Virus record (IMG/VR): IMGVR_UViG_3300030107_003962
Coordinates: 1 to 61,102 of that record
DNA from: a virus
Taxonomy: Duplodnaviria; Caudoviricetes
Length of the DNA: 61,102 nt
Strand: one strand, 5' to 3'
A program made the translations under genes and the position numbers. The notes beneath the pieces are model-generated. The model saw only the letters and a list, made by a program, of their open reading frames with translations. It did not search any database and was not told where the DNA came from. Shown here piece after piece: positions 1 to 61,102 of this stretch (positions within the stretch are counted from its first letter, which is position 1; the number at the start of each line of letters is the position of its first letter).

Positions 1-98
1 TTTTAATAAACAAATATGATATAAATGTAAATCTACATAATGGATATATTGCGGGATTAAATGTAGGTGATACTTTTGTGTATGAGATTGCATCTGAT
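1..98. repeat. Terminal direct repeat (circular assembly overlap), copy 1
   Basis: 1-98 is identical to 61003-61100. The reading frame is continuous across the join (offset 61002 is divisible by 3). Confidence 0.95.
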
Positions 99-3000
99 AG
101 ATGGTATAAATTTCAAATTTTAGAAAAAGGGCCGTTTAATCAAGCAAACGGACAGGCATTCTTAGTTAGCTTTGTAACAGAGAATATAACGGGCGGCGAA
201 ACAGCAATAAGCAACTATTTCCCCGGAGACAATACACAGTCAGTATTTTTTAAATTTGGGAAATCAGAGCCGGGACCGGCTGGACCTCCGGGTACTGATG
301 GGTATACAGTAATATTAACTAACCCAGCTCATGCCTTACCAAGAGATGCTAGTGGGACTATAAGTTACGCAAATTCTGGAACGAGTGTTCAAGTTTACAA
401 AGGAGGGCAACAATTAATACCAACAGATGATTCTGGCGCTCCACAAGATGGATATTTTAAAGTATTAAGTGTAGCTGATGATAATATTACAGCAGGAGCT
501 CAAACGGTATATCCAGTAGGAAATTATATAAGATTTGATGACCATAGTGATTGGGCCAATGTAAATGTTCCAATTGCTGAAATTATAATAAATTTAGAGA
601 TTGAAAGCACTCAGCTCATTTTAGGGGCGACTCAAAGTTTAACATTAACTCAAGATGGAACTCCGGGGTCTGATGGTAGCGATGGAGGTCCGGGGTCTGA
701 TGGGGAACCGGGTGCTCCGGGAGCTGATGGGACTACCTCTAATAATATAGCTAACCCAGAATATAGCACATTTGAATGGTGGGCAACTCCTTTAACTCCT
801 TTTAATTCGGATAGGTCAGTATCTATAGTTGATAATTCAACAGGTTCAGAATCAACAGATGCATGGCAGGGTAGTCGTATGGTTAAGTTTGTAGGGCATA
901 CAGATACTTCAAATAATTTATTCTGGTTTTCTCCAAAAGAAGCAACTGCTGGAGGAACTAATTTAGTCCCAGCCGATTATAATACAGGTAGCTTTACCAA
1001 TGTAACCACTCCCGGTGATGTCATTATATCTTATTATTGGTTTTGTAGCAATACAAGCGGAGTGTCGGTTACACATAAAATTAGATATGCATATGATGAC
1101 TCTGGGACTACAGTTGTTGGAACTAGGTCTCTTGGTACTCAAACATCTAGTGCATCTTGGCAGAGAATATCCTATAGGTTTGACGAGAATGTTGTAGGGA
1201 TAAAGCCGTTAATACTAGGGTTAGAGATTGAAGATTCAGGCGCTCAATTTAGTCATTATATAGATGCCTTTATGATTGAAGATGCACAAGGGCAGGACAC
1301 TCCAACTACTTTTACTCCTCCATTTCCCGGCTCTACTCAACATTCAAATATATATGATTTTTACGACCCTCCTTTAGATTCAGACGGAAATGTAGTTGGG
1401 GATGGGTACTTTGGTGATTTACTGAATGACCCTCAAAGGATAGGATTTGTAAAAGATGGAAATTGGATTACTTATATGGGTGAGGAAGGTGATTTTTATC
1501 TTACCGGTCAAGGGGATAATAATAATTACTTGCAATGGGATTCCTCTGAATCATTATTAACTATTAATGCTCAGTTGGCAATTGGAACAGAGACTATAAA
1601 TAGATTTTATGTAGCAGGTGGCAATAATGGTAAAATTGGAGTAAACCAATACGATGATGATGCTTCTTACAATCAAAGGAAAATATGGCATAATAATATA
1701 GCATTACCAGATGAAATTCCATCTAGTATATCTGAGCATAATTCTGTTTATAACTTAGACTCAGAAGCAGTTACTGACGAAATAGACGATTCATTAATAA
1801 TGGTTGTATTTAAAAAGGATATGACGATAAGATGGAGTGGTTATATAGTAACAGGTGTTTATGATATAGATAATCTAACAGTTCAAGAAAACACATATTC
1901 TAATTGGATAGCATATATAAATGGCACAGCTACATTACCAAGTCCTGTGAGTGAATATATTGCCGAAGATGACCTTATAATAATATTGTCAAAGGGGACA
2001 ACTATAATATCTCCTGATTTTGGAGATGTATTAATTAATCATGGATGCTCTAATCCATTCGGACATTCTGGGCAAGGTTCAATTTATTTTGACACAGAGG
2101 ATGTTGTTGGTTGGGGAGTTCCAAATTTAGGCGTAAGTAATTGGCAGAATGCATTCCAAACATCTCATGCATATGCATTTCAAAGAAGGTTTAAAAATGG
2201 CGCTGGAACTGGAATTTCTTCAGTAGTAGCATCATATGGAGAGACGGACAAATTTAAACTTGCAGAATTAGAGTTTACATATCTTAATGGAGTTTTAAAT
2301 GGCGGTGGAGCTGGTGTAGGAACGAGTATAAATGGTAATTTAATCACAACGGGTAGTATACAATCAAATAATTATATAGTAGGCAGTCCCTCAGATGAAT
2401 ATACTTCGACTGGAACTATTATCAATTTATCCGATGGTTCTATACAATCAAAGAACTTTTACATCAAAGGTAATGGAGATGCATCATTTAGTGGAGCATT
2501 AAGTGCAGCCTCTGGAACATTTACTGGACAGGTAGATGCAGGGGGAGTTAAGATAGGAGGTGGAGTTAATGCATCTACTGACTATGGCCTATATATGGAC
2601 TCTACAAACTATTGGTATAAAGATAATTCTAGTGCTATTCAATTCGTACTTGGCTCTGCTGATAATTATATAACATTTTCAAGCGATGTATTGTCAATAA
2701 AGGCTGCAAACTTAACTCTTGGCTCTTACAATCTTAATGACCCAGATAATCTTATAAGTTATATAAATACATCTGATAGCGGAGTTCGCATTGGGGGAGA
2801 GCTTATAGATATAAGTGGTAGGACTACCTTCTCATCTGGATTTGGAATAAACAGAACTGTATTTATGTTTGATGGAACTGATTCTGTTAGTCAGCACGTT
2901 AGCTCAAGTAATTACGGTTGGCTTATGACTACCAGTTTAGAAGATAGTAATGCCTCTAATGATATGCCGGGTAATCTAACTTTCAATTTATCTTACAGTC

Positions 3001-4508
3001 ATAAACTTCATAATTATAGACATCATTATTTTGATGATTTATATGCAGCTGGTGGTACTGGATTAGGGGCAGGACCTAATCAAGGTAGTGATGCCAATCA
3101 AAATGATATAAGCGATTATGCTAGTGATAATACTACTGTAGTTAATGGACCAGAGTTGCCGGTAGATAAACCTGCGGTCTTAAGAGTAGGAAACTATTCA
3201 GGTGATGATGGACCAGAATGGTTTATTTTCAATAAGCAAAACCAATATTTTGGATGCGATGAAGCTGTAGATGGTCATAGTAATGAAGCAGATTGCGACT
3301 TACTAGCTGTTGACCACGCAGATGGGTTAGCAGGACATTGGAAAGTTAAGAGCAATCAATATAGTACTGGACAAGTTCTTAGAGAGGGTAAGTATATATG
3401 GCCCTATAGGCAAGATAGAAGATATAAAATGACAGTTAGAGTGAAGTGGTCTGCAGATAATGGTGCCGGTAGACTTTGGGCAGGATTTGAATGTTATGAT
3501 GTTGGAGGGACAAGATTAAATGCAGCTGGAACTGATTCTTCTGGCAATCAACATTATTTTGTTTTACAAGCTCAATCTAGGGGTACTGTGGGGGGTACAT
3601 GGAGAACATTTACTGGATATATGGAAGGTTGGGCTCCACCAGAGACAAGTCCATATACTCACAATAATGACTCTTGGGACTCTAGCGCATCCTCTCCATT
3701 GACAGCTAGATATGGAACATATTATTTTGCACCTGTATTTATATGTAATATGGATAACTCAAGTGAAGCGACTTCAGGAAGAATATATGTTGATTATATA
3801 AAGGTTGAAGAAGAGGATAGTGGTATAACGGTAATAGATGGCGATACTATAACTACTGGAACAATTTCTGCTGATAGAATAGATGTAGATGCTTTAGTGG
3901 CAACCGATGCGTTTGTCAATAATTCTATTACTATAGGAGACGTAACTACTCTTCTTCTTGATGAGACGACATCAATAACAGGTAATGCAATTGATACGGG
4001 GACTATAGATGCAGATGTAGTGTCTGTTGACAATCTAAATGCAGATAATATTACTAGTGGTAGTTTGGCTACTGTTTCTGGCGGTGATGAGATTACACAA
4101 ACGATAACAGAGGGTGCGGGTACTAGTAATGTATTAACTGATGATGACTGGGTTAATTGCTTTAGTGTAGTCATTCCTCCAAATAAAGGAATTTCAGTTT
4201 TTTGTAATATAAAAGCATATGGGTCATGGGATAGTATAAATACTAGTGCTTTTGCTGGAGGGATAGGTTATGAAATCGATACAAATGATACTAATTGTCC
4301 TCCTGACGATGGTAATCCGGGGCAATTGCAATGGATGTCTTCCGATGCAATACTATCAACACAGTTTACCGGAACAACTAATTATGTTAATGAAAGCGAA
4401 TCTGATAAAACTTTTTACTTTAAATATTATGTTGGTAAACATGATTTAACTAACCCTCAAGCAAATATTAATTACAGTTACATAGAATTTAAGAGAGCAG
4501 AAACATAA
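1..4508 (+). CDS. Giant tail fibre, C-terminal part (the track start at GTG 78 is an artefact of the window edge)
   Basis: The frame is open from base 3 (LINKYDINVNLHNG...). Contains collagen-like runs, IDGDTITTGTISADRID gp58-like beta-helix repeats and carbohydrate-binding-like beta domains. Confidence 0.85.
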   Translation, partial: LINKYDINVNLHNGYIAGLNVGDTFVYEIASDRWYKFQILEKGPFNQANGQAFLVSFVTENITGGETAISNYFPGDNTQSVFFKFGKSEPGPAGPPGTDGYTVILTNPAHALPRDASGTISYANSGTSVQVYKGGQQLIPTDDSGAPQDGYFKVLSVADDNITAGAQTVYPVGNYIRFDDHSDWANVNVPIAEIIINLEIESTQLILGATQSLTLTQDGTPGSDGSDGGPGSDGEPGAPGADGTTSNNIANPEYSTFEWWATPLTPFNSDRSVSIVDNSTGSESTDAWQGSRMVKFVGHTDTSNNLFWFSPKEATAGGTNLVPADYNTGSFTNVTTPGDVIISYYWFCSNTSGVSVTHKIRYAYDDSGTTVVGTRSLGTQTSSASWQRISYRFDENVVGIKPLILGLEIEDSGAQFSHYIDAFMIEDAQGQDTPTTFTPPFPGSTQHSNIYDFYDPPLDSDGNVVGDGYFGDLLNDPQRIGFVKDGNWITYMGEEGDFYLTGQGDNNNYLQWDSSESLLTINAQLAIGTETINRFYVAGGNNGKIGVNQYDDDASYNQRKIWHNNIALPDEIPSSISEHNSVYNLDSEAVTDEIDDSLIMVVFKKDMTIRWSGYIVTGVYDIDNLTVQENTYSNWIAYINGTATLPSPVSEYIAEDDLIIILSKGTTIISPDFGDVLINHGCSNPFGHSGQGSIYFDTEDVVGWGVPNLGVSNWQNAFQTSHAYAFQRRFKNGAGTGISSVVASYGETDKFKLAELEFTYLNGVLNGGGAGVGTSINGNLITTGSIQSNNYIVGSPSDEYTSTGTIINLSDGSIQSKNFYIKGNGDASFSGALSAASGTFTGQVDAGGVKIGGGVNASTDYGLYMDSTNYWYKDNSSAIQFVLGSADNYITFSSDVLSIKAANLTLGSYNLNDPDNLISYINTSDSGVRIGGELIDISGRTTFSSGFGINRTVFMFDGTDSVSQHVSSSNYGWLMTTSLEDSNASNDMPGNLTFNLSYSHKLHNYRHHYFDDLYAAGGTGLGAGPNQGSDANQNDISDYASDNTTVVNGPELPVDKPAVLRVGNYSGDDGPEWFIFNKQNQYFGCDEAVDGHSNEADCDLLAVDHADGLAGHWKVKSNQYSTGQVLREGKYIWPYRQDRRYKMTVRVKWSADNGAGRLWAGFECYDVGGTRLNAAGTDSSGNQHYFVLQAQSRGTVGGTWRTFTGYMEGWAPPETSPYTHNNDSWDSSASSPLTARYGTYYFAPVFICNMDNSSEATSGRIYVDYIKVEEEDSGITVIDGDTITTGTISADRIDVDALVATDAFVNNSITIGDVTTLLLDETTSITGNAIDTGTIDADVVSVDNLNADNITSGSLATVSGGDEITQTITEGAGTSNVLTDDDWVNCFSVVIPPNKGISVFCNIKAYGSWDSINTSAFAGGIGYEIDTNDTNCPPDDGNPGQLQWMSSDAILSTQFTGTTNYVNESESDKTFYFKYYVGKHDLTNPQANINYSYIEFKRAET

Positions 4509-4520
4509 CAAGGAGTAAAT

Positions 4521-4760
4521 ATGTCAAGATATATATTATATGATTCATCTGGGAATATAGTCCGAATGCAACGGACTGCCATAGATGATAGTTTAGCGAG
4601 AAAGTCAGGTTTGACGCAATTAGAGGTAGCATCAACCTTAGATGGAGAAGAAGCTCTTATGGATTATGAGGTGGTTGGTGGGGTCTGCCAACTTAAAGCT
4701 GGCAAGACAGCCGGGAGAGTTGTTAGAAATGGGACTGTTCCTGCTCCGGGTGGAGAATAG
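4521..4760 (+). CDS. Small fibre-associated protein (possible fibre assembly chaperone)
   Basis: RBS AAGGAG; YILYDSSGNIV N-terminus typical of genes following fibres. Confidence 0.6.
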   Translation: MSRYILYDSSGNIVRMQRTAIDDSLARKSGLTQLEVASTLDGEEALMDYEVVGGVCQLKAGKTAGRVVRNGTVPAPGGE

Positions 4761-4773
4761 TCAATAAAAGTAT

Positions 4774-4802
4774 TTGATAAAAGTTGATAATATAACTAAA
4801 TT
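4774..4802 (+). promoter_or_regulatory. Sigma70-like promoter for the ejection-protein block
   Basis: TTGATA-N17-TAAATT in an intergenic gap. Confidence 0.5.
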
Positions 4803-4827
4803 ATATGTTAAATAAAAGGAGAAAAGT

Positions 4828-4995
4828 ATGGACTTAAAAGAAAAGCTAATAGCGCTAGAGAAACAAGCCGAAGAATTAAAGGGTATGTTCATGAAAGTGA
4901 TGGGTGCGATTGAGCTAACTAAGACTCTAATTGACGAAGAGAGTAGTGACGCCCCAGCTGAAGATAAGCCAGAAGATAAACCAGAAGAAGGATAA
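4828..4995 (+). CDS. 55-aa coiled-coil protein (not in ORF track)
   Basis: RBS AAGGAG; MDLKEKLIALEKQAEELKGMFMKVMGAIELTKTLIDEE... Confidence 0.75.
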   Translation: MDLKEKLIALEKQAEELKGMFMKVMGAIELTKTLIDEESSDAPAEDKPEDKPEEG

Positions 4996-4997
4996 AT

Positions 4998-7532
4998 ATG
5001 TCTAACCTTATTACGAATCCCGCCAATCAAGGTGGTGGTAGCCGAAGAAGTGCAAAGTCAATTCAAAATAGAGCCGACTCTTATAGGGAGACTTTAAGGA
5101 ATCAAATTGATAAAATGCACGATGACGCTGATAGAGAAAGAGAAGAAGGTCTATTTAGCGAAAGAAATATGGCTTTCTTAAACGCCGCTATATCAATAAG
5201 GGGGTTCGTAGAGGGAGCAAGGAGCAATAGGGTAGAAAATCAAATTGATTCCCGTGGAGGATTATCTACCCTTGGCATCAAAAGAGATGAGCGAACAGAA
5301 ATATTAAACCCGGATGGTTCTGGGGATTATATTGCTAATCCAAATGAAGGTAAGTGGCTGACTGCCGATGATGAGGTCGCCACTTGGACTATGGCTGAAA
5401 AAGTTGAGCATCAGGGCTTTTTTGATAAATTCGCAAAGAATATGCTAGGATGGCACGCAGGAGTTGTAGACCTAGAGGATGGTGCATACGCAGGGACAAA
5501 TCCGATAAAAGAGGAGGAGCGGAAAAGACTTACTGGTACTGATAGTCCTATAGAGGGGATGCTAAATAACATTAGAGGCTTATTTAAAGGTGAGAAGAAT
5601 GCTAATGAAGTATTAAATAATAGCCCCGGCATAATAAGCCAACAAGAAGATGCAGACGAAGAAGAGGTGGCAACGGCTGTTAATAATTCAAATCTATCAT
5701 TACAGGAAATACTAAATCCATTAGCTGTTCCAACAAAGCTAGATATTCTCAACGATAGACTGAGTCAAGGAGAATCCCCATATCCAAATCCTTTAGATAG
5801 ATATGAAGGAGAGTCACTTTATACAGTCCCAACTTTTGAGCCGACAGAAATAGGGTTTAATACTCTTCCATCTCAGTTTGATGTTACATCCCCTGATTAT
5901 GTTCCTGTGGAAGGTACTAATCCTAATTATCAGCATAGCCAAAGAATAAGAGAGGGGCACATATTAGATTTAGAGACTGCTCCAGATGAATATTTTACTA
6001 AAAATGATATGACGAGAGGTGATGCAAGTGAATCAACTCATATGATGTCTCATCAACCTATATATCGTAATATCCACGGGAATCCAGACCAATATGAAGA
6101 TGGTGATTATAGGAAGTATGGATTTGCTAGTGAAGAGGAAATGGAAAAATTCCGGTCATATACCGAGAAAACAAACAATGAAAGAAAATCAAGAGCAATG
6201 TATCAAGACTGGTCTATTATCACTCCAGAACATGACCAATGGGAGCCGCTTTCGATGGAGGATTTCATAGAGTCTTTTTCTTACCATAGAGGTAAAGCCC
6301 TAGCTGGGAATGAGTGGGGTAACCCGGAATATGTTAGTGAAATTCAAGGATGGGCAGTACATCCATCATTATTCCCTGAAGACCCTGATGCTCCATCTAC
6401 GCATTATGATGATTGGGTTGACTATACAGATGACGAGCAAGGTGCATTAGAGTATGCAAAGGGTAGAGGGGAGGTATATTATTACGATACTGAAGATGAG
6501 GCTTTAGCCCATGCAACTGGAGGTTGGAAAGATTATGAATCTCCATACAAAGAAACACAAATAGGATTTGGTCAAGGAAGAAATCCTATAGATTTACTTA
6601 ATATGGACCTCTCTGGGGCAACTCAAGAAATTCCTGCTTATGAAGAACCAGAAGTCGTTGAGGAGACTGATGATAATGCTGTAATTATTACCAATGAAGG
6701 AGATATAGTAAACCCCACAAGAAAGACTAAAGAAGATATAGAGGCTGAATATGGAATTAATATAGTTCCAACTACTAATGAAGAGGAAGAGGAAGTGCCT
6801 GCAGATGATAGTGAAGAAAGGGATGAATTAGGTGCTGAACTAATGGATAAATATGGTCCAGATGCATTTGCGATAGCGCAGGAGTATATAGATAAAAATA
6901 ATGGAGAAGGTTGGGCTCCAGACGAGAATATTCACGAAGAAGTATATAGATTCTTGGGCGGAAAACACGACTTGCATCCAGATGCAAAAGGTTGGGCAAC
7001 ACTTACATTCTCTCAAGAGGTGAAAGATAATACGAAAAAGATTAAAGAAGTTAAAAAGAATATAGTTGATGACGATGTCTCTAGTCCCACATATTCTACG
7101 GTTCCGGAGGTTCAAGTTGTAGATAATAGGCCGACTGTTGAAGATATAATGGCCGAATACGAAAATAGAGATGATAGAATTGCGCATTGGGATTTACATA
7201 GATATATGGAAAATTATGGTAGGGATAGATATGATGAATATATGGAAAATTTTTATGACCCTGCTTTAGATGACGAAGAATCGTGGCAATTCCAATGGGA
7301 TAAATTCCAAGAGGAAGAGGGATTTACAGTAAATGAAGATGGGACTGATATCGCAGTAGATGGAGATGGTAACTATATGTGGGATGGGCTTAATTCTCAA
7401 ATATCTATTCCTGATAGTAATAAAAAGAAAGGCTCCCAGATTTATCTCGAAAGAATGAAGAAAAGATTTAAGAAAAAATTCAATGCGTGGGCAGAACCTC
7501 AATATAAAATAAGAGATAGGGATAACTTTTAA
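4998..7532 (+). CDS. Highly acidic 844-aa protein, putative internal virion/ejected protein
   Basis: First large gene of the post-fibre block; D/E-rich with a basic C-terminus; no family recognised. Confidence 0.5.
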   Translation: MSNLITNPANQGGGSRRSAKSIQNRADSYRETLRNQIDKMHDDADREREEGLFSERNMAFLNAAISIRGFVEGARSNRVENQIDSRGGLSTLGIKRDERTEILNPDGSGDYIANPNEGKWLTADDEVATWTMAEKVEHQGFFDKFAKNMLGWHAGVVDLEDGAYAGTNPIKEEERKRLTGTDSPIEGMLNNIRGLFKGEKNANEVLNNSPGIISQQEDADEEEVATAVNNSNLSLQEILNPLAVPTKLDILNDRLSQGESPYPNPLDRYEGESLYTVPTFEPTEIGFNTLPSQFDVTSPDYVPVEGTNPNYQHSQRIREGHILDLETAPDEYFTKNDMTRGDASESTHMMSHQPIYRNIHGNPDQYEDGDYRKYGFASEEEMEKFRSYTEKTNNERKSRAMYQDWSIITPEHDQWEPLSMEDFIESFSYHRGKALAGNEWGNPEYVSEIQGWAVHPSLFPEDPDAPSTHYDDWVDYTDDEQGALEYAKGRGEVYYYDTEDEALAHATGGWKDYESPYKETQIGFGQGRNPIDLLNMDLSGATQEIPAYEEPEVVEETDDNAVIITNEGDIVNPTRKTKEDIEAEYGINIVPTTNEEEEEVPADDSEERDELGAELMDKYGPDAFAIAQEYIDKNNGEGWAPDENIHEEVYRFLGGKHDLHPDAKGWATLTFSQEVKDNTKKIKEVKKNIVDDDVSSPTYSTVPEVQVVDNRPTVEDIMAEYENRDDRIAHWDLHRYMENYGRDRYDEYMENFYDPALDDEESWQFQWDKFQEEEGFTVNEDGTDIAVDGDGNYMWDGLNSQISIPDSNKKKGSQIYLERMKKRFKKKFNAWAEPQYKIRDRDNF

Positions 7533-8818
7533 TGAGCTATACAGATTATAATGCCAATAGGGACGATACTGGTGATTGGGATTTTTTAGAATTAGAACCC
7601 TATAAAGACCCTGAATATAGAAAAAAATACACTCAAGATATAATTAAAGAGCATGATGGTAAGCGATTCGATGAAATGGACGAGCTTGAGATTGAAGAGG
7701 TTACAAAGAAATTTATAGACAAAGGAATAGATGTCCCTGAATATTTCAATGAAATGAGTCAATCTAAAATTGACAAAAAAGTAGAAGATTGGAATATAAA
7801 GAGAAAAAAAGAACTAGATGAAGCGGATGCCATAAAGGCTGCTGAAAAAGCAAAAATACCGGGCAAGATAGTTACGACATATAGTGATGTTAAAGGCGTA
7901 AAAGATAGCATACAATCTATAGAGGCAGAATCTGAAACAATAGCTGATGAAGATTCAAATATTTTTTTAAAAACAGATGCGACTTTAGGTGTTGGAGAAA
8001 ATGTATCTAGTTTACTTGGTACGGGTTCAAAGGCAACAGGCAACGTCCCTATATTTGGCAAGAAAAAGGTATTAAAAGGGGCAAGTAAAATTCTAGGAGA
8101 TTTAGGGGATGCTATTCATAAAGGCGAAGGAGCTGTTGGTGGTATCACAGAATATGGAAAGGCTAAAGCAACTCAAGCTGGTGGTCTAGTAGGAAATGTA
8201 AAAAAGGGAATATCAAAAGTTGCCTCCAAGGGAATAGAGCACGGAAGCAAGTTAGCCGGGAATATAGTAGAGCATGGTTTAGATAAAACGGGAGATATTA
8301 TAGGAAAAACTCCCATTGTAGGCAAGACAGTAAATAAAGTTTTAGACGAAACAGGCAAGTTAATAGGCGATAAATTAATTAAAAAGGGTGGAGAAAAACT
8401 TGCCACCAAAATAGGTGAGGCAGGTGCTAATATACCTATAGCTAAAATGGTTTCCACAGGAAGTAAAATAGCCGACGTAGTGGGCATTACAGATGATAGA
8501 CGAATGGTCGAATCAGAGGAAGAACAAATAGCAGATGTGGCGGCGGCGACAGCTGGGACAGCAACAGTTGGAGCAACATTAGCTGCAGGTGGTGTAGCTG
8601 GAAGTGGAACCGTAGCAGCAGCAACTACTGCGGCGGCGACTACAGCAGCAGCAGGAGGTAGTTTAGGTGCAGCTGCATCAGCGGCCTTGGCGGCTATGGG
8701 TCCTGTTGGATGGGCAGCCTTAGCGATAGGTGGAATAGGGGCGGCATTTGGATTGTTAGGACAAGGTAATAGTCGTAAAGTTCAAGATAGGATGATAGGA
8801 GCAAGGTCTAGGAAATGA
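7532..8818 (+). CDS. Putative ejection (pilot) protein with C-terminal Gly/Ala hydrophobic membrane segment
   Basis: AAATTAAAGGSLGAAASAALAAMGPVGWAALAIGGIGAAFGLLG glycine-zipper segment; genomic position. Confidence 0.6.
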   Translation: MSYTDYNANRDDTGDWDFLELEPYKDPEYRKKYTQDIIKEHDGKRFDEMDELEIEEVTKKFIDKGIDVPEYFNEMSQSKIDKKVEDWNIKRKKELDEADAIKAAEKAKIPGKIVTTYSDVKGVKDSIQSIEAESETIADEDSNIFLKTDATLGVGENVSSLLGTGSKATGNVPIFGKKKVLKGASKILGDLGDAIHKGEGAVGGITEYGKAKATQAGGLVGNVKKGISKVASKGIEHGSKLAGNIVEHGLDKTGDIIGKTPIVGKTVNKVLDETGKLIGDKLIKKGGEKLATKIGEAGANIPIAKMVSTGSKIADVVGITDDRRMVESEEEQIADVAAATAGTATVGATLAAGGVAGSGTVAAATTAAATTAAAGGSLGAAASAALAAMGPVGWAALAIGGIGAAFGLLGQGNSRKVQDRMIGARSRK

Positions 8819-9198
8819 TAGATTTGTCTAGTTTTAAAGATTATATGGCAGACCCTAGTGTTTTAAAAGAAGAGCACATTAAAGATTTTAATGATAAGAC
8901 AAAAAATATACCATATAGAATAGAGGATTCTTGTTTTGATGACAAGTATACAACTATAGTTTTTGATACAGGATGGATTACATTCCATATAGAAGATAAA
9001 GTCTGTTATATAATGGCTTACTATAGAGATAAAAAGAGTTCCGGAGTTAAAAAAGATGAGATATGGAGTGCTTTTAAAGATATGCTAAAGAAGAATGACT
9101 GCAAAAAAATAACAATGTATACTAAGGTCAATCCCGATATGTGGAAACGCAGATATGGATTTGCAATAAGTAGATACGAAATGGAAGCTATATTATGA
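8815..9198 (+). CDS. GNAT-fold acyltransferase-like virion-module protein (T7 gp13-like position)
   Basis: 127 aa with the GWITF..CYI..YY..K..G...(C)KKITMYT...RYGF pattern; lies immediately before an internal virion gene. Confidence 0.5.
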   Translation: MIDLSSFKDYMADPSVLKEEHIKDFNDKTKNIPYRIEDSCFDDKYTTIVFDTGWITFHIEDKVCYIMAYYRDKKSSGVKKDEIWSAFKDMLKKNDCKKITMYTKVNPDMWKRRYGFAISRYEMEAIL

Positions 9199-10403
9199 AG
9201 ATATATACTAGTGTAGAATGGACATGGGATGATGACTTGGGTAAAATGGTTGAAGTGTCATCTGATTCTTATGATTATGAAGGCGAACTTCATTTAATGG
9301 GCGGAGAAAAAGGTAATAATAAGGACAGGCAAGACGATAGAAAATCTATGGATATGACTGTAGAACAGCTTGAGAATGTATTGAAGCAATATGAGAAAGC
9401 TGGTGACCCTACAAATAGTCCATTTGCAGATGCTATTGAAAGAATGAGAATAGATACTGAAACTAAAATAAAGGAATCTACAGATGGATTTAATCTTGCT
9501 AAAGACCAAGCTAGAGACCAATATGATTTAGAGAAACAGATGGGGCAAAAGGGTTATGCGGATTCTATAAGGCAATCAAAGGAGCAGATGGGCAGAATGC
9601 ATCAAGAGGCTACAGCCCAAATCCAAGATGCTAGGAGCGGAGCAAGTGATGCAGCCTTTGAAAGTATGGTACAAGAGGGAGTAGGTGGACTGGCCGCTTC
9701 CGGTGGCAGAAAAAGGAAAATATTATCAGAAAAGGCAAAGCAACAAGTTGGCTCAATGACATTGGGATTAAAACACGCAAGAGATGCAGAAAAAGCTCAA
9801 CAGAGAGCTCAAGAATCTTCTTTAAGTAGAGATGTTGCATCGGGAGCTTTTGCTATGGACCAAAAAAATGAAACAGCTGAAATGCAATTAGACCAAGCCA
9901 AATCTCAACTAAGAAGAGACGAGAAGTCTTTTGTAGATGAGCAACAGGAAGCACAAACAGATGCATTGGAAAATTTAAGAGATACAGCTTTTGGAATGAT
10001 TCAAGATACCGAGAGAAGTTTCTTGTCGAGACATTCAACGTGGGGACATCCAGACTCTGATTCAGTTAATTGGGACCCTTGGAATAAACATTTTGATGAT
10101 TATGATGATGAGATAGGCAGAGACCGTAGCGATTTACTTGGAAGTGGCGATACATCAACTAGATATGAAGATGTCGATGAGTGGCATAATTGGTCTGATG
10201 AGAGGTTAAAAGAAAACATAGAATTAGTTGGAGTATCTAATTCTGGAATTAATATTTATGAATTTGACTTTAAAAATAAAATCTATGGAGAAGGAAGATA
10301 TGTAGGGGTAATGGCACAAGAGGTTCCAGAGGCTGCATATGAGGTGGATGGATATTTATGTGTTGATTATAATAAAATAGATGTAAATATGAGGAGAGTA
10401 TAA
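9195..10403 (+). CDS. Internal virion protein with N-terminal leader (..LHLMGG) and C-terminal Peptidase_S74 intramolecular chaperone domain
   Basis: WSDERLKENI...IYEFDFK...GVMAQEV...VDYNKI at the C-terminus; helical Q/E/A-rich body. Confidence 0.7.
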   Translation: MKIYTSVEWTWDDDLGKMVEVSSDSYDYEGELHLMGGEKGNNKDRQDDRKSMDMTVEQLENVLKQYEKAGDPTNSPFADAIERMRIDTETKIKESTDGFNLAKDQARDQYDLEKQMGQKGYADSIRQSKEQMGRMHQEATAQIQDARSGASDAAFESMVQEGVGGLAASGGRKRKILSEKAKQQVGSMTLGLKHARDAEKAQQRAQESSLSRDVASGAFAMDQKNETAEMQLDQAKSQLRRDEKSFVDEQQEAQTDALENLRDTAFGMIQDTERSFLSRHSTWGHPDSDSVNWDPWNKHFDDYDDEIGRDRSDLLGSGDTSTRYEDVDEWHNWSDERLKENIELVGVSNSGINIYEFDFKNKIYGEGRYVGVMAQEVPEAAYEVDGYLCVDYNKIDVNMRRV

Positions 10404-12304
10404 TGGCAGTAGATTGGAGAGGGATGGCATTAGCTTTTGCTCAATTAAAGGAAATGACTGAGCCATCAGATGTAGATACAATGGTTAAGGAATATGAACT
10501 TAGAGCTATTGAGCAAGATAAAAATCTTGCATTCAAAACTGCTGAGATGAACTTTAATTCCTTAAAAGAAGAATATCAAGATAATCAAAGAGAATATAAG
10601 ACAATGAGAGATAGCATTACAGAGATGAATGCTAATGCTTTAAATCTGGCGGATGAATATGTTTCTCCGCAATTCTCCGATTTAATAGCTGATGGTCCAA
10701 TGAAAAACACAAAGCAACTTGAGCAAAAAAATTCAAGAATTGCATTTGAGTCAAATAAGTTAATGAGCGAACTCTCCCAGATGTCTAATATTTACAAGAA
10801 TATGAAACACGGACAGCAACTTAGAAAAGAATGGGGTGGGGCTGCTTATAGAGAGTTTTATACTGACGTTGATGGTAATTTCTTTGATGAGAATGGGACC
10901 CCCTACACCAAAGACTCTCCAGATGTAACTCCTCATTCTTGGGATTTAGATAATCCGGGAGCAGAGGGATATGAGAGGTTAAGCGAGAATGAATATAAAA
11001 TTGCCCTTGATAAAATAATAGAAATAGAAGGAACATTACCTGATGGGACTTATGACCCTACTAGGGTAGAAGGTCTTGAGCATGGATTTTGGTCAGGCTT
11101 TAATTATGCAGACATTAAAGATGATGAATATAGAGCTATAACAACTGAATCGATTAAAAGAAAAGATGAGAAAGAAGATATTTCCGTTAAGGCTGTTAAT
11201 CTACAAAGTAAAAATATAAATTCTACCAATAGGCTAAATATGCTTTATGCTAAAGATTACTATGAAGCAAATGAACTTAAATGGGATTCTCAATATAATA
11301 CCTTTGAAGACTATTACAATAGTTTAGGTGCCGAAGAAGCAGGAAATTTAGATGCGGATGTTACAATGTGGAAGGAAAAGCAAGATATCCAAAGGAAAAA
11401 TGCTCCAGACCCTGACTTCACATCGAAGCAACACGCAACATATGGTGGCGCAAATAACATAATAGACAATGAAGAAGAAAGACAAAATGCTAGGACTGCT
11501 TTCAGGACTAAGGCAAATAAAGAAGAGAAAATAAATACAATAGCCCAAGGATTTGTTCCATACCTACAAAACCTTATGGATTATAATCTAAATACAGAAA
11601 TAGACGTAGAGGATGGGGAGAGATATTTAAAGGATGATAGTGAATGGGATGATAATAAGATGAACGCTACAGCTCTGGCGTTAAATGAATTTATTTCTCA
11701 ATTAAAAGGAGTAGATGGAACTATAACAATTGGCGACTCTGTTATCAATCCATTGAATATTCCTAACATATTATTGCCGAATAATACTTTAGATGAGGCT
11801 TATGCTAACTGGGAAGGTAAAAATTACGTTATGGGAGAGCCCGGGGCTAGTAATAAATATGACACAAGTTGGAATCCATTTAGTTATGGTGAGATGCCAT
11901 CACCATTTAGTGCGGAATCTGTTTTTAATATTACTACGTCTCCGACAGGACAAGCAACATACGATGATGAAGTTATAAAATGGGCTGAAGATAGAGAACT
12001 AACAGCTCCATTAGCTGGATTCACAAAAGAATTAGAGAATAAAATTCTATCTGGAGCTTTCCGTCAATTAGGTGGAGATGATAAAGAAAACATGGCTATT
12101 TTACTCGAGGCTAAATCTAATTTTGACTATGTTGTTGATAATTTTGAAGCATTTAGACAAGGAACTATGAGTCAAGATAATGAGAGAGTATTTAAAGAAG
12201 CTCTAAATAATATGTATGATTTGTTTGGAGACCATTTTACGACAAGTAGAAATGAATTAAAATATACATATTGGAATGATTCACTAACGGCAGCTAGGAG
12301 ATAA
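10403..12304 (+). CDS. Putative internal virion/ejection protein (T7 gp15-like position)
   Basis: 633 aa, N-terminal coiled coil, position in the ejection block. Confidence 0.5.
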   Translation: MAVDWRGMALAFAQLKEMTEPSDVDTMVKEYELRAIEQDKNLAFKTAEMNFNSLKEEYQDNQREYKTMRDSITEMNANALNLADEYVSPQFSDLIADGPMKNTKQLEQKNSRIAFESNKLMSELSQMSNIYKNMKHGQQLRKEWGGAAYREFYTDVDGNFFDENGTPYTKDSPDVTPHSWDLDNPGAEGYERLSENEYKIALDKIIEIEGTLPDGTYDPTRVEGLEHGFWSGFNYADIKDDEYRAITTESIKRKDEKEDISVKAVNLQSKNINSTNRLNMLYAKDYYEANELKWDSQYNTFEDYYNSLGAEEAGNLDADVTMWKEKQDIQRKNAPDPDFTSKQHATYGGANNIIDNEEERQNARTAFRTKANKEEKINTIAQGFVPYLQNLMDYNLNTEIDVEDGERYLKDDSEWDDNKMNATALALNEFISQLKGVDGTITIGDSVINPLNIPNILLPNNTLDEAYANWEGKNYVMGEPGASNKYDTSWNPFSYGEMPSPFSAESVFNITTSPTGQATYDDEVIKWAEDRELTAPLAGFTKELENKILSGAFRQLGGDDKENMAILLEAKSNFDYVVDNFEAFRQGTMSQDNERVFKEALNNMYDLFGDHFTTSRNELKYTYWNDSLTAARR

Positions 12305-15300
12305 ATGTCTTTATTAAGAACATTATTAGAAGAGCAGAGTTTAGACCAAGACGAAAGGCTTTTGCGTCATAAAAAAAGAAAAGAAGCTGAAGAGCTTAGG
12401 GAGATGCAGGAAAATTATTACGCAAAAAAGAGCGCAGAGTCTATAGTTGCAGATAATGAAGCCTCAAATAATAGACCTACATCAGATACCATATCATCCC
12501 TTTCAAAAAGAATAGAAAGAAATAAAAACAAAGTTGAAGAATATGTATCTTTATTGGAAGATAAAAATGATATAGATGAAAATGTGAAAAAGGGACTTAG
12601 TGGGCAGTTAATTGATTTAACTGGTGGTCAAGAATTCAACCTCACTCAAGCATATAAAGATAACTATATAAAAGAAAGAATAAAAGGCTCAAGGGTAGAT
12701 AATGATAGTTGGGGGTCTAGCAATGTTTATGATGCTCCTTGGAAAGAAAACTTAAATTATAATTATGTAAATTTCATTAGCAATGACTATGAAACATTTG
12801 TTCCCGGATTAGGTGGAATGATAGACGACGATGAGACTGGAGATTTTAATGAATATGTAAAGAACTATGACGACCCTAATGCTACTTTAGTTAAAAAGTT
12901 TTTATCAGATACTACAAGAAAGGGAGCAAATTTAGGACCTTTAACTGCTTACATTCAAGCTGAACACGCAATGGATATGTATCAAAATATGCAAAATCCG
13001 GGATATGCATTGTGGTATAAGACGATGCAAGATTGGAAAGAGAGTGGCGTTCCTAGTCGTGAAGCTCAACATAATTTAATGAAAGAGGTTTATGGTCTTG
13101 ATTATGATTATAGACAAGCAACTGATAGCTCTTTTGGTAGAGGTGGTCATGCATTTTTAAAAGAATTAACTTTAGGCTACAAGGCTCCACATATAGATAA
13201 ACTAGAAAGTAGAAGCGCATATGATGAATGGGCTTATACGATAGGGAGTTTAGCTGGATTTGGAGCAAGTTTCTTAGTTCCATATGGTGCGGCTGCTAAA
13301 GTTACTACAAAAGGTAGTCAATTATTACATAAAGCAGCATTTGGAAGCAACTTAGTTAAGACCGGTACTAGTGCTGCAGGTGCAGTAAACGCTACAACGA
13401 ATCTGCAAAGATTTGCAAAATGGCATTCCACTACTAGAGGTGGAAGTATGCTTAATCAATATGGTACTAATCTATTAGCATTTAATGCGCATGGACAAAT
13501 GTATAAAATGCCCGAAAATACTACATTGATGGATAGGTTGGAGATAGCAGGACATTCAACCGCAATGGCAACCTTATTTACTGGTTTGGGTTCTATTGGA
13601 AGACTTTTTGAAGGAGGTGCATATTTAAATAAAGGATACAGCAGAGGTAGATATTGGACAGCAAAAGGCTCTGAGACACCACTTGCATTTGGACTAGGAT
13701 ATGCTATGACACCTGATGACCCTGATAATCCTCACGATAATCACAATAAAATAATTAATGGTTTATTTTTTGCTGGACTTCATTCTTTTGGTACTATAAA
13801 AACTGCTCGAGGAGTAGTGAAAGATACTAAGACCGTAAGAAAGAGAATGCAAAAGATGCAAGATGAGCTTGGGAGAATATACGATAGAGGCGAAGTCATA
13901 AGAGGTGCTGATGGACAGATGCATAGAGTTCCATTTACAAAGGGTGATAAGAATTGGTTATCACAAAGAAATGAACCTCACTTAATATCTGTTAAAACAA
14001 AACAAGGAAGATTAGAGAATGTTGACTCCGGGAAAACAAAAGGAGAGGTTTTAATAGACACCGTAATTAAAAAATTACAAAGCAATCCAATGAAATTAAG
14101 CCATCACGCAGCTCAATTAAGACATCTTAATAGGATTATAGAGAAAGAATATCATCATCATAAGGTTACGCCCGAAGAATACGCTGCGAATAAAAGTAAA
14201 GCAACAGATGGTGTGGTTGCTAATCTGCAAACTCGTGGAGGGAAAGTCCCAACATTAGCAGAAATGAATTTTAATGCAAAGTCTAAAATAACTGATATGC
14301 CCGAGGTTGCCAAGATTAATACAGAGATGTCTAATCTCGCCAAAGGTTCCTCCCAAATGTCATCCGTAAATGCACAAGCTAAGTTAGACAAAGTTTTAAG
14401 CGAAGCATCCGAGGGTTATATCACAGATTCAGCAACTGGAGAAAGAGTTCCTATAACATCTGAACAGGTAATGGAATTAGATGGATTAACTAATGAATGG
14501 CAAACAAATATAAATAATATTGTAGAGGCTCGAGAAGCTACTACTGAGGCAAAAGTAGAAACTCCTAAAATAGAAACTGCCAAACCAGAACCAAAACCAG
14601 AAGTATCAGAAGCTGAAGATATTGCATTTGGAGATGCGCCCACTAATGTAAGAACTAAAAAACCATTAAAGCAATTTTCAAAACCAGTAACAACATTTGC
14701 TGAAGGTCAAAAAAGACTTACTGATATTAATAACTTTATATCAAATAAAAATGAGCAATTATCGAAATTAGAACCTGAAAGCAAAAGATATGAAGAAATA
14801 TCCGGGCAAGTATATGAGGCACAAGAATACAAGAATAATCTTCAAAACTTCCTTGCTGATAAGGGTATTATTAAAAAGCCTGAGACCGGAACTCAATTCG
14901 CCTCAGATGCTAGAGACCCATTAATGACCACAGAGCAAGCTATTGAGAATGTGGGTAGTCCAAAAGCGGTTCAATTTCAAGAGACATTGAGCAAGTTAGA
15001 CAAAGAACTTGGATTAAAAGCAGATTTAGACCAATCAGCAGGATTTACAGAGGAATGGGGCGATGAAAATTCATTGGTGAGTACGGTTGAAGGAACATCA
15101 CCTGATGTTAGGGCTAAGATGAGAGTTAGAGGTGCATATGTAGGAATGATGGGTAAGCAAAAAGATGTGGTTAATTTCTATGGAGATGAGGCGGGTCCTC
15201 ATAGGTTACATAAAATGACTATTCCAACAGAATTAGTACCGGAGTTAAAAGAGTCTTTAACGGAATTTGGTTTAGATAATAAAACAATAATCCCAAGGGG

Positions 15301-18300
15301 AGATAAGTCTGAGATTCTTATTTGGGACCAAAATGATTTAGATATAAATACAATAGAAAGGATAGCAGATTATTATGACACAAACTACGAAACAGAAGTC
15401 GGGGAATTTGAAAGCCTCACAGGGTACGCAGGTACGACGCAACAAGCTAACAGAGCATATCTTAGCATCCTCGGACAAGAAGCGGCCAACACGGGGCAAA
15501 TTAGTCAAATCTTCAGGGAAAACCTACCAGTTTTCCGTAGCAAGAGAACGGCAAAAGGGCTCATAGATAGAATAGGTCAACAGCAAATGATGAGTTTCAA
15601 GATAAAAGAAGGAACTCAATTTAAAAACCTTACTCCAGACCAACAATCAGCGGTTCTGGATGGTAATGCAGATTACTTTAGGAATTCCAGAGAGTGGGAT
15701 ACTAGCTTAGAGTTTGGTTCTGGTCCATTAACACCGGCAAATATAAATAATATGATGAAGCTAACCGGTATGGCGATTGATGCAGGTAGAAATGTATTAT
15801 TTGCAGACTTACCTAGATTTATAAGAAAACAAGCTAAAGGGTTAGGCATTGATAAAGATAATTGGACTGAGATGATGCAGAACTTTGAGACACTCCCAAA
15901 GAATGTTCAAAGTTGGATGAAGAAAGTTCATAGTCGTGTAAGTCAGTTAAACTTAAGAAATAAGCAAATTGATGAGGCTATAGATGATTTTGAGGTTTAT
16001 AGAAGCAACCATTGGAGAAGAGGAGAAACATTACCACCAGATAAAAATAAAGAATTAGCCCTTAAGGCAAATAAAGCAGCCCATATGATTGAAGATTGGT
16101 TGAAAGAAGGCGATATAGTTTCTGACAAACTATTAAAAAAGCATAAGAAAAAATTATTCAAAAAGACTAATAGTCTTGCAGACTTATTAAAAGAAAATGA
16201 AAAAGGGGAACTATTAAACGAACAAGCTGCGGAAATGATAAGTTATTATGTTTATACATTAAGAGCTTACCAAAATATAGGGCAAATAATAAATGGTAAG
16301 AAAATGAACATTGGAGATATAGGTGGTCATGTAAAGGAGATATCAGAAAGAAGTGCAGCAGAGCAAATAAGAAAACTAGATAATGACCATGCCCTAGACT
16401 ATATCTTAGAAGACCATCAATCATATGTTCCAAAGGATAAAACCTTACTTGAAGATGCTAAGATTATTCTCGCAAAAGGACCTATACAGAAACCCGGATT
16501 CTTTAAGAAACTAGTTACAATGTTTAATAATACCGAAGGATTTGCAGATATTATACAACAACAAATGGGAATTCCTGCTCATTCAATGGTAGAGAATGCC
16601 GCTCAGAACCATAGTGTTATGGAACAGAAAAATGATGAAATGTTCCACGACTTATTACAAGCTCTTTGGGATGTATATGGAACAACTAATCATCGTAAGA
16701 TAGATGTTAATAGAATGTTTAAAATACAGGCGGTTGGACAGGGCAAGGCTAGTTACGATAAGGATTTAAATAAAGGCGAACGGAGAGTATATGATGAGCT
16801 AAGAAAAATACTAGATAAGAGTGAACACATAGAAAGGTTTAAGGTAAATAGATTCCAGCATTGGAAAGACACCGGCTCTGTTCCAAGGGGTGTTAAAAAA
16901 GGTGTTATGGAAGAGCTTGATAGAATTCTAGTGGAAGATGGTGCGGCGGCTTTTAAGGAGCAATTAAATAAAACTGATGGTTTAATTATAACAGAGAACT
17001 ATATGCCCAACTTAGAAGAAGTTGTTGGGATGGAAGAGATGATGCCGGAGTCTAATCCAAATAAAGATATGAGTGCAGCTGCACCTAAAAGTAGAAAGAA
17101 TATGGGTGGAGCAGAGGGGAATGCAATTGATAATGTAATTAGATGGGGAAGAACATTGAATGCTAAATATTATTTAGACCCTAGTGTTCAACCATTTAGA
17201 GATGTCGTTCAAAGCGGTAAGGCACCACTACCGGTAGATAGATTTATGAGAAAGTTCGTAAAAGAACTTTACAATAGACCCGATGATGTTGATAATATGT
17301 ATGTAAAAGGTATTAATATGGGAATCGGAATGATTATGAAAACTGCATTCTTAGGTCCCGAGATTATAGGAAGAAACTTAGCTCAGGTTCTTACCGGTAT
17401 TCAATATATGCCACTTCCTCAACTAAAAACATATATGAAACATCTTATAAAACAAAGAGCGACAATTAAAGGACAATTAGATGTAACTAAAAATCCAACC
17501 TATGTAGCAGATTTAAAAAGTAACCCTCTGAAGATTCAAGCATTTATGTCCGGTGTGGCTAATATTAGAGGGATAGAAGAAGATATGGTTAGAAAGCAAG
17601 ACCACGAATTCTTAAGAAAAATGGGGGTTGCTGGAGAAATAGGTATGGCTTGGATGAATATGTTTCAAAATAGTGATACCACGAATAGATGGGGTATTTA
17701 TAGTCCTGTTTATGACCATGTAATGTCGCAAATTAAAATAGCTGCCAATAATAAACTTAAATTCTTAGAAAAATCTAAATCATATGACGGAGTTTCAATA
17801 GGTGGAAAAAATTTACCGGATGTGATTATGTGGGACCACGTTGGTCAATATAAATCAGTTCAAGACGCCTTACGACCGGTAATTGATAAAGCGTTACAAG
17901 GGGATGAATTAGCAATGCATTATCTAGCTCATAGAATTGCAAAACACATAGCCGGTCCAATGGTTAATTGGGACTATAGAAGATTTATGAGGAGTGTTGC
18001 CGAATTAGGTAGTGGAGTAGGTAAGATGGCTATGAAAGTTTTAGTATACCCTATGAGCTTAAATAGACAAATGTTTTATGATGTTCAAAAGATATATCAA
18101 GGTGGACAAGAATATATGGGAGGGCGATTAGGTGGTCGTGGAGATGCTAATAGGGGAAAAAGAAAGTTTTGGGGTGGCTTTAAAGGATTAGTAGGAAGAT
18201 TAGCTATAATGAAATTTATTGAGGAAATACTATTAGGAATTACTTATGGGCAAAAAGATGAAACGAATGAGTATGGTTGGGGATATAGAGTTCCGGATGC

Positions 18301-18724
18301 TTTTATGTGGAGTCCGGGCAGTATAGCAGATAATACATACGGAATGTTTATAGATATATTTGAATATGCCCTAGCCGGAGATGGAAAAATGTTTACAAAG
18401 TCTTTACATAGAGCATCTAAAAGTATGTTGCCGGGGTATAAACTAGCGGCTAGAACTGCCGGTGCAATCAAGGGTGTTGATGATGTTCAACCACTTGTAG
18501 ATTTATATGATACAATTATGGGTAATGAATATCCAAGCTATCAACAAAGAGAAATAGAATTTAATTTTATTCAAAGGATTTTCTTTGGGGGTGGCTTTAA
18601 AGATAAAGATTATTATTTTTATGAGGATAGAAAAACCGGTAAGCAAAAAAGAAGAAAAAGGACGGGTGGAACACTTAATAAGAAAAGGAAGAAAAGAAAA
18701 AGAGGGAGTGGTAATTTATACTAA
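12305..18724 (+). CDS. Large internal virion/DNA-ejection protein (T7 gp16-like position)
   Basis: 2139 aa, last late gene; amphipathic/hydrophobic helices at about aa 310-500, helical C-terminal half, very basic tail. Confidence 0.6.
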   Translation: MSLLRTLLEEQSLDQDERLLRHKKRKEAEELREMQENYYAKKSAESIVADNEASNNRPTSDTISSLSKRIERNKNKVEEYVSLLEDKNDIDENVKKGLSGQLIDLTGGQEFNLTQAYKDNYIKERIKGSRVDNDSWGSSNVYDAPWKENLNYNYVNFISNDYETFVPGLGGMIDDDETGDFNEYVKNYDDPNATLVKKFLSDTTRKGANLGPLTAYIQAEHAMDMYQNMQNPGYALWYKTMQDWKESGVPSREAQHNLMKEVYGLDYDYRQATDSSFGRGGHAFLKELTLGYKAPHIDKLESRSAYDEWAYTIGSLAGFGASFLVPYGAAAKVTTKGSQLLHKAAFGSNLVKTGTSAAGAVNATTNLQRFAKWHSTTRGGSMLNQYGTNLLAFNAHGQMYKMPENTTLMDRLEIAGHSTAMATLFTGLGSIGRLFEGGAYLNKGYSRGRYWTAKGSETPLAFGLGYAMTPDDPDNPHDNHNKIINGLFFAGLHSFGTIKTARGVVKDTKTVRKRMQKMQDELGRIYDRGEVIRGADGQMHRVPFTKGDKNWLSQRNEPHLISVKTKQGRLENVDSGKTKGEVLIDTVIKKLQSNPMKLSHHAAQLRHLNRIIEKEYHHHKVTPEEYAANKSKATDGVVANLQTRGGKVPTLAEMNFNAKSKITDMPEVAKINTEMSNLAKGSSQMSSVNAQAKLDKVLSEASEGYITDSATGERVPITSEQVMELDGLTNEWQTNINNIVEAREATTEAKVETPKIETAKPEPKPEVSEAEDIAFGDAPTNVRTKKPLKQFSKPVTTFAEGQKRLTDINNFISNKNEQLSKLEPESKRYEEISGQVYEAQEYKNNLQNFLADKGIIKKPETGTQFASDARDPLMTTEQAIENVGSPKAVQFQETLSKLDKELGLKADLDQSAGFTEEWGDENSLVSTVEGTSPDVRAKMRVRGAYVGMMGKQKDVVNFYGDEAGPHRLHKMTIPTELVPELKESLTEFGLDNKTIIPRGDKSEILIWDQNDLDINTIERIADYYDTNYETEVGEFESLTGYAGTTQQANRAYLSILGQEAANTGQISQIFRENLPVFRSKRTAKGLIDRIGQQQMMSFKIKEGTQFKNLTPDQQSAVLDGNADYFRNSREWDTSLEFGSGPLTPANINNMMKLTGMAIDAGRNVLFADLPRFIRKQAKGLGIDKDNWTEMMQNFETLPKNVQSWMKKVHSRVSQLNLRNKQIDEAIDDFEVYRSNHWRRGETLPPDKNKELALKANKAAHMIEDWLKEGDIVSDKLLKKHKKKLFKKTNSLADLLKENEKGELLNEQAAEMISYYVYTLRAYQNIGQIINGKKMNIGDIGGHVKEISERSAAEQIRKLDNDHALDYILEDHQSYVPKDKTLLEDAKIILAKGPIQKPGFFKKLVTMFNNTEGFADIIQQQMGIPAHSMVENAAQNHSVMEQKNDEMFHDLLQALWDVYGTTNHRKIDVNRMFKIQAVGQGKASYDKDLNKGERRVYDELRKILDKSEHIERFKVNRFQHWKDTGSVPRGVKKGVMEELDRILVEDGAAAFKEQLNKTDGLIITENYMPNLEEVVGMEEMMPESNPNKDMSAAAPKSRKNMGGAEGNAIDNVIRWGRTLNAKYYLDPSVQPFRDVVQSGKAPLPVDRFMRKFVKELYNRPDDVDNMYVKGINMGIGMIMKTAFLGPEIIGRNLAQVLTGIQYMPLPQLKTYMKHLIKQRATIKGQLDVTKNPTYVADLKSNPLKIQAFMSGVANIRGIEEDMVRKQDHEFLRKMGVAGEIGMAWMNMFQNSDTTNRWGIYSPVYDHVMSQIKIAANNKLKFLEKSKSYDGVSIGGKNLPDVIMWDHVGQYKSVQDALRPVIDKALQGDELAMHYLAHRIAKHIAGPMVNWDYRRFMRSVAELGSGVGKMAMKVLVYPMSLNRQMFYDVQKIYQGGQEYMGGRLGGRGDANRGKRKFWGGFKGLVGRLAIMKFIEEILLGITYGQKDETNEYGWGYRVPDAFMWSPGSIADNTYGMFIDIFEYALAGDGKMFTKSLHRASKSMLPGYKLAARTAGAIKGVDDVQPLVDLYDTIMGNEYPSYQQREIEFNFIQRIFFGGGFKDKDYYFYEDRKTGKQKRRKRTGGTLNKKRKKRKRGSGNLY

Positions 18725-19098
18725 TCCTCTTCTTGTTCGGGGTCGGGAATTAAGATTCCAAAATCAACAGATGCCCATCTAATAATTCTATCTAAATAAT
18801 CACGAAATTCATCCCTATCTAACTTAGATGTAGACTCTATCTTAAATTGATTTTTTAATACCTCGTGCATCTCTTCCCTAGTATAGCCAAGTTCATCTCC
18901 AAAAACCCTAACTACAACCTTCCAATAATAATTATTTTGAAAGTGTGTCCTAGAATTGACCTCAGAGATGGTAATATCTACCTCTCCCTCTAAGGTCTCT
19001 AGGAACTCTGACATTTTCTTTCTATTGAGGATTTTTAGAACTCTAGTGTTTTTATTAATTGTTGCTCTAAAGGATTTTGTTTTTGCTACGGGACTCAT
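18721..19098 (-). CDS. NinB/YbcN-like recombination protein
   Basis: RTHFQNNYYW...GYTREEMHEVLK...STSKLDRDEFRDYLDRI; likely start ATG 19098 overlapping the upstream stop. Confidence 0.65.
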   Translation of the reverse strand: MSPVAKTKSFRATINKNTRVLKILNRKKMSEFLETLEGEVDITISEVNSRTHFQNNYYWKVVVRVFGDELGYTREEMHEVLKNQFKIESTSKLDRDEFRDYLDRIIRWASVDFGILIPDPEQEED

Positions 19099-19385
19099 TC
19101 TGTAAACCAACTCCTAAGCAAAAGAAATGCATCTTTCCATAGATTTATTTTATATTTATCTTGAAATCTATTTAATCCTAAAGAGTGTCTTTCTGTGTGA
19201 TGAAGACGGCAAAGAGGAACACAAGTGAAATCTTGAAGAGTTCCCGTGTGTGTCCCCTTTTTTGCACCACCGCCCATTCCCCTAGCTTTGAGATGGTCTG
19301 CATCCACTTGTGTAGCTCCACACACGAGGCATACATTTGACCTCACATAGCTAAGATATTCTTTTGTTTCTTTTTTTAAATCCAC
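19095..19385 (-). CDS. DUF968-like Zn/HNH-type nuclease
   Basis: YLSYVRSNVCLVCG..DADHL..RGMGG...DFTCVPLCRLHHTERH; likely GTG start at 19385. Confidence 0.65.
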   Translation of the reverse strand: MDLKKETKEYLSYVRSNVCLVCGATQVDADHLKARGMGGGAKKGTHTGTLQDFTCVPLCRLHHTERHSLGLNRFQDKYKINLWKDAFLLLRSWFTE

Positions 19386-19591
19386 TACTCTGTTGGTGTT
19401 ATTATGAAGTCCCTTGCAACATCTGATGGCTCCATTTCGTCTTTTGATGTTACACATATGACATCTGCACATCCTAGCACATATGCCTCTGCACTTTCTT
19501 TGGTGTCAAATGGTCTCATTGGAAGAGGCTCGTCTGAATCTTTAAGCATATCTTTCCAACAAACCAAATAACTTATTGGTGTTTTAGTCAT
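19385..19591 (-). CDS. Hypothetical protein (68 aa)
   Basis: RBS AGGAGAATCAA-ATG. Confidence 0.7.
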   Translation of the reverse strand: MTKTPISYLVCWKDMLKDSDEPLPMRPFDTKESAEAYVLGCADVICVTSKDEMEPSDVARDFIITPTE

Positions 19592-19600
19592 TTGATTCTC

Positions 19601-19762
19601 CTATTTATGTATACCATATATTGCCTTACAAGATGGACAATTTATATCGTATTTATTGTGTTTTAATGGACAAAAGTATGGCTTGTATTTATCTAAAGGT
19701 GTAACCACACTCTTATCAATGTCTTTAAGTTTTAATGCACCATCGTAATCTGAGATACTCAT
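19601..19762 (-). CDS. 53-aa Cys/His (Zn-finger-like) protein (not in track)
   Basis: MSISDYDG...FCPLKHNKYDINCPSCKAIYGIHK fills the gap. Confidence 0.6.
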   Translation of the reverse strand: MSISDYDGALKLKDIDKSVVTPLDKYKPYFCPLKHNKYDINCPSCKAIYGIHK

Positions 19763-19772
19763 ATATTTATTC

Positions 19773-20381
19773 CTAGCGAAAAGGTGGACCGGATATCCAT
19801 ATAACTAGACTTTCTCGTTGCCCACTTATTATTGGTTTAACTTTATGTAATAAAAATGATGGAAATACGGCTAATGTCCCTAACTCTTTCGGGCATATAA
19901 TAGACTCTCTATTTGATTTGATTATCATCTCCCCACCATTGTAGTCTGTAGGGGAGGATAGTTGAAGCGATGCAGATATTTTTCTTGTCATATTTCCCAC
20001 ACCGGTATCTAAATGCCAATCGTAGTGATGACCTTGATTATATATAGCATATTGAAATGCCTCGTTGATTCCAAAGATATCAAATTTCCATAGCTTATTA
20101 TTTGAACTAACTATGCAATCTGCAATCCTTTCATACATCCATCTGTTTTCTTGTGTAGGATATAGCCAACCTACATTGGTCTTTCTATAGGAGTTATCTA
20201 CCTCTCTGTTACTAGTTATAGTCCCATCTTTAAATACTATCTTCTTTTTATATTCTTTTATTCTTAATATTTCTTCTTGTGTAAAAGGTTTAAAGGTTTG
20301 CCATTGTCCAACCCTTATCCCATCCATTTGGCTAGAGTATGTTTTCTGTTGAATTCTACTATTTAATGAATTACTTGGCAC
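19773..20381 (-). CDS. 2OG-Fe(II) oxygenase (PKHD-type hydroxylase)
   Basis: HYDWHLD...RKISASLQLS..DYNGG...FPSFLLHKVKPI..GQRESLVIW motifs. Confidence 0.9.
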   Translation of the reverse strand: MPSNSLNSRIQQKTYSSQMDGIRVGQWQTFKPFTQEEILRIKEYKKKIVFKDGTITSNREVDNSYRKTNVGWLYPTQENRWMYERIADCIVSSNNKLWKFDIFGINEAFQYAIYNQGHHYDWHLDTGVGNMTRKISASLQLSSPTDYNGGEMIIKSNRESIICPKELGTLAVFPSFLLHKVKPIISGQRESLVIWISGPPFR

Positions 20382-20655
20382 TTAAATCCTTAACTAAATC
20401 TTTGAATTTATATTTATTTTTTGGTCCATGTTCTCTTTTGGCACAAGTTTCACATATGGTCATATCATCGGTTTTTGTTAGATAGTTTATAATTGATTCA
20501 TATACAAAAGATTTCTTTAATGCTATGCTCTGCTTACACATTTCACAATAGCTTTTTTCTCTCTCAACTTTTGTCATTTTTACAATAGGTGTAGACATAG
20601 GTAGTTCTCCATATTTTTTGATTATATATCGTCTTAGCTTTCGCTCTGAGTCCAT
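20371..20655 (-). CDS. Zn-finger protein
   Basis: CEMC...CETC. Confidence 0.6.
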   Translation of the reverse strand: MDSERKLRRYIIKKYGELPMSTPIVKMTKVEREKSYCEMCKQSIALKKSFVYESIINYLTKTDDMTICETCAKREHGPKNKYKFKDLVKDLSAK

Positions 20656-21056
20656 ATTCTTATCTCAGTTCTTGGATTAAGCGAATATACTTTCATTGTT
20701 CTTAGGTGTGAAATACAAGCATCGTCTTTCCAAAGAATTTTATTGCCAGAATCCATAACAAATTTTACCAGATTGTCAATATCTGGTTTCTTTGAGTGGT
20801 CTTCTCCGATGCCCTTTTTGAGTTTATGAGAATACTTTCCCGTCCTAAAGTGGCTCTTAGGTCTCTTCATATAGAATATCATTTCTACAGATAATGGCTC
20901 ATTAAATGGTTTGGAGTGCATCATAGAGGCGAGTTGCATCGCAAATGCTTGTTTGTCCCGGCTATTCGGGTCATAACTTATTATTCTATTAGATGCTCTC
21001 CGATACCTATGTCGCTTTTGAGGGATAGGGTTACCATTTATTTTAAGTTCAATCAT
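20634..21056 (-). CDS. rusA: RusA family Holliday junction resolvase
   Basis: GNPIPQKRHR...KKPDIDNLVKFVMDSGNKILWKDDACI; likely start ATG 21056. Confidence 0.9.
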   Translation of the reverse strand: MIELKINGNPIPQKRHRYRRASNRIISYDPNSRDKQAFAMQLASMMHSKPFNEPLSVEMIFYMKRPKSHFRTGKYSHKLKKGIGEDHSKKPDIDNLVKFVMDSGNKILWKDDACISHLRTMKVYSLNPRTEIRIWTQSES

Positions 21057-21174
21057 CTTCTTGATTCTCCTTTTCAAGTCGCTTTTGGTGTCTTTCTGCT
21101 TTCAATTTGTCAAAGAACATCCTACCATCTGCCGTTATCCATATGTGTTTCAGCTCGTGTGATATAGGTCTCAT
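21049..21174 (-). CDS. 41-aa hypothetical protein (not in track)
   Basis: MRPISHELKHIWITADGRMFFDKLKAERHQ..., translationally coupled on both sides. Confidence 0.55.
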   Translation of the reverse strand: MRPISHELKHIWITADGRMFFDKLKAERHQKRLEKENQEDD

Positions 21175-21917
21175 AATTTACCACCTTTATATAATTTATT
21201 CAATGGAGAATCACAAATATCCGAATAGTTACAATACTTACCACACTCCCATTTATAAACCGGAACAATTCCGTTTGTTAGCTTAGGCTCAGTATTTGAG
21301 CCAATATGTTCATTCACAAAATGTCGGGCATTTATCCAATATCTTTCTGCCTCTTGCATAACACTTAGGCTTAACACTTTTTCTTCCATTTTGCTATCGT
21401 TTTTGTTGTAATAGAGCAATCCTAGATGCACTATCTTATCACACAATCCACTTTCAACACTCATACTAGCATAAGTTCCAACTTGTAGTTCGTTGTTAAT
21501 CGTTGGATTCTTATGATTAAATACATTTTTATATTTAAATGAGTTTGCCGTCTTCCAATCATATAGAGAGCCATTACCATCCTCATCTACTATTAATAAA
21601 TCAAGATGACCGGCTACTCCTAGATATTCAGACTTTAATAATGTTTCTTGGTAAAACTTATAATTGGGATTATCTTTTGCTTTCTCATCAATACCTCTTG
21701 CGAAATCTTCTCCCATTATAGTTCCAAGCCTCATTATCCTTAATCCATCAACATCTGCACCCTTTTGTTTTGCTCCTATCTTTCTGTAATAATGCTTTTT
21801 TACACAAAGACCGGAACTTGATGCCTCATACATATCCGGATTATCCTTTGCTCTTTCTAACTTATGCTCCTTGTCTTTTTTAACAAGAAACTCATTATAT
21901 ATTTCAATCGGATTCAT
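21171..21917 (-). CDS. Cas4-like PD-(D/E)xK exonuclease
   Basis: ASSSGLCVKK...GHLDLL...DWKT...QVGTYA...WECGKYCNYSDIC (four-Cys Fe-S staple). Confidence 0.85.
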   Translation of the reverse strand: MNPIEIYNEFLVKKDKEHKLERAKDNPDMYEASSSGLCVKKHYYRKIGAKQKGADVDGLRIMRLGTIMGEDFARGIDEKAKDNPNYKFYQETLLKSEYLGVAGHLDLLIVDEDGNGSLYDWKTANSFKYKNVFNHKNPTINNELQVGTYASMSVESGLCDKIVHLGLLYYNKNDSKMEEKVLSLSVMQEAERYWINARHFVNEHIGSNTEPKLTNGIVPVYKWECGKYCNYSDICDSPLNKLYKGGKL

Positions 21918-22581
21918 TGATTCTCCTATTTTCTATCTTTAATTCTCTTGAGTATTTAGATGAATAGGTTTCTTTGGTTGGGTCGTTCCCAATATCTTTA
22001 TTCCGAACATATCCTCTTAATTTTTGGTGTTCCTTGTGCCTTAGTTTTCTAATAGCCTTTTCTTTAATTTGTCTAACTCTTTCTCTAGTCAAACCAAATT
22101 CTAAGGCGATTCCATCTAAAGTTGTAGGACACTTACCATTAAGACCAAAATGCAATTCTATAACATCCCTCTCTCTATCTTTTAATTTAAAAAGTGAGGC
22201 TTTCATATCTTTTATTAGCGAATCTCTATTGTCAATATCATCTGTGTTGTAATCTGATTCCAACTGCATTACATTTTTTGATGATAGAGATAACATTGAA
22301 TCAATAGGAATATCCTTAGTTATTTTCTTTGGATATCCCTTGCTTTTCTTAATAACCTCTTCATATTGTTCAAACAAGTCATACACATCACAATTTAACA
22401 TTTCTGCTAATTTGGTTTGGTCTTGTGTGCTAATGTTTGTGTGTTTTAAAGATGCAATATGATAAAGAGTTCCAGTTCTAATTCCGGAAACCCTTGACAA
22501 TTCTGCAATAGATTTATATTTACTATTTTCTAATGCATTCATAAAGGTTGCATTTTTAAATCTAATTTCTGCTTTTATCAT
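21904..22581 (-). CDS. XRE-HTH fused to RpoD-like sigma70 region 4
   Basis: N-terminal SIAELSRVSGIRTGTLYHIA; C-terminal LKDRERDVIELHFGL...TLDGIALEFGLTRERVRQIKEKAIRKLRH. Confidence 0.8.
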   Translation of the reverse strand: MIKAEIRFKNATFMNALENSKYKSIAELSRVSGIRTGTLYHIASLKHTNISTQDQTKLAEMLNCDVYDLFEQYEEVIKKSKGYPKKITKDIPIDSMLSLSSKNVMQLESDYNTDDIDNRDSLIKDMKASLFKLKDRERDVIELHFGLNGKCPTTLDGIALEFGLTRERVRQIKEKAIRKLRHKEHQKLRGYVRNKDIGNDPTKETYSSKYSRELKIENRRINESD

Positions 22582-22599
22582 TTGTTCTCCTTTTTATAA

Positions 22600-22866
22600 G
22601 CCAAGGAACTCTTAGTGCGGACGAAAGGACTTAATTTCCAACACACACCTAGAGTTCCCCAACTTTCTCGACGAGTAAACATCCTATCCAAAACACTAGG
22701 ACACCTACCTAATTTTAAGGCGAAGATAGAGTCGCCACCCTACCCCCACCTTGAGTAAGGTGGTAGAATAAATAGCCAACCACTCTCTGATTCCCGAGAT
22801 AAGATTTCAATCATATAAACTAGAGTTGCCTTTCGGGTCTAGTAATATGAACAATCTATCATCAGA
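22600..22866 (-). ncRNA. Candidate structured RNA (five hairpins)
   Basis: Stems at 22786-22866, 22746-22763, 22719-22736, 22677-22706 and 22600-22663; several extend by G-U pairs only on the minus strand. Confidence 0.55.
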
Positions 22867-22868
22867 CC

Positions 22869-23042
22869 CTACTCTTCAGATTTATCGTTGAAATCCTTAA
22901 GCCACTCTACTAACTGAGAATAATCTATTGAGTTTATTTCAATATGATTTCCACTAGTTATGTATGGTTGTGCCTTAAAATATAAATCACAACCCGAGTA
23001 GTCTAAGAATGCTTTTAATGTCTGTGCATCTATCTTAGTCAT
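22869..23042 (-). CDS. 57-aa hypothetical protein (not in track)
   Basis: MTKIDAQTLKAFLDYSGCDLYFKAQPYITSG..., overlaps the rep stop. Confidence 0.65.
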   Translation of the reverse strand: MTKIDAQTLKAFLDYSGCDLYFKAQPYITSGNHIEINSIDYSQLVEWLKDFNDKSEE

Positions 23043-23832
23043 TCATTTTCCATTTGTTAGTTAAGTTACCTACAACATCTTTAAAGTCATCGGGCAATCC
23101 AATTTCTCCATCGTCAAGTTGTTTTTGATACTCTTCTTCTCTTATTCTCTGCTCTTCCATCTGTTTCTTTCTTCTGAGTTCATTTCGTATTTTATCGGTC
23201 TTCTCAACATATGGACTCTTAACCCAATTTCTAAAACCGGCTTGGTAGTCTTTATATCTCTTTCCTTTAGATGCTATATAATCCTTAAACTTATCAAACT
23301 CTAGGGTAACATCTACATCTAAGTATTTCCCTTGTAGTTCATCTAAGAATTCCTTATCTATGCTTTTAAGAGATACATCTTTCTTTACTCTTATTGCCTT
23401 ATCTATTTCTTTATCTATTTCTTTATCTATATCTTGGACTCTTCCGGCACTCTGATTACCACTCTGATTTTGTGCATCATCAAACTCCTCTTGTGAAATA
23501 ACTCCATATTTGATGAGCCTTTTGATACACATAACAATCATTGAAGACTTTTTACTTAGGAAATCCGGATACTGAAAGTCCATAAAGTCTTTAATGTAAA
23601 CCACCTTGTCGTGATTGGTTTCTACTAGTTGATGTTTTAATGCCGGTGGGCATTCCGTTAAAGGAACACCCGTAAGCATTGAACATAATCTCCAATTCAC
23701 ATTCCAAAGTCCCGCCTCGTCGCAATTATCAAGTAGATAAAGCCATACTAGTTTATCGTTAATCTCAAGCGAGAGAAACCACTCTTTCTCCCACTTAAGA
23801 ATATCAGTAAACCTCTTTTTAACTCTCTGCAT
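23035..23832 (-). CDS. Phage replication initiator (replisome organiser-like)
   Basis: N-terminal KRFTD..KW..WF..L....KLVWLYLLDNCD.AGLW winged helix, central DIDKEIDKEIDK iteron-encoded linker, C-terminal EFDKFKDY..SKGKRYKDYQAGFRNW. Confidence 0.8.
   Translation of the reverse strand: MQRVKKRFTDILKWEKEWFLSLEINDKLVWLYLLDNCDEAGLWNVNWRLCSMLTGVPLTECPPALKHQLVETNHDKVVYIKDFMDFQYPDFLSKKSSMIVMCIKRLIKYGVISQEEFDDAQNQSGNQSAGRVQDIDKEIDKEIDKAIRVKKDVSLKSIDKEFLDELQGKYLDVDVTLEFDKFKDYIASKGKRYKDYQAGFRNWVKSPYVEKTDKIRNELRRKKQMEEQRIREEEYQKQLDDGEIGLPDDFKDVVGNLTNKWKMND
23394..23466. repeat. Iteron block / likely replication origin inside rep
   Basis: Three 12-bp repeats TTATCTAT(T/A)TCT plus two CACTCTGATT; intragenic ori as in lambda O-type initiators. 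Confidence 0.6.
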
Positions 23833-24251
23833 TAAAAGGGTATGTCCTCTTTAGATACTGCCGGTGTTCCAATAGTATCTTCAAGAGCCTTAATCCTTTT
23901 TTCTAGCTCTGCGACCTTATCAGTTGTAGGGGATGTAGCCGGACTAGGTGCTTGTGGAGTGGTTGGTATTGTAGCACCATTAAAGTCATCAATGGTTTTT
24001 CCATTAACCTCAAAAACCATAAATACTTTCCCTTGAATATCCTCTTTCTTTTTCTTTCTTATTGAAAGAACATCTCCCTCTTTAACACCACTTGCTTTTA
24101 ACAAGGTGTTGAATTGCTCGGTAGCATAAAACACATCATCTGCATTGCATTCCCACTTATATTGTGTTCCATAATCTCCGGTTACTGCAACTCCGGTATC
24201 TGATTTCATTTTACAAGTCATTATATCTTCATTGAATTTAAGTATAGCCAT
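23832..24251 (-). CDS. ssb: Single-stranded DNA-binding protein
   Basis: C-terminal EDIPF tail after a Pro/Thr linker; lies between the annealase and rep; start MAILKF at 24251. Confidence 0.65.
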   Translation of the reverse strand: MAILKFNEDIMTCKMKSDTGVAVTGDYGTQYKWECNADDVFYATEQFNTLLKASGVKEGDVLSIRKKKKEDIQGKVFMVFEVNGKTIDDFNGATIPTTPQAPSPATSPTTDKVAELEKRIKALEDTIGTPAVSKEDIPF

Positions 24252-24253
24252 TT

Positions 24254-24700
24254 CTATTGTTCTCCTTTTGGTAGGTCTTCTCCGGCATATATGTATGCTC
24301 CTAATCCAAACATACTTATACACTTAACAAGACATCTCATTTTAGTATCTGATATTGCCCTAGCCGGTGGTTTAGGAATAGCATTGTTACGATAATCCAT
24401 AACCGGTAGCCACATTACTCTCTGATTTCCATCTATATCCATTGTGCATTCCACCATACAAGTCCCATCTGAATAATAACAGACATCTTTCTCGTTTGAA
24501 TGTTCTCCACAATTGAACATAGTGAATTCGTATTTTGCTTGAGGGTAGTATTTCATTAATGTATCCCAAGCCCAAGCCCAAGATAAGTAAGTTAATCCAC
24601 CCTTTTCTTCGGTGTGTTCATTTACATTTACATTAGATAAAGTTTCCCAAATCTCTTTAAATGTAACTCCCTCTACTGCTTTTTCTTTCTTTTCACTCAT
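24254..24700 (-). CDS. Sak3/DUF1071 single-strand annealing protein
   Basis: LTYLSWAWAW...MWLPVMDYRN...MRCLVKCISMFGLGAYIYAGEDLP. Confidence 0.9.
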   Translation of the reverse strand: MSEKKEKAVEGVTFKEIWETLSNVNVNEHTEEKGGLTYLSWAWAWDTLMKYYPQAKYEFTMFNCGEHSNEKDVCYYSDGTCMVECTMDIDGNQRVMWLPVMDYRNNAIPKPPARAISDTKMRCLVKCISMFGLGAYIYAGEDLPKGEQ

Positions 24701-24869
24701 TTGATTCTCCTATGATTGATTTGATTTTAGTTTTAATTGACTCTGTAACCACTCTGTCTTCAGAGAGGATAAGGGATAAGTATGACTCCGATATACCTAT
24801 CTTATTAGCCAACCATACTTGTTTAACCCCATTCTTCTCTATAAACTCTCTTAAATCATCAACTATCAT
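24693..24869 (-). CDS. 58-aa Cro/XRE-type HTH regulator (not in track), probably leaderless
   Basis: MIVDDLREFIEKNGVKQVWLANKIGISESYLSLILSEDR... Confidence 0.8.
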   Translation of the reverse strand: MIVDDLREFIEKNGVKQVWLANKIGISESYLSLILSEDRVVTESIKTKIKSIIGESNE

Positions 24870-24875
24870 ATTGTA

Positions 24876-24904
24876 AAATTACATCTGTAAAATATTCTTT
24901 ACAA
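24876..24904 (-). promoter_or_regulatory. Sigma70-like promoter for the Cro-like gene and replication operon
   Basis: TTGTAA-N17-TAATTT, 6 nt before the ATG. Confidence 0.6.
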
Positions 24905-24912
24905 GTATTATG

Positions 24913-24941
24913 TTACACCCACCAAATATCTTTTGTATATT
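24913..24941 (+). promoter_or_regulatory. Divergent sigma70-like promoter for the acidic ORF
   Basis: TTACAC-N17-TATATT, 6 nt before ATG 24948. Confidence 0.55.
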
Positions 24942-24947
24942 ATAACA

Positions 24948-25163
24948 ATGACAAAAGGTAAAAAAACATATATTTTACGAATTGAATTTGATGATGCTAC
25001 TGATGAAATCTCCTCTATTTATGAAAAGTTAGACCTAGATGACAATGAATATGATATTAGCTGTCTATCCGAAGATGAAGACCTTTATTTTTGCCTATCC
25101 GACCACCTAACTGAAGAGGAAATAGAGTTAATACGAGGTGCTACTGATGTAGGTTTTGCTTAG
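24948..25163 (+). CDS. 71-aa very acidic protein, the only plus-strand gene I accept in the early arm
   Basis: MTKGKKTYILRIEFDDATDEISSIYEKLDLDDNEYD...; occupies an otherwise empty gap and has its own promoter. Confidence 0.7.
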   Translation: MTKGKKTYILRIEFDDATDEISSIYEKLDLDDNEYDISCLSEDEDLYFCLSDHLTEEEIELIRGATDVGFA

Positions 25164-25308
25164 ATTTAGCTACAAACACTTTCATTAGACTTACTATTGC
25201 ATTTTTAACATTCTTAAAGCCGGACGAATAAACTGCCGATTTAAATTCATTATATAATGTTTCATCAAGTCCTCTGATGTTCATTGCTCTCCCTTTATCT
25301 TTTTCCAT
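25141..25308 (-). CDS. 55-aa ribbon-helix-helix (Arc-like) protein (not in track)
   Basis: AMNIRGLDETLYNEFKSAV...VKNAIVSLMKVFV matches the RHH pattern. Confidence 0.6.
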   Translation of the reverse strand: MEKDKGRAMNIRGLDETLYNEFKSAVYSSGFKNVKNAIVSLMKVFVAKSKQNLHQ

Positions 25309-25510
25309 TGGTTTCCCCCATTTCTATTTTTGGTATTTGTTTTGCTCCAAAGACATCTACATAGATACTTATAACATCCTCATCTTCCATCTCTCTGTAT
25401 CCACTAGTTCCAAAAAGTAGGATGTTAGATAAGTCGCTACGACCTAAGTTATCTGCCTCATATAAAGCAAGTTCTTCTCTCATTTTTTCGTAATCCGGTA
25501 TTCTAGCCAT
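25295..25510 (-). CDS. Hypothetical protein (71 aa)
   Basis: RBS AAGGAGA; own promoter. Confidence 0.7.
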   Translation of the reverse strand: MARIPDYEKMREELALYEADNLGRSDLSNILLFGTSGYREMEDEDVISIYVDVFGAKQIPKIEMGETNGKR

Positions 25511-25524
25511 AATATCTCCTTTGT

Positions 25525-25553
25525 AATATATGTAACATTAGATACAAATACAA
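25525..25553 (-). promoter_or_regulatory. Sigma70-like promoter
   Basis: TTGTAT-N17-TATATT, with TGTTACA in the spacer. Confidence 0.55.
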
Positions 25554-25880
25554 CTATTGTCTATTAGGTGTTATATTGGGCATTACACTTGATTTGAGAA
25601 ATACCTCATTGGGAAAGCTAGGATGAGTTTCAGTTTCTCCGGTGTGTTCTATAAATAAAGCACCACCATCGTTACCCTCATCATCTTGTTGAGGATATAT
25701 TCTCCACCCATTATCAAGAGTCATTACAATAGGTATTTTATACCAATCAAGATGATTTGCAAGGTCATCAGACATATACTCAACCTTAACAATAGTTCTT
25801 CCTTTTAGTTTATCACTTGCCTCTTGATTCCAATATCTTCTGATTTCATTTGGCTCTATACTTTTTAGTTTATTGCTCAT
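25554..25880 (-). CDS. Hypothetical phage protein
   Basis: LKGRTIVKVEYM...IYPQQDDEGNDGGAL; strong RBS. Confidence 0.75.
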   Translation of the reverse strand: MSNKLKSIEPNEIRRYWNQEASDKLKGRTIVKVEYMSDDLANHLDWYKIPIVMTLDNGWRIYPQQDDEGNDGGALFIEHTGETETHPSFPNEVFLKSSVMPNITPNRQ

Positions 25881-26037
25881 TTGATTTCTCCTTTATTATT
25901 GTTATGACCTCATCATCTTGTAGGTCTATATTATATTCATCTTTATAGGATGCTTTTAAGAGTGATACAAACTCCTCTTCACTATTTGCATCCATATCTA
26001 CACCCCATTCTATCCTCACATCTGCATAGAATCTCAT
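25870..26037 (-). CDS. 55-aa acidic hypothetical protein (not in track)
   Basis: MRFYADVRIEWGVDMDANSEEEF..., RBS AGGAGA. Confidence 0.65.
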   Translation of the reverse strand: MRFYADVRIEWGVDMDANSEEEFVSLLKASYKDEYNIDLQDDEVITIIKEKSNEQ

Positions 26038-26204
26038 TAGATATTCTCCTTTCTGTATTTAGGTTTGAGTTCTCCCAACACATAGAGCAATGAATGTATA
26101 TAACCAAATAATGCCCACTTGTCAAGTTCATCATACCAATCCTTATTTTCTTTCATTGTTTGTGCTATTGCTAGTTGGTTTCTTATTTCATTTTCTGTTA
26201 TCAT
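26037..26204 (-). CDS. 55-aa hypothetical protein (not in track)
   Basis: MITENEIRNQL...YIHSLLYVLGE; ATGA coupling. Confidence 0.65.
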   Translation of the reverse strand: MITENEIRNQLAIAQTMKENKDWYDELDKWALFGYIHSLLYVLGELKPKYRKENI

Positions 26205-26452
26205 AGTATTTTCCCCCTATATATGTAACGAGTCCAATTAGAGTCAGAGTCCGATTCTCTCTTGCTCTCTATGTCATACCCATCATCACGAAGATTATAT
26301 ATAATAGCCGACAATCTAGTTGCTCTATAAAGTTGGATAGCATCCCAAGATGTTATGCTCCCCTCTCTTTGAAGATGCATCAAGACCTTACCGGTTTTTG
26401 TTTTCGGCTCTTCGTTACGAGTTTCTCCAATAGTAAACTGATAGTTTGTCAT
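26201..26452 (-). CDS. Winged HTH protein (HTH_39-like)
   Basis: KVLMHLQREGSITSWDAIQLYRATRLSAIIYNLRDDGYDIES. Confidence 0.8.
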   Translation of the reverse strand: MTNYQFTIGETRNEEPKTKTGKVLMHLQREGSITSWDAIQLYRATRLSAIIYNLRDDGYDIESKRESDSDSNWTRYIYRGKIL

Positions 26453-26463
26453 TTGTTTCTCCT

Positions 26464-26673
26464 TTACCATAATGGTTTGTTTTTCTTTTTACTCCTTTGT
26501 CTGTTTAACTTAAGCATACAGATTTTACAGATGGATGCAGTAGTGTAATATTCATCTAGCTTTCTTACTTTCTTGCACTTATTACAAAACTTACCACCAT
26601 CTCTAAATCTGCTTTTGTATTTTTTAGATACCTCTATGTGATTACCACCCTTTGATTTTTCTATTTTTGTCAT
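26464..26673 (-). CDS. Small Zn-finger protein
   Basis: KFCNKCKKVRKLDEYY...CKIC. Confidence 0.6.
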   Translation of the reverse strand: MTKIEKSKGGNHIEVSKKYKSRFRDGGKFCNKCKKVRKLDEYYTTASICKICMLKLNRQRSKKKNKPLW

Positions 26674-26677
26674 TTCA

Positions 26678-26986
26678 TTAAAACCTCGCTTTGTGGCTAT
26701 TATAACATAGTTCAGATATCTCTTCATTTTTAAAGAGCATCTCTAGTTTCTCCTCTGCTTGTTCAAGATTGAGTTCTCCATCTTCAAATAACTCCTCGTC
26801 AGACAACTCTCTCTCTGCCTCAATGCTATCTGCATACTCACAACACTCATTATATATTTTCTTATCTTTAACCTCTACCCAATCGCAGAAATTCTGATAC
26901 CAAAATAATAACATATCTAACTTTTCTTGCACTTTAGCATTTTCTGTAAGTTGTTGCATATCTATCTTATTTCTTACCTTGCTCAT
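26678..26986 (-). CDS. Hypothetical acidic protein
   Basis: RBS GAAAGGAG. Confidence 0.7.
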   Translation of the reverse strand: MSKVRNKIDMQQLTENAKVQEKLDMLLFWYQNFCDWVEVKDKKIYNECCEYADSIEAERELSDEELFEDGELNLEQAEEKLEMLFKNEEISELCYNSHKARF

Positions 26987-27122
26987 AATACTCCTTTCGT
27001 GTCATTTTTGTTAGCTTTACCCTTTCCATATCTCTTAGTTGTGGAAGACTATCCCAATCATAGCCTAAATCATAGCCACAATCATCAAGCCAATCCCAAC
27101 AAGCATCTTTTATTCTACCCAT
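26967..27122 (-). CDS. 51-aa hypothetical protein (not in track)
   Basis: MGRIKDACWDWLDDCGYDLGYDWDSLP...; TAATG coupling. Confidence 0.65.
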   Translation of the reverse strand: MGRIKDACWDWLDDCGYDLGYDWDSLPQLRDMERVKLTKMTRKEYYEQGKK

Positions 27123-27871
27123 TATAAGTCCATCCCAAGCACTTTAGCACTCTGAGTATTTCTTTCCGGATAGTCTACACTAACTAGATTCTCGGATACT
27201 CTACCAAACTGAGCAACCGGTCTGCCAACGAATGCCTCACTCTCTTCTTCTACACTCATACAGAATTGTAAGAATGGGTATTTCTCTGTTGCTTTCTGTA
27301 GCCAATCCATTGGTGGCGACCAAGCAGTATTGAATTGGATTTGTATCATTAAATCCTCATCATCTCTATCTGCTATGTAGCTTTCAGAGGCATCCCATTT
27401 AGTCCCCCAATTAGCACAAGACCAACCATACCAATCCTTATACCCATACTTTTTTATATTATCAAGAGCAATTCGTCCCTCTTTCAAGGAATCTTCCCAA
27501 TCATCTCCATTCTGTCTACTAGCTAGGTATTTACAAGCCTCATCTCTTCTCACATCTTCATTCATTCTTTGTATCTTATCATTCATCCACCCATAGCTAA
27601 GTATCTCATCTATCCTCTCGGGATTTCCATTTTCCAACCAATCAATGTAAGCCATTCCTTGCTCGGTAGATGTTCCACTTGTTATCATTAGAGATTTAGG
27701 CATAGGACACACTCCACCAAGTGTGAAATACTCGTCGCCCTCTTTATCTTTCTTGAAAGATTTCTTGACAAAGTCCTTGTATTGCTTTACTGCATCTTTC
27801 TTTTCCTTGTCGTTATCTAGTTGATACTCCATTGGTCTAACTTCTAGTGTATTAAATGTCCAATTAGGCAT
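27122..27871 (-). CDS. DUF1281/Api92-like ferredoxin-fold protein
   Basis: MPNWTFNTL...WYGWSCANWGTKWD...FNTAWSPP. Confidence 0.85.
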   Translation of the reverse strand: MPNWTFNTLEVRPMEYQLDNDKEKKDAVKQYKDFVKKSFKKDKEGDEYFTLGGVCPMPKSLMITSGTSTEQGMAYIDWLENGNPERIDEILSYGWMNDKIQRMNEDVRRDEACKYLASRQNGDDWEDSLKEGRIALDNIKKYGYKDWYGWSCANWGTKWDASESYIADRDDEDLMIQIQFNTAWSPPMDWLQKATEKYPFLQFCMSVEEESEAFVGRPVAQFGRVSENLVSVDYPERNTQSAKVLGMDL

Positions 27872-28214
27872 TTGTTATCTCCTTTATTTTATTATATTCA
27901 CTTGCCGGTATTAACTTTCTACCACCATTGTCTAGGTAATCTTCCAACCAAGACACCTCTCCACCGGTTTGCAATCTCCACATAGCAAACTTTGGTATGT
28001 TATCGTTGTGTATATAAAACAGAACATCATTTCTCCCACCGGTGTTCTCATCTCCCTTATCTGCTCTTGTTTTATATTCTGTTATGTATTTAACTTTAAA
28101 GTTCATCTCCTTATCAAGATACCTTTCAAAGTTATTTATCTCATCTAGGCTTGGTGTGTCAGATTCAGATAATAACAATCCTCTCCACACTACGACTTGT
28201 TTATAGTTACTCAT
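27864..28214 (-). CDS. Hypothetical phage protein
   Basis: TGGRNDVLFYIH..IPKFA..RL...WLED; RBS present. Confidence 0.7.
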   Translation of the reverse strand: MSNYKQVVVWRGLLLSESDTPSLDEINNFERYLDKEMNFKVKYITEYKTRADKGDENTGGRNDVLFYIHNDNIPKFAMWRLQTGGEVSWLEDYLDNGGRKLIPASEYNKIKEITNA

Positions 28215-28653
28215 TCTCATTCTCCTTTGTTGTTTCTTCTGAACTATCCTCTTCTTTAGGCTCTTCCTCTTTAGGTGTCAAGTCATCATATACACAATCC
28301 CTAACCTCTGTTTCATCTAGGGAAAATGTATCGTCCTTACCAACCAACAAGATATTAATCTCATCTGTATAATCATTTACATCAATGTATGGCTCATCAT
28401 TATACATATAGATATTATCAAGTTGTAGTTGAACTGCATTTAGTGTTAGGTCTATGATGTGATTTGTTTCTGCACTTAACCCATCATTATTACCACTCCT
28501 CATAGCAACTATCTTATTCTTCAGTAAAGAGCAATCTTGCGACTCTGTGTCCATACCCATTATATAATGTAGTTCTCTAATAAACTTTCTACTATTGTCC
28601 AACTCTTCCATAACATCTGATATTTCATTGTGTAACTCTTTTATTGCTTTCAT
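28207..28653 (-). CDS. Hypothetical acidic protein
   Basis: RBS AGGAGAATCAAATG. Confidence 0.75.
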   Translation of the reverse strand: MKAIKELHNEISDVMEELDNSRKFIRELHYIMGMDTESQDCSLLKNKIVAMRSGNNDGLSAETNHIIDLTLNAVQLQLDNIYMYNDEPYIDVNDYTDEINILLVGKDDTFSLDETEVRDCVYDDLTPKEEEPKEEDSSEETTKENENE

Positions 28654-28666
28654 TTGATTCTCCTTA

Positions 28667-29038
28667 TTATTTATTTAACATATCATTTATTTGTTGCTCT
28701 GTGTGGTCGTCCTCAAGACAATCCACACACACATCTTCACTCCCATCTGAACAATCTACATAGTCATCTACTATATCTGTTTGAGATTCATCTTCTCCAC
28801 ATCTATCACAGACAACCACATCTACCTCATTTGGTGTTATTATATCTCCCCACACATTACTCCACATATACTCATTCCAACATTCAATATCTCCACATAT
28901 AACACCCCCACTATGAGCAGTTGATGATAGTTCAGTTTCTTCTGAATTTGCTCCACAATGGTCGCATTGAGGTAATTCATCATTCCAATCCCAAAGCATA
29001 CCACCACACGACCACTCATTTCTCTTTACTATCGCCAT
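28667..29038 (-). CDS. Acidic multi-CxxC Zn-binding protein
   Basis: CDHC, C-x4-C, CDRC, CVDC. Confidence 0.7.
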   Translation of the reverse strand: MAIVKRNEWSCGGMLWDWNDELPQCDHCGANSEETELSSTAHSGGVICGDIECWNEYMWSNVWGDIITPNEVDVVVCDRCGEDESQTDIVDDYVDCSDGSEDVCVDCLEDDHTEQQINDMLNK

Positions 29039-29190
29039 TCTTCTCTCCTTTCCGGTTTAGTCATATCTATACCGATTTTCTTTTCTATGTTCTCTATTCT
29101 ATTTAATAATATATGGTCGGCTTCTCGCATCTCTTTAACCACTTGCCTTAAAGCCGGTTTCAAGTTAGCATTAATCCATTCTTTATCCAT
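29029..29190 (-). CDS. Small coiled-coil hypothetical protein
   Basis: Start MDKEWINANL via TAATG coupling. Confidence 0.6.
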   Translation of the reverse strand: MDKEWINANLKPALRQVVKEMREADHILLNRIENIEKKIGIDMTKPERREEWR

Positions 29191-29390
29191 TATTCTTCCC
29201 TCGCTATCTTGATTACACCATCTAGTCGCTTTTGCTTTTCGTCTTCGGATAACTCGTCCCAATCACTAGGGAAATCAAGCATTCCGGTAGCCTCAAACAT
29301 TCTCTTCTTCCAATCGTTCTTTTCTTTTTGATTATCACATAATAACTCTCCAAATAAAGCTACCATTGATGTTGTTTTTAATTCACTCAT
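29190..29390 (-). CDS. Hypothetical protein (66 aa)
   Basis: KEKNDWKKRM...FPSDWDELSEDEKQKRLD. Confidence 0.7.
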   Translation of the reverse strand: MSELKTTSMVALFGELLCDNQKEKNDWKKRMFEATGMLDFPSDWDELSEDEKQKRLDGVIKIAREE

Positions 29391-29391
29391 A

Positions 29392-29523
29392 TTAAAACCC
29401 CCATATTATTCTAGTTATAAAAGATTTCACTAACAACACAATCCCACCTATACATAAGATGTGAATTAATATTGTTAAATACATACACATTATATCTAAT
29501 GGCTCTTTTCTATTTCTCTTCAT
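29392..29523 (-). CDS. 43-aa membrane peptide (not in track)
   Basis: MKRNRKEPLDIMCMYLTILIHILYVGGIVLLVKSFITRIIWGF, RBS AGGAGA. Confidence 0.6.
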   Translation of the reverse strand: MKRNRKEPLDIMCMYLTILIHILCIGGIVLLVKSFITRIIWGF

Positions 29524-29855
29524 TTGTTTTCTCCTTTATTTTTTAGATGCTTTATTTCTTCTTTTAATGCTTTTATATCTTTTCGCAGTTCCTTTTGTAC
29601 CCAATAAAAATGTTCACTAATAGATTTCTCTTCTTTTAACTTTTCTAGCAATTCTTCCTTGTTCATCTCTTCTGTAAGTTTAATTTCTCCTTTCTCCTTT
29701 ATTTGTTCTATTCCAAAGTCCTCATATAATTTTGATGTGGTAGCAACATTCTCCATCTTATTATTAAATACATCTAATACAACTCCATCATCTTCTAATT
29801 TCACTTGTATAAGGACAGACCTATATAACAACTCTAGGTATCTATTCTCCATCAT
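29520..29855 (-). CDS. Hypothetical protein
   Basis: ORF with RBS AGGAGA; C-terminal coiled coil. Confidence 0.65.
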   Translation of the reverse strand: MMENRYLELLYRSVLIQVKLEDDGVVLDVFNNKMENVATTSKLYEDFGIEQIKEKGEIKLTEEMNKEELLEKLKEEKSISEHFYWVQKELRKDIKALKEEIKHLKNKGENK

Positions 29856-30115
29856 TTGTTTTCTCCTTGCATTATAATTGTTATAGTTTGGTTTTTAATT
29901 GGCTCATCTCTGTATATATTATGAGCAAGTGTTACCTCTACCTTAAGCACTCTCCCACAATTCATTTTTAAGGCATATTCTACCTCTTCTAGTGTAGCCT
30001 CTACATCAAGAGAATCATACCTATCTTTCTCGTCGTGGTTTAGGGTTGGAACATATATTATTTTATTAGGGATTTCTACCTCATATCCCCATCTTTTTGT
30101 TCTAAAATCAGTCAT
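29852..30115 (-). CDS. Hypothetical protein
   Basis: RBS and translational coupling. Confidence 0.65.
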   Translation of the reverse strand: MTDFRTKRWGYEVEIPNKIIYVPTLNHDEKDRYDSLDVEATLEEVEYALKMNCGRVLKVEVTLAHNIYRDEPIKNQTITIIMQGENK

Positions 30116-30491
30116 TTATATCTCCTTTTGCTAATGTTTTTAAGTTGCTTAAATCCTCAATATCCAATCTACATATTCCATCATCTCCAAATATCTCTAT
30201 CTCTTCTATCCATACATATATATCACAAGCATTATGCACATCTATTTCATCAAGATTAGTATATTTAAAGTTGATTCCACTCTCGCATTGTTCTGCCGAT
30301 ATCCACCCCATATAGATACCTATTGCTCTGTATATTGATTGCTCTAACATTACCTTGTCTTCATCAATAATAAAATCAGTTACCCCATTATTTTGAACTC
30401 GGTAAGTCGGTAGTTTACAGAGAGGATTCCCATTGTATAATAATATAGAATTTTCTTTATACTCCACAGAGTTTTCGTTGTAGCTTTCCAT
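30108..30491 (-). CDS. Hypothetical protein
   Basis: RBS and translational coupling. Confidence 0.65.
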   Translation of the reverse strand: MESYNENSVEYKENSILLYNGNPLCKLPTYRVQNNGVTDFIIDEDKVMLEQSIYRAIGIYMGWISAEQCESGINFKYTNLDEIDVHNACDIYVWIEEIEIFGDDGICRLDIEDLSNLKTLAKGDIND

Positions 30492-30946
30492 TATTTATTC
30501 TCCCTTATTTTAGTCATAGGTGTAACTAGATTAACTCCAAATTTCTGATAGTCAAGTTCTCTATCATTAAAGAATCTAATCATATCTTTTTGTATTGGAT
30601 ATGGTAGCCTAATCATATCTGAATTAACTCTCCCTATCCACTCAAAAAAGCCTTTTCCATTGTATTTAAAAGCCTCGTAGTATTCACAATAGCATTCCCA
30701 AATAAAACTCCGATAGCTAGGATAATACTCATTGTCATTATATCCTTTATCTGTTCTTGCTCCCTCTATATAAACACTATGCCTTTTAGCAAATTCATTC
30801 ACAGATAGAGGTAATTGACCAAAATGTGTTTGATTTACATTGTCATCAAATTCTCTATGCATACCACTATCAAAATATTCTTTTATAGTTAAATCTCTAC
30901 TATACTCTCTTGAAAATGTATCTTGTTCAGCCGGTTTAACTAGCAT
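30491..30946 (-). CDS. Hypothetical protein
   Basis: RBS AAGGAGA. Confidence 0.65.
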   Translation of the reverse strand: MLVKPAEQDTFSREYSRDLTIKEYFDSGMHREFDDNVNQTHFGQLPLSVNEFAKRHSVYIEGARTDKGYNDNEYYPSYRSFIWECYCEYYEAFKYNGKGFFEWIGRVNSDMIRLPYPIQKDMIRFFNDRELDYQKFGVNLVTPMTKIRENK

Positions 30947-30964
30947 AATTTCTCCTTATGAAAT

Positions 30965-30992
30965 GGGGGGCATTACACCCCCCTTTTTATTT
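30965..30992 (+). terminator. Intrinsic-terminator-like hairpin (T-tract on the plus strand)
   Basis: GGGGGG-CATTACA-CCCCCC-TTTTTATTT. Confidence 0.55.
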
Positions 30993-30998
30993 ATTTAT

Positions 30999-32012
30999 TT
31001 AAGCAATTGCTCCCTCAAACATTCTTACTCTCTTGTTTGCATTTGTTGAAGACATCACTATCCACTTAGGATTGCTTTCAAGAGCCGAAACCCACCCTTT
31101 TAGGTAGTTTTCAGAGTTCTTCATATTATCCCCATAGGTAAGTCCTAATCTCATACCCATAAACACACTAAATAACTCTGCACATAACTCTTCATAAGCA
31201 TAATCTTTCTCGTGATTCTTGAAGAAATTATCCGGTAGCATCTCATCATCTTTTGCTATTCTCTTCATTAATGAGTGTCCAATTTCGTGTAATAATGTTC
31301 TTGCCCAATTGTGCTTACCCTCTAAGATAGTTCCACCCATTTCTTGAGATTTCTTAACGAATTGCTCCATAGTCGGCACTACAATCTTATCTCTTGATGG
31401 TTGATAATATGCTCTATCACTTTCTTTTACCTCAATACTAAGAGATGGATAAGCTAGTTTGTATTTCTCTACCATAGCCTCAAAATCCTTGAGAGGCTTT
31501 AGTGTTCTCTTCTTTTTCTTTGACTCTTTAGGCATCTCAATACCCTCACATTGCTCTATATTGTAGACATAGAAAGTATTAAAAAATGCTCTTCTTTTCT
31601 CAACCTCTATCTTATCCGGATTCCCTCTTGGTATCTGTTTACCATCTGCATCATATAGTTTAATTTCATAGTAAGAGAGAGTTAAATAATTCTTACTCTC
31701 TTCTCTTTTAACATTCCCACCAAGAGCAATTGCTCCCTTGTAGGTTACCCATTTATTAAACTTATATCCCATTGAATACATTCTACCCATACAAGCTATC
31801 ATATTCAGACCGGCATATTCTGTATTTGATTGGTAATTAGAGGGTAGACCACCAATCTCTGCAGAAGACCAAGTTTTAATCCATTTACCACAAGATTTAA
31901 TAGCATCAACTACTCCCTTAGTAAACTCTTCGCAATGAGTCGCAAAACTCTTCGGTTTCCAACCCTTCTTTTTATACTTTTTAGCTAGTTTCTTTGCAGT
32001 TGCTTTAGTCAT
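30999..32012 (-). CDS. ardC: ArdC-like anti-restriction protein (ssDNA-binding N-domain plus zincin MPTase)
   Basis: W.K.W...P.NY.S...YAGLN...WVTYKGAIALGGNVKR.E; AYYQPSRDKIVVP; TLLHEIGH; YAYEELCAEL. Confidence 0.9.
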   Translation of the reverse strand: MTKATAKKLAKKYKKKGWKPKSFATHCEEFTKGVVDAIKSCGKWIKTWSSAEIGGLPSNYQSNTEYAGLNMIACMGRMYSMGYKFNKWVTYKGAIALGGNVKREESKNYLTLSYYEIKLYDADGKQIPRGNPDKIEVEKRRAFFNTFYVYNIEQCEGIEMPKESKKKKRTLKPLKDFEAMVEKYKLAYPSLSIEVKESDRAYYQPSRDKIVVPTMEQFVKKSQEMGGTILEGKHNWARTLLHEIGHSLMKRIAKDDEMLPDNFFKNHEKDYAYEELCAELFSVFMGMRLGLTYGDNMKNSENYLKGWVSALESNPKWIVMSSTNANKRVRMFEGAIA

Positions 32013-32013
32013 C

Positions 32014-32283
32014 TTAATTTACCTCCACATTTAAGTTGTATTTCTTGATTAGTTTTTGACCTAATAAGGTTACATCACAAAGGATATCATCAAGCATTTT
32101 ATCGGCTAAATCTATCTCTATTGGTAAGCTAGTTATCAATATGCCGGTAGCTACAAATATCTTTTGAATTTTCTCGTTCTGTTCATTCGCAAAATATTCT
32201 AGACAATCCTCAATTGTATCTTGTGCAAAGTAATCCCCACTATCATTCATTTGTTTTAGTTCTTTATTTGTTACCATTTTCAA
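32014..32283 (-). CDS. Hypothetical early protein
   Basis: RBS AAGGAGA. Confidence 0.65.
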   Translation of the reverse strand: MKMVTNKELKQMNDSGDYFAQDTIEDCLEYFANEQNEKIQKIFVATGILITSLPIEIDLADKMLDDILCDVTLLGQKLIKKYNLNVEVN

Positions 32284-32290
32284 TTTCTCC

Positions 32291-32392
32291 TTATTTAGCT
32301 AGTTGTAATATTTGTGAAATAAGCACAAAGAATCCAATGTGCTTTGTTATAATCCAATATGCCTTAAATCTCTCTCTAGTATGAAAGTTCAT
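32291..32392 (-). CDS. 33-aa hydrophobic peptide (not in track)
   Basis: MNFHTRERFKAYWIITKHIGFFVLISQILQLAK, ATGA coupling. Confidence 0.5.
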   Translation of the reverse strand: MNFHTRERFKAYWIITKHIGFFVLISQILQLAK

Positions 32393-32604
32393 TTGATACC
32401 TCTCTGCTTTTTAAACAAATCTTTCATTCTTTGAGCCTTAGATTTATTTCTATCTAGGTTGTAGCTTTTTGTTATTATTTGGCTATCATCTCTTTGTAAT
32501 TCTTTATGGAATTGTAGTCCATTTGAAGAGGATATATTCATCTTCTTAGGATACTTTTTAAAAGAGGTTTTATAACCTTTTTCGTTGATTGTATATGTTA
32601 GCAT
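32389..32604 (-). CDS. First early gene, basic hypothetical protein
   Basis: RBS GGAGAACAAATG. Confidence 0.65.
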   Translation of the reverse strand: MLTYTINEKGYKTSFKKYPKKMNISSSNGLQFHKELQRDDSQIITKSYNLDRNKSKAQRMKDLFKKQRGIK

Positions 32605-32944
32605 TTGTTCTCCATTAAGTTAGAGGCACATCAGAGTTACGACCTCTGCATAGTTCAATATTATGTGCCTTAATAAAAATAATTGTCAGTTATTTATGCC
32701 TCTCACCGATTTAAATGTCCTAGCATAGCATAATATCCTTGTTAGTAAACTTGGTAAACACTAGATGGCTCTCGCACTATGATTTTCTCTTAATGTTGTT
32801 TATTCAATTCATTGTATGATAAACAAGTTAATTACTAGTCATAAAATCTAATTACACCATAATCCCTCAATCAGATATTTATTCAGTTCCGGAGTAGATT
32901 AAATTCCTTATTTCAAAAAGCAATGATATCATCAATCTGTAACA

Positions 32945-32990
32945 AATGTATCACTAGTAACTAATACGAGTCAAGGTTTTTTTTAAAATA
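32945..32990 (-). promoter_or_regulatory. Strong early sigma70 promoter
   Basis: A-tract UP element, TTGACT-N18-TACATT with TGn extended -10. Confidence 0.65.
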
Positions 32991-33244
32991 AATGTAACTT
33001 TTGTTACTTTCTCTTCGTGAAATAAATTTAATTGAGGCACTAATAATCATACATTATAGGTATAAATCCAATGTAAATATTGAAATTTGAAATCACATTT
33101 TACTAGATATAGGTAGTTTATAGAAGAGGATTAGGATTTCAATACAATAAGTTATAGAGGGTAATTAGCTATATTTGAGGCATTACTAATTATACTCATT
33201 ATAAGTAATACATAATACATATATATATATAATAGCTAAATATG

Positions 33245-33276
33245 TGCTAGGTTGCTAGGGTGCTAGGGTGCTAGGT
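33245..33276. repeat. Four tandem 8-bp repeats TGCTAGG(T/G)
   Basis: tgctaggt tgctaggg tgctaggg tgctaggt in the ~1-kb gene-free region. Confidence 0.8.
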
Positions 33277-33666
33277 TGTTTTATAGGTGTAATTAGATGT
33301 GCAAGTAATAAGCTAGGATTTACTTATATATAAGGTATTGTATCTATGAATGGATTTATTGCTTATTTGGTGGTGTCTAGGCTCTACAATAGGCATCACT
33401 TTGCAAGACTCATATTATAGGCTCAGATACCTATATTTAATGAAAAAAAACGAAAAAAATCAAAGATAACGAATCCTTGACGACAAAAAACCATTTGCCA
33501 CCCCACCCAACTATACACACCGGTATGCACTATTTTGCTACAATTTTGAAAGTTTGCATAGTTAACGAAAACTTATCGTATATATGGCAGGGTCCCTATC
33601 ACTCTCCCGGCACAGTCTAAGATATAGATATGGAAAAAGAAATAGATATAGGAATAAATAATAAAT

Positions 33667-34410
33667 GTGTATAAATTAAAATCCCGTATGAAGACTTATA
33701 AAGTAAATAAATCAAACTGCTATGTATATAAGGTGAGCGAAGTCCCACCCGGAATTGAGTACAAGGAAGATTGGAGGGATGGATTAATAGGTGATTGGGT
33801 TAAGACAGATGATAACCATGTTATGCAAATACTTAGACGATTTAAAACCGGGAGTAAGGAGTTTATTGGGACTTGTACTGGGACTTATATTGTCTCTCCT
33901 GAGTCTAATCTTGATAGCATACGAAATGGGGATATTTACTCATTAAGCGGGAAAAACTGGTATGAGCGTTTAACTGGACGAAAAGAGCCTACAAAGAATG
34001 AGATATTGTTCGCACAGCGGATATCGCTCGGGAGTAATCCTACTGAAGCATACCTAGCGGTATATAATACGGATAATGAGGATACTGCGAAAAAGAAATC
34101 TGCAATCTTGATTAAGCAGGAAAGGATACAAAAATTAGTGAGACAAGACTTAAAGGATACATTTTCAAAACTTGGAGTAGATTTGGACTACTTAATAGAA
34201 TCAGCGAAAGATGTCGTAGATGGAGCAAAGAACGACTCCGACAGACTGAAAGCTCTAGGGATGCTATGGCAAGCGTTTGGAGTAGTAGAAGAACAAAAGG
34301 TGACTGAAATAAAAGGTGTATTCCAAGGATTCACGCCAAAAGAACTAATGACAGCAGAGAGGGGTCAAATTGAAAGCAAAAAAGAAGCTCTCCCAGAGCA
34401 CGCAGAATAG
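33667..34410 (+). CDS. terS: Terminase small subunit (probable)
   Basis: Directly upstream of TerL; FAQRI..G.NPTEAYLAVY...AKKKSAILIKQERIQ HTH-like segment and SDRLKALGML. Confidence 0.7.
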   Translation: MYKLKSRMKTYKVNKSNCYVYKVSEVPPGIEYKEDWRDGLIGDWVKTDDNHVMQILRRFKTGSKEFIGTCTGTYIVSPESNLDSIRNGDIYSLSGKNWYERLTGRKEPTKNEILFAQRISLGSNPTEAYLAVYNTDNEDTAKKKSAILIKQERIQKLVRQDLKDTFSKLGVDLDYLIESAKDVVDGAKNDSDRLKALGMLWQAFGVVEEQKVTEIKGVFQGFTPKELMTAERGQIESKKEALPEHAE

Positions 34411-34421
34411 CACACCATTCT

Positions 34422-36038
34422 ATGGATTCACTAGACCAACAGGATATTGGTATGGAACAAAAGTTCAATGTGAATATCAACACCCAAAACATAAGCGAAG
34501 CAGAGGAAGGATTAGAATTAGCACGAAATGACCTCATAGCTTTTGGTAAGTTGTTTTTGCCAGATGACTATATGCGCTCCGAGACACCATTTTTTCACTA
34601 CGAAATAGCAGATACCATGGAAGAAAGAGGTGAAGATGGTATCTATAAACACCGCAACCTAGCCATAATAATGCCCCGTGGACACGGGAAAACAGTATTA
34701 ACCAAGTGTGATATCATTCATGGATTTTGCTTTGCAGATGGGCCACTTTTTTATGGATGGGTTTCAGCTACACAAAAATTAGCGACGGGAAATATGGATT
34801 ATGTAAAATATCATTTGGAATATAATGATAAAATTAAGTATTATTTCGGAAACCAAAAGGGTTTAAAATGGACAGAATCAGATATAGAGCTAAAAAATGG
34901 ATGTAAACTCATATCTAAATCGAATATCTCAGGCATTCGAGGTGGGGCTAAGCTACACAAAAGATATGACCTCATCGTGCTGGACGATTTTGAAGACGAA
35001 AATAATACCATTACTCCAGAGGCTCGTTCCAAGAATTCTAATATGGTTACCGCAGTTGTGCATCCTGCTTTGGAGCCTGCTGATGGCCGTCTTAGGATTA
35101 ACGGCACTCCTGTGCACTTTGACTCTTTTATCAACAACCTCATTATTAATTCAACTAGAGCGGAAGCTGACGGGTTGGATTTTACGTGGAAAGTAATACT
35201 CTATAAGGCTCTCCAGTCTGATGGAACTGCACTATGGAATAGTTGGTTCCCAAAAGAAAAATTAGAAGAAAAAAAGAAATTTTACGAGGATTCCGGGCAA
35301 CCTGCAAAATATTGGCAGGAGTATCACATGGAAGTGCAGTCTGCGGAAGATGCTATCTTTACTCAGTCTCACCTTAGATATTGGAATGGTAAATATAGAT
35401 GGGAACCAAATGCAGAGGTTAGCGTATTGAATATTGACGGGAAAGATATTCCTGTTAATGTGTATTGCGGAGTAGACCCAGCCACAGATTCGGAAAGAAG
35501 AGAATCTGACTTTAGTGTCCTTATGTACATAGCCATAGATGCTGATAATAATATATATGTTCTTGACTATATACGGAAAAGGAGTCTTCCGGTTTTAGGG
35601 ATACCCGGAGAAAGCAAGAAAGGTATAGTTGATTTAATATTTGAGTATAATCAACTATACCACCCCAAACTCCATGTAATAGAGGAAACCACAATGTCAA
35701 GACCTATTTTTCAAGCTCTCATAGCTGAGATGAGGAGGAGAAACGATTTTTCAGTACAATTTAGAGAAGAGAAACCCGGAACCAGAATGTCTAAAAGAGA
35801 TAGAATACAAGAGGTTTTAGGACAAAGAATTATAATAGGTAGTGTACATATTAAAAAAGAAATGTTCGATTTACAGCACGAAATTTTGACCTTTGGTCCA
35901 AGGATGGGTCACGATGATACAATTGACGCATTAGCGTATGCTGTAAAGTATGTAACACTTCCATCTGATAATGTGGCCGAAAATGGAAAATTCAGAAAAA
36001 AAACATATTCCAAACCAAAGTCTTGGATAATAGCTTAA
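34422..36038 (+). CDS. terL: Terminase large subunit
   Basis: Walker A MPRGHGKT, Walker B IVLDDFED, RNase H-fold GVDPA...SDFS and HDDTIDALAYA. Confidence 0.95.
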   Translation: MDSLDQQDIGMEQKFNVNINTQNISEAEEGLELARNDLIAFGKLFLPDDYMRSETPFFHYEIADTMEERGEDGIYKHRNLAIIMPRGHGKTVLTKCDIIHGFCFADGPLFYGWVSATQKLATGNMDYVKYHLEYNDKIKYYFGNQKGLKWTESDIELKNGCKLISKSNISGIRGGAKLHKRYDLIVLDDFEDENNTITPEARSKNSNMVTAVVHPALEPADGRLRINGTPVHFDSFINNLIINSTRAEADGLDFTWKVILYKALQSDGTALWNSWFPKEKLEEKKKFYEDSGQPAKYWQEYHMEVQSAEDAIFTQSHLRYWNGKYRWEPNAEVSVLNIDGKDIPVNVYCGVDPATDSERRESDFSVLMYIAIDADNNIYVLDYIRKRSLPVLGIPGESKKGIVDLIFEYNQLYHPKLHVIEETTMSRPIFQALIAEMRRRNDFSVQFREEKPGTRMSKRDRIQEVLGQRIIIGSVHIKKEMFDLQHEILTFGPRMGHDDTIDALAYAVKYVTLPSDNVAENGKFRKKTYSKPKSWIIA

Positions 36039-36073
36039 TTTTTTCTAAATTATAGGCTAATATAGAAGAAAAT

Positions 36074-38344
36074 ATGTCTAAAAAGAAAGAAAGAGCTCAA
36101 ATTATTCACGAATTATTCCTAAAACTGAACGGACAGACTCGTCAGGCTTGGGAAAATGTAAATCAACAAGGTCATGACTTTTACCTTGATAATCAACTAT
36201 CATATACAGAAAAAAAGGCCTTAGAGGACCAAGGGCAACCTACATTTACAATTAATAGGATTATTCCTATAGTTGAAATGTTAACTTTCTATGCAACGGC
36301 AAATGACCCTAGATGGCAAGCAGTTGCAGCGGAAGGCTCGGATTCTCAGGTTGCACACATACATAATGATATAGCTGATTACATATGGTACATAAGCAAT
36401 GGAAAGTCAATGATGCATCAAGTTATTCAAGATGCTTGTACTAAATCTTTAGGTTATATGCAAGTATATGTTGACCCCAATTCAGACCAAGGGATGGGCG
36501 ATGTTAAGATTCGCTCCTTAGAACCTTTTGATGTTTATGTAGACCCTCAATCAAGAGACCCTTTATTTAGAGATGCGGCATTTATGATGGTTCACAAAGT
36601 TCTACCTAGAGCTCAAATGGTAAATGAGTTTCCTGAATTTAAAAATAAAATAAAAAAAGCAAATTCTCAATATCCTTCTCATTATACGCATTCTCAAAAA
36701 GCGGAAGAAAGAGATTTCCAATATAAAGATATAAATGAAAATTTTAATATTTTAGGTGAGGATGAAACTCTGATAGACTATTACGAATTGTATGAGAAAA
36801 TATCAGTCCCATACATGAATGTGGTTTATACTATAGAACCTAGTGAGGAAGAAATAGCTCAAATAGAGCAACAGGCTATAGCTCAAGCTCAAGAACAACA
36901 ATCTGAGGGTGGTGTTAGATTGCAAGAAGAAATGCTTAAATTAGAACAGGCATTAGAGCAAGGTCAAATAATACAAGCTAGATTTGAAAAATCAGCAAAA
37001 GAGCTAGAAGAGCAATTTGGAGCAAAGTTCGAGCAGATTAAAGGGCAGATAATGAATGAGATGGTATCTCAAGCCACTAGAACTGAGCAAAAAGTTGTCT
37101 CTGAAAAAGAATTTAAATTATTTATAAAAAGCGGATTTGGTCAAAATATTGTAAGTCAAGTTAAATACTTTGAATATAAAATTAGACATTCCATAGTGTG
37201 TGGAGATGAAATATTAAGAGAATCTATCCTCCCCGGGAATCAATATCCAATAGTTCCATTTGTATATAAATTTACAGGAACTCCATATCCTATGAGTGCT
37301 GTTGCGCCATTAGTAGGAAAACAAAAAGAATTAAATAAAGCTCATCAATTGATGGTTCATAACGCATCATTAGGCTCCTCCTTACGCTGGATGTATGTTG
37401 ACGGGAGTGTGGATGTAGATTATTGGGAAAAATATGCATCTGCTCCCGGAGCTTTGTTGCCAGTTAATAATGGATATGAAGCTCCTAAAGAAGTCCTACC
37501 AGCTCAATTATCTGCAGCATTCGTTCAGATGGTTCAAGAAGGTAAGGGTGATATGGAGTATTTAGCAGGTATATATTCATCGCAGCAAGGAGATATGAAA
37601 GCCCAGCATGATACTTATAAAGGATTACTTGCAAATGATGAGTATGGAACTAGGAGAGTTAAGCAATGGGTTGAGCAAACAATCAAAGAATCGCTAACAG
37701 AGATAGGAAGGCTTGTCAAAGATTATGCACAAGCAGTATATAGTGCAAACAGAGTATTTAGATTAATTCAGCCAAGTGCAATTCAAGAGCAAAGACAAGT
37801 AGAAATAAACATACCTATCTATAATGACTTTGGCGAGGCTATTGGTAAATATAATGATTATCAAGCTGCTAATTTTGATGTTAGGGTTATAGCTGGAAAT
37901 AGTCTACCTGTAAATAGATGGGCATATCTAGGCGAATTAAAGGAACTAATGCAACTTGGCGTAGTAGATGATATTGCAGTATTATCTGAGACAGATGTTA
38001 AGAATAAAGATTTAATAGCAAAGAGAAAGTCAGTTTACTCTCAATTACAAGGACAAGTATCAGGCATGGAAGAGGAAATTAAAGATAAAGATGGAACTAT
38101 TGAGACCTTAACTAGACAATTAATACAAGCTGGTATAAAAGATAAGGTTAGACAAGTAGAGCACGATATGAGAAAACAGGTGCTTGACTCTAGCTCCAGA
38201 CTGAAAACAGATGTAGCTGTTAATAAAGCACAATTAGATGCAACTGCTAAAGAAGCTAAGTTAGCCGCTAAAGAACATAAAGTTAATTTAAAATCTTTTG
38301 AAAGTGTGAAGAAAAAGGTTGCAAAGAATAAAGAACAAAAGTAA
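36074..38344 (+). CDS. Portal protein (P22-like)
   Basis: FY..NQ...KAL..QGQPTFTINRIIP; VYVDP.SRDP.F.DA; YPIVPF; QKELNKAHQLMVH; long C-terminal helix; follows TerL. Confidence 0.9.
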   Translation: MSKKKERAQIIHELFLKLNGQTRQAWENVNQQGHDFYLDNQLSYTEKKALEDQGQPTFTINRIIPIVEMLTFYATANDPRWQAVAAEGSDSQVAHIHNDIADYIWYISNGKSMMHQVIQDACTKSLGYMQVYVDPNSDQGMGDVKIRSLEPFDVYVDPQSRDPLFRDAAFMMVHKVLPRAQMVNEFPEFKNKIKKANSQYPSHYTHSQKAEERDFQYKDINENFNILGEDETLIDYYELYEKISVPYMNVVYTIEPSEEEIAQIEQQAIAQAQEQQSEGGVRLQEEMLKLEQALEQGQIIQARFEKSAKELEEQFGAKFEQIKGQIMNEMVSQATRTEQKVVSEKEFKLFIKSGFGQNIVSQVKYFEYKIRHSIVCGDEILRESILPGNQYPIVPFVYKFTGTPYPMSAVAPLVGKQKELNKAHQLMVHNASLGSSLRWMYVDGSVDVDYWEKYASAPGALLPVNNGYEAPKEVLPAQLSAAFVQMVQEGKGDMEYLAGIYSSQQGDMKAQHDTYKGLLANDEYGTRRVKQWVEQTIKESLTEIGRLVKDYAQAVYSANRVFRLIQPSAIQEQRQVEINIPIYNDFGEAIGKYNDYQAANFDVRVIAGNSLPVNRWAYLGELKELMQLGVVDDIAVLSETDVKNKDLIAKRKSVYSQLQGQVSGMEEEIKDKDGTIETLTRQLIQAGIKDKVRQVEHDMRKQVLDSSSRLKTDVAVNKAQLDATAKEAKLAAKEHKVNLKSFESVKKKVAKNKEQK

Positions 38345-38354
38345 CTTAAGTTAC
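38319..38354 (+). promoter_or_regulatory. Late promoter for scaffold/capsid with a perfect 14-bp palindrome
   Basis: TTGCAA-N17-TAACTT; GTAACTTAAGTTAC (38341-38354) overlaps the -10/+1 region. Confidence 0.5.
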
Positions 38355-38370
38355 AAAATAAGGACAAATT

Positions 38371-39276
38371 ATGGCAGAAAATAAAGGTAACTCAGAAAAT
38401 ACGAATCAGGATATGTTAGACCAAGTAGCTGATTCTGTTATGGATGACTCCGACTTTTTTGATAATTTGGAGCAACAGGTAAATGGGATAATAGCAGACC
38501 CCGAGCCAGTTGCGCCACGAGAAGAACAGGTAACTCAGGCCTCAGAAGCAGCTCCAGTTAATGACGCTGTGGAGACTCCAGACTCCAGACAAGAAGTGGA
38601 TTGGGATAGCGAAAGTAATCCTTACAAAAAGAGATATAGTGATTCATCAAGGGAAAACCAAAGAAATCAAGAATATATACAAGACACTAAGAAATATGGT
38701 GCTATTATAGATGTGATGAAAAAGGACCCCGGTTTAGTAGGTCACGTTAAAAACTACCTAGAAGGTAGTGTCCAACCAAATAAAGTTGATGTACCAAAGG
38801 ATTTTGTATTTGACCCAGATGAGGCATTTGCAGACCCCGGCTCTACATCTGCTAAAGTATTTGAGAAGGTAGTAACGAATATCGTTGATGCTAAAGTAAG
38901 GCAAAGCGAAAATAAAGTAGCAACTGCTATGGAAGCTGATGCCAAACAACAACAACAACGAGTAGGTGCTGAAAAATGGATGAAAGAAAATAATGTATCT
39001 CAAGAGGAATTTAATGTGATGATGGAAAAGGCTAATTCACATACTATATCTTATGATGATATTAATTTAATATTAAATAAAGATAAGTTTGCAAAGAATG
39101 TTGCCGATAATCAAAGAAGAGAAGTTGCAAAGCAAGCAGAAAATGCAAGAAATATAGCAACTCCTAATTTGACTCATTCCGCAAGCGCAGATACTACAGC
39201 TATTTCAGAAGATGATAGAATATTCAATTCTTTGATGGGATTTGAAGATAGCGAAAAAGGAATGTTCGACTCGTAG
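38371..39276 (+). CDS. Capsid scaffolding protein
   Basis: Acidic/helical protein between portal and MCP; NPYKKRYSDSSRE motif. Confidence 0.75.
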   Translation: MAENKGNSENTNQDMLDQVADSVMDDSDFFDNLEQQVNGIIADPEPVAPREEQVTQASEAAPVNDAVETPDSRQEVDWDSESNPYKKRYSDSSRENQRNQEYIQDTKKYGAIIDVMKKDPGLVGHVKNYLEGSVQPNKVDVPKDFVFDPDEAFADPGSTSAKVFEKVVTNIVDAKVRQSENKVATAMEADAKQQQQRVGAEKWMKENNVSQEEFNVMMEKANSHTISYDDINLILNKDKFAKNVADNQRREVAKQAENARNIATPNLTHSASADTTAISEDDRIFNSLMGFEDSEKGMFDS

Positions 39277-39298
39277 ACTTCTGCAAGTCTACTGTCGA
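39266..39298 (+). promoter_or_regulatory. Hairpin upstream of MCP (mRNA stabiliser or processing site)
   Basis: TCGAC-tc-GTAGACTT-ctgc-AAGTCTAC-t-GTCGA, no U-tract. Confidence 0.5.
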
Positions 39299-39326
39299 CT
39301 TAATAAAATAAAAGGATGGTAGACAA

Positions 39327-40973
39327 ATGGCAATAAATGATTATGCCGGCAATAGAAATATGGGCAATGCGACAGGTTGGTCAGAAGGACAAGCCTCATC
39401 GTGGGACCCAGCTTCTAGTACGGTAGACACAGGTGAAATGAGAAGAAAGTATAACTTTAGTGAGAAATTCACAGAGTTATCACTTGACCAAACACCTTTT
39501 TTTAGAATTGTTTCTAAAATAGGTAAAAAACCAACAGACGACCCACAATTCAAATATACTGAAAAAAGACAGTCTTGGATGAAGAGATATGGATATGCTG
39601 TAGGTACAGGAACAGCAGATGCAGCAATTCTGCAACTTACATCCGGTACCGCAGGTACATCCGTATCAGACTCTACAGAGTGGCTTTATATGGCAACAGA
39701 CTATAAGAGTGCTGGAAATCTCCAAAACATTATAGGTCAATCAGGCACATCAATTGGTGACGCTGGAACAAGACCTGAGTTTTACTTGCAGGGTCAGTTA
39801 GTTAAAGTTAATGTTACAAGTGCTAATGGTAGTGCAATGACAGACTATAAGTTGTTTCAAGTAATTGCAGCTCCGGTTGCTGGTTATGCTTGTCACACAA
39901 CTGATGCTGCTCTTACAACTGCTGGTGCTTTTATAACTACAGCTGCGTATGACCTTCTTGATGGACCAGCTGCAGCCAAATACTATGAGTGTGTAAAACT
40001 TAATGTTAAGCAAGTTAAGGACTCAAGTAAACAGGCAACTGCATACTTAATGACTTATGATAGTAGTGATGCTTTTATAGATGCTGCTGCTGTTACAGCT
40101 GAGACAGATGGTTCAGCAGGTGTAACTATAGCTGGTACATTAGAACCTAGACGTTCATATGTAGTAGGTACTTCTTACAAAGAAGGTTCAACTCTAATGG
40201 AACAAAACTGGGGCGACCAGCCATACAGCACAGGGTATGGATATACTCAGATATTCAGAAATGAATTCGGTATGTCTAATACTGCAAGAGCAACTGCGCT
40301 AAAGTATGAAAAGAACGAGTGGGCAAGACTATGGAGAGATAAACTTATCGAGCATAAGTGGGAAATTGAGCAAACAGCTCTATTCGGCTCTCAAGGAGTA
40401 GTTACTGGTGTAGGTTCTGATAATGACACACATTATTACACTCAAGGTGCTGTTGATTATGTTCTTAATAATGGTAACTTATTCAACTTAAACCTATCAA
40501 CTAAACTACAAGATGATTTCTTAGAAGACTTGAGTCAGCTTGTAGACCCAAGATACAATAACTCTAAGTCAATGATGTTTTTCTGTGATACAGCAACATA
40601 TAACTGGCTACATAAGTTAGGTGGATTTTTCAATAACAATCTTGAAATGTCAACTAACCATAGTGCTAGTTTCGCTGTTTCAGGTAAGAAGAGGTCATTT
40701 GGAGTTAGCTTCACAACTATCTCAACTGTTTATGGTGACATTAATGTTGCTAGAAACATCGCTTTAGATGGTAGTGGAATTAAAATCTTAGGTGTTAACA
40801 TGAACTATGTTAAATGGCGTCCTCTTGTAGGTAACGGTGTTAACAGAGACACATCAGTTTACGTTGGTGTACAAACTCTTGAAAATACTGGTACAGATAA
40901 GAGAGTAGATATGATACTAACTGAGGGTGGATTCGAGTGGTCAATGCCCGAATGTCACGCTCTATGGAAATAA
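39327..40973 (+). CDS. Major capsid protein (SU10/DUF5309-like HK97 fold)
   Basis: RRKYNF...DQTPFF...KKPTDDPQFKYTE; GYTQIFR...SNTARAT; EHKWEIEQTALFG; DMILTEGGFE..MPECHA. Confidence 0.85.
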   Translation: MAINDYAGNRNMGNATGWSEGQASSWDPASSTVDTGEMRRKYNFSEKFTELSLDQTPFFRIVSKIGKKPTDDPQFKYTEKRQSWMKRYGYAVGTGTADAAILQLTSGTAGTSVSDSTEWLYMATDYKSAGNLQNIIGQSGTSIGDAGTRPEFYLQGQLVKVNVTSANGSAMTDYKLFQVIAAPVAGYACHTTDAALTTAGAFITTAAYDLLDGPAAAKYYECVKLNVKQVKDSSKQATAYLMTYDSSDAFIDAAAVTAETDGSAGVTIAGTLEPRRSYVVGTSYKEGSTLMEQNWGDQPYSTGYGYTQIFRNEFGMSNTARATALKYEKNEWARLWRDKLIEHKWEIEQTALFGSQGVVTGVGSDNDTHYYTQGAVDYVLNNGNLFNLNLSTKLQDDFLEDLSQLVDPRYNNSKSMMFFCDTATYNWLHKLGGFFNNNLEMSTNHSASFAVSGKKRSFGVSFTTISTVYGDINVARNIALDGSGIKILGVNMNYVKWRPLVGNGVNRDTSVYVGVQTLENTGTDKRVDMILTEGGFEWSMPECHALWK

Positions 40974-40984
40974 GGGGGTTATAA

Positions 40985-41335
40985 ATGGCTAGTAGAAGTA
41001 GAAGTGATAAGTATTTTCTGGCTAATAATCCTAATGGTCAAGTAACAGACGCTCAAGTTGTAGCTTTAAAATCTTTATCAAACACAGAGTTGGATGATTT
41101 AGATGATATGGTTGCTGAGTTAAAGACCTTGACTACGGCTTTACCCGTAACTCAGACATTGGAAGATGTAACCGCAACTTATAGTTCAGGTTCAGCTCCG
41201 GCTGCAACAGGTGCTATAACAATTACAGATGGTGCATCTCCAACAAATGCAGAGCTTTTAGATTATTGTGAAGAACTTCGTTCTTTACTTGCAAGTGTAA
41301 TTGCAAATCTAAAAACAGGTGGAGTGCTTAGTTAG
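40985..41335 (+). CDS. Putative head decoration/head fibre protein
   Basis: Follows MCP; C-terminal LASVIANLKTGGVLS typical of trimeric head fibres. Confidence 0.55.
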   Translation: MASRSRSDKYFLANNPNGQVTDAQVVALKSLSNTELDDLDDMVAELKTLTTALPVTQTLEDVTATYSSGSAPAATGAITITDGASPTNAELLDYCEELRSLLASVIANLKTGGVLS

Positions 41336-41348
41336 TACAATACAATAG

Positions 41349-41398
41349 GTGTAGCGGTCTGGACTCTTTCGTTTGATTCTCCTCCGGGCCGCTTACAC
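41349..41398 (+). ncRNA. Candidate anti-Shine-Dalgarno stem-loop sRNA
   Basis: 15-bp stem with two G-U pairs (plus-strand specific) and a 19-nt loop CTCTTTCGTTTGATTCTCC complementary to early-gene RBSs. Confidence 0.55.
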
Positions 41399-41444
41399 TA
41401 CAATTCATTCACGGTAAACATAAACCTTAGAAGGGAAGAAAATT

Positions 41445-41954
41445 ATGGCAACAAACTTAAAACGATATTCAGTACAAGAGGCTTTAAATACAGCCCTCAA
41501 TGACGATGGAAATGCATTAAAAGTAGACCTCGATAATGCAAACATTACAGCTGGAAATATAGCAGTAGACCTAGACCATGCTAATGACGATGTCTTAGTA
41601 TATGGTTATGATGGCTCATCTAATCAAAAAATAAGTGTAAATTCAGACGGGGAAGTAATTACAACCCCCGGAACAGCCTCTGCAGTAGTAAAGACAGATG
41701 ACGGGCAAATAAAAGCATCAGGTGGAACTGTTTGGTCTTTGCAAATAGATATGGCTGGGGTTACAATAGGTGATAAAATTGAAATAAAGAATAGTACAGA
41801 TAACTCTGGTACAGCTTTATTGACATTTACATCAACAGCAGCAAATCAATCATTTACATTTACACCATCAATGGGAATAGCCTTTAGTACAGGTATATAT
41901 TCTGATGAAACAAAATCAGGTGGAACTATAACAGTTACTGCAGTTTACAGTTAA
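41445..41954 (+). CDS. Virion structural protein
   Basis: T/S/G/D-rich, beta-rich C-terminal domain; position in the head module. Confidence 0.6.
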   Translation: MATNLKRYSVQEALNTALNDDGNALKVDLDNANITAGNIAVDLDHANDDVLVYGYDGSSNQKISVNSDGEVITTPGTASAVVKTDDGQIKASGGTVWSLQIDMAGVTIGDKIEIKNSTDNSGTALLTFTSTAANQSFTFTPSMGIAFSTGIYSDETKSGGTITVTAVYS

Positions 41955-41966
41955 GGAGTCTAATAT

Positions 41967-44276
41967 ATGAGCTTTAAAACACAAGTTGAAGCCCTTGTTA
42001 CGGTTCCTGCAACATTTACAGAAGATATGCTGGGTGATTCCTTATCAAATGGGGCTAAAGATGTAATACAAAAAATAATGGTATCTAGGCCTGAAGATAT
42101 TTGGTTGTTTACTAAGTCTTCAGCAGTAGAGCCTTCAGGATTAACTGTAAATAGTGGCTTTGTATATGATGTATCAAGGGGGGCAAAATCTTGCACTCCA
42201 ATCCCCGGACCAATGAGACACAAAGCGGCAGATAGTAGTAGTTTAGCTTATGCTACATCAGAATTCCCTGTATATTATCACTTAGATAGTAAATTATTTA
42301 TATTACCAGAACCGGGAGCTGGTTCATCAAAAACAATATCAACATTCGCAACAGATTCAAACGGAACATTAATTACTACAAGTACAGACCATGGTTTTAA
42401 TGAGTCTGACAATATAATAATAGCAAATAGTGGAGATGAGACATATTACATAGGTGCGCATTATATACATTCAGTTCCATCATCTACGACATTCGTTATA
42501 ACATTAGCGTATAGTGCTGGTGCTGGGCAGACTGATTATACAGTATCAGAACCTACAGCATTATGCCAACATTTATCTTTACCAACTGTAACTCAAAGTG
42601 CTAGTTCAATAGCAAATTTTCCGGCAATTTACTACACTCCAGTAGTGTTGTATGGAGCTATGGATGTGGTCTTGCATTCTATGGCTAAAATCCATACCGA
42701 GTCTCCTACGTTAGACATACCTGCAGGACCCGTAGCTCCTATATTAAAAGAAATTACAACAACATTGCCGACATATACGGAACCTGAGCCTTTTATTATG
42801 CCAGTTCCACCTACTAGTGTAGGAGTAGATTTTGGGGGATTATCAGATTTACCAACTTATGAGTTAATAGATGTACCTGTTGCTCCGGCATTAGTTCTAC
42901 CAGTAAGTCAAATATCAATGACATCTTTAGAAACTGTAGATTTACCCGTTCCTCCACCAGCTCCTGAAATTGATAGTGGCGAGGCGAACTTTACTCAACC
43001 TAGATTAGATGCTCCAGTATATATAAAACCAGTATTTACACCACCTACATTCCCAATATTAGATGAAATTGTATTGCCATCAGCTCCAGTAGTGCCAGAG
43101 TTAGAATTCAATGAGGATGGGCAAACAAATCAAGCTGGCTCTAATTTAGCAGATTATTTACCACCAGTTTTAAATGCTCCAGAATGGACTAGTGTTGATG
43201 TGGCTATTATAGATGAAGACCCTGAGATGGTATCTTCAAAGTTGCAAAAAATACAAAGTCAAGTTTCTGTATTTCAATCTGAATTGCAATCTCAATTAAA
43301 TATTTATCAAAGAGATTTTGCAATATATGAAAATAAAATGAAAGAGGCTATGCAGAATTCTCAGGCGGGTGTATCTATTGAGAATAACAATAATCAAAGT
43401 CTATTAGCTAAATATGGACAAGAGCTTCAAAAGTATCAAGCTGAAAGTACTACAATATTACAGAAATGGGATAAGGATAATATCCAAAAGAAATATACAG
43501 AGTGGAACACGAAATATTCTAATTTGCTACAAGAATATCAGCAAAACATAGCAGTATCCCTAAATGAGTTTCAGGCAGAATCTGCAATATATAATGCAGA
43601 AATACAGAAAGCAATGCAAGATGCTACCAATAAGATGAATTCTTCTAATTCAGAATTTTCAGCAAAGCTAAATAAGTATAGCGGTGAGGTACAGGCATAT
43701 CAAGCTAAGACAGCGCATCAAGTGACAGAATGGAATGCATCTGTAGCTCAAGTAGCTATGACTGAATTTACTCAAAAAAGAGCAGATGCTATGACTGAAT
43801 GGAATACATCTTTAACATCAACTTATTCTTTATATGGACAAAGAGTTGCTGAGAGAAATAATAAATTTCAAGCAGAATTAAGTAAGTATTCAGCAGATAT
43901 AAATAAAAGAATGCAGGAGTATCAAGCTGAGACTGGACTCGATATGTCTATATATACAAATCAAATGAATCTTGCAACAGCTAAATTTCAAGCAGATATG
44001 AATCAGCAAGATACTTTATTTAAAAATCAAATACAAAAGTTCGTAACTGAATCTCAAGACGTTAGGTCAGAGAATCAAGAAATAATGAGTAAGTATACTG
44101 CTGCAGCCCAGCAATGGCAAGGGGAGGCTGGAGTATTAACAAATGAATATAATGCTAAATTACAAGATTTAGGGCAACAATATAATTGGTATGTTGCCAA
44201 ATTAGAGAGTTTAAGAGCTAAATATAATGAATCATTTATGTTGAGCCCTCAAGCACAACAACAACAAAAACAATAA
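41967..44276 (+). CDS. Head-tail adaptor-like protein with Pro-rich linker and long Gln-rich coiled coil
   Basis: N-terminal FPVYYHLDSKLFILPEP...FP..YYTPVVLYGA adaptor-like segment; repeated LxKYxxExQxYQA. Confidence 0.55.
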   Translation: MSFKTQVEALVTVPATFTEDMLGDSLSNGAKDVIQKIMVSRPEDIWLFTKSSAVEPSGLTVNSGFVYDVSRGAKSCTPIPGPMRHKAADSSSLAYATSEFPVYYHLDSKLFILPEPGAGSSKTISTFATDSNGTLITTSTDHGFNESDNIIIANSGDETYYIGAHYIHSVPSSTTFVITLAYSAGAGQTDYTVSEPTALCQHLSLPTVTQSASSIANFPAIYYTPVVLYGAMDVVLHSMAKIHTESPTLDIPAGPVAPILKEITTTLPTYTEPEPFIMPVPPTSVGVDFGGLSDLPTYELIDVPVAPALVLPVSQISMTSLETVDLPVPPPAPEIDSGEANFTQPRLDAPVYIKPVFTPPTFPILDEIVLPSAPVVPELEFNEDGQTNQAGSNLADYLPPVLNAPEWTSVDVAIIDEDPEMVSSKLQKIQSQVSVFQSELQSQLNIYQRDFAIYENKMKEAMQNSQAGVSIENNNNQSLLAKYGQELQKYQAESTTILQKWDKDNIQKKYTEWNTKYSNLLQEYQQNIAVSLNEFQAESAIYNAEIQKAMQDATNKMNSSNSEFSAKLNKYSGEVQAYQAKTAHQVTEWNASVAQVAMTEFTQKRADAMTEWNTSLTSTYSLYGQRVAERNNKFQAELSKYSADINKRMQEYQAETGLDMSIYTNQMNLATAKFQADMNQQDTLFKNQIQKFVTESQDVRSENQEIMSKYTAAAQQWQGEAGVLTNEYNAKLQDLGQQYNWYVAKLESLRAKYNESFMLSPQAQQQQKQ

Positions 44277-44285
44277 GGGGAAGAA

Positions 44286-44780
44286 ATGGCAGATAGATTA
44301 GACTGGAAAGTAAGTGTAACGCCTGTTAAACAAACTGCCGCTGGAACAGATGGTGGTGGAGTTCAAGCAGAAGTTATAGCTTATGACTTTAAAAAATCAC
44401 TAGGAGGAGGCAATTCATCAGGAACATGGGCAGGTAATAATACATCTGCATGGGCTGATGATGGCGGCACTCCACAACACACTTTATTACAAAGTAGGAC
44501 TTCAAACAATACAATAACAGTATCGTCAGGAGATGATGCTTTATGGATTAAGCATACAGGATTTAAGTATGATGCGTCTGTAACAACAGGGGCAAATGTA
44601 AACAAAGGTTCTGTTGCAGAAGATACAACTGTTGTCATAATAACTGCTGCCTCACAAGAGGTTTGTAGGTTGAAATCAGGAGAAGGTGTATTATTACCAA
44701 GTCCTAAAAATGCAACATGGACATTAACAGATGATGCAGGTGGTGAAGCGGTAGCTGTTGAATATGCAGTATTCACATAA
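44286..44780 (+). CDS. Virion structural protein
   Basis: LWIKHTGFKY...LKSGEGVLLP...VAVEYA; late module. Confidence 0.6.
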   Translation: MADRLDWKVSVTPVKQTAAGTDGGGVQAEVIAYDFKKSLGGGNSSGTWAGNNTSAWADDGGTPQHTLLQSRTSNNTITVSSGDDALWIKHTGFKYDASVTTGANVNKGSVAEDTTVVIITAASQEVCRLKSGEGVLLPSPKNATWTLTDDAGGEAVAVEYAVFT

Positions 44781-44789
44781 GGAGCTAAT

Positions 44790-45053
44790 ATGAAAGTAAA
44801 AGAACTAATGGAATTAGTAGGGGAGAATAAATTTAATTATGTTAAAAATCTAATAGAAGATGGGTTAGCTGAGATACAATTAGAAACTAATGAGAATATC
44901 ACTCAATATATATCTAATTTAGTGGGAGACCAAGCAGCATACAATCTCCCATCTAATTTAGTGCAAGTTAAATCTGTTAAAATTTTAGATTCAAATTCTT
45001 CTTATTACTGTCCTATACCTAGAGTAGATATACCAGATTACAAGGAGAAATAA
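44790..45053 (+). CDS. Adaptor-like protein (N-terminal half type)
   Basis: MKVKELME...LIEDGLAEI...GDQAAYNLPSNLVQVKSVKI. Confidence 0.55.
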   Translation: MKVKELMELVGENKFNYVKNLIEDGLAEIQLETNENITQYISNLVGDQAAYNLPSNLVQVKSVKILDSNSSYYCPIPRVDIPDYKEK

Positions 45054-45451
45054 TGGCATACGGAACCGATGTAGGAAGAAAAATATCTGATAAGTATGCG
45101 TATTTTATAAGGGGAAGGCAGTTAATTATAATTGAATATCCTACAGCATTGGAAGTTCCAATTGGCGATGAACCTCCTTATGTTGCTCCCACTACAACTA
45201 TCAATAGTGGATTATTATTAGAATATACTGCGATTCCTGATACCTCTGGCATTGTAAATGAATCAAGTGAAGTTCCATTGAACGATACGCTTGCTCTTGC
45301 ATTAGTGGATTATATAAGGGCAACTTTGATAGATTCTCCAGAATTAATACAGCAACGAGAATATTACATGACAAGATTTAGAAATAGAATAGCGAAATAT
45401 GTTACTGCTAGAGTAGGTGGAGTAAGAAGAGTAGTTACGAGGAAATTTTAA
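45053..45451 (+). CDS. Adaptor-like protein (C-terminal half type)
   Basis: [10 protein letters not shown]...[10 protein letters not shown]...[11 protein letters not shown]...YYMTRF. Confidence 0.55.
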
Positions 45452-48378
45452 TGACCATATGGACTAATAGAAGTAGTGATTCTACTACATCTTGGACTTT
45501 AGATTCTGAAACATCTTCAACGAGTTGGAATTTAAAAGACGGTTCATCTACTATATTTGGTACGAGTAATTTCCCAGCTACTATATCTGGTGTGTTTGAT
45601 TCAGCGGCATCAGCAGCAACATCAGTATTGGGTGGTCCATATTCTCTTCTCGACGATAAAAGTTTCGTACTAGGAACCGATTCAGATTTTTACTTTAAAT
45701 ATGATACTACTAGAGATGGTTTTATTCTAGGGAGTAGCTCTAATACTAGTAGTAAATTCTTCACAATAGGCAGTCCATCCGGAGATATATTTACAATTGC
45801 ACATAATGGGAAGGTAACAATTGATGGTGATTTAGATGTTAATGGGACATCAACTACAGTATATGACATAGAAATAGAAGACAAAACTATAAGATTAGCT
45901 GGGGATGAAACTAATAATTCAAATGTGAATGGTGGGGGATTATATTTAGGCAGTTCAGGATTAAATCATTTTATGACATATGTAAGTTCTGGTGATTATT
46001 GGAATTTTAGTACTAATATAAATATCCCAGATGATGGGAAAATATTAAGCGGTGGTTCTCAAATAATAGAGTACGATAATGGTGCTTTTGCAAATGATAT
46101 GTGGTTATTATTTGGAACAGGCTCAGAGCACATGAAACTTTCTTCAAAGGGAAACAAGAACTTAATTCTGTCTACTAATAAAGGCGAAAATGAGACAACT
46201 CCTTTTGGTAGCTCAGGGTATATAGAAATACAAAGTGACATTAATGGAGATATACAAATAACTCCTCACGGAACTGGCAATTTAATATTGGGCAATTCCA
46301 CAGGTGGCGGGATACACTTTACATCAGATATTGTTTACGACCAAAATGGACAGCAAATATTTAGAATAGAAGGCGTTAGTTCCGCTGTAAATACATTAAA
46401 GATGAAATCATCAATTGCAGATAGCGGTCCTGAATTATTTCCAGAGGGCTCAGATACTAATATAGATTTAAACATAAAGTCAAAAGGAACTGGCGATATA
46501 ATATCAGCAGCAGATAAACATTATATTAAGGGTGATAGTGGCGATTACTTTGTTAATATAGACCCAGACAACAATCAATTTTGGCTTACAGACAATCAAA
46601 GTGATGTAGCTTATAACATATTTTCTGACAATAATGATGGGGTTATATTTTCTGTGGGTAAAGACACTTATCCAACTATAAGATTGTACGACAAGGATGA
46701 TGCGGGGAAAGAATATAAGCATTATATACTCGCTGGGAAAAGCTGGTTAAGTAGTCACAATGGGTTTGATTTTAAACTAGGGACTGCTGGCAATTTCGCA
46801 ATAGATATGAGTGATGGGGGTTTATTTACATTATATAGTGGCAATACAGCAAATAAATTTGAAATAAACACAGACGCCAATGGAGTTACAAAGATAGTTA
46901 CAAATGATGGTAATCCTACAGATAGCGACCATGTTGCACACCTTACCGTAGAACCAGATGGAGATTTTATAGTTAATGTAGATGAGGATTGTGAATTTAT
47001 TATACAAGAAGACGGCGGCACATATACACCTACAGCTGATAATCACGCAGCTACAAAGAAATATGTAGATGACCAGCAAAATACAGGACCAACGGGGCCT
47101 ACGGGACCAACAGGACCAGCAGGAACCCCCGGAACAGACGGAACAGATGGCAGCGATGGTGTTGATGGAACTCCGGGTACTCCGGGTTCTGATGGCTCAG
47201 ATGGAAGTCCGGGACCTACAGGGCCTTCAGGGACCGATGGAAGTGACGGAAGTGATGGTAGTCCGGGGCCAACTGGACCAACGGGTCCAACAGGGCCTAC
47301 TGGACCAAGTGGTAGCGATGGTACACCCGGTTCTGATGGTAGCGATGGAGGACCGGGGCCTACTGGACCTACTGGACCAAGCGGTAATGATGGAGCAGAC
47401 GGTAGTGATGGAGCTACAGGGCCAACAGGACCTACGGGGCCAACAGGGCCAAGTGGAGTAGCTGGGGCATTAGATGATTTGTCTGATGTAACATTTTCTA
47501 GTGGCGATTTAACTATTACGGATTTAGATACAATGTTATTCACAACAACTACTGGAACTATCCAACATGATACTGGCCCATATTTCTTTATGAGGTCAGA
47601 CCACGATAATCCATATTGGTATTGGTCAGAGGGTGGAACTAGTATATTAAGTGACCAAAGAGCATCTATAAATGTTACCGCTACAACTAGTTCATTTTCT
47701 TTATATAATCCTGCAAATATTTCACAGTATTTTGATATAGCAACCGGAGCAAGTGGAGATACAACGCTTAGAACATTTTCAGGTGATATGACTCTTAACT
47801 CAAAGACAGGCAATATAACAGTACAAGACGACGGGGGTGCATACACCCCAAGTTCAGATTATCATATAGCTACTAAAAAGTATGTAGATGATGAAATTGC
47901 TGGAGTAGACCCATTTCATATCGCTATTCCACAAAATGCATTTAAACCATCTGTGAATAATAGTTGGTATCCCCCAAATTATAATCAGAATATGGGAAGC
48001 ACGATAACAGCTGCTGATTTTCAAGACCAAACTTTAACATATGCTCATATTTTCCAAACATCAGTAGATACAACTTTAGTAGGTCTTATGTTAAATTTTT
48101 ATGCTAGTTCAAGTGTTTCCTACGAAATTGCATTATACGATGTGACTCTTCCATCTGATGGCGCTACAGTTGCATCAACTGTAACTCAGATTGGTTCTGA
48201 TATTCAATTAAATGGAGGGAGTGCTTTAACATCTTATAGATATTATAGGATAAAACAAACACTTGGCGCATACTCATTAGCAGCTGACCACGGAGTTTAT
48301 TTAATTGGTAGATATACGAGTGGTAGTGGCAAAAAATCACTTTATTTTAGTGGAACATTGGAAGGGTCAAATGGATAA
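45451..48378 (+). CDS. Collagen-repeat fibre protein
   Basis: G-X-Y run at about 47086-47461 flanked by duplicated (Q)xDGGxYTP..xH.ATKKYVDD motifs. Confidence 0.8.
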
Positions 48379-48487
48379 GATACCAGTAATAGAAGAAGAA
48401 AAAGGAATTCATTATACTGAAGAAAGTATAGAATTGTTAATTGAAAAAATAAACGAAATAATAGACTGGATTAACAGTCAATCATAA
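48371..48487 (+). CDS. 38-aa protein
   Basis: [12 protein letters not shown]...[16 protein letters not shown]. Confidence 0.6.
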
Positions 48488-48497
48488 GGAGGCCATT

Positions 48498-49682
48498 ATG
48501 GCAATTTATAACTCAGGAAATATGACACCAGAAGAGCTGAAAATGCTTGATGGCGTTATAGAAGAAAACCCACACTATAAAAAAAGAGAAGATAGAAGGG
48601 CAAAGCGTAAAGCTAAGAAAATAGAAAGAAAAGCTGCTAAAGCAAAAGCGAAAGTTGAAAGAAAAAATAAGAAGACGAAGATTAAAACTTTAAAGAAAGG
48701 CTTAAAGAAGGCTAGAAAGAGTGATTCGGAAGATAAAAGAACTAATATTAAAGATATTAAAGACGAAATGAAGTATACAAAGAATCCTGACAAATTCACT
48801 AAAAAAACTGTGAGAAAAAATAGAAAGACTTGGAAAAAAGCAGATAAAGCATATGATAGAACAATAAAAAAGGAACTAAAAGGTTATTCAACTTCAGATG
48901 AATTAGAGAGAAAGGCTAAAAGAAAGCAATGGATAGCGGATAATAATCCAATTAGAAAAGTATCTGAAGCTGTTAGAGATATTGTTAGACCAAATTGGGA
49001 TGAAGATATAGCATATGGTAGGAGTGGTTTAGATGGAAAAAGGACTAGATATAAACCAGAATATAGGGGAAGTAGCGATAGGGATGATGCTAGATTAGGT
49101 AGAATATATAGGGAGGCAGATGAATCATTTGAATTTTCTGCTCCTAAATACGACCCAAATACAGGTAAGAAATTAGACAAATACGAAATAGAAAGTATGA
49201 GGGAAAAAGCGTTTTTTGAAAACAGAGAAAACTTCAGAAAAAGAAAATATTCAGGAGCTAAAGGGAAAGTGAGAAAGTTTATGGAGGATGTATATGATGA
49301 ATATACTCCTGAAATTCACGAAAACCGACATATGCGTTCTTTTAGTAGAGATATGAGAGGCTACACAAGCGATACATATGGAGAAAATTTCGAAAATTTT
49401 AAAAAGAATCGTGATAAAAAATATAGAAATATACGTAAAGAAAAAGCAGAAGATGCAAAGAGTCGTATATTTGAGGACAAACCTTTATCTTTAAGACAGC
49501 AGCAAGTAATATATGAAAGAGATAAAGCAATATATGACAAGAACCCCAATAAAACGTGGGATGGCAAAACAGAGAGTTATGATGAGTATTTAAATAGACG
49601 TGGAGATGATACTCCATATAATAGAGGAAATGAATACTGGAAGAGAAAGAAGAAAAGAGTAAGCCGATATAGGAATAAATAA
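48498..49682 (+). CDS. Extremely Lys/Arg-rich 394-aa protein
   Basis: RBS AAGGAGG; KKREDRRAKRKAKKIERKAAKAKAK... Confidence 0.75.
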   Translation: MAIYNSGNMTPEELKMLDGVIEENPHYKKREDRRAKRKAKKIERKAAKAKAKVERKNKKTKIKTLKKGLKKARKSDSEDKRTNIKDIKDEMKYTKNPDKFTKKTVRKNRKTWKKADKAYDRTIKKELKGYSTSDELERKAKRKQWIADNNPIRKVSEAVRDIVRPNWDEDIAYGRSGLDGKRTRYKPEYRGSSDRDDARLGRIYREADESFEFSAPKYDPNTGKKLDKYEIESMREKAFFENRENFRKRKYSGAKGKVRKFMEDVYDEYTPEIHENRHMRSFSRDMRGYTSDTYGENFENFKKNRDKKYRNIRKEKAEDAKSRIFEDKPLSLRQQQVIYERDKAIYDKNPNKTWDGKTESYDEYLNRRGDDTPYNRGNEYWKRKKKRVSRYRNK

Positions 49683-49700
49683 AAAACAAAGGAGAGTACA

Positions 49701-49808
49701 TTGAAATATATTAAAGATAAATTAAGTTCATTATGGTCTATGCTTAGTTGGAAAGTAATGATGGTTTTGCTAGTAGTAGGTCTAGCAGCAATATGGATGC
49801 TAAGATGA
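49701..49808 (+). CDS. 35-aa single-TM peptide (holin/antiholin-like; not in track)
   Basis: RBS AAGGAGAG plus TTG start: MKYIKDKLSSLWSMLSWKVMMVLLVVGLAAIWMLR. Confidence 0.6.
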   Translation: MKYIKDKLSSLWSMLSWKVMMVLLVVGLAAIWMLR

Positions 49809-50215
49809 TGCAAGATTTAATCAATAGCGTAAAGGAAAATGAAGGCTATAGAAAAATGGTCTATAAAGATTCTTTAGGTATTGATACCATAGGTTATGGT
49901 TTCGCAATTAAAGACCTTGAGTTGGATGAAGATATTTGTGAGGAGATATTAAAGAGAAAGTTAGATAGGTTAGTTGACAGAGTAACCAAAAAATGGGGAT
50001 GGGTTATTAACTTACCAATTGAAGCGCAAGAGGTAATATATGAAATGTGCTATCAAATGGGAATCTCGGGAGTATCAAAGTTCAAAAAGACATTACTCTT
50101 TTTTGAAAGTCACGAATTCAAAATGGCAGCAAAAGAAATGTTGGACTCTAAGTGGGCTAAATCGGATAGCCCACAAAGAGCTAAAAGAATGAGTGATATA
50201 ATAAAGGAGTTATAA
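49805..50215 (+). CDS. Endolysin, GH24 (T4-lysozyme-like)
   Basis: NEGYRKMVYKDSLGIDTIGYG (E-x8-D-x5-T) and EMCYQMG..GVSKFKK...AAKEMLDSKWA; likely start ATG 49805/49808. Confidence 0.9.
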   Translation: MMQDLINSVKENEGYRKMVYKDSLGIDTIGYGFAIKDLELDEDICEEILKRKLDRLVDRVTKKWGWVINLPIEAQEVIYEMCYQMGISGVSKFKKTLLFFESHEFKMAAKEMLDSKWAKSDSPQRAKRMSDIIKEL

Positions 50216-50436
50216 TGGTAGATACACTTAAAACTATGAGTGTTAGTGGAGGAGGAATGTGGGTAACTTGGATGGAATGGTTGCCAGTTGCCGTTAGAGT
50301 TGCTGTGGGAATAGCAACACTATTTTATATGTTCTATAAAACTAAAAACGAATGGTTAAAATATGTTCAAACAAAAGAAAAGGGGGCGCCCAAGAAACGA
50401 CGAGGTCGTAAGAAGAGCCGTCGTAACGCCAGATAA
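50215..50436 (+). CDS. Putative holin
   Basis: Hydrophobic segment WLPVAVRVAVGIATLFYMFY followed by a basic tail. Confidence 0.5.
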   Translation: MVDTLKTMSVSGGGMWVTWMEWLPVAVRVAVGIATLFYMFYKTKNEWLKYVQTKEKGAPKKRRGRKKSRRNAR

Positions 50437-51172
50437 ACACTTTCCTATCGCAGATTACCAAGCGATAGATGTTGTTTGTCAAGCAATAAAAATAATTAAA
50501 CCGGATACCTATATTGATTTAGGTGATACAGGTGAATGGCAATTATTTAGCAGGCATCATTGGAAGAATAAAGAAAAACCTCCATTAGAGGTTCTAATTC
50601 CAATGCTAGACAAGGAAGTCAAGTCAGTAAATGATGGGATGGATATAATAGATGAAGCCTTAGATGAGGTTGGATGTAAAGATAGATATTTCATTCAGGG
50701 CAATCACGAAGTTTGGTTAGATGAATTTGTAGAAAAGCATCCATATCTATCCCATTACATGACTAAAGAAGCATTAAATTTAGATGAGAGAGGTTATGAG
50801 TACTGGGAATATATATCAGATGATAAACTTAAAATCGGCAAACTTAATTTTGCCCATGGTTATTATGTCCCTATACATCATGCAAAGAAGCACCTCGCAC
50901 AACTAAAGGAAAATGTTATGTACGGACACACACATGATTTACAGAGATTTACAGAGACAGGCTTGGGAGGCACTCAGAGTGCTTGGAGTCTGGGGTGCTT
51001 AAAAGACATGAGGTCTGAAAAGAATAAATGGTTAAAGGGTAATCTCCACAATTGGAACCATGCATTTGCAGTAGTAGATTGGTTCGGTAATGGAGATTTT
51101 AAAGTAGAGGTAGTAGAGATTATTAACGGAAGAACTACAGTTTGGGGGCATACTATAAATGGAAATGTTTGA
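50363..51172 (+). CDS. Calcineurin-like metallophosphoesterase
   Basis: PDKHFP, DLGD, GNHE, HG and GHTH motifs. Confidence 0.9.
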   Translation: MFKQKKRGRPRNDEVVRRAVVTPDKHFPIADYQAIDVVCQAIKIIKPDTYIDLGDTGEWQLFSRHHWKNKEKPPLEVLIPMLDKEVKSVNDGMDIIDEALDEVGCKDRYFIQGNHEVWLDEFVEKHPYLSHYMTKEALNLDERGYEYWEYISDDKLKIGKLNFAHGYYVPIHHAKKHLAQLKENVMYGHTHDLQRFTETGLGGTQSAWSLGCLKDMRSEKNKWLKGNLHNWNHAFAVVDWFGNGDFKVEVVEIINGRTTVWGHTINGNV

Positions 51173-51458
51173 TTTACTGGAGCGTTTCGGATTACCGGTC
51201 ATGATGGTTGTGGCTTTAGGGTGGTATGTAAAGTCTCAGAATGCTTGGATACAGAATGAACTACAAACTGAGCTAAGAGAGTCGTTTGAAAGGCTTGAGG
51301 GTATCATTATAAAGCTCATAGATGCCCAAAAAACGATGCAAATCAATCAAGCTAAGATAAAGTCTAAGATTAGTGCTATCATTGAAATTATGGCTAGTTT
51401 AAGTGGAAATGGTTTAAAGGAAAAGTTTATGAAAAATAAAAGAAGGGATGATTATTAG
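51159..51458 (+). CDS. Membrane-anchored coiled-coil protein (holin- or spanin-like)
   Basis: LERFGLPVMMVVALGWYV TM segment followed by a coiled coil. Confidence 0.55.
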   Translation: MEMFDLLERFGLPVMMVVALGWYVKSQNAWIQNELQTELRESFERLEGIIIKLIDAQKTMQINQAKIKSKISAIIEIMASLSGNGLKEKFMKNKRRDDY

Positions 51459-51698
51459 ATGATTGAAATATATCTCGCTATAATGTTGCCTCTTCATATT
51501 GCAGATGAAGTATATTCTTGCAATACTCCAAACACGATAGATAATGATAGTCAGATTTTTTGCAAATGGAATGATAAGGATTTTGTTGAACTAAAGAATG
51601 GTGACAGAATTTTAAGACCTAAGAGAAAAAAAGACAATATAGTAAAAGCCTATTATAGGAAAAAATGGTGGAGGGAAAATGTTACCCGGCATACTTAA
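51459..51698 (+). CDS. Hypothetical protein
   Basis: ORF in the lysis block. Confidence 0.55.
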   Translation: MIEIYLAIMLPLHIADEVYSCNTPNTIDNDSQIFCKWNDKDFVELKNGDRILRPKRKKDNIVKAYYRKKWWRENVTRHT

Positions 51699-51870
51699 AA
51701 TATTAACACCTAAAGTATTAAATGCTATAATGGATTATGTATTCAAAGATAATAATCTTGACCAGCAAATGGCAGCAATGCAAGAAAGAGTTGGAAAACT
51801 AGAAAACATTAAATGCAAATGCTGCAAAGATAAGTTATATAGAATGAAACATTACGAAGGGACTGATTAA
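51679..51870 (+). CDS. Hypothetical protein
   Basis: IMDYVFKDNNLDQQM...RVGKLE. Confidence 0.6.
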   Translation: MLPGILKILTPKVLNAIMDYVFKDNNLDQQMAAMQERVGKLENIKCKCCKDKLYRMKHYEGTD

Positions 51871-52103
51871 TGGCTATACAATCTCCAGATAGTATTGCAA
51901 CAAGAAGAACAAAAGTTGCTAAATTAAAGGGGTCGAATCGGTCCGGAAGACGAGATACTGATGAGAACTCTAGGGTAAGGGCTTTAGAGAGCACAGTTGT
52001 AAAATTAGTAAAAAGAATTGCCACTCTTGAAAACAAGATAAAGGTAATGGTAAAGGTCACAAGGGACCGGAATGGTAAAGAAACAATAATAGTAAAGGAG
52101 TAA
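51870..52103 (+). CDS. Hypothetical protein
   Basis: TAATG coupling. Confidence 0.55.
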   Translation: MAIQSPDSIATRRTKVAKLKGSNRSGRRDTDENSRVRALESTVVKLVKRIATLENKIKVMVKVTRDRNGKETIIVKE

Positions 52104-52105
52104 AT

Positions 52106-52294
52106 ATGTCTAATGGATTCGGAAAAATAGTTGCTGGATATCTTTTTAACGATGAGATGAAAGCTAAGTTAATTGTTAAAATGAATGAGAATGTTGATAT
52201 TCCATTTATATCTGAAAAGACTGAGGCTAAAATCTTAGATGCTGTATGGGATAGCGTTGAAGAAGTTGTTAAAAAAGCCTTAATAGAAGAGTAA
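52106..52294 (+). CDS. Hypothetical protein
   Basis: NENVDIPFISEKTEAKILDAVWD; RBS AAGGAG. Confidence 0.7.
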   Translation: MSNGFGKIVAGYLFNDEMKAKLIVKMNENVDIPFISEKTEAKILDAVWDSVEEVVKKALIEE

Positions 52295-55200
52295 TGCCTA
52301 AGAAGTTAATAAGTATAAATAGGTTTGAAGGTGGCATTAATGATTATTCAGACCCTAGGGATATAGCAGACCAAGAGTCTCCTAATATTGTGAATTTTGA
52401 TATTCGTAAGGTTGGGAGACTTCGTCTCTTAGGTGAATTCATCCTCGATGGAACTGTAGGGGAATTAATAGGGCCAAATACTGGTTCTGCTCCATCTTTT
52501 GATAATTTAGACTGGGGAAATGGAGAGGAGCTTTTTCACTATAAAACAGATACTGAAATGGATGGAGATGTTCTTCCAGAACAATTAATAGCCTTTACAG
52601 ACAAACAGACATCTAAAATATATTTATATAATTCTAGTGGAAATACATGGGTTATAGCAGGCGAGCCAACTGATTCTAATTGGAAGGGATTAAATGCAGT
52701 ATTAACTTCTAATTTAGCATCAACATTAGGGACTGACTCTTCTTATTATGTGGCAGATGGAGTATTAAGGGCATTTAATACAAATTATGGAGATGCAAGT
52801 TATACTGGGTCTGGAGTTATATTTAAAGACGCATGGGCACACACAACAGCTTATGTTGTAGGTGACTGTGTAGATTATAGTGGGTCAAGATATAAATGTA
52901 CAGTTGCCCACACATCTACTGATAATTCCAATGCAGATACGGGAAATCCTGCAAGTGCAACAAATTCATGGTCAGCGATTAATGCATCGGTAGATTTATT
53001 CGGTTCTTCATCTTTATGGATAGGACATATTAAAAGAGATTTTTTAAGTGGAGCTCAAAGTTTCAATAAGTGGACTGCTGTTCCCGCTAAAGTAATCACA
53101 CCCGGACCAGAGACTTTCATGTCTCCATCAGATGGGGCTTCTGGATTTGGAGCTTCTTCAGTAGTAGGTGGAATAGATACAACGGCAGGGAAATTTAGCT
53201 TTGGAGCTCATTTAAAAAGAGATGAAGGTGATGGAACTATAAAATTTTTAGGAAGGAAATTATATATAACATATACATATGATGGGACTCAAGAATCCCT
53301 ACCCTATGAGATACTAACTATAGGGCAAACTGAAATGGACGAACAAGTAACAGCACCTACAACAAATACTTTAGGATACGAGTCTTACCCCATGAGAAAA
53401 GTTGAATATGGTGCATCTACTATATATCTAAGAAATAAGGTGCATGAGCAGGCATCAGCTTCAAATAATCTTAAGAACTGGGAGAATGATGGAGAGTTAA
53501 CAGTAACAGATGATACTGGGCAAATCCAAACATTAATATATTCTACAATTCAAGAGGCAACTAAATATGATGTCACTAGAATAAATAAACATACAGTCGA
53601 TGGTACTAAAACTATAGATTTTTATGCTACTAATGCAGATTCTGAAATAGATGAAGGAGATATATTTGAAATAACAGGAGTTGAAGATGACGATACCTTG
53701 CAAACTACTACGGCAGATGAATATTTAAATGATTCTCATTGGATATGCACAGCTGCTAGTTCTACTTTCATAAGATGTCAAAAATATTGGGCAGATAACA
53801 ATACAGCTCAATCAATAGCAAATACTGGAACTGTAGATTTAAATCCTCCTACTGGTACTGTGAAAATGCAAAGAGGTGGTTCTTATTTGACAGGAGTTAC
53901 TGGATGGGTTGATTCAGGATATTGTAGTATTAATTATGTTCTAGCATCAGCTATATGTACAGATGGAGGAACTTATAGTGTAGCTCCTGATACATTGACA
54001 ATTGATTCTCCTCCTGCAGGTGGAACAACAGCAACTGCAACATTTAGTACACAAGGGGCAGACCCTAGCATTTCTGTAGACCCAAATTCTATAGTAATTA
54101 CTAATCATGGAGATGGATATACAAGCCCTCCAGATATAACTATATCCGGTGGGACTGGTTCTGGGGCAGAATTTACAACATCCATTACAGGTAAATTATC
54201 AACTGAAAATATGTGTGCTGAGTATGGAACGAGTGGAGCTCCTACTACATGGGCTGCATCAGATATTGCGGTTAATGGATGGACAGATGGAGTTCCAAAT
54301 CAATTAGGGTTGATAACATACGACCCGGCAGGAGAATTGGAAGAGCAAGATGAAAACCTAGGAATGAGAATATCATTAACGACATTACCTAAAGGTGATG
54401 GTACTATAGTAGATTATGCTTATGGTGGACCTAGGTTAACTCATGTAAATTTTTATACAAACAAATATGATGCAAGTGGCTCTAGGCCAGAGCAGGATGA
54501 TTATGCTTTTTTAGGTTCATTTGATTTAATAAGGGGATTTATAAAGCCTGACGGAAGTGCTGAGGCTTGGATTACAGATGCTACACATAGTGACCAAAAA
54601 ACAAGTTTCTCTCATTATTTTGGAACACAACCGACAGAGAATTATCAAATGAGGACAGGGATGTTTCCGGATACACAATCTATTGATATGAGATGTAAGA
54701 CATCTGTAGTTTTAAATAGAAGAGTTTATGCAGGAAATGTATTGATGAAAGACGAGGCTGGAAATGAAAAACATTATCCAGATAGAGTATTAAAATCACT
54801 CCCAAATCAATTCGATGTATTTCCACCATACGATTCATTAGATGTTGTTGTTGATGATGGGGATGACATTATTAAGCTAGAATCTTTTGGTGGAAAATTA
54901 TTGCAATTTAAAAGTGAGAATCTTTATGTGATTGATGTAACACAGATGCCTGAATTTCTTGCGGGTACATTTAGATACAGGGGAATTCCACATAAAAACT
55001 CTGCGGCAAAAACCGATGATGGAATTGTATTTGCCAATAAGAATGGAGTATTTTTATATCAAGGAGAAGGGTGTGTGCCGATATCAAAAGGTAAAATAGA
55101 TGATATATGGAATGGAACTAGTGGATTTTATAGTTCAGCAAATCCTCCGATATTAGCTTTTCTCCCAGATAAAAATGTATGTATAATCACAAAAGGAGGC

Positions 55201-55779
55201 TCTGCAGAGTTTCTCGTTTATGATTTTCTTACTAAGGGATGGACGAAAGGTAGTGGAGATAGGTTGTTGGATAGATTGAGGACTGGATTCTTTACAATGA
55301 ATGATACGCTATATCAGGGTATAGAAAAAAGTGGAGGCTCTGACGATTCTACTTCAGATTATAAGGATATCCAATTTTATAAATGGGATGATTCCTTTGT
55401 TGGTTCTAGTTCGACATTTACAGATACTTGTATATGGGAATCTAAAGAATATACGATGGGAGACCCTTCGCAGGAATGCGTAGTCTATAACGTGCAAGTT
55501 TCATACAAAACATCATCAGGCGACACTACTGACGTTGATGGAAAAATGTATTTAATTTATAACGATGGGACTGGAGATGTTTCTCCAGAAGAGTTAACTC
55601 CAACAACTTCATTTGTAGGCACTAATAATAAATGGAAAACAGTTAAGTTTAAAACTGCTGTAAATAGACATTGCTTAACAGCAAAGATTAAATTTGAATC
55701 AACCAGCGGTCAGGTGTTGGATTCTGGATTTGAGATTAACGATATATCAATTGTTTATAGGAATAAAAGCACGAAATAA
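52294..55779 (+). CDS. Tail nozzle/tubular protein B-like (P22 gp10-like position) with inserted domains
   Basis: MPK...RFEGGIN...DPRDIAD.ES N-terminus; propeller-like repeats; FEINDISIVYR C-terminus; WAHTTAYVVGDCV CBM-like insert. Confidence 0.7.
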   Translation: MPKKLISINRFEGGINDYSDPRDIADQESPNIVNFDIRKVGRLRLLGEFILDGTVGELIGPNTGSAPSFDNLDWGNGEELFHYKTDTEMDGDVLPEQLIAFTDKQTSKIYLYNSSGNTWVIAGEPTDSNWKGLNAVLTSNLASTLGTDSSYYVADGVLRAFNTNYGDASYTGSGVIFKDAWAHTTAYVVGDCVDYSGSRYKCTVAHTSTDNSNADTGNPASATNSWSAINASVDLFGSSSLWIGHIKRDFLSGAQSFNKWTAVPAKVITPGPETFMSPSDGASGFGASSVVGGIDTTAGKFSFGAHLKRDEGDGTIKFLGRKLYITYTYDGTQESLPYEILTIGQTEMDEQVTAPTTNTLGYESYPMRKVEYGASTIYLRNKVHEQASASNNLKNWENDGELTVTDDTGQIQTLIYSTIQEATKYDVTRINKHTVDGTKTIDFYATNADSEIDEGDIFEITGVEDDDTLQTTTADEYLNDSHWICTAASSTFIRCQKYWADNNTAQSIANTGTVDLNPPTGTVKMQRGGSYLTGVTGWVDSGYCSINYVLASAICTDGGTYSVAPDTLTIDSPPAGGTTATATFSTQGADPSISVDPNSIVITNHGDGYTSPPDITISGGTGSGAEFTTSITGKLSTENMCAEYGTSGAPTTWAASDIAVNGWTDGVPNQLGLITYDPAGELEEQDENLGMRISLTTLPKGDGTIVDYAYGGPRLTHVNFYTNKYDASGSRPEQDDYAFLGSFDLIRGFIKPDGSAEAWITDATHSDQKTSFSHYFGTQPTENYQMRTGMFPDTQSIDMRCKTSVVLNRRVYAGNVLMKDEAGNEKHYPDRVLKSLPNQFDVFPPYDSLDVVVDDGDDIIKLESFGGKLLQFKSENLYVIDVTQMPEFLAGTFRYRGIPHKNSAAKTDDGIVFANKNGVFLYQGEGCVPISKGKIDDIWNGTSGFYSSANPPILAFLPDKNVCIITKGGSAEFLVYDFLTKGWTKGSGDRLLDRLRTGFFTMNDTLYQGIEKSGGSDDSTSDYKDIQFYKWDDSFVGSSSTFTDTCIWESKEYTMGDPSQECVVYNVQVSYKTSSGDTTDVDGKMYLIYNDGTGDVSPEELTPTTSFVGTNNKWKTVKFKTAVNRHCLTAKIKFESTSGQVLDSGFEINDISIVYRNKSTK

Positions 55780-58700
55780 TGGCGGTACAAAATTATCAAC
55801 CTAGAATATTATTAAAGGACGGAATCCCAAGTGACTCAGAGGGTTATGAGGGTGAAATACGAATTGGGCAATTAGATGGTAAATTATATCAATTTGTAAG
55901 ATATCAGAATAAATGGCATTCAATCCCTTTCTCTCAAAGCGTTGGAGAAGATTTAAGTCAATCAATAGCTAATGTTGTAGTCCAAGCTAAAACACTAACA
56001 ACTCAAACTGTCCAAAGTATCGTATGTGATACAATTAAAGTCAAAGAAACAATCTATGACAACTCTGGTGGAGCTGGAATATCTACTACAGAGTTAATTA
56101 GTCACCCATCAGATAATAATAAAGCACATAGTGATTATATGGTTAGTGGTGGAGAGCAAGACTTTGATGGCTCTATTAAATTTAAAGGTGGAACAACCCT
56201 AGGGGCTGTTGCTAATTATATAATAAGAGGGTATTCTCCTACAGCCGCAGCAGAAGATAAGAATGTATTCTTTATTGGAAATCCAGCATATCATGCTGAT
56301 TGGATAAAAAAAGTAGGATTTTATATTGCCCCATCAAGCATAGAGGGTATATTCCATATTGCTACGACAAGTGGTCAAGATTTTATATTAGATGATGATG
56401 GAAAGTTAAAAATTGAATCACTAGAAGTTACCGCAGGGATATCAGGAAGCTCTTTAGATATAAATAGTAATGCTACAATAAGTTCTTCTGGAGCATTGGA
56501 AGTTATTAGTATCGACACAGGTCCGGGGGCTACTGAAGTGTATCCTACTGCAGATGTTGTGGGTGGTCAATCTATAACAGCTAGCGGAAATGCTCAAGGC
56601 TCTTCTGCGATTAATATAGCTGTAACAGATGACTCAATAGGAGATACTCAATTAGTTCACGAAACGGGGCAGCACTTAAGGAGCACAGATGCTGTTCAGC
56701 ACGTTAGATTAGGATTGGGCGTAGCTGCAGATGGAACTAAAGACCTAACAATAAAATCAGCACATCCAAGAATAGAACTTATAAATAGTAACGATGGTGA
56801 TAGCTCAGTAATATTAGCAAACAACTCAGGTCATTTAGATATAACTCCAACTGATGGAATAGAGGTGGCTAGTAATAAATATATAAAATCCATAGGAGCT
56901 ACGTCAGGATTTGGAGGTGCTGGATTAAATATTACAGTATCTAGCAATAAATATCATATAGAATGCGAAGAATTAACAGTTCGTGGTCAAATGAATGTAT
57001 ATGAGTTATTGATAAACCAAATTAGAGCAACTAATGGTTCTTTGTTTGTGACTACAGCACATGAGTTATCAGCCTTTTCAAATAATCATGCGATTGAAGA
57101 TGATACAGCTTTAGTGTCCTGCAAGGGTAATTTCATTACCGACACTCATCCATTTGTAAATGATGATATATTATTACTTCAATATTGGAGCTTTACAGGC
57201 ACATCCACAAGAAGATATTTAAAGGTTACAGATGCAGGATACGGAACTAATCTTCAATTCCATGCATTGGTTTATGATGTAAATGGAGACCAAGTAATTG
57301 GTGCGGATATAGATGATGAGGAAGATATATTCATTAAAGGTAAAACCTTATGTAGAATAGGTAGTGCTAGTGATACAGATAGACAAGGTGGTATATATTT
57401 AACTTCAGATGATAGTAATGCCCCATATTTATCTATATGGAATGGCCTCACAGCCCCTAATCAATGGGGGACTGCTGGAATAGAGAAATTAAGATTAGGG
57501 AATTTAGACGGAGCAAGTAATCAGTCTGGTGGTACTTTGAGTGGGACATCATATGGATTATCAGCTCAAGATGTATACTTAACTGGTCATTTACACGCAA
57601 CCACAGGATATATTGGAAATACAGATGCTGGATGGGCGATTGATAGTTTAGGAATAGTAAATACAACGTCGAATGTGAATGCAAGAATAGCTATAGGAAC
57701 AGGTGGATTTTTTAATGCAAATCAATCATTTTATGTAGATGGTACTGGGCAATTTAGCCTTTATGATAAATTTAAAGTTGATACTGATGGCTCAATAACA
57801 ATAACAGGTAATTTTTACACATCTGATAATAATCCTATAGGACCGGGGATGACTTGGCAAGGTGATTGGTCAGAAAGTACTACATATCAAGTAAATGATG
57901 GAGTAGCTCATAATGGAGCTAGTTATCTATGTATCTTATCGACATTAAATAATGAACCGCCAAATTCTACATATTGGGAAGCTATGGCATTAAGTGGTTC
58001 CCCGGGTAGTGATGGAGCCGATGGGGCAGATGGAGCAGATGGTGAAACTGGGCCAACGGGACCTACCGGTCCAACAGGACCAACGGGAGAAAAAGGTGAA
58101 GATGGTAGTGATGGAGCCGACGGAGCTGACGGAGTAGATGGTATTGACGGTGTTGACGGAGACGATGGAACAGATGGTGTTGACGGTGTTGACGGAGAAG
58201 ATGGGGAACCGGGTACTCCGGGAGCAGCAGCTAAGGGCATCCATTTATCTTTAGAGTCTTCAACTATATCTTATGATAATTCCACGGGAACTCCAGTATT
58301 AAATCCATCTGGGGGAACACAAGACTTTAAAGTATATGGCGTATTAACAAATATAAGCGGTCAAAATGTTACTTATACTATTAAAGATACAAATGGAACA
58401 GCTCAGACCGACTTAACATTCTCTAATGGAAGTCATACACTAACAGATATGAGTGGTTCTCAAGGATGGGTTCAAGTAGATGTATCTTCTTGGGATACTG
58501 TAGCATCTGGTGATTCTAAGCTAATTCATGTTAGTGTTACAGATGAGGGAACAGAATATACAGATGAGCAAAGAATATATGCATTATTTTCAGGGCAATC
58601 TGGGTCTGACGGAGCTGATGGAGCAGACGGGGAGAACGGTGCTGATGGTGCAGATGGTAGTGATGGTATTCATGGAGTAACAGCATTTTTAACAAATGAA

Positions 58701-61102
58701 ACTCATGTAATATCATGGGATGGTAGCACTCCTAACTATACAAATTCAGGTGGTAATTTTAAAGTATTTTCAGGAACTGAAGATGTGACCTCATCTTCTA
58801 CATTTACAGGAGATGCAAGTAATAGTGGTTTGACAATGACCATGAATGAAGGTACAGGTGAGTATAGTCTTAGTGGAAGCGGTTGGAGTTCTGCGCAAGA
58901 ATCATTTACATTAACGGCAACATATAATGGGGTATCGTATCCAAGGGTGTATACTATTGCAAAAAGTTTCAAAGGAGAGGCTGGCGCTGATGGTGCTGAT
59001 GGAGCCGATGGTGCAGATGGAATTGATGGAGCCGATGGAGCCGATGGTGCAGATGGTGCTGATGGCAGCGATGGTACAGATGCCGTTGTAGTTAGCTTAA
59101 CAAGCAATCACTATGCAATATCTTACGATGGATTTGATGCATTGAAATCACCTGCTACATATACTTTAACAGCGTACTATCAAGGATTAAGTGATACTGT
59201 ATATTTAGCTTTTTATCAAGACGGAGTATTTAAAACTGAGATATCAACCTCGGCTGGAAATGGGCAATATGAAGTAACACCACCAGCCTCACCATTTGAT
59301 TCTACTCAATGGCAAGTAAAGATTGGTACATCATCTATTAATGGTGGAGGCTCAGTATTAGCACTAGATACTATTTCCATATATTCTATTGAAGACCCTG
59401 AGATGCAAATACCACAGTCTGGATTAGTGGTGCAGCCAAGTAATGGAGTAAATGGTATTGGTAATTATTTATTCATGCCATCAGAAAATGATACCTCTTT
59501 AACCCTTCCTTCAAATTCTGAGTTTTATTTTTGGGATACAGGTGGAGCTTTAGTTGAAATTAATTCATCGGAAGATAATGAAAGTTTTGTTGATGGGGTC
59601 TCATGGGAGAAACTTGGATACGTTGCAATTGATTGGAATGTGGGAGTATTTAACGGAGTAATAGATTATGTAGATTATAATGATAATATATTAACGGGTG
59701 GAGACATTATGGTAATGAAAATGTCAGACACCAATTGGGCGGCATATAGATTGCAAAGATGGGCTCCAGCTTCAGCGGCAGATGCGTCTGGGCATCAAGC
59801 ATTCTCATTAACATTAATCACATATCAAGGGGATGGACCATCTGGTTATACAATTTCTACCTCTATACTTGAATATATTGGATTCACTAAATCATTAGAG
59901 GGTGTACCGGGACCTACAGGGCCTTCAGGGGCTGATGGCGCTGATGGAACACCCACATATTCTGTTATAATTGAAAATGAAAACCACACATTCCCTGTAG
60001 TTGATGGAGCAGTATCGAGCTTTGAAGGTGGCGGAGGGAAAGTATGGGTATACAAAGGAACGGAATTACTAAACCCAATATCAAGTGGAACTCCAACTAC
60101 TGGTGAAGTTAAAATATCAGCTCAAACTATTTCAAGCTGGATAAATGCATCTATCTCAGATGATGGGGATGCATACTTTAATATTAATGGTCCTACAGAG
60201 TGGACAGATATGTCAAAGGGTTATGCGACACTCACATTTAGTTTGGCTATAGAGTCTGATGCTAATGTTGTTAGTAAGAAAGTTTCATATTCATTGGCGA
60301 CAGAGGGTGCCGATGGGTCTGACGGAGCAAATGGGGTAGATGGAGCAGATGGTGCAGATGGAGCTGACGGGGCGGATGGAACGGATGCTCAGACTGTAAT
60401 GTTGACTGCATCATCTTATGTTGTTGATTATTCAAGCGGTTCTGCATCACCAACTACAATAACATTTACGGCAGTTCCCCAAGGCACTCCTACAGCAAAT
60501 CATTATTATGATTTTCAAGTTGATGGAGTTTCAATAAATAATACTACTGCTACATCAAAGACTTGGGCGGTTCCAGAATCTAATTTTAACACACCTAAGA
60601 TTATAACAGTAGATTTAAGATTAGGGGCGAATGATTCCGATATAATTGCGTCAGATGCTCTATCTATATATGGAGTTTCTGATGGTGGCCCGGGAGCTGA
60701 TGGCTCAGATGGTGCTGATGGGGCTGACGGAGCTGATGGGGCAGATGGGTCGGATGGAGGTCCGGGTCCTACAGGACCATCAGGTGCACCCGGTCTTTCT
60801 GCTGAACCTACATATAGTAAAGTAATAGAATATAATAGGTATGGGGAATTAAATGGTGAGGGATTCTTAGCCTTTAATACTGGTTCTTATTCATTCCATA
60901 CTGAAACAAATCTTGATGATATAGGTGAAAATAATTTATCAGACTGGACTAGTTCTAATATTAGCAGTCCTATTACGACTGATTTTTCAACTGCTGGTTT
61001 GTTTTTAATAAACAAATATGATATAAATGTAAATCTACATAATGGATATATTGCGGGATTAAATGTAGGTGATACTTTTGTGTATGAGATTGCATCTGAT
61101 GG
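55779..61102 (+). CDS. Giant modular tail fibre/receptor-binding protein, N-terminal part (continues into 1..4508; ~3243 aa in total)
   Basis: ATG at 55779 overlaps the nozzle stop (TAATG) and reads MAVQNYQPRILLKDGIPSDSEG. Its absence from the ORF track implies no in-frame stop before the window end. Same frame as 78..4508 after circularisation. Contains G-X-D collagen-like runs and a WxxxxxYxxNDxV CBM5/12-like motif. Confidence 0.85.
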   Translation, partial: MAVQNYQPRILLKDGIPSDSEGYEGEIRIGQLDGKLYQFVRYQNKWHSIPFSQSVGEDLSQSIANVVVQAKTLTTQTVQSIVCDTIKVKETIYDNSGGAGISTTELISHPSDNNKAHSDYMVSGGEQDFDGSIKFKGGTTLGAVANYIIRGYSPTAAAEDKNVFFIGNPAYHADWIKKVGFYIAPSSIEGIFHIATTSGQDFILDDDGKLKIESLEVTAGISGSSLDINSNATISSSGALEVISIDTGPGATEVYPTADVVGGQSITASGNAQGSSAINIAVTDDSIGDTQLVHETGQHLRSTDAVQHVRLGLGVAADGTKDLTIKSAHPRIELINSNDGDSSVILANNSGHLDITPTDGIEVASNKYIKSIGATSGFGGAGLNITVSSNKYHIECEELTVRGQMNVYELLINQIRATNGSLFVTTAHELSAFSNNHAIEDDTALVSCKGNFITDTHPFVNDDILLLQYWSFTGTSTRRYLKVTDAGYGTNLQFHALVYDVNGDQVIGADIDDEEDIFIKGKTLCRIGSASDTDRQGGIYLTSDDSNAPYLSIWNGLTAPNQWGTAGIEKLRLGNLDGASNQSGGTLSGTSYGLSAQDVYLTGHLHATTGYIGNTDAGWAIDSLGIVNTTSNVNARIAIGTGGFFNANQSFYVDGTGQFSLYDKFKVDTDGSITITGNFYTSDNNPIGPGMTWQGDWSESTTYQVNDGVAHNGASYLCILSTLNNEPPNSTYWEAMALSGSPGSDGADGADGADGETGPTGPTGPTGPTGEKGEDGSDGADGADGVDGIDGVDGDDGTDGVDGVDGEDGEPGTPGAAAKGIHLSLESSTISYDNSTGTPVLNPSGGTQDFKVYGVLTNISGQNVTYTIKDTNGTAQTDLTFSNGSHTLTDMSGSQGWVQVDVSSWDTVASGDSKLIHVSVTDEGTEYTDEQRIYALFSGQSGSDGADGADGENGADGADGSDGIHGVTAFLTNETHVISWDGSTPNYTNSGGNFKVFSGTEDVTSSSTFTGDASNSGLTMTMNEGTGEYSLSGSGWSSAQESFTLTATYNGVSYPRVYTIAKSFKGEAGADGADGADGADGIDGADGADGADGADGSDGTDAVVVSLTSNHYAISYDGFDALKSPATYTLTAYYQGLSDTVYLAFYQDGVFKTEISTSAGNGQYEVTPPASPFDSTQWQVKIGTSSINGGGSVLALDTISIYSIEDPEMQIPQSGLVVQPSNGVNGIGNYLFMPSENDTSLTLPSNSEFYFWDTGGALVEINSSEDNESFVDGVSWEKLGYVAIDWNVGVFNGVIDYVDYNDNILTGGDIMVMKMSDTNWAAYRLQRWAPASAADASGHQAFSLTLITYQGDGPSGYTISTSILEYIGFTKSLEGVPGPTGPSGADGADGTPTYSVIIENENHTFPVVDGAVSSFEGGGGKVWVYKGTELLNPISSGTPTTGEVKISAQTISSWINASISDDGDAYFNINGPTEWTDMSKGYATLTFSLAIESDANVVSKKVSYSLATEGADGSDGANGVDGADGADGADGADGTDAQTVMLTASSYVVDYSSGSASPTTITFTAVPQGTPTANHYYDFQVDGVSINNTTATSKTWAVPESNFNTPKIITVDLRLGANDSDIIASDALSIYGVSDGGPGADGSDGADGADGADGADGSDGGPGPTGPSGAPGLSAEPTYSKVIEYNRYGELNGEGFLAFNTGSYSFHTETNLDDIGENNLSDWTSSNISSPITTDFSTAGLFLINKYDINVNLHNGYIAGLNVGDTFVYEIASD
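61003..61100. repeat. Terminal direct repeat (circular assembly overlap), copy 2
   Basis: Identical to 1-98; first mismatch at 61101. Confidence 0.95.

Follow-up and report, generated by a model that had tools for sequence, protein, structure and literature searches.

A candidate intercistronic RNA family common to uncultured marine phages and a marine bacterial lineage

Introduction

Antitermination RNAs such as HK022 put, the Bacillus EAR element, lambda nut and the LoaP leader act in cis within the nascent transcript, and the glutamine riboswitch found in cyanophages is a host-derived regulatory RNA that marine phages carry. An example of a sensor RNA that is joined to a terminator is the terminator-embedded HMP-PP (thiS) riboswitch (PMC6478431). 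Fremin et al. 2023 (PMC10690425) reported 8,495 unnamed candidate structured RNAs from IMG/VR, many of them located 25 nt or less upstream of genes, and the motif described here may already be among these candidates without a name; neither sigma factors nor the gene context of the motif are mentioned in the passages of that paper on which we draw. Likewise, the element is not described in the parts consulted of the literature on marine-phage structured RNAs, on phages of Marinimicrobia (PMC4611503) and on riboswitch candidates of dicarboxylate symporters.

The window, that is the whole stretch of DNA analysed here, is a complete viral record of 61,102 bases. It belongs to a tailed phage whose plus strand encodes both terminase subunits (small and large), the portal, the major head protein, tail fibres and an endolysin, and which has a long operon on the minus strand with ArdC-like, Sak, RusA, PD-(D/E)XK, NinB, HNH and 2OG-Fe(II) oxygenase genes. 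The closest terminase among 50,697 phage records is only 26% identical, and by this measure the phage appears to be without a close cultured relative. An initial annotation, made from the letters of the sequence, had proposed a gene-free, multi-hairpin RNA at 22600-22866, between the replication module and a gene for an HTH-sigma4 protein, and had read it as a small-RNA cassette or a regulatory leader. Our analysis indicates that part of this stretch belongs to a new and well-supported RNA family, which is common to marine phages and a marine bacterial lineage.

Results

The proposal of a gene-free region holds for the whole interval 22582-22868, where no credible ORF lies between the 57-aa ORF and the HTH-sigma4 gene (Table 1). 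The overlapping ORFs are of 31-47 aa only, every frame carries 2-11 stops, and in a blastx of the stretch against 335 neighbourhood proteins the only match with E under 0.8 was to its own spurious ORF. A decayed or small protein gene, the former raised in the initial annotation as a reason to abandon its reading, was rejected on these grounds, there being no open frame and no residual similarity among those 335 proteins. The stretch has a G+C content of 0.40-0.46 and its flanks one of about 0.30. The 225-aa product of the downstream gene matches PF04545 (8e-15) and PF13443, as well as phrog_351.

Table 1. Features of the structured intercistronic region of the window and of its neighbours
Feature	Position	Strand	Basis	Description
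Downstream gene	21904..22581	-	Pfam, PHROGs	225-aa protein with N-terminal HTH and sigma-70 region 4
Ribosome-binding site	22587..22590	-		GGAG of the HTH-sigma4 gene, 7 nt past P2; start codon 22579-22581
Whole structured RNA region	22582..22868	-	no gene, raised G+C, fold	intercistronic, 287 nt, five successive hairpins
P2 (hairpin (e) of the initial annotation)	22598..22665	-		P2a AAG/CUU, internal loop, P2b GGGGAACUCU/AGAGUUCC, variable tip with ..AAGUCCUUUCGUCC..
Linker J	22663..22673	-		CGUCGAGAAAG; family consensus CGUCGAAAAG; one extra G in the window
P1 (hairpin (d))	22674..22712	-		UUAGGUA ... GAUGUUUACU, lengthened here to 13 bp, 5 G-U pairs
H-c	22717..22752	-	fold	16-bp helix with 6 G-U pairs; AAGGUGGGGGUAGGGU/ACUCUAUCUUCGCCUU
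H-b	22757..22787	-		GUGGU/ACCAC core; competes with hairpin (b)
H-a (hairpin (a))	22793..22866	-		long imperfect hairpin; GAAA tetraloop 22831-22834 closed by CC/GG
Upstream ORF	22869..23042	-		57 aa; stop codon adjoins the RNA; no family

Searches for conventional signals and for known RNAs gave negative results. No sigma-70 promoter (-35/-10 hexamers with 16-18 nt spacing) was found in 22300-23300, where 3.8 sites were expected, and no intrinsic terminator (G+C-rich hairpin followed by a U-run) was found in 22582-22868 of the window or immediately beyond the element. Promoter and terminator counts over 18000-34000 are at or below those of shuffled sequence, and the 8 terminator-like sites found downstream of the element in the window are not above chance (6.3 expected). 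ARAGORN reported no tRNA or tmRNA in the window and none in 17 related loci. The scan against known families that had been suggested at the outset matched none: with Rfam 15 the whole window gave no match at the gathering score, and 22400-23050 at E <= 10 gave three matches that are far below threshold and lie outside the stretch or overlap it by 10 nt or less (SNORD62 ends at 22859). Comparison of 22400-23100 with the 50,697 phage records at the DNA level returned no match, nor did the stretch find one by local blastn among the first 80 loci.

The minus strand of the whole stretch folds to -93.5 kcal/mol (z -3.91), a value that none of 200 shuffles reached, and the plus strand is weaker at -63.2 kcal/mol (z -2.65; one of 200 shuffles as good), so that the comparison with shuffled sequence on which the initial annotation had staked its reading came out in its favour. 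As single hairpins on the minus versus the plus strand, H-a (folded as 22793-22868) has an energy of -20.8 versus -16.9 kcal/mol (z -3.0), H-c of -21.8 versus -7.8 (z -4.9), P1 (folded as 22674-22709) of -9.8 versus -3.7 (z -2.5) and P2 of -28.8 versus -17.4 (z -4.9), and H-c, P1 and P2 lose much of their single-hairpin energy on the plus strand; H-b (-7.2 versus -5.9, z -1.5) is weak alone and no better than chance. Three of the five hairpins proposed at the outset, (a), (d) and (e), are present in the minimum-energy fold, while for the other two the words, CCACCTT/AAGGTGG for (b) and GGCGA/TCGCC for (c), do occur in the sequence but the fold has H-b and H-c instead. The earlier argument for an RNA rather than a DNA cruciform is strengthened by this strand asymmetry and by the excess of G-U pairs in the family described below, and the modelled folds point to a real multi-hairpin RNA of the minus strand in the gene-free stretch.

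Gene-free leaders of 250 nt occupy the same place before the sigma-like orthologue in the viral contigs L002 and L003/L004, and they align with the window in their 3' part only. The words that align are UUAGGUA...GAUGUU..C..GUCGA(A/G)AAG, then a G-rich hairpin and then the ribosome-binding site, and in L002 and L003 the orthologues of the HTH-sigma4 gene are also directly 3' of the motif. No such leader is found directly upstream of the sigma-like orthologues in L005, L006, L008 and L009, and the motif is absent within 2.5 kb in L112, the closest contig by the upstream 265-aa protein; since these five contigs lack it there, the motif is not required for the sigma-like gene.

Searched with a DNA pattern derived from the aligned words, viral contigs gave 28 stretches and metagenome contigs 96, the latter in many cases from ocean surveys. 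A covariance model built from 12 short copies (R1) matched 30 places in 33 viral loci and, among the 80 metagenome loci listed out of the 96 pattern finds, 57, with no more than one match per locus in either set. Because this pattern had fixed the letters of P1 and the linker, a second pattern left P1 free, and this added 8 loci (6 distinct sequences) in which the P1 arms are altered yet still pair, some of them of a long-P1 form; P1 variants are present in L231-L237. The second model (R2) matched all 8 expected loci and, at E <= 1, none of 76 unrelated phage loci. Its final run gave 90 matches in 90 sources, one in each, with 64 distinct sequences, although these sources had been chosen for earlier matches and the 90 of 90 is not a detection rate. 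An earlier search pattern proved too strict, with two chance matches that both lie within coding sequence; applied to 185,579 prokaryote genomes it gave 21 matches of which the model confirmed none, and it missed the bacterial copies described below because their P1 loop differs.

As defined by these copies, the motif has a P1 of at least 7 bp, whose loop varies in length and whose 3' strand is strongly conserved, a single-stranded linker CGUCGAAAAG (GUCGAAAAG) between P1 and P2, and a P2 made of P2a (3 bp), a 3x3 internal loop, P2b (about 8 bp) and a tip that can be as short as a UUCG tetraloop or longer than 60 nt. Its junctions are conserved and its peripheral parts vary. The motif is absent from Rfam, where canonical phage and bacterial copies gave sub-threshold matches only, mostly terminator-like or driven by the Shine-Dalgarno (SD) sequence.

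Standard pairs fill 95.4% of the 1075 paired cells in the R2 alignment of the 64 distinct sequences, and changes on both sides of a pair are seen in 11 of the 18 pairs (1/7 in P1, 3/3 in P2a and 7/8 in P2b). None of 500 shuffles reached the covariation score, and controls in which the partner was slid pair at only 34-58%. Covariation is therefore present in the homologous intergenic regions, where the initial annotation had advised looking for it. Among 835 cells from 50 distinct metagenome copies, G-U and U-G pairs occur 97 times and A-C and C-A pairs 5 times, and the structure therefore belongs to the RNA of the sense strand. As the alignments behind the pairing counts were fitted to the model, the structure is favoured, but the strand asymmetry and the slid controls remain clear despite this. 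Changes in P1 are almost all one-sided, and the near-invariance of P1 and the linker is partly built in, because the search patterns demanded those letters. For the long-P1 variants and for the group-B 5' domain, the MAFFT alignments were too far out of register to allow counts by column. Contigs from four DNA runs, compared with 22300-23200, show no change inside the stretch in near-identical strains; with only 5-6 changes across the 901 nt compared, the divergence is too small for this comparison to test pairing.

The copy in the window scores 11.7 bits with R1 (E 1.3), where it ranks third in the window, and 19.0 bits with R2 (E 0.052), where it ranks first and extends over 22594-22716 of the minus strand at full model length. 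Its R2 E-value among 574 kb is 0.49, and the other members score 27-88 bits. The low score results from a 21-nt insertion in P1 and a P2 tip of 38 nt. The long-P1 form is also found in L156, and the tip, AGUCCUUUC included, can be aligned with L100/L140 only. Each part of the motif is recognizable in the window: P1, in the 13-bp form, has UUAGGUA as its opening and GAUGUU(U)AC as its closing sequence; the linker is the consensus with one more G; P2 has the 3-bp outer helix, the internal loop, the G-rich inner helix and a variable tip; and this single copy is intergenic, on the sense strand, next to the following ribosome-binding site and beside the gene that also neighbours canonical members. 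Without synteny this copy would not be called, as its score alone is marginal. We accept 22594-22716 (~125 nt) as a putative diverged member because the long P1 recurs in L156, the tip in L100/L140 and the orthologous gene in L002/L003. Only the 3' half of the stretch, with hairpins (d) and (e), thus appears to be a conserved unit.

Five whole viral records, of which four are rated 100% complete, each have the motif once, as does the window. It is intergenic, in most cases close against the next ribosome-binding site, its flanking genes share one direction, and it stands between a replication module upstream (AAA_24, a 588-aa primase-helicase and HNH) and a mosaic module downstream. Across the phage copies, the genes that follow directly come from at least 15 unrelated families, which include sigma-like, RNAP alpha-CTD-like, DUF1599, zinc-ribbon, MazE/AbrB-like and small HTH proteins, membrane proteins and others. 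In 32 of 53 distinct copies the start codon follows 6-17 nt past the motif. The SD sequence of the phage copies is predicted to be mostly unpaired (mean 0.68), and for this reason no on/off mechanism is visible in phages. The L089 group has AAGGAG inside the linker and AUG directly after P2, so that P2 would bring both together. With the stop codons of the upstream genes adjoining the RNA, a promoter would have no space there. UUAGGU and CGUCGA are 15 to 37 nt apart, with pairing kept, and in L119, L128, L137 and L188 the unit ends with a hairpin and a U-run.

The region 5' of P1 is far more variable. Many relatives carry about 95 nt extra there, arranged as a three-way junction, with a hairpin capped by GUGA, GCGA or GUAA (GNRA) and with a closing helix (P0) that is swapped wholesale between groups (AUGAGCAGU/ACUGCUCAU, UGGGAGAC/GUCUCCCA or AGAGCAGCC/GGGCUGCUU). 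Ten of 13 group-B sequences fold alone into this shape; a tRNA-like reading of the group-B domain was rejected by ARAGORN. Other copies have no 5' domain, and coding sequence reaches P1. The window has H-a, H-b and H-c where its relatives carry other 5' domains, and H-c ends 4 nt before UUAGGUA, at the position of P0 in the relatives. A 19-nt word from the 5' part of the window had no match in the viral contigs, and the one homologue found of H-a, H-b and H-c is a short contig of run X6 in which a sequence like 22710-22802 of the window, with 11 differences, is joined to a canonical short P1. At 22717-22866 the window thus carries accessory, lineage-specific hairpins, and for this 5' part the case for a real structure is made by fold energy and strand asymmetry alone.

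Copies of the motif are also present in bacteria. The metagenome contigs L128 and L137 are cellular and carry it between genes for small signal-peptide proteins and a gene for an SDF symporter (PF00375, about 4e-117; GltP/DctA-like, below the curated cut-offs); L128 also has MenD-, MenF- and UbiE-like genes. The closest genome, L239, recorded as Candidatus Neomarinimicrobiota, has the motif in the same place at 55.3 bits. A single match per genome was found in 5 of 41 genomes of the family of L239, 4 of 74 of its order and 1 of 151 sampled from its phylum, and wherever the flanks could be read the bacterial matches are at the same locus, before one family of dicarboxylate/amino-acid symporters only. 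In these copies an A-run precedes P2, P2 is GGCUCC/GGAGCC followed by 5-7 U, the symporter AUG is within about 10 nt of the motif, and the sole GGAG lies within the 3' strand of P2. Judged by these features, the bacterial P2 is an intrinsic terminator that holds the ribosome-binding site, and the layout as a whole resembles an attenuator, with a recognised element, a terminator that hides the ribosome-binding site and a gene without its own promoter.

The other genes of these bacteria have AAGGAG sites, as the phage genes do, and since motif and SD style are shared we infer that Marinimicrobia-type bacteria are the hosts of the phages. A link between phage and bacteria through CRISPR spacers was looked for, and at the two places checked the 27-35 nt matches are not in repeat arrays. 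The nucleotide similarity of the sigma-like region 4 to bacterial sigma genes was not counted as host evidence, as it had no outgroup control.

Discussion

Our results are best accommodated, with slightly better than even confidence, by a cis-acting intercistronic regulatory leader composed of a sensor hairpin and an expression hairpin, which probably controls the passage of expression to the next gene. The region 22582-22868 would be transcribed on the minus strand within the long leftward operon and would fold as a multi-hairpin intercistronic RNA, in which a protein of host or phage, or else a small ligand, may recognise P1 and the linker GUCGAAAAG, and P2 may act on expression. In the bacteria, P2 would decide whether transcription and translation enter the symporter gene, whereas in the phages it has lost the U-run and directly adjoins the ribosome-binding site of the next module's first gene, in the window the sigma-like regulator. 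No alternative (antiterminator) pairing was found. The suggestion that the RNA is a regulatory leader of the HTH-sigma4 gene is retained in the sense that it adjoins the ribosome-binding site of that gene. The gene coherence expected of a metabolite riboswitch is not seen in the phages, and the mosaic of unrelated genes behind the motif speaks for a signal of position or timing rather than for a metabolite tied to one pathway.

A more ambitious form of this idea, which we regard as distinctly unlikely, is that a new class of RNA, which senses a ligand or a factor and gates the Marinimicrobia symporter, has the motif as its core, and that the phages of these bacteria captured and enlarged it to read the metabolic state of the host and to time the switch from replication to regulators. 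If this were true, the three-way-junction domain and the long P2 tips would be additions that bring the RNA up to about 290 nt, the targets of the switch would be the sigma-like, RNAP alpha-CTD-like and zinc-ribbon regulators, and the element would give the first sequence-based host link for this uncultured group of marine phages.

It is also conceivable, though unlikely, that the unit is a cassette for mRNA processing and stability, in which an endoribonuclease of host or phage cuts the linker, leaving P1 to guard the upstream 3' end and P2 the downstream 5' end and thereby uncoupling the two modules, in the manner of T7 RNase III sites and RNase E sites. The order of hairpin, A-rich single strand, hairpin and ribosome-binding site would suit such a cassette, as would an SD that stays free, a motif that is always intergenic with no room for a promoter, and the fact that any downstream gene serves. 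However, there is one site per genome where known phage processing sites recur many times, the bacterial P2 terminator already makes a 3' end, and the conservation of the P1 3' strand exceeds what a generic cleavage site needs. More doubtful still is a stand-alone RNA (ribozyme, decoy or small RNA) that would be processed from the operon and act in trans with the whole unit of 190-290 nt. The promoter search was negative, no ribozyme family of Rfam matches, the tight fit to the next start codon suits a role in cis, and the 5' domain, which with its ~95-nt three-way junction, GNRA-capped hairpin and wholesale-swapped closing helix would speak for an independent RNA, is absent from many copies and different in the window. 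Most group-B sequences do fold alike alone, the junctions are conserved while the periphery varies, and four of the contigs have the hairpin and U-run end typical of small RNAs. The trans-acting cassette with anti-SD loops imagined in the initial annotation is not supported. Across the motif family, neither of the loop words, GUG(U)UUGGA and UCCUUUCGU, is conserved. The last loop does have a 9-nt complement at 26992-27000, which is an AAAGGAG ribosome-binding site and its sole non-self match in 61 kb, but 0.28 matches are expected per shuffle, and the match is at the level of chance. Readings as a hammerhead, pistol, hatchet or preQ1-like RNA are supported by no Rfam match, and resemblances to CsrA sites and RfaH ops fit some copies only.

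An element acting at the level of DNA, be it a replication origin, a promoter or an operator at which the sigma-like factor acts, or an attachment site that phage and bacterial chromosome have in common, seems very improbable. The single copy in phage and bacterium, its place just after the replication module, the ~20 nt GUUACCUCGUCGAAAAGA that are nearly identical between phage and bacterial copies and the likeness of P1 to a 7-bp inverted repeat would all be expected of it. Against this, the excess of G-U pairs (97 against 5) is specific to one strand, the helices of P2 covary, and an arm spacing of 15-37 nt breaks the fixed spacing of a promoter or operator. As for an attachment site, no integrase or recombinase was detected among the 54 ORFs of the window with Pfam or among those scanned against PHROGs, and bacterial genomes with the motif have one copy and not the two that would surround an integrated phage. 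That the stretch has no function at all, being a chance hairpin-rich spacer or the remnant of a decayed gene, is hardly credible: a marginal model score in the window and an H-b that folds no better than shuffles would agree with it, but the fold z-scores, the conservation and covariation in 64 distinct copies, the lack of any change in near-identical strains that differ by 5-6 positions over 901 nt and the lack of protein similarity do not.

If the leader is what we propose, the family would be new to Rfam, backed by covariation and distributed over uncultured marine phages and SAR406/Marinimicrobia, a major lineage of uncultured ocean bacteria, and it would offer a concrete, testable regulatory device at the junction of the early and later phage modules, as well as a host assignment for dozens of phage genomes of 45-60 kb that have no cultured relative. 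For the window itself, an unexplained gap of 287 nt becomes an annotated element with defined parts.

Among the described systems, the proposed leader can be compared with riboswitches and protein-dependent attenuators. The bacterial motif has a sensor-like hairpin and a junction followed by a terminator helix that holds the SD, the core is joined in different copies to a terminator, to an SD-adjacent hairpin or to a hairpin between SD and AUG, and its stems covary while the tips vary in length. Unlike those systems, it has no antiterminator pairing that we could find and no Rfam match, and its phage copies precede unrelated genes, while the bacterial copies precede one gene family. With antitermination RNAs it has in common a compact two-hairpin form that is independent of the following gene and, with the Bacillus EAR, an intergenic position within a long operon; the bacterial motif is directly before a terminator. 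It has no similarity to them in sequence or model, Rfam scans of the motif returned no such family, and the terminator-like sites downstream in the window are not above chance. Relative to the cyanophage glutamine riboswitch, the phage copies of the motif outnumber the bacterial ones and are more elaborate, and the direction of transfer is one that we can only infer. What the motif does share with that riboswitch is its distribution, as it is common to uncultured marine phages and to a marine bacterial chromosome with AAGGAG sites.

Results

The part of the sigma-like gene that encodes region 4 (window 22037-22197) shares 71-77% nucleotide identity over 130-190 nt with one locus found in many bacterial genomes of a single order, that of G001, and the identity between region 4 and this locus is 48-58% at the protein level; both values come from comparisons made without an outgroup. 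In some relatives of the window, the place directly 3' of the RNA motif is taken by a phage protein of 186-198 aa (L108:2334-2927 and L084:11731-12288), in which PF03118, the C-terminal domain of the bacterial RNA polymerase alpha subunit, was detected at 2e-17.

Further features of the window are listed in the table. The genes on either side of the G6/C6 hairpin lie on the minus strand; in the other, plus-strand direction the hairpin has the form of a strong terminator with a T-run. No PHROG family was found for any of the four very large ORFs, and the Pfam scan of these ORFs gave the CBM_5_12 module as its sole match.

Further features of the window, with coordinates
Feature	Window position	Remark
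Very large ORF, 1476 aa	78-4508	
Very large ORF, 844 aa	4998-7532	
Very large ORF, 2139 aa	12305-18724	
G6/C6 hairpin	30959-30992	Between genes 30999-32012 and 30491-30946
ArdC-like anti-restriction protein with zincin-like metallopeptidase domain	30999-32012	Early operon
1.06-kb stretch without ORF of at least 60 aa	32605-33666	Between divergent early and structural modules
Very large ORF, 1161 aa	52294-55779	CBM_5_12 module (Pfam)
1.68-kb stretch without ORF of at least 60 aa	55780-57456	

Discussion

A three-way-junction domain of about 95 nt precedes the motif in the group-B relatives L005 (3590-3702) and L231 (1367-1479) and in 11 further loci of this group. The domain contains a GNRA-capped hairpin and a conserved UUCCUUU strand, and it ends in GGUUCRAnUCUCCCA. 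ARAGORN called no tRNA in it; the 3' end is reminiscent of a tRNA T-loop and acceptor end.

At the bacterial loci L253, L254 and L255, 2-3 tandem genes lie upstream of the motif and encode similar proteins of 127-149 aa with signal-peptide-like starts (MKMVKNIA...), for which no Pfam or NCBIfam family was found when those of the bacterial locus L128 were checked. Downstream, where P2 of the bacterial copies is an intrinsic terminator followed by the symporter AUG, a likeness to phage-type copies can be seen, since two of the latter (L188:338-406 and L119:3193-3262) carry a U7 run after P2 that is overlapped by the AUG of the next gene.

Follow-up and report, generated by a model that had tools for sequence, protein, structure and literature searches.

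A conserved hairpin downstream of the capsid gene of uncultured marine phages presents an anti-Shine-Dalgarno loop that has, in one lineage, predicted targets among early genes

In Staphylococcus aureus, the hairpins of RNAIII, as well as RsaE, present C/U-rich loops that pair with the Shine-Dalgarno (SD) sequences of several mRNAs and thereby block initiation. The c4 antisense RNAs of phages P1 and P7 and the CI RNA of P4 are stem-loops cut from a longer transcript, and their loops pair over the ribosome-binding site (RBS) to shut off translation. Known shut-off of phage early genes at the level of translation is carried out by proteins, for example T4 RegB and RegA. Hairpins following a phage capsid gene are likewise familiar, T7 T-phi being an example of a terminator or stabiliser in this position.

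The hairpin described here was found in an uncultured marine phage whose record, a complete virus of 61,102 bases, was analysed as one whole stretch, hereafter the window. Like RNAIII and RsaE, it offers a C/U-rich hairpin loop to SD regions, one RNA having many (here predicted) targets; however, RNAIII and RsaE are transcribed from the host genome as units of their own, from promoter to terminator, and use short UCCC-type seeds, whereas the phage element sits within a late polycistronic mRNA, has no U-tail, carries a 16-19-nt loop with up to 17 nt of complementarity, and is only predicted to be active. With c4 and CI it shares the design of a phage-encoded stem-loop whose loop is antisense to RBS-overlapping sequence, although the targets of c4 and CI belong to the same operon and serve immunity control, while the candidate targets here are many early genes on the opposite strand. 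The T4 endoribonuclease RegB (and the repressor RegA) similarly inactivate early phage mRNAs via the SD, but these effectors are proteins and the effector proposed here is an RNA. Finally, post-capsid terminators such as T7 T-phi resemble it as stable G+C-rich hairpins directly after the major capsid gene; in contrast to that type, the window element is without a U-tract (a U-rich tail occurs in 9 of 46 distinct sequences from the main clade of its relatives), and its loop is large and sequence-constrained. Our literature search turned up no account of a hairpin that follows a phage capsid gene and exposes the 16S rRNA tail or an anti-SD sequence in its loop.

The hairpin occupies a 109-nt gap between two plus-strand coding regions (41335 and 41445) of the head-gene module, arranged as follows:

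34422-36038, plus strand: terminase large subunit gene
36074-38344, plus strand: portal gene
between the portal and major capsid protein genes, plus strand: 301-aa ORF
39327-40973, plus strand: major capsid protein gene, 548 aa (phrog_1328, E 3.7e-12), the gene whose relatives were collected
40985-41335, plus strand: small ORF of 116 aa, 3' of the capsid gene and 5' of the hairpin; its C-terminal part matches phrog_31660 'tail fiber protein' (E 2.9e-12)
41348-41399, plus strand: RNA hairpin of 16 bp (6 bp, a bulged U, 10 bp) with a 19-nt loop; minimum free energy -25.3 kcal/mol
41348-41353 with 41394-41399, plus strand: outer stem P1, the bulged U being 41393
41354-41363 with 41383-41392, plus strand: inner stem P2
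41364-41382, plus strand: pyrimidine-rich 19-nt loop, CUCUUUCGUUUGAUUCUCC, antisense to the SD, spacer, AUG and second codon of early genes
41400-41444, plus strand: leader of the next gene, with UUCAUUCACGG, a small second hairpin and the purine-rich SD AGAAGGGAAG; nearly identical in seven relatives
41445-41954, plus strand: gene 3' of the hairpin, 169 aa, without family; its start region scores -8.2 kcal/mol against the loop

More late genes follow on the plus strand beyond 41954. The minus strand between 18721 and 32604 encodes replication, recombination and takeover functions, among them a Sak-type annealase, RusA, a nuclease, a sigma-70 region 4 protein, an ArdC-like protein and a 2OG-Fe(II) oxygenase; we take these minus-strand genes to be early, as their orientation and functions suggest. 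Searches of cultured phage records with DNA and with the capsid protein returned no match to the region or to that protein, and single-protein searches of viral contigs with the 169-aa and 116-aa neighbours returned no relatives. The 116-aa ORF has a conserved N-terminus and a variable C-terminus, the C-terminal part being unalignable even among close relatives. There are no tRNA genes in the window, and a scan of 32000-50000 showed no enrichment of sigma-70-like sites or terminators.

The sequence-only reading of this locus had described two arms (41349-41398) that pair around a 19-nt loop, G-U pairs that fit plus-strand RNA only, and the lack of a U-tract expected of a normal terminator. Each of these points is borne out. 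The arms pair as proposed, with a minimum-free-energy structure wider by one G-U pair (41348-41399), and folding yields -25.3 kcal/mol for the plus-strand RNA (z -4.95; 0 of 200 shuffles equally stable), as against -15.6 kcal/mol for the minus strand (z -1.60; 11 of 200). The minus-strand fold is weaker because three wobbles, U41358-G41388, U41360-G41386 and the outer G41348-U41399, turn into A-C mismatches. Among all plus-strand 60-nt windows of the record the hairpin ranks third in stability, and the two more stable ones both lie in G+C-rich repeat sequence. An intrinsic (Rho-independent) terminator is ruled against by the size of the loop, by a 3' tail (UACACUACAAUUC) that contains no U-tract, and by a terminator scan of 32000-50000 in which the hairpin is not among the terminators listed. 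Nor does a repeated promoter-like motif follow the hairpin, the sequence there having 3 matches at up to 3 mismatches where 2.07 are expected.

The loop 18-mer, taken as bases 41366-41383, is identical in 17 of 18 positions to the plus-strand sequence at 28647-28664, as had been noticed from the letters alone. The loop 18-mer has 3 matches at up to 3 mismatches against 0.06 expected (0 of 100 shuffles reach 3). A 15-mer within it recurs exactly at 19588, 24697 and 28650, and at up to 2 mismatches has 7 matches, all on the plus strand, where 0.52 are expected (0 of 100 shuffles reach 7). Read on the minus strand, the three exact sites are the SD, spacer and ATG of three early genes, and the sequence statements of the first reading are therefore all confirmed: the exact RBS-plus-start copies at 19588-19602 and 24697-24711 are in place, and the 11-nt match at 21061-21071 is contained in the start-region string of rusA, which begins at 21056. 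As to gene identities, RusA is confirmed (phrog_140), and the annealase at 24254-24700 is a Sak-type single-strand annealing protein (PF06378, E 1.3e-41). The predicted duplexes of main interest are these:

28645-28674, minus strand: start region of the early gene 28207-28653 (148 aa, no family); -24.2 kcal/mol, 17 contiguous pairs including one G-U; best predicted target
24692-24721, minus strand: start region of the Sak-type single-strand annealing protein gene 24254-24700; -21.3 kcal/mol, exact 15-mer
19583-19612, minus strand: start region of the early gene 19385-19591 (68 aa); -20.0 kcal/mol, exact 15-mer
21048-21077, minus strand: start region of the RusA-like resolvase gene starting at 21056 (phrog_140); -16.6 kcal/mol, 11-nt match

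We then compared the loop with start regions throughout the window, placing the start of each ORF (minimum 45 codons) at the first start codon preceded by an SD core at a distance of 4-16 nt, irrespective of spacer. The mean duplex energy was -11.65 kcal/mol for 34 minus-strand starts versus -8.54 kcal/mol for 33 plus-strand starts (Mann-Whitney p 0.0026), a difference that is significant only with these SD-anchored starts and not with crude calls at the first ATG (28 versus 24 genes, p 0.22). In 300 composition-preserving shuffles, no loop matched the window loop in its mean on early starts, in its gap between early and late starts or in its best duplex (-24.2 kcal/mol). Duplexes at or below -14 kcal/mol were predicted for 9 of 34 early starts versus 0 of 33 late starts, in line with the proposal that early RBSs resemble the target sequence and late ones differ; the start region of the capsid gene itself scored -7.4 kcal/mol. 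The window loop, in the manner of antisense and anti-SD regulatory RNAs, thus contains an accessible seed complementary to predicted target starts beyond chance, and the comparison with shuffled controls that had been suggested for it comes out in its favour. A 17-bp duplex within a closed 19-nt loop is topologically strained, and only a seed of ~7-10 bp could form unless the stem opens.

Relatives of the capsid gene allowed us to ask how far the hairpin extends beyond this genome. We collected 77 loci from viral contigs and 80 loci from metagenome contigs, and most of them have a gap of ~85-120 nt directly 3' of the capsid gene that is occupied by a long hairpin. A covariance model, R1, built from 32 distinct main-clade sequences, finds exactly one plus-strand match, directly 3' of the capsid gene, in 48 of 78 sources and in 54 of 81 sources. 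Of 158 loci, 122 include the capsid C-terminus and 113 also at least 110 nt downstream; the motif is present in 97 of these 113, and each of two complete genomes has a single copy. The phages concerned are uncultured, marine and ~60 kb in size.

Several lines of evidence identify this element as an RNA. Fifteen of its 16 stem pairs show double-sided covariation, with 129 double-sided cells as compared with 50.9 in shuffles (0 of 500 as high), and the paired fraction drops from 77% to 55% or less in slid controls. G-U accounts for 83 of 596 pairs and the plus strand is the more stable one in 26 of 33 sequences, and the element is therefore a plus-strand RNA. It has no counterpart in Rfam 15, which gave 0 matches at E <=1 across the window's locus (L078, window 39800-42960) and 7 related loci (65,872 bases). 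A catalogue of ~8,500 candidate structured RNAs from IMG/VR leaves the Shine-Dalgarno sequence unmentioned in its main text, and its supplementary tables might list the motif (PMC10690425). The window hairpin is real and more than a product of chance, and we take it to be the local form of this undescribed, conserved RNA element of marine phages.

Variation in its loop is slight. All 46 distinct sequences contain CCUCCUU in the loop; CCUCCUUUC occurs in 43 of them and CCUCCUUUCU in 39, and this core is kept while capsids diverge to ~50% identity and the stems change. The 16S rRNA 3' end of B. subtilis is given as GAUCACCUCCUUUCU (PMC5427494), and the main-clade core CCUCCUUUCU is the same sequence as this B. 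subtilis-type end; five of 33 distinct loops read UCACCUCCUUUCU, which reproduces 13 nt of it. The window loop shares CUCCUCC with the 16S tail and diverges outside that core; moreover, the tail is a free 3' end, whereas the element lies in the loop of an mRNA hairpin. The resemblance raises the alternative that the loop is a mimic which titrates a binder of the 16S tail, for example a toxin that cuts ribosomes, a maturation RNase, or a protein that is ribosomal or serves hibernation. The frequency of CCUCCUUUCU and the 13-nt copies speak for such mimicry, which we nonetheless find decidedly improbable: no candidate partner was identified, and the window's own clade has drifted from the 16S sequence (UUUGAUUCUCC, GGUUCUCUGGUUCC) yet is still SD-complementary, which favours pairing over mimicry. 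A 7-10-nt anti-SD core that had nothing to do with either SD pairing or the 16S tail would, given its retention over capsid divergence while the stems change, be very unlikely.

A search within the individual loci for a common cis or long-range target of the main-clade loop gave best sites that were scattered and mostly in coding sequence. At one locus (L033), the loop (UUUCGCCUCCUUUCGA, L033:72-98) has 13 contiguous complementary nucleotides at the start region of a same-strand gene for a GH108 endolysin (L033:5590-5606; -24.3 kcal/mol). A lysis-gene target as a general rule was rejected, as four scorable homologous genes (L026, L027, L044) reach only about -4 kcal/mol. In the main-clade alignment (A2), the symmetric internal loop between the stems is often GA on both strands (..GGCGAGGGG.. 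with ..CCCCGACCC..), which is reminiscent of tandem sheared G-A pairs or of a kink-turn-like element. One 47-kb contig with a main-clade capsid gene and hairpin (L176; 78.6 bits) was binned in a metagenome-assembled genome labelled 'uncultured Dehalococcoidia'; this would be a weak host hint at most, since the contig may be a mis-binned phage.

The window itself lies outside the range of the R1 model. The 16 loci without an R1 match are exactly those with capsids closest to the window's (58-93% identity), and R1 run on the whole window gives no match at E <=10 and, with filters off over 251 nt, 8.3 bits and E 0.32. All 12 distinct hairpin sequences of these 16 loci nevertheless reach -23.9 kcal/mol or lower in a 60-64-nt window between the capsid gene and the next module, usually 3' of a small ORF with a variable C-terminus (two loci, L006 and L007, have no ORF of the 116-aa type between capsid gene and hairpin). 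Compared with the position of R1 matches, the window hairpin is on the same strand and in the same intergenic slot before the next module, but the 116-aa ORF intervenes. The two-tier stem and the 19-nt pyrimidine loop are common to both architectures, whereas the window loop reads UUCUCC(UCC) and not CCUCCUU, and one bulged U replaces the symmetric internal loop. Because R1 does not recognise the window hairpin, its homology to the main-clade element is positional and architectural only, and it is not a proven member.

Closer to the window, two loci with capsids of 91% (L156) and 93% (L165) identity have the same hairpin, its stem altered without loss of pairing (U-A in place of U-G, U-G in place of C-G, and an extra G-C). 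The L156 loop, UUCUUUCAUUUGAUUCUCC, matches window 28647-28664 in 18 of 18 positions, and that of L165 is CUCUUU-AUUUGAUUCUCC. The intergenic blocks of the three are 88-96% identical and thus too close to prove constraint on the window-type loop; the flanking coding sequences (41050-41330 and 41470-41954) are unalignable, which places the hairpin at a mosaic module boundary. More can be learned from a sister group of four loci (L002, L161, L100, L101), in which covariation is seen at 6 of 14 pairs, the paired fraction of cells is 98.2% (0 of 500 shuffles) and every loop reads GUUCUCU-GUUCC. Other subclade loops read GUAUGUUCUC, AUUGGUUCUC, CGGUCCUUAGUUCCUC or GCCUCCUUG. In the subclade, loops are of differing UUCUC or UUCC types and are conserved, while stems covary. 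Short loops with no anti-SD motif occur at 3 of the 16 loci, in two distinct hairpin sequences (L006; L007, identical to L102). The post-capsid stem covariation that had been put forward as a check is therefore seen in the main clade and in the sister group alike. Loop conservation, a second such check, is seen in the constrained anti-SD-like loops of relatives, with the exceptions of L006 and L007, whose short loops are of another kind.

These exceptions bear on the explanation that the hairpin punctuates the mRNA after its most expressed late gene, by stabilising the 3' end, by providing a processing site or by factor-dependent attenuation that sets how much capsid is made relative to downstream proteins, with a loop that binds a protein (S1, Rho or a phage protein) and an early-gene match that is secondary. 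Strong hairpins with short non-anti-SD loops suggest that the stem alone may have a function; additionally, the position directly after the capsid gene is constant, the window hairpin ranks among the top three plus-strand structures of the record in stability, and the intergenic block is a conserved island between swapped flanking genes. A degenerate site for a protein or for Rho, however, leaves the 7-10-nt invariant, 16S-tail-identical loop core unexplained, as it does the 17/18 antisense match of the window. The missing U-tract and the scarcity of U-rich tails in the main clade likewise show that the hairpin is not an intrinsic terminator. We regard punctuation as the main role of the hairpin as unlikely, albeit the likeliest of the alternatives.

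Mosaic flanks could also be read as support for a loop that is a scar with no present function, either the remnant of an inverted early-type gene start or a recombination by-product at the module boundary. On the minus strand, the loop does resemble an RBS followed by a decayed start codon (window, ACG; L156, ATG; L165, ATA). No minus-strand ORF starts from this RBS-like reverse complement, though, and the start codon is not conserved; furthermore, the G-U pairs indicate selection on plus-strand RNA, and the retention of anti-SD-type loops in covarying hairpins over capsid divergence to ~50% identity would be unexpected of neutral DNA. A scar is hardly to be expected on these grounds.

Downstream of the subclade hairpin, the leader of the next gene is near-invariant in eight loci (L156, L165, L161, L002, L100, L101, L096 and the window) despite differences in the first hairpin and in the genes on either side. 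It combines UUCACGG with a second hairpin, which is small and covaries, and with the SD AGGAAGGAAG; it may be a regulatory RNA in its own right; scanning viral contigs for the leader pattern gave the contig of L002 as the sole match. Could the loop pair with this SD on its own mRNA, forming a loop-to-leader pseudoknot that uncouples the next gene from capsid ribosome traffic? The geometry would allow it: the hairpin ends 10-45 nt upstream of the next start codon in all clades, and the purine-rich subclade SD (AGGAAGGAAG or AGAAGGGAAG), read by sequence, can form ~6 bp with parts of the loop. Yet the downstream start of the window, at -8.2 kcal/mol, belongs to the lower part of the 67 start regions, as compared with -15 to -24 kcal/mol for nine early ones, and the subclade leader is near-constant although the loops differ. 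Five main-clade loci (L029, L035, L040, L045, L048), again as read from their sequences, keep the loop with no SD before the next gene. The poor downstream pairing in the window and these SD-less members argue against a purely cis role, which we consider improbable.

As pairing is favoured over mimicry and these points stand against a cis role, an anti-SD RNA that acts on other mRNAs is the reading we favour. Trans repression of early genes by the hairpin loop is, on the sequence evidence, the best single reading, which we hold tentatively and at somewhat less than an even chance. Under this proposal, the late head-gene transcript would carry a structured RNA presenting a 19-nt pyrimidine-rich loop, the window hairpin being the lineage's version of the post-capsid hairpin (here after the capsid gene and one small ORF). 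The loop would base-pair with the SD regions of mRNAs and keep 30S subunits off, and the pairing might additionally create a double-stranded RNase site. With the onset of late transcription the hairpin would become abundant and would then act in trans to repress the phage's early and recombination genes on the minus strand. Structure, strand, conservation, loop constraint, complementarity and early-start bias are observed; accumulation of the RNA (within the mRNA or as a stable fragment), pairing in the cell and repression are inferred.

If loops of this kind are aimed at a phage's own early genes, they should follow those genes from genome to genome, and here the picture is mixed. G001, the genome of L002, behaves like the window (early versus late p 0.0015; 5 of 300 shuffles), while in G002, G003, G004 and G005 the signal between loop and early starts does not rise above that of shuffled loops. 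In a 6x6 table of loops by genomes, the own-genome diagonal is favoured for early starts (reached by 30 of 720 permutations for means, 45 for 10th percentiles and 56 for minima) and not for late means (313 of 720), a cross-genome signal that rests on the window and G001, two of the six genomes, and that suggests weak co-variation of loop and target. The main-clade loop is a generic 16S-tail-like anti-SD sequence irrespective of the RBSs of the phage that carries it, and the family-level target therefore cannot be 'own early genes'. The expectation of the sequence-only reading that the loop tracks early RBSs in relatives thus holds for the window and G001, and does not hold for the other four genomes or for the main clade. 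Its larger proposal, an RNA-based early-to-late shut-off, retains the plus-strand structure, the beyond-chance antisense loop, the discrimination between early and late starts and the conserved hairpin, against which stands the tracking of RBSs in two of six genomes. Taken with the generic main-clade loop, this limited tracking means that an early-to-late switch may be a specialisation of the window's lineage.

A more general variant, which we think unlikely, is that a family-wide copy of the anti-SD tail in the most abundant late mRNA would serve as a general competitor for SD sites and so reprogramme translation late in infection; in the window's lineage it would have been re-aimed at the phage's own early starts, as an RNA-only early-to-late translational switch. 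Were trans repression true, an RNA within the capsid message that does a job like that of RegB or RegA would be a new and cheap solution. Whatever the mechanism, a motif outside Rfam with strong covariation and a 16S-tail-identical loop, found in about a hundred marine phage contigs, offers a tangible way to study how translation is controlled in ocean viruses that are abundant but uncultured.

Expression of the region was looked for in sequencing runs, three of RNA and one of unknown kind. Contigs from RNA runs that are identical to the window comprise pieces within 39234-41153, covering parts of the capsid gene and the small ORF but in no case the hairpin; they are uninformative on ends, strand and level, and weigh neither way on expression of the hairpin. 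In run X2, one contig of ~96% identity spans the hairpin.

Other features of the window and its relatives also deserve mention. A giant protein of 2,139 aa is encoded at 12305-18724 and has no match in Pfam; G001, G003, G004 and G005 likewise encode giant proteins, one or two per phage, with a length of ~3,000 aa in these relatives. G+C-rich repeats of the Gly-X-Y (collagen-like) type lie at 682-741, 47176-47469, 59896-59955 and 60649-60792, and their presence near both record ends suggests one gene cut by the linear representation. Lastly, a gap in the minus-strand early region beside the sigma-region-4 gene (22582-22868) contains two very stable hairpins (-27.5 and -23.8 kcal/mol in 60-nt windows), which could be terminators or a small RNA.
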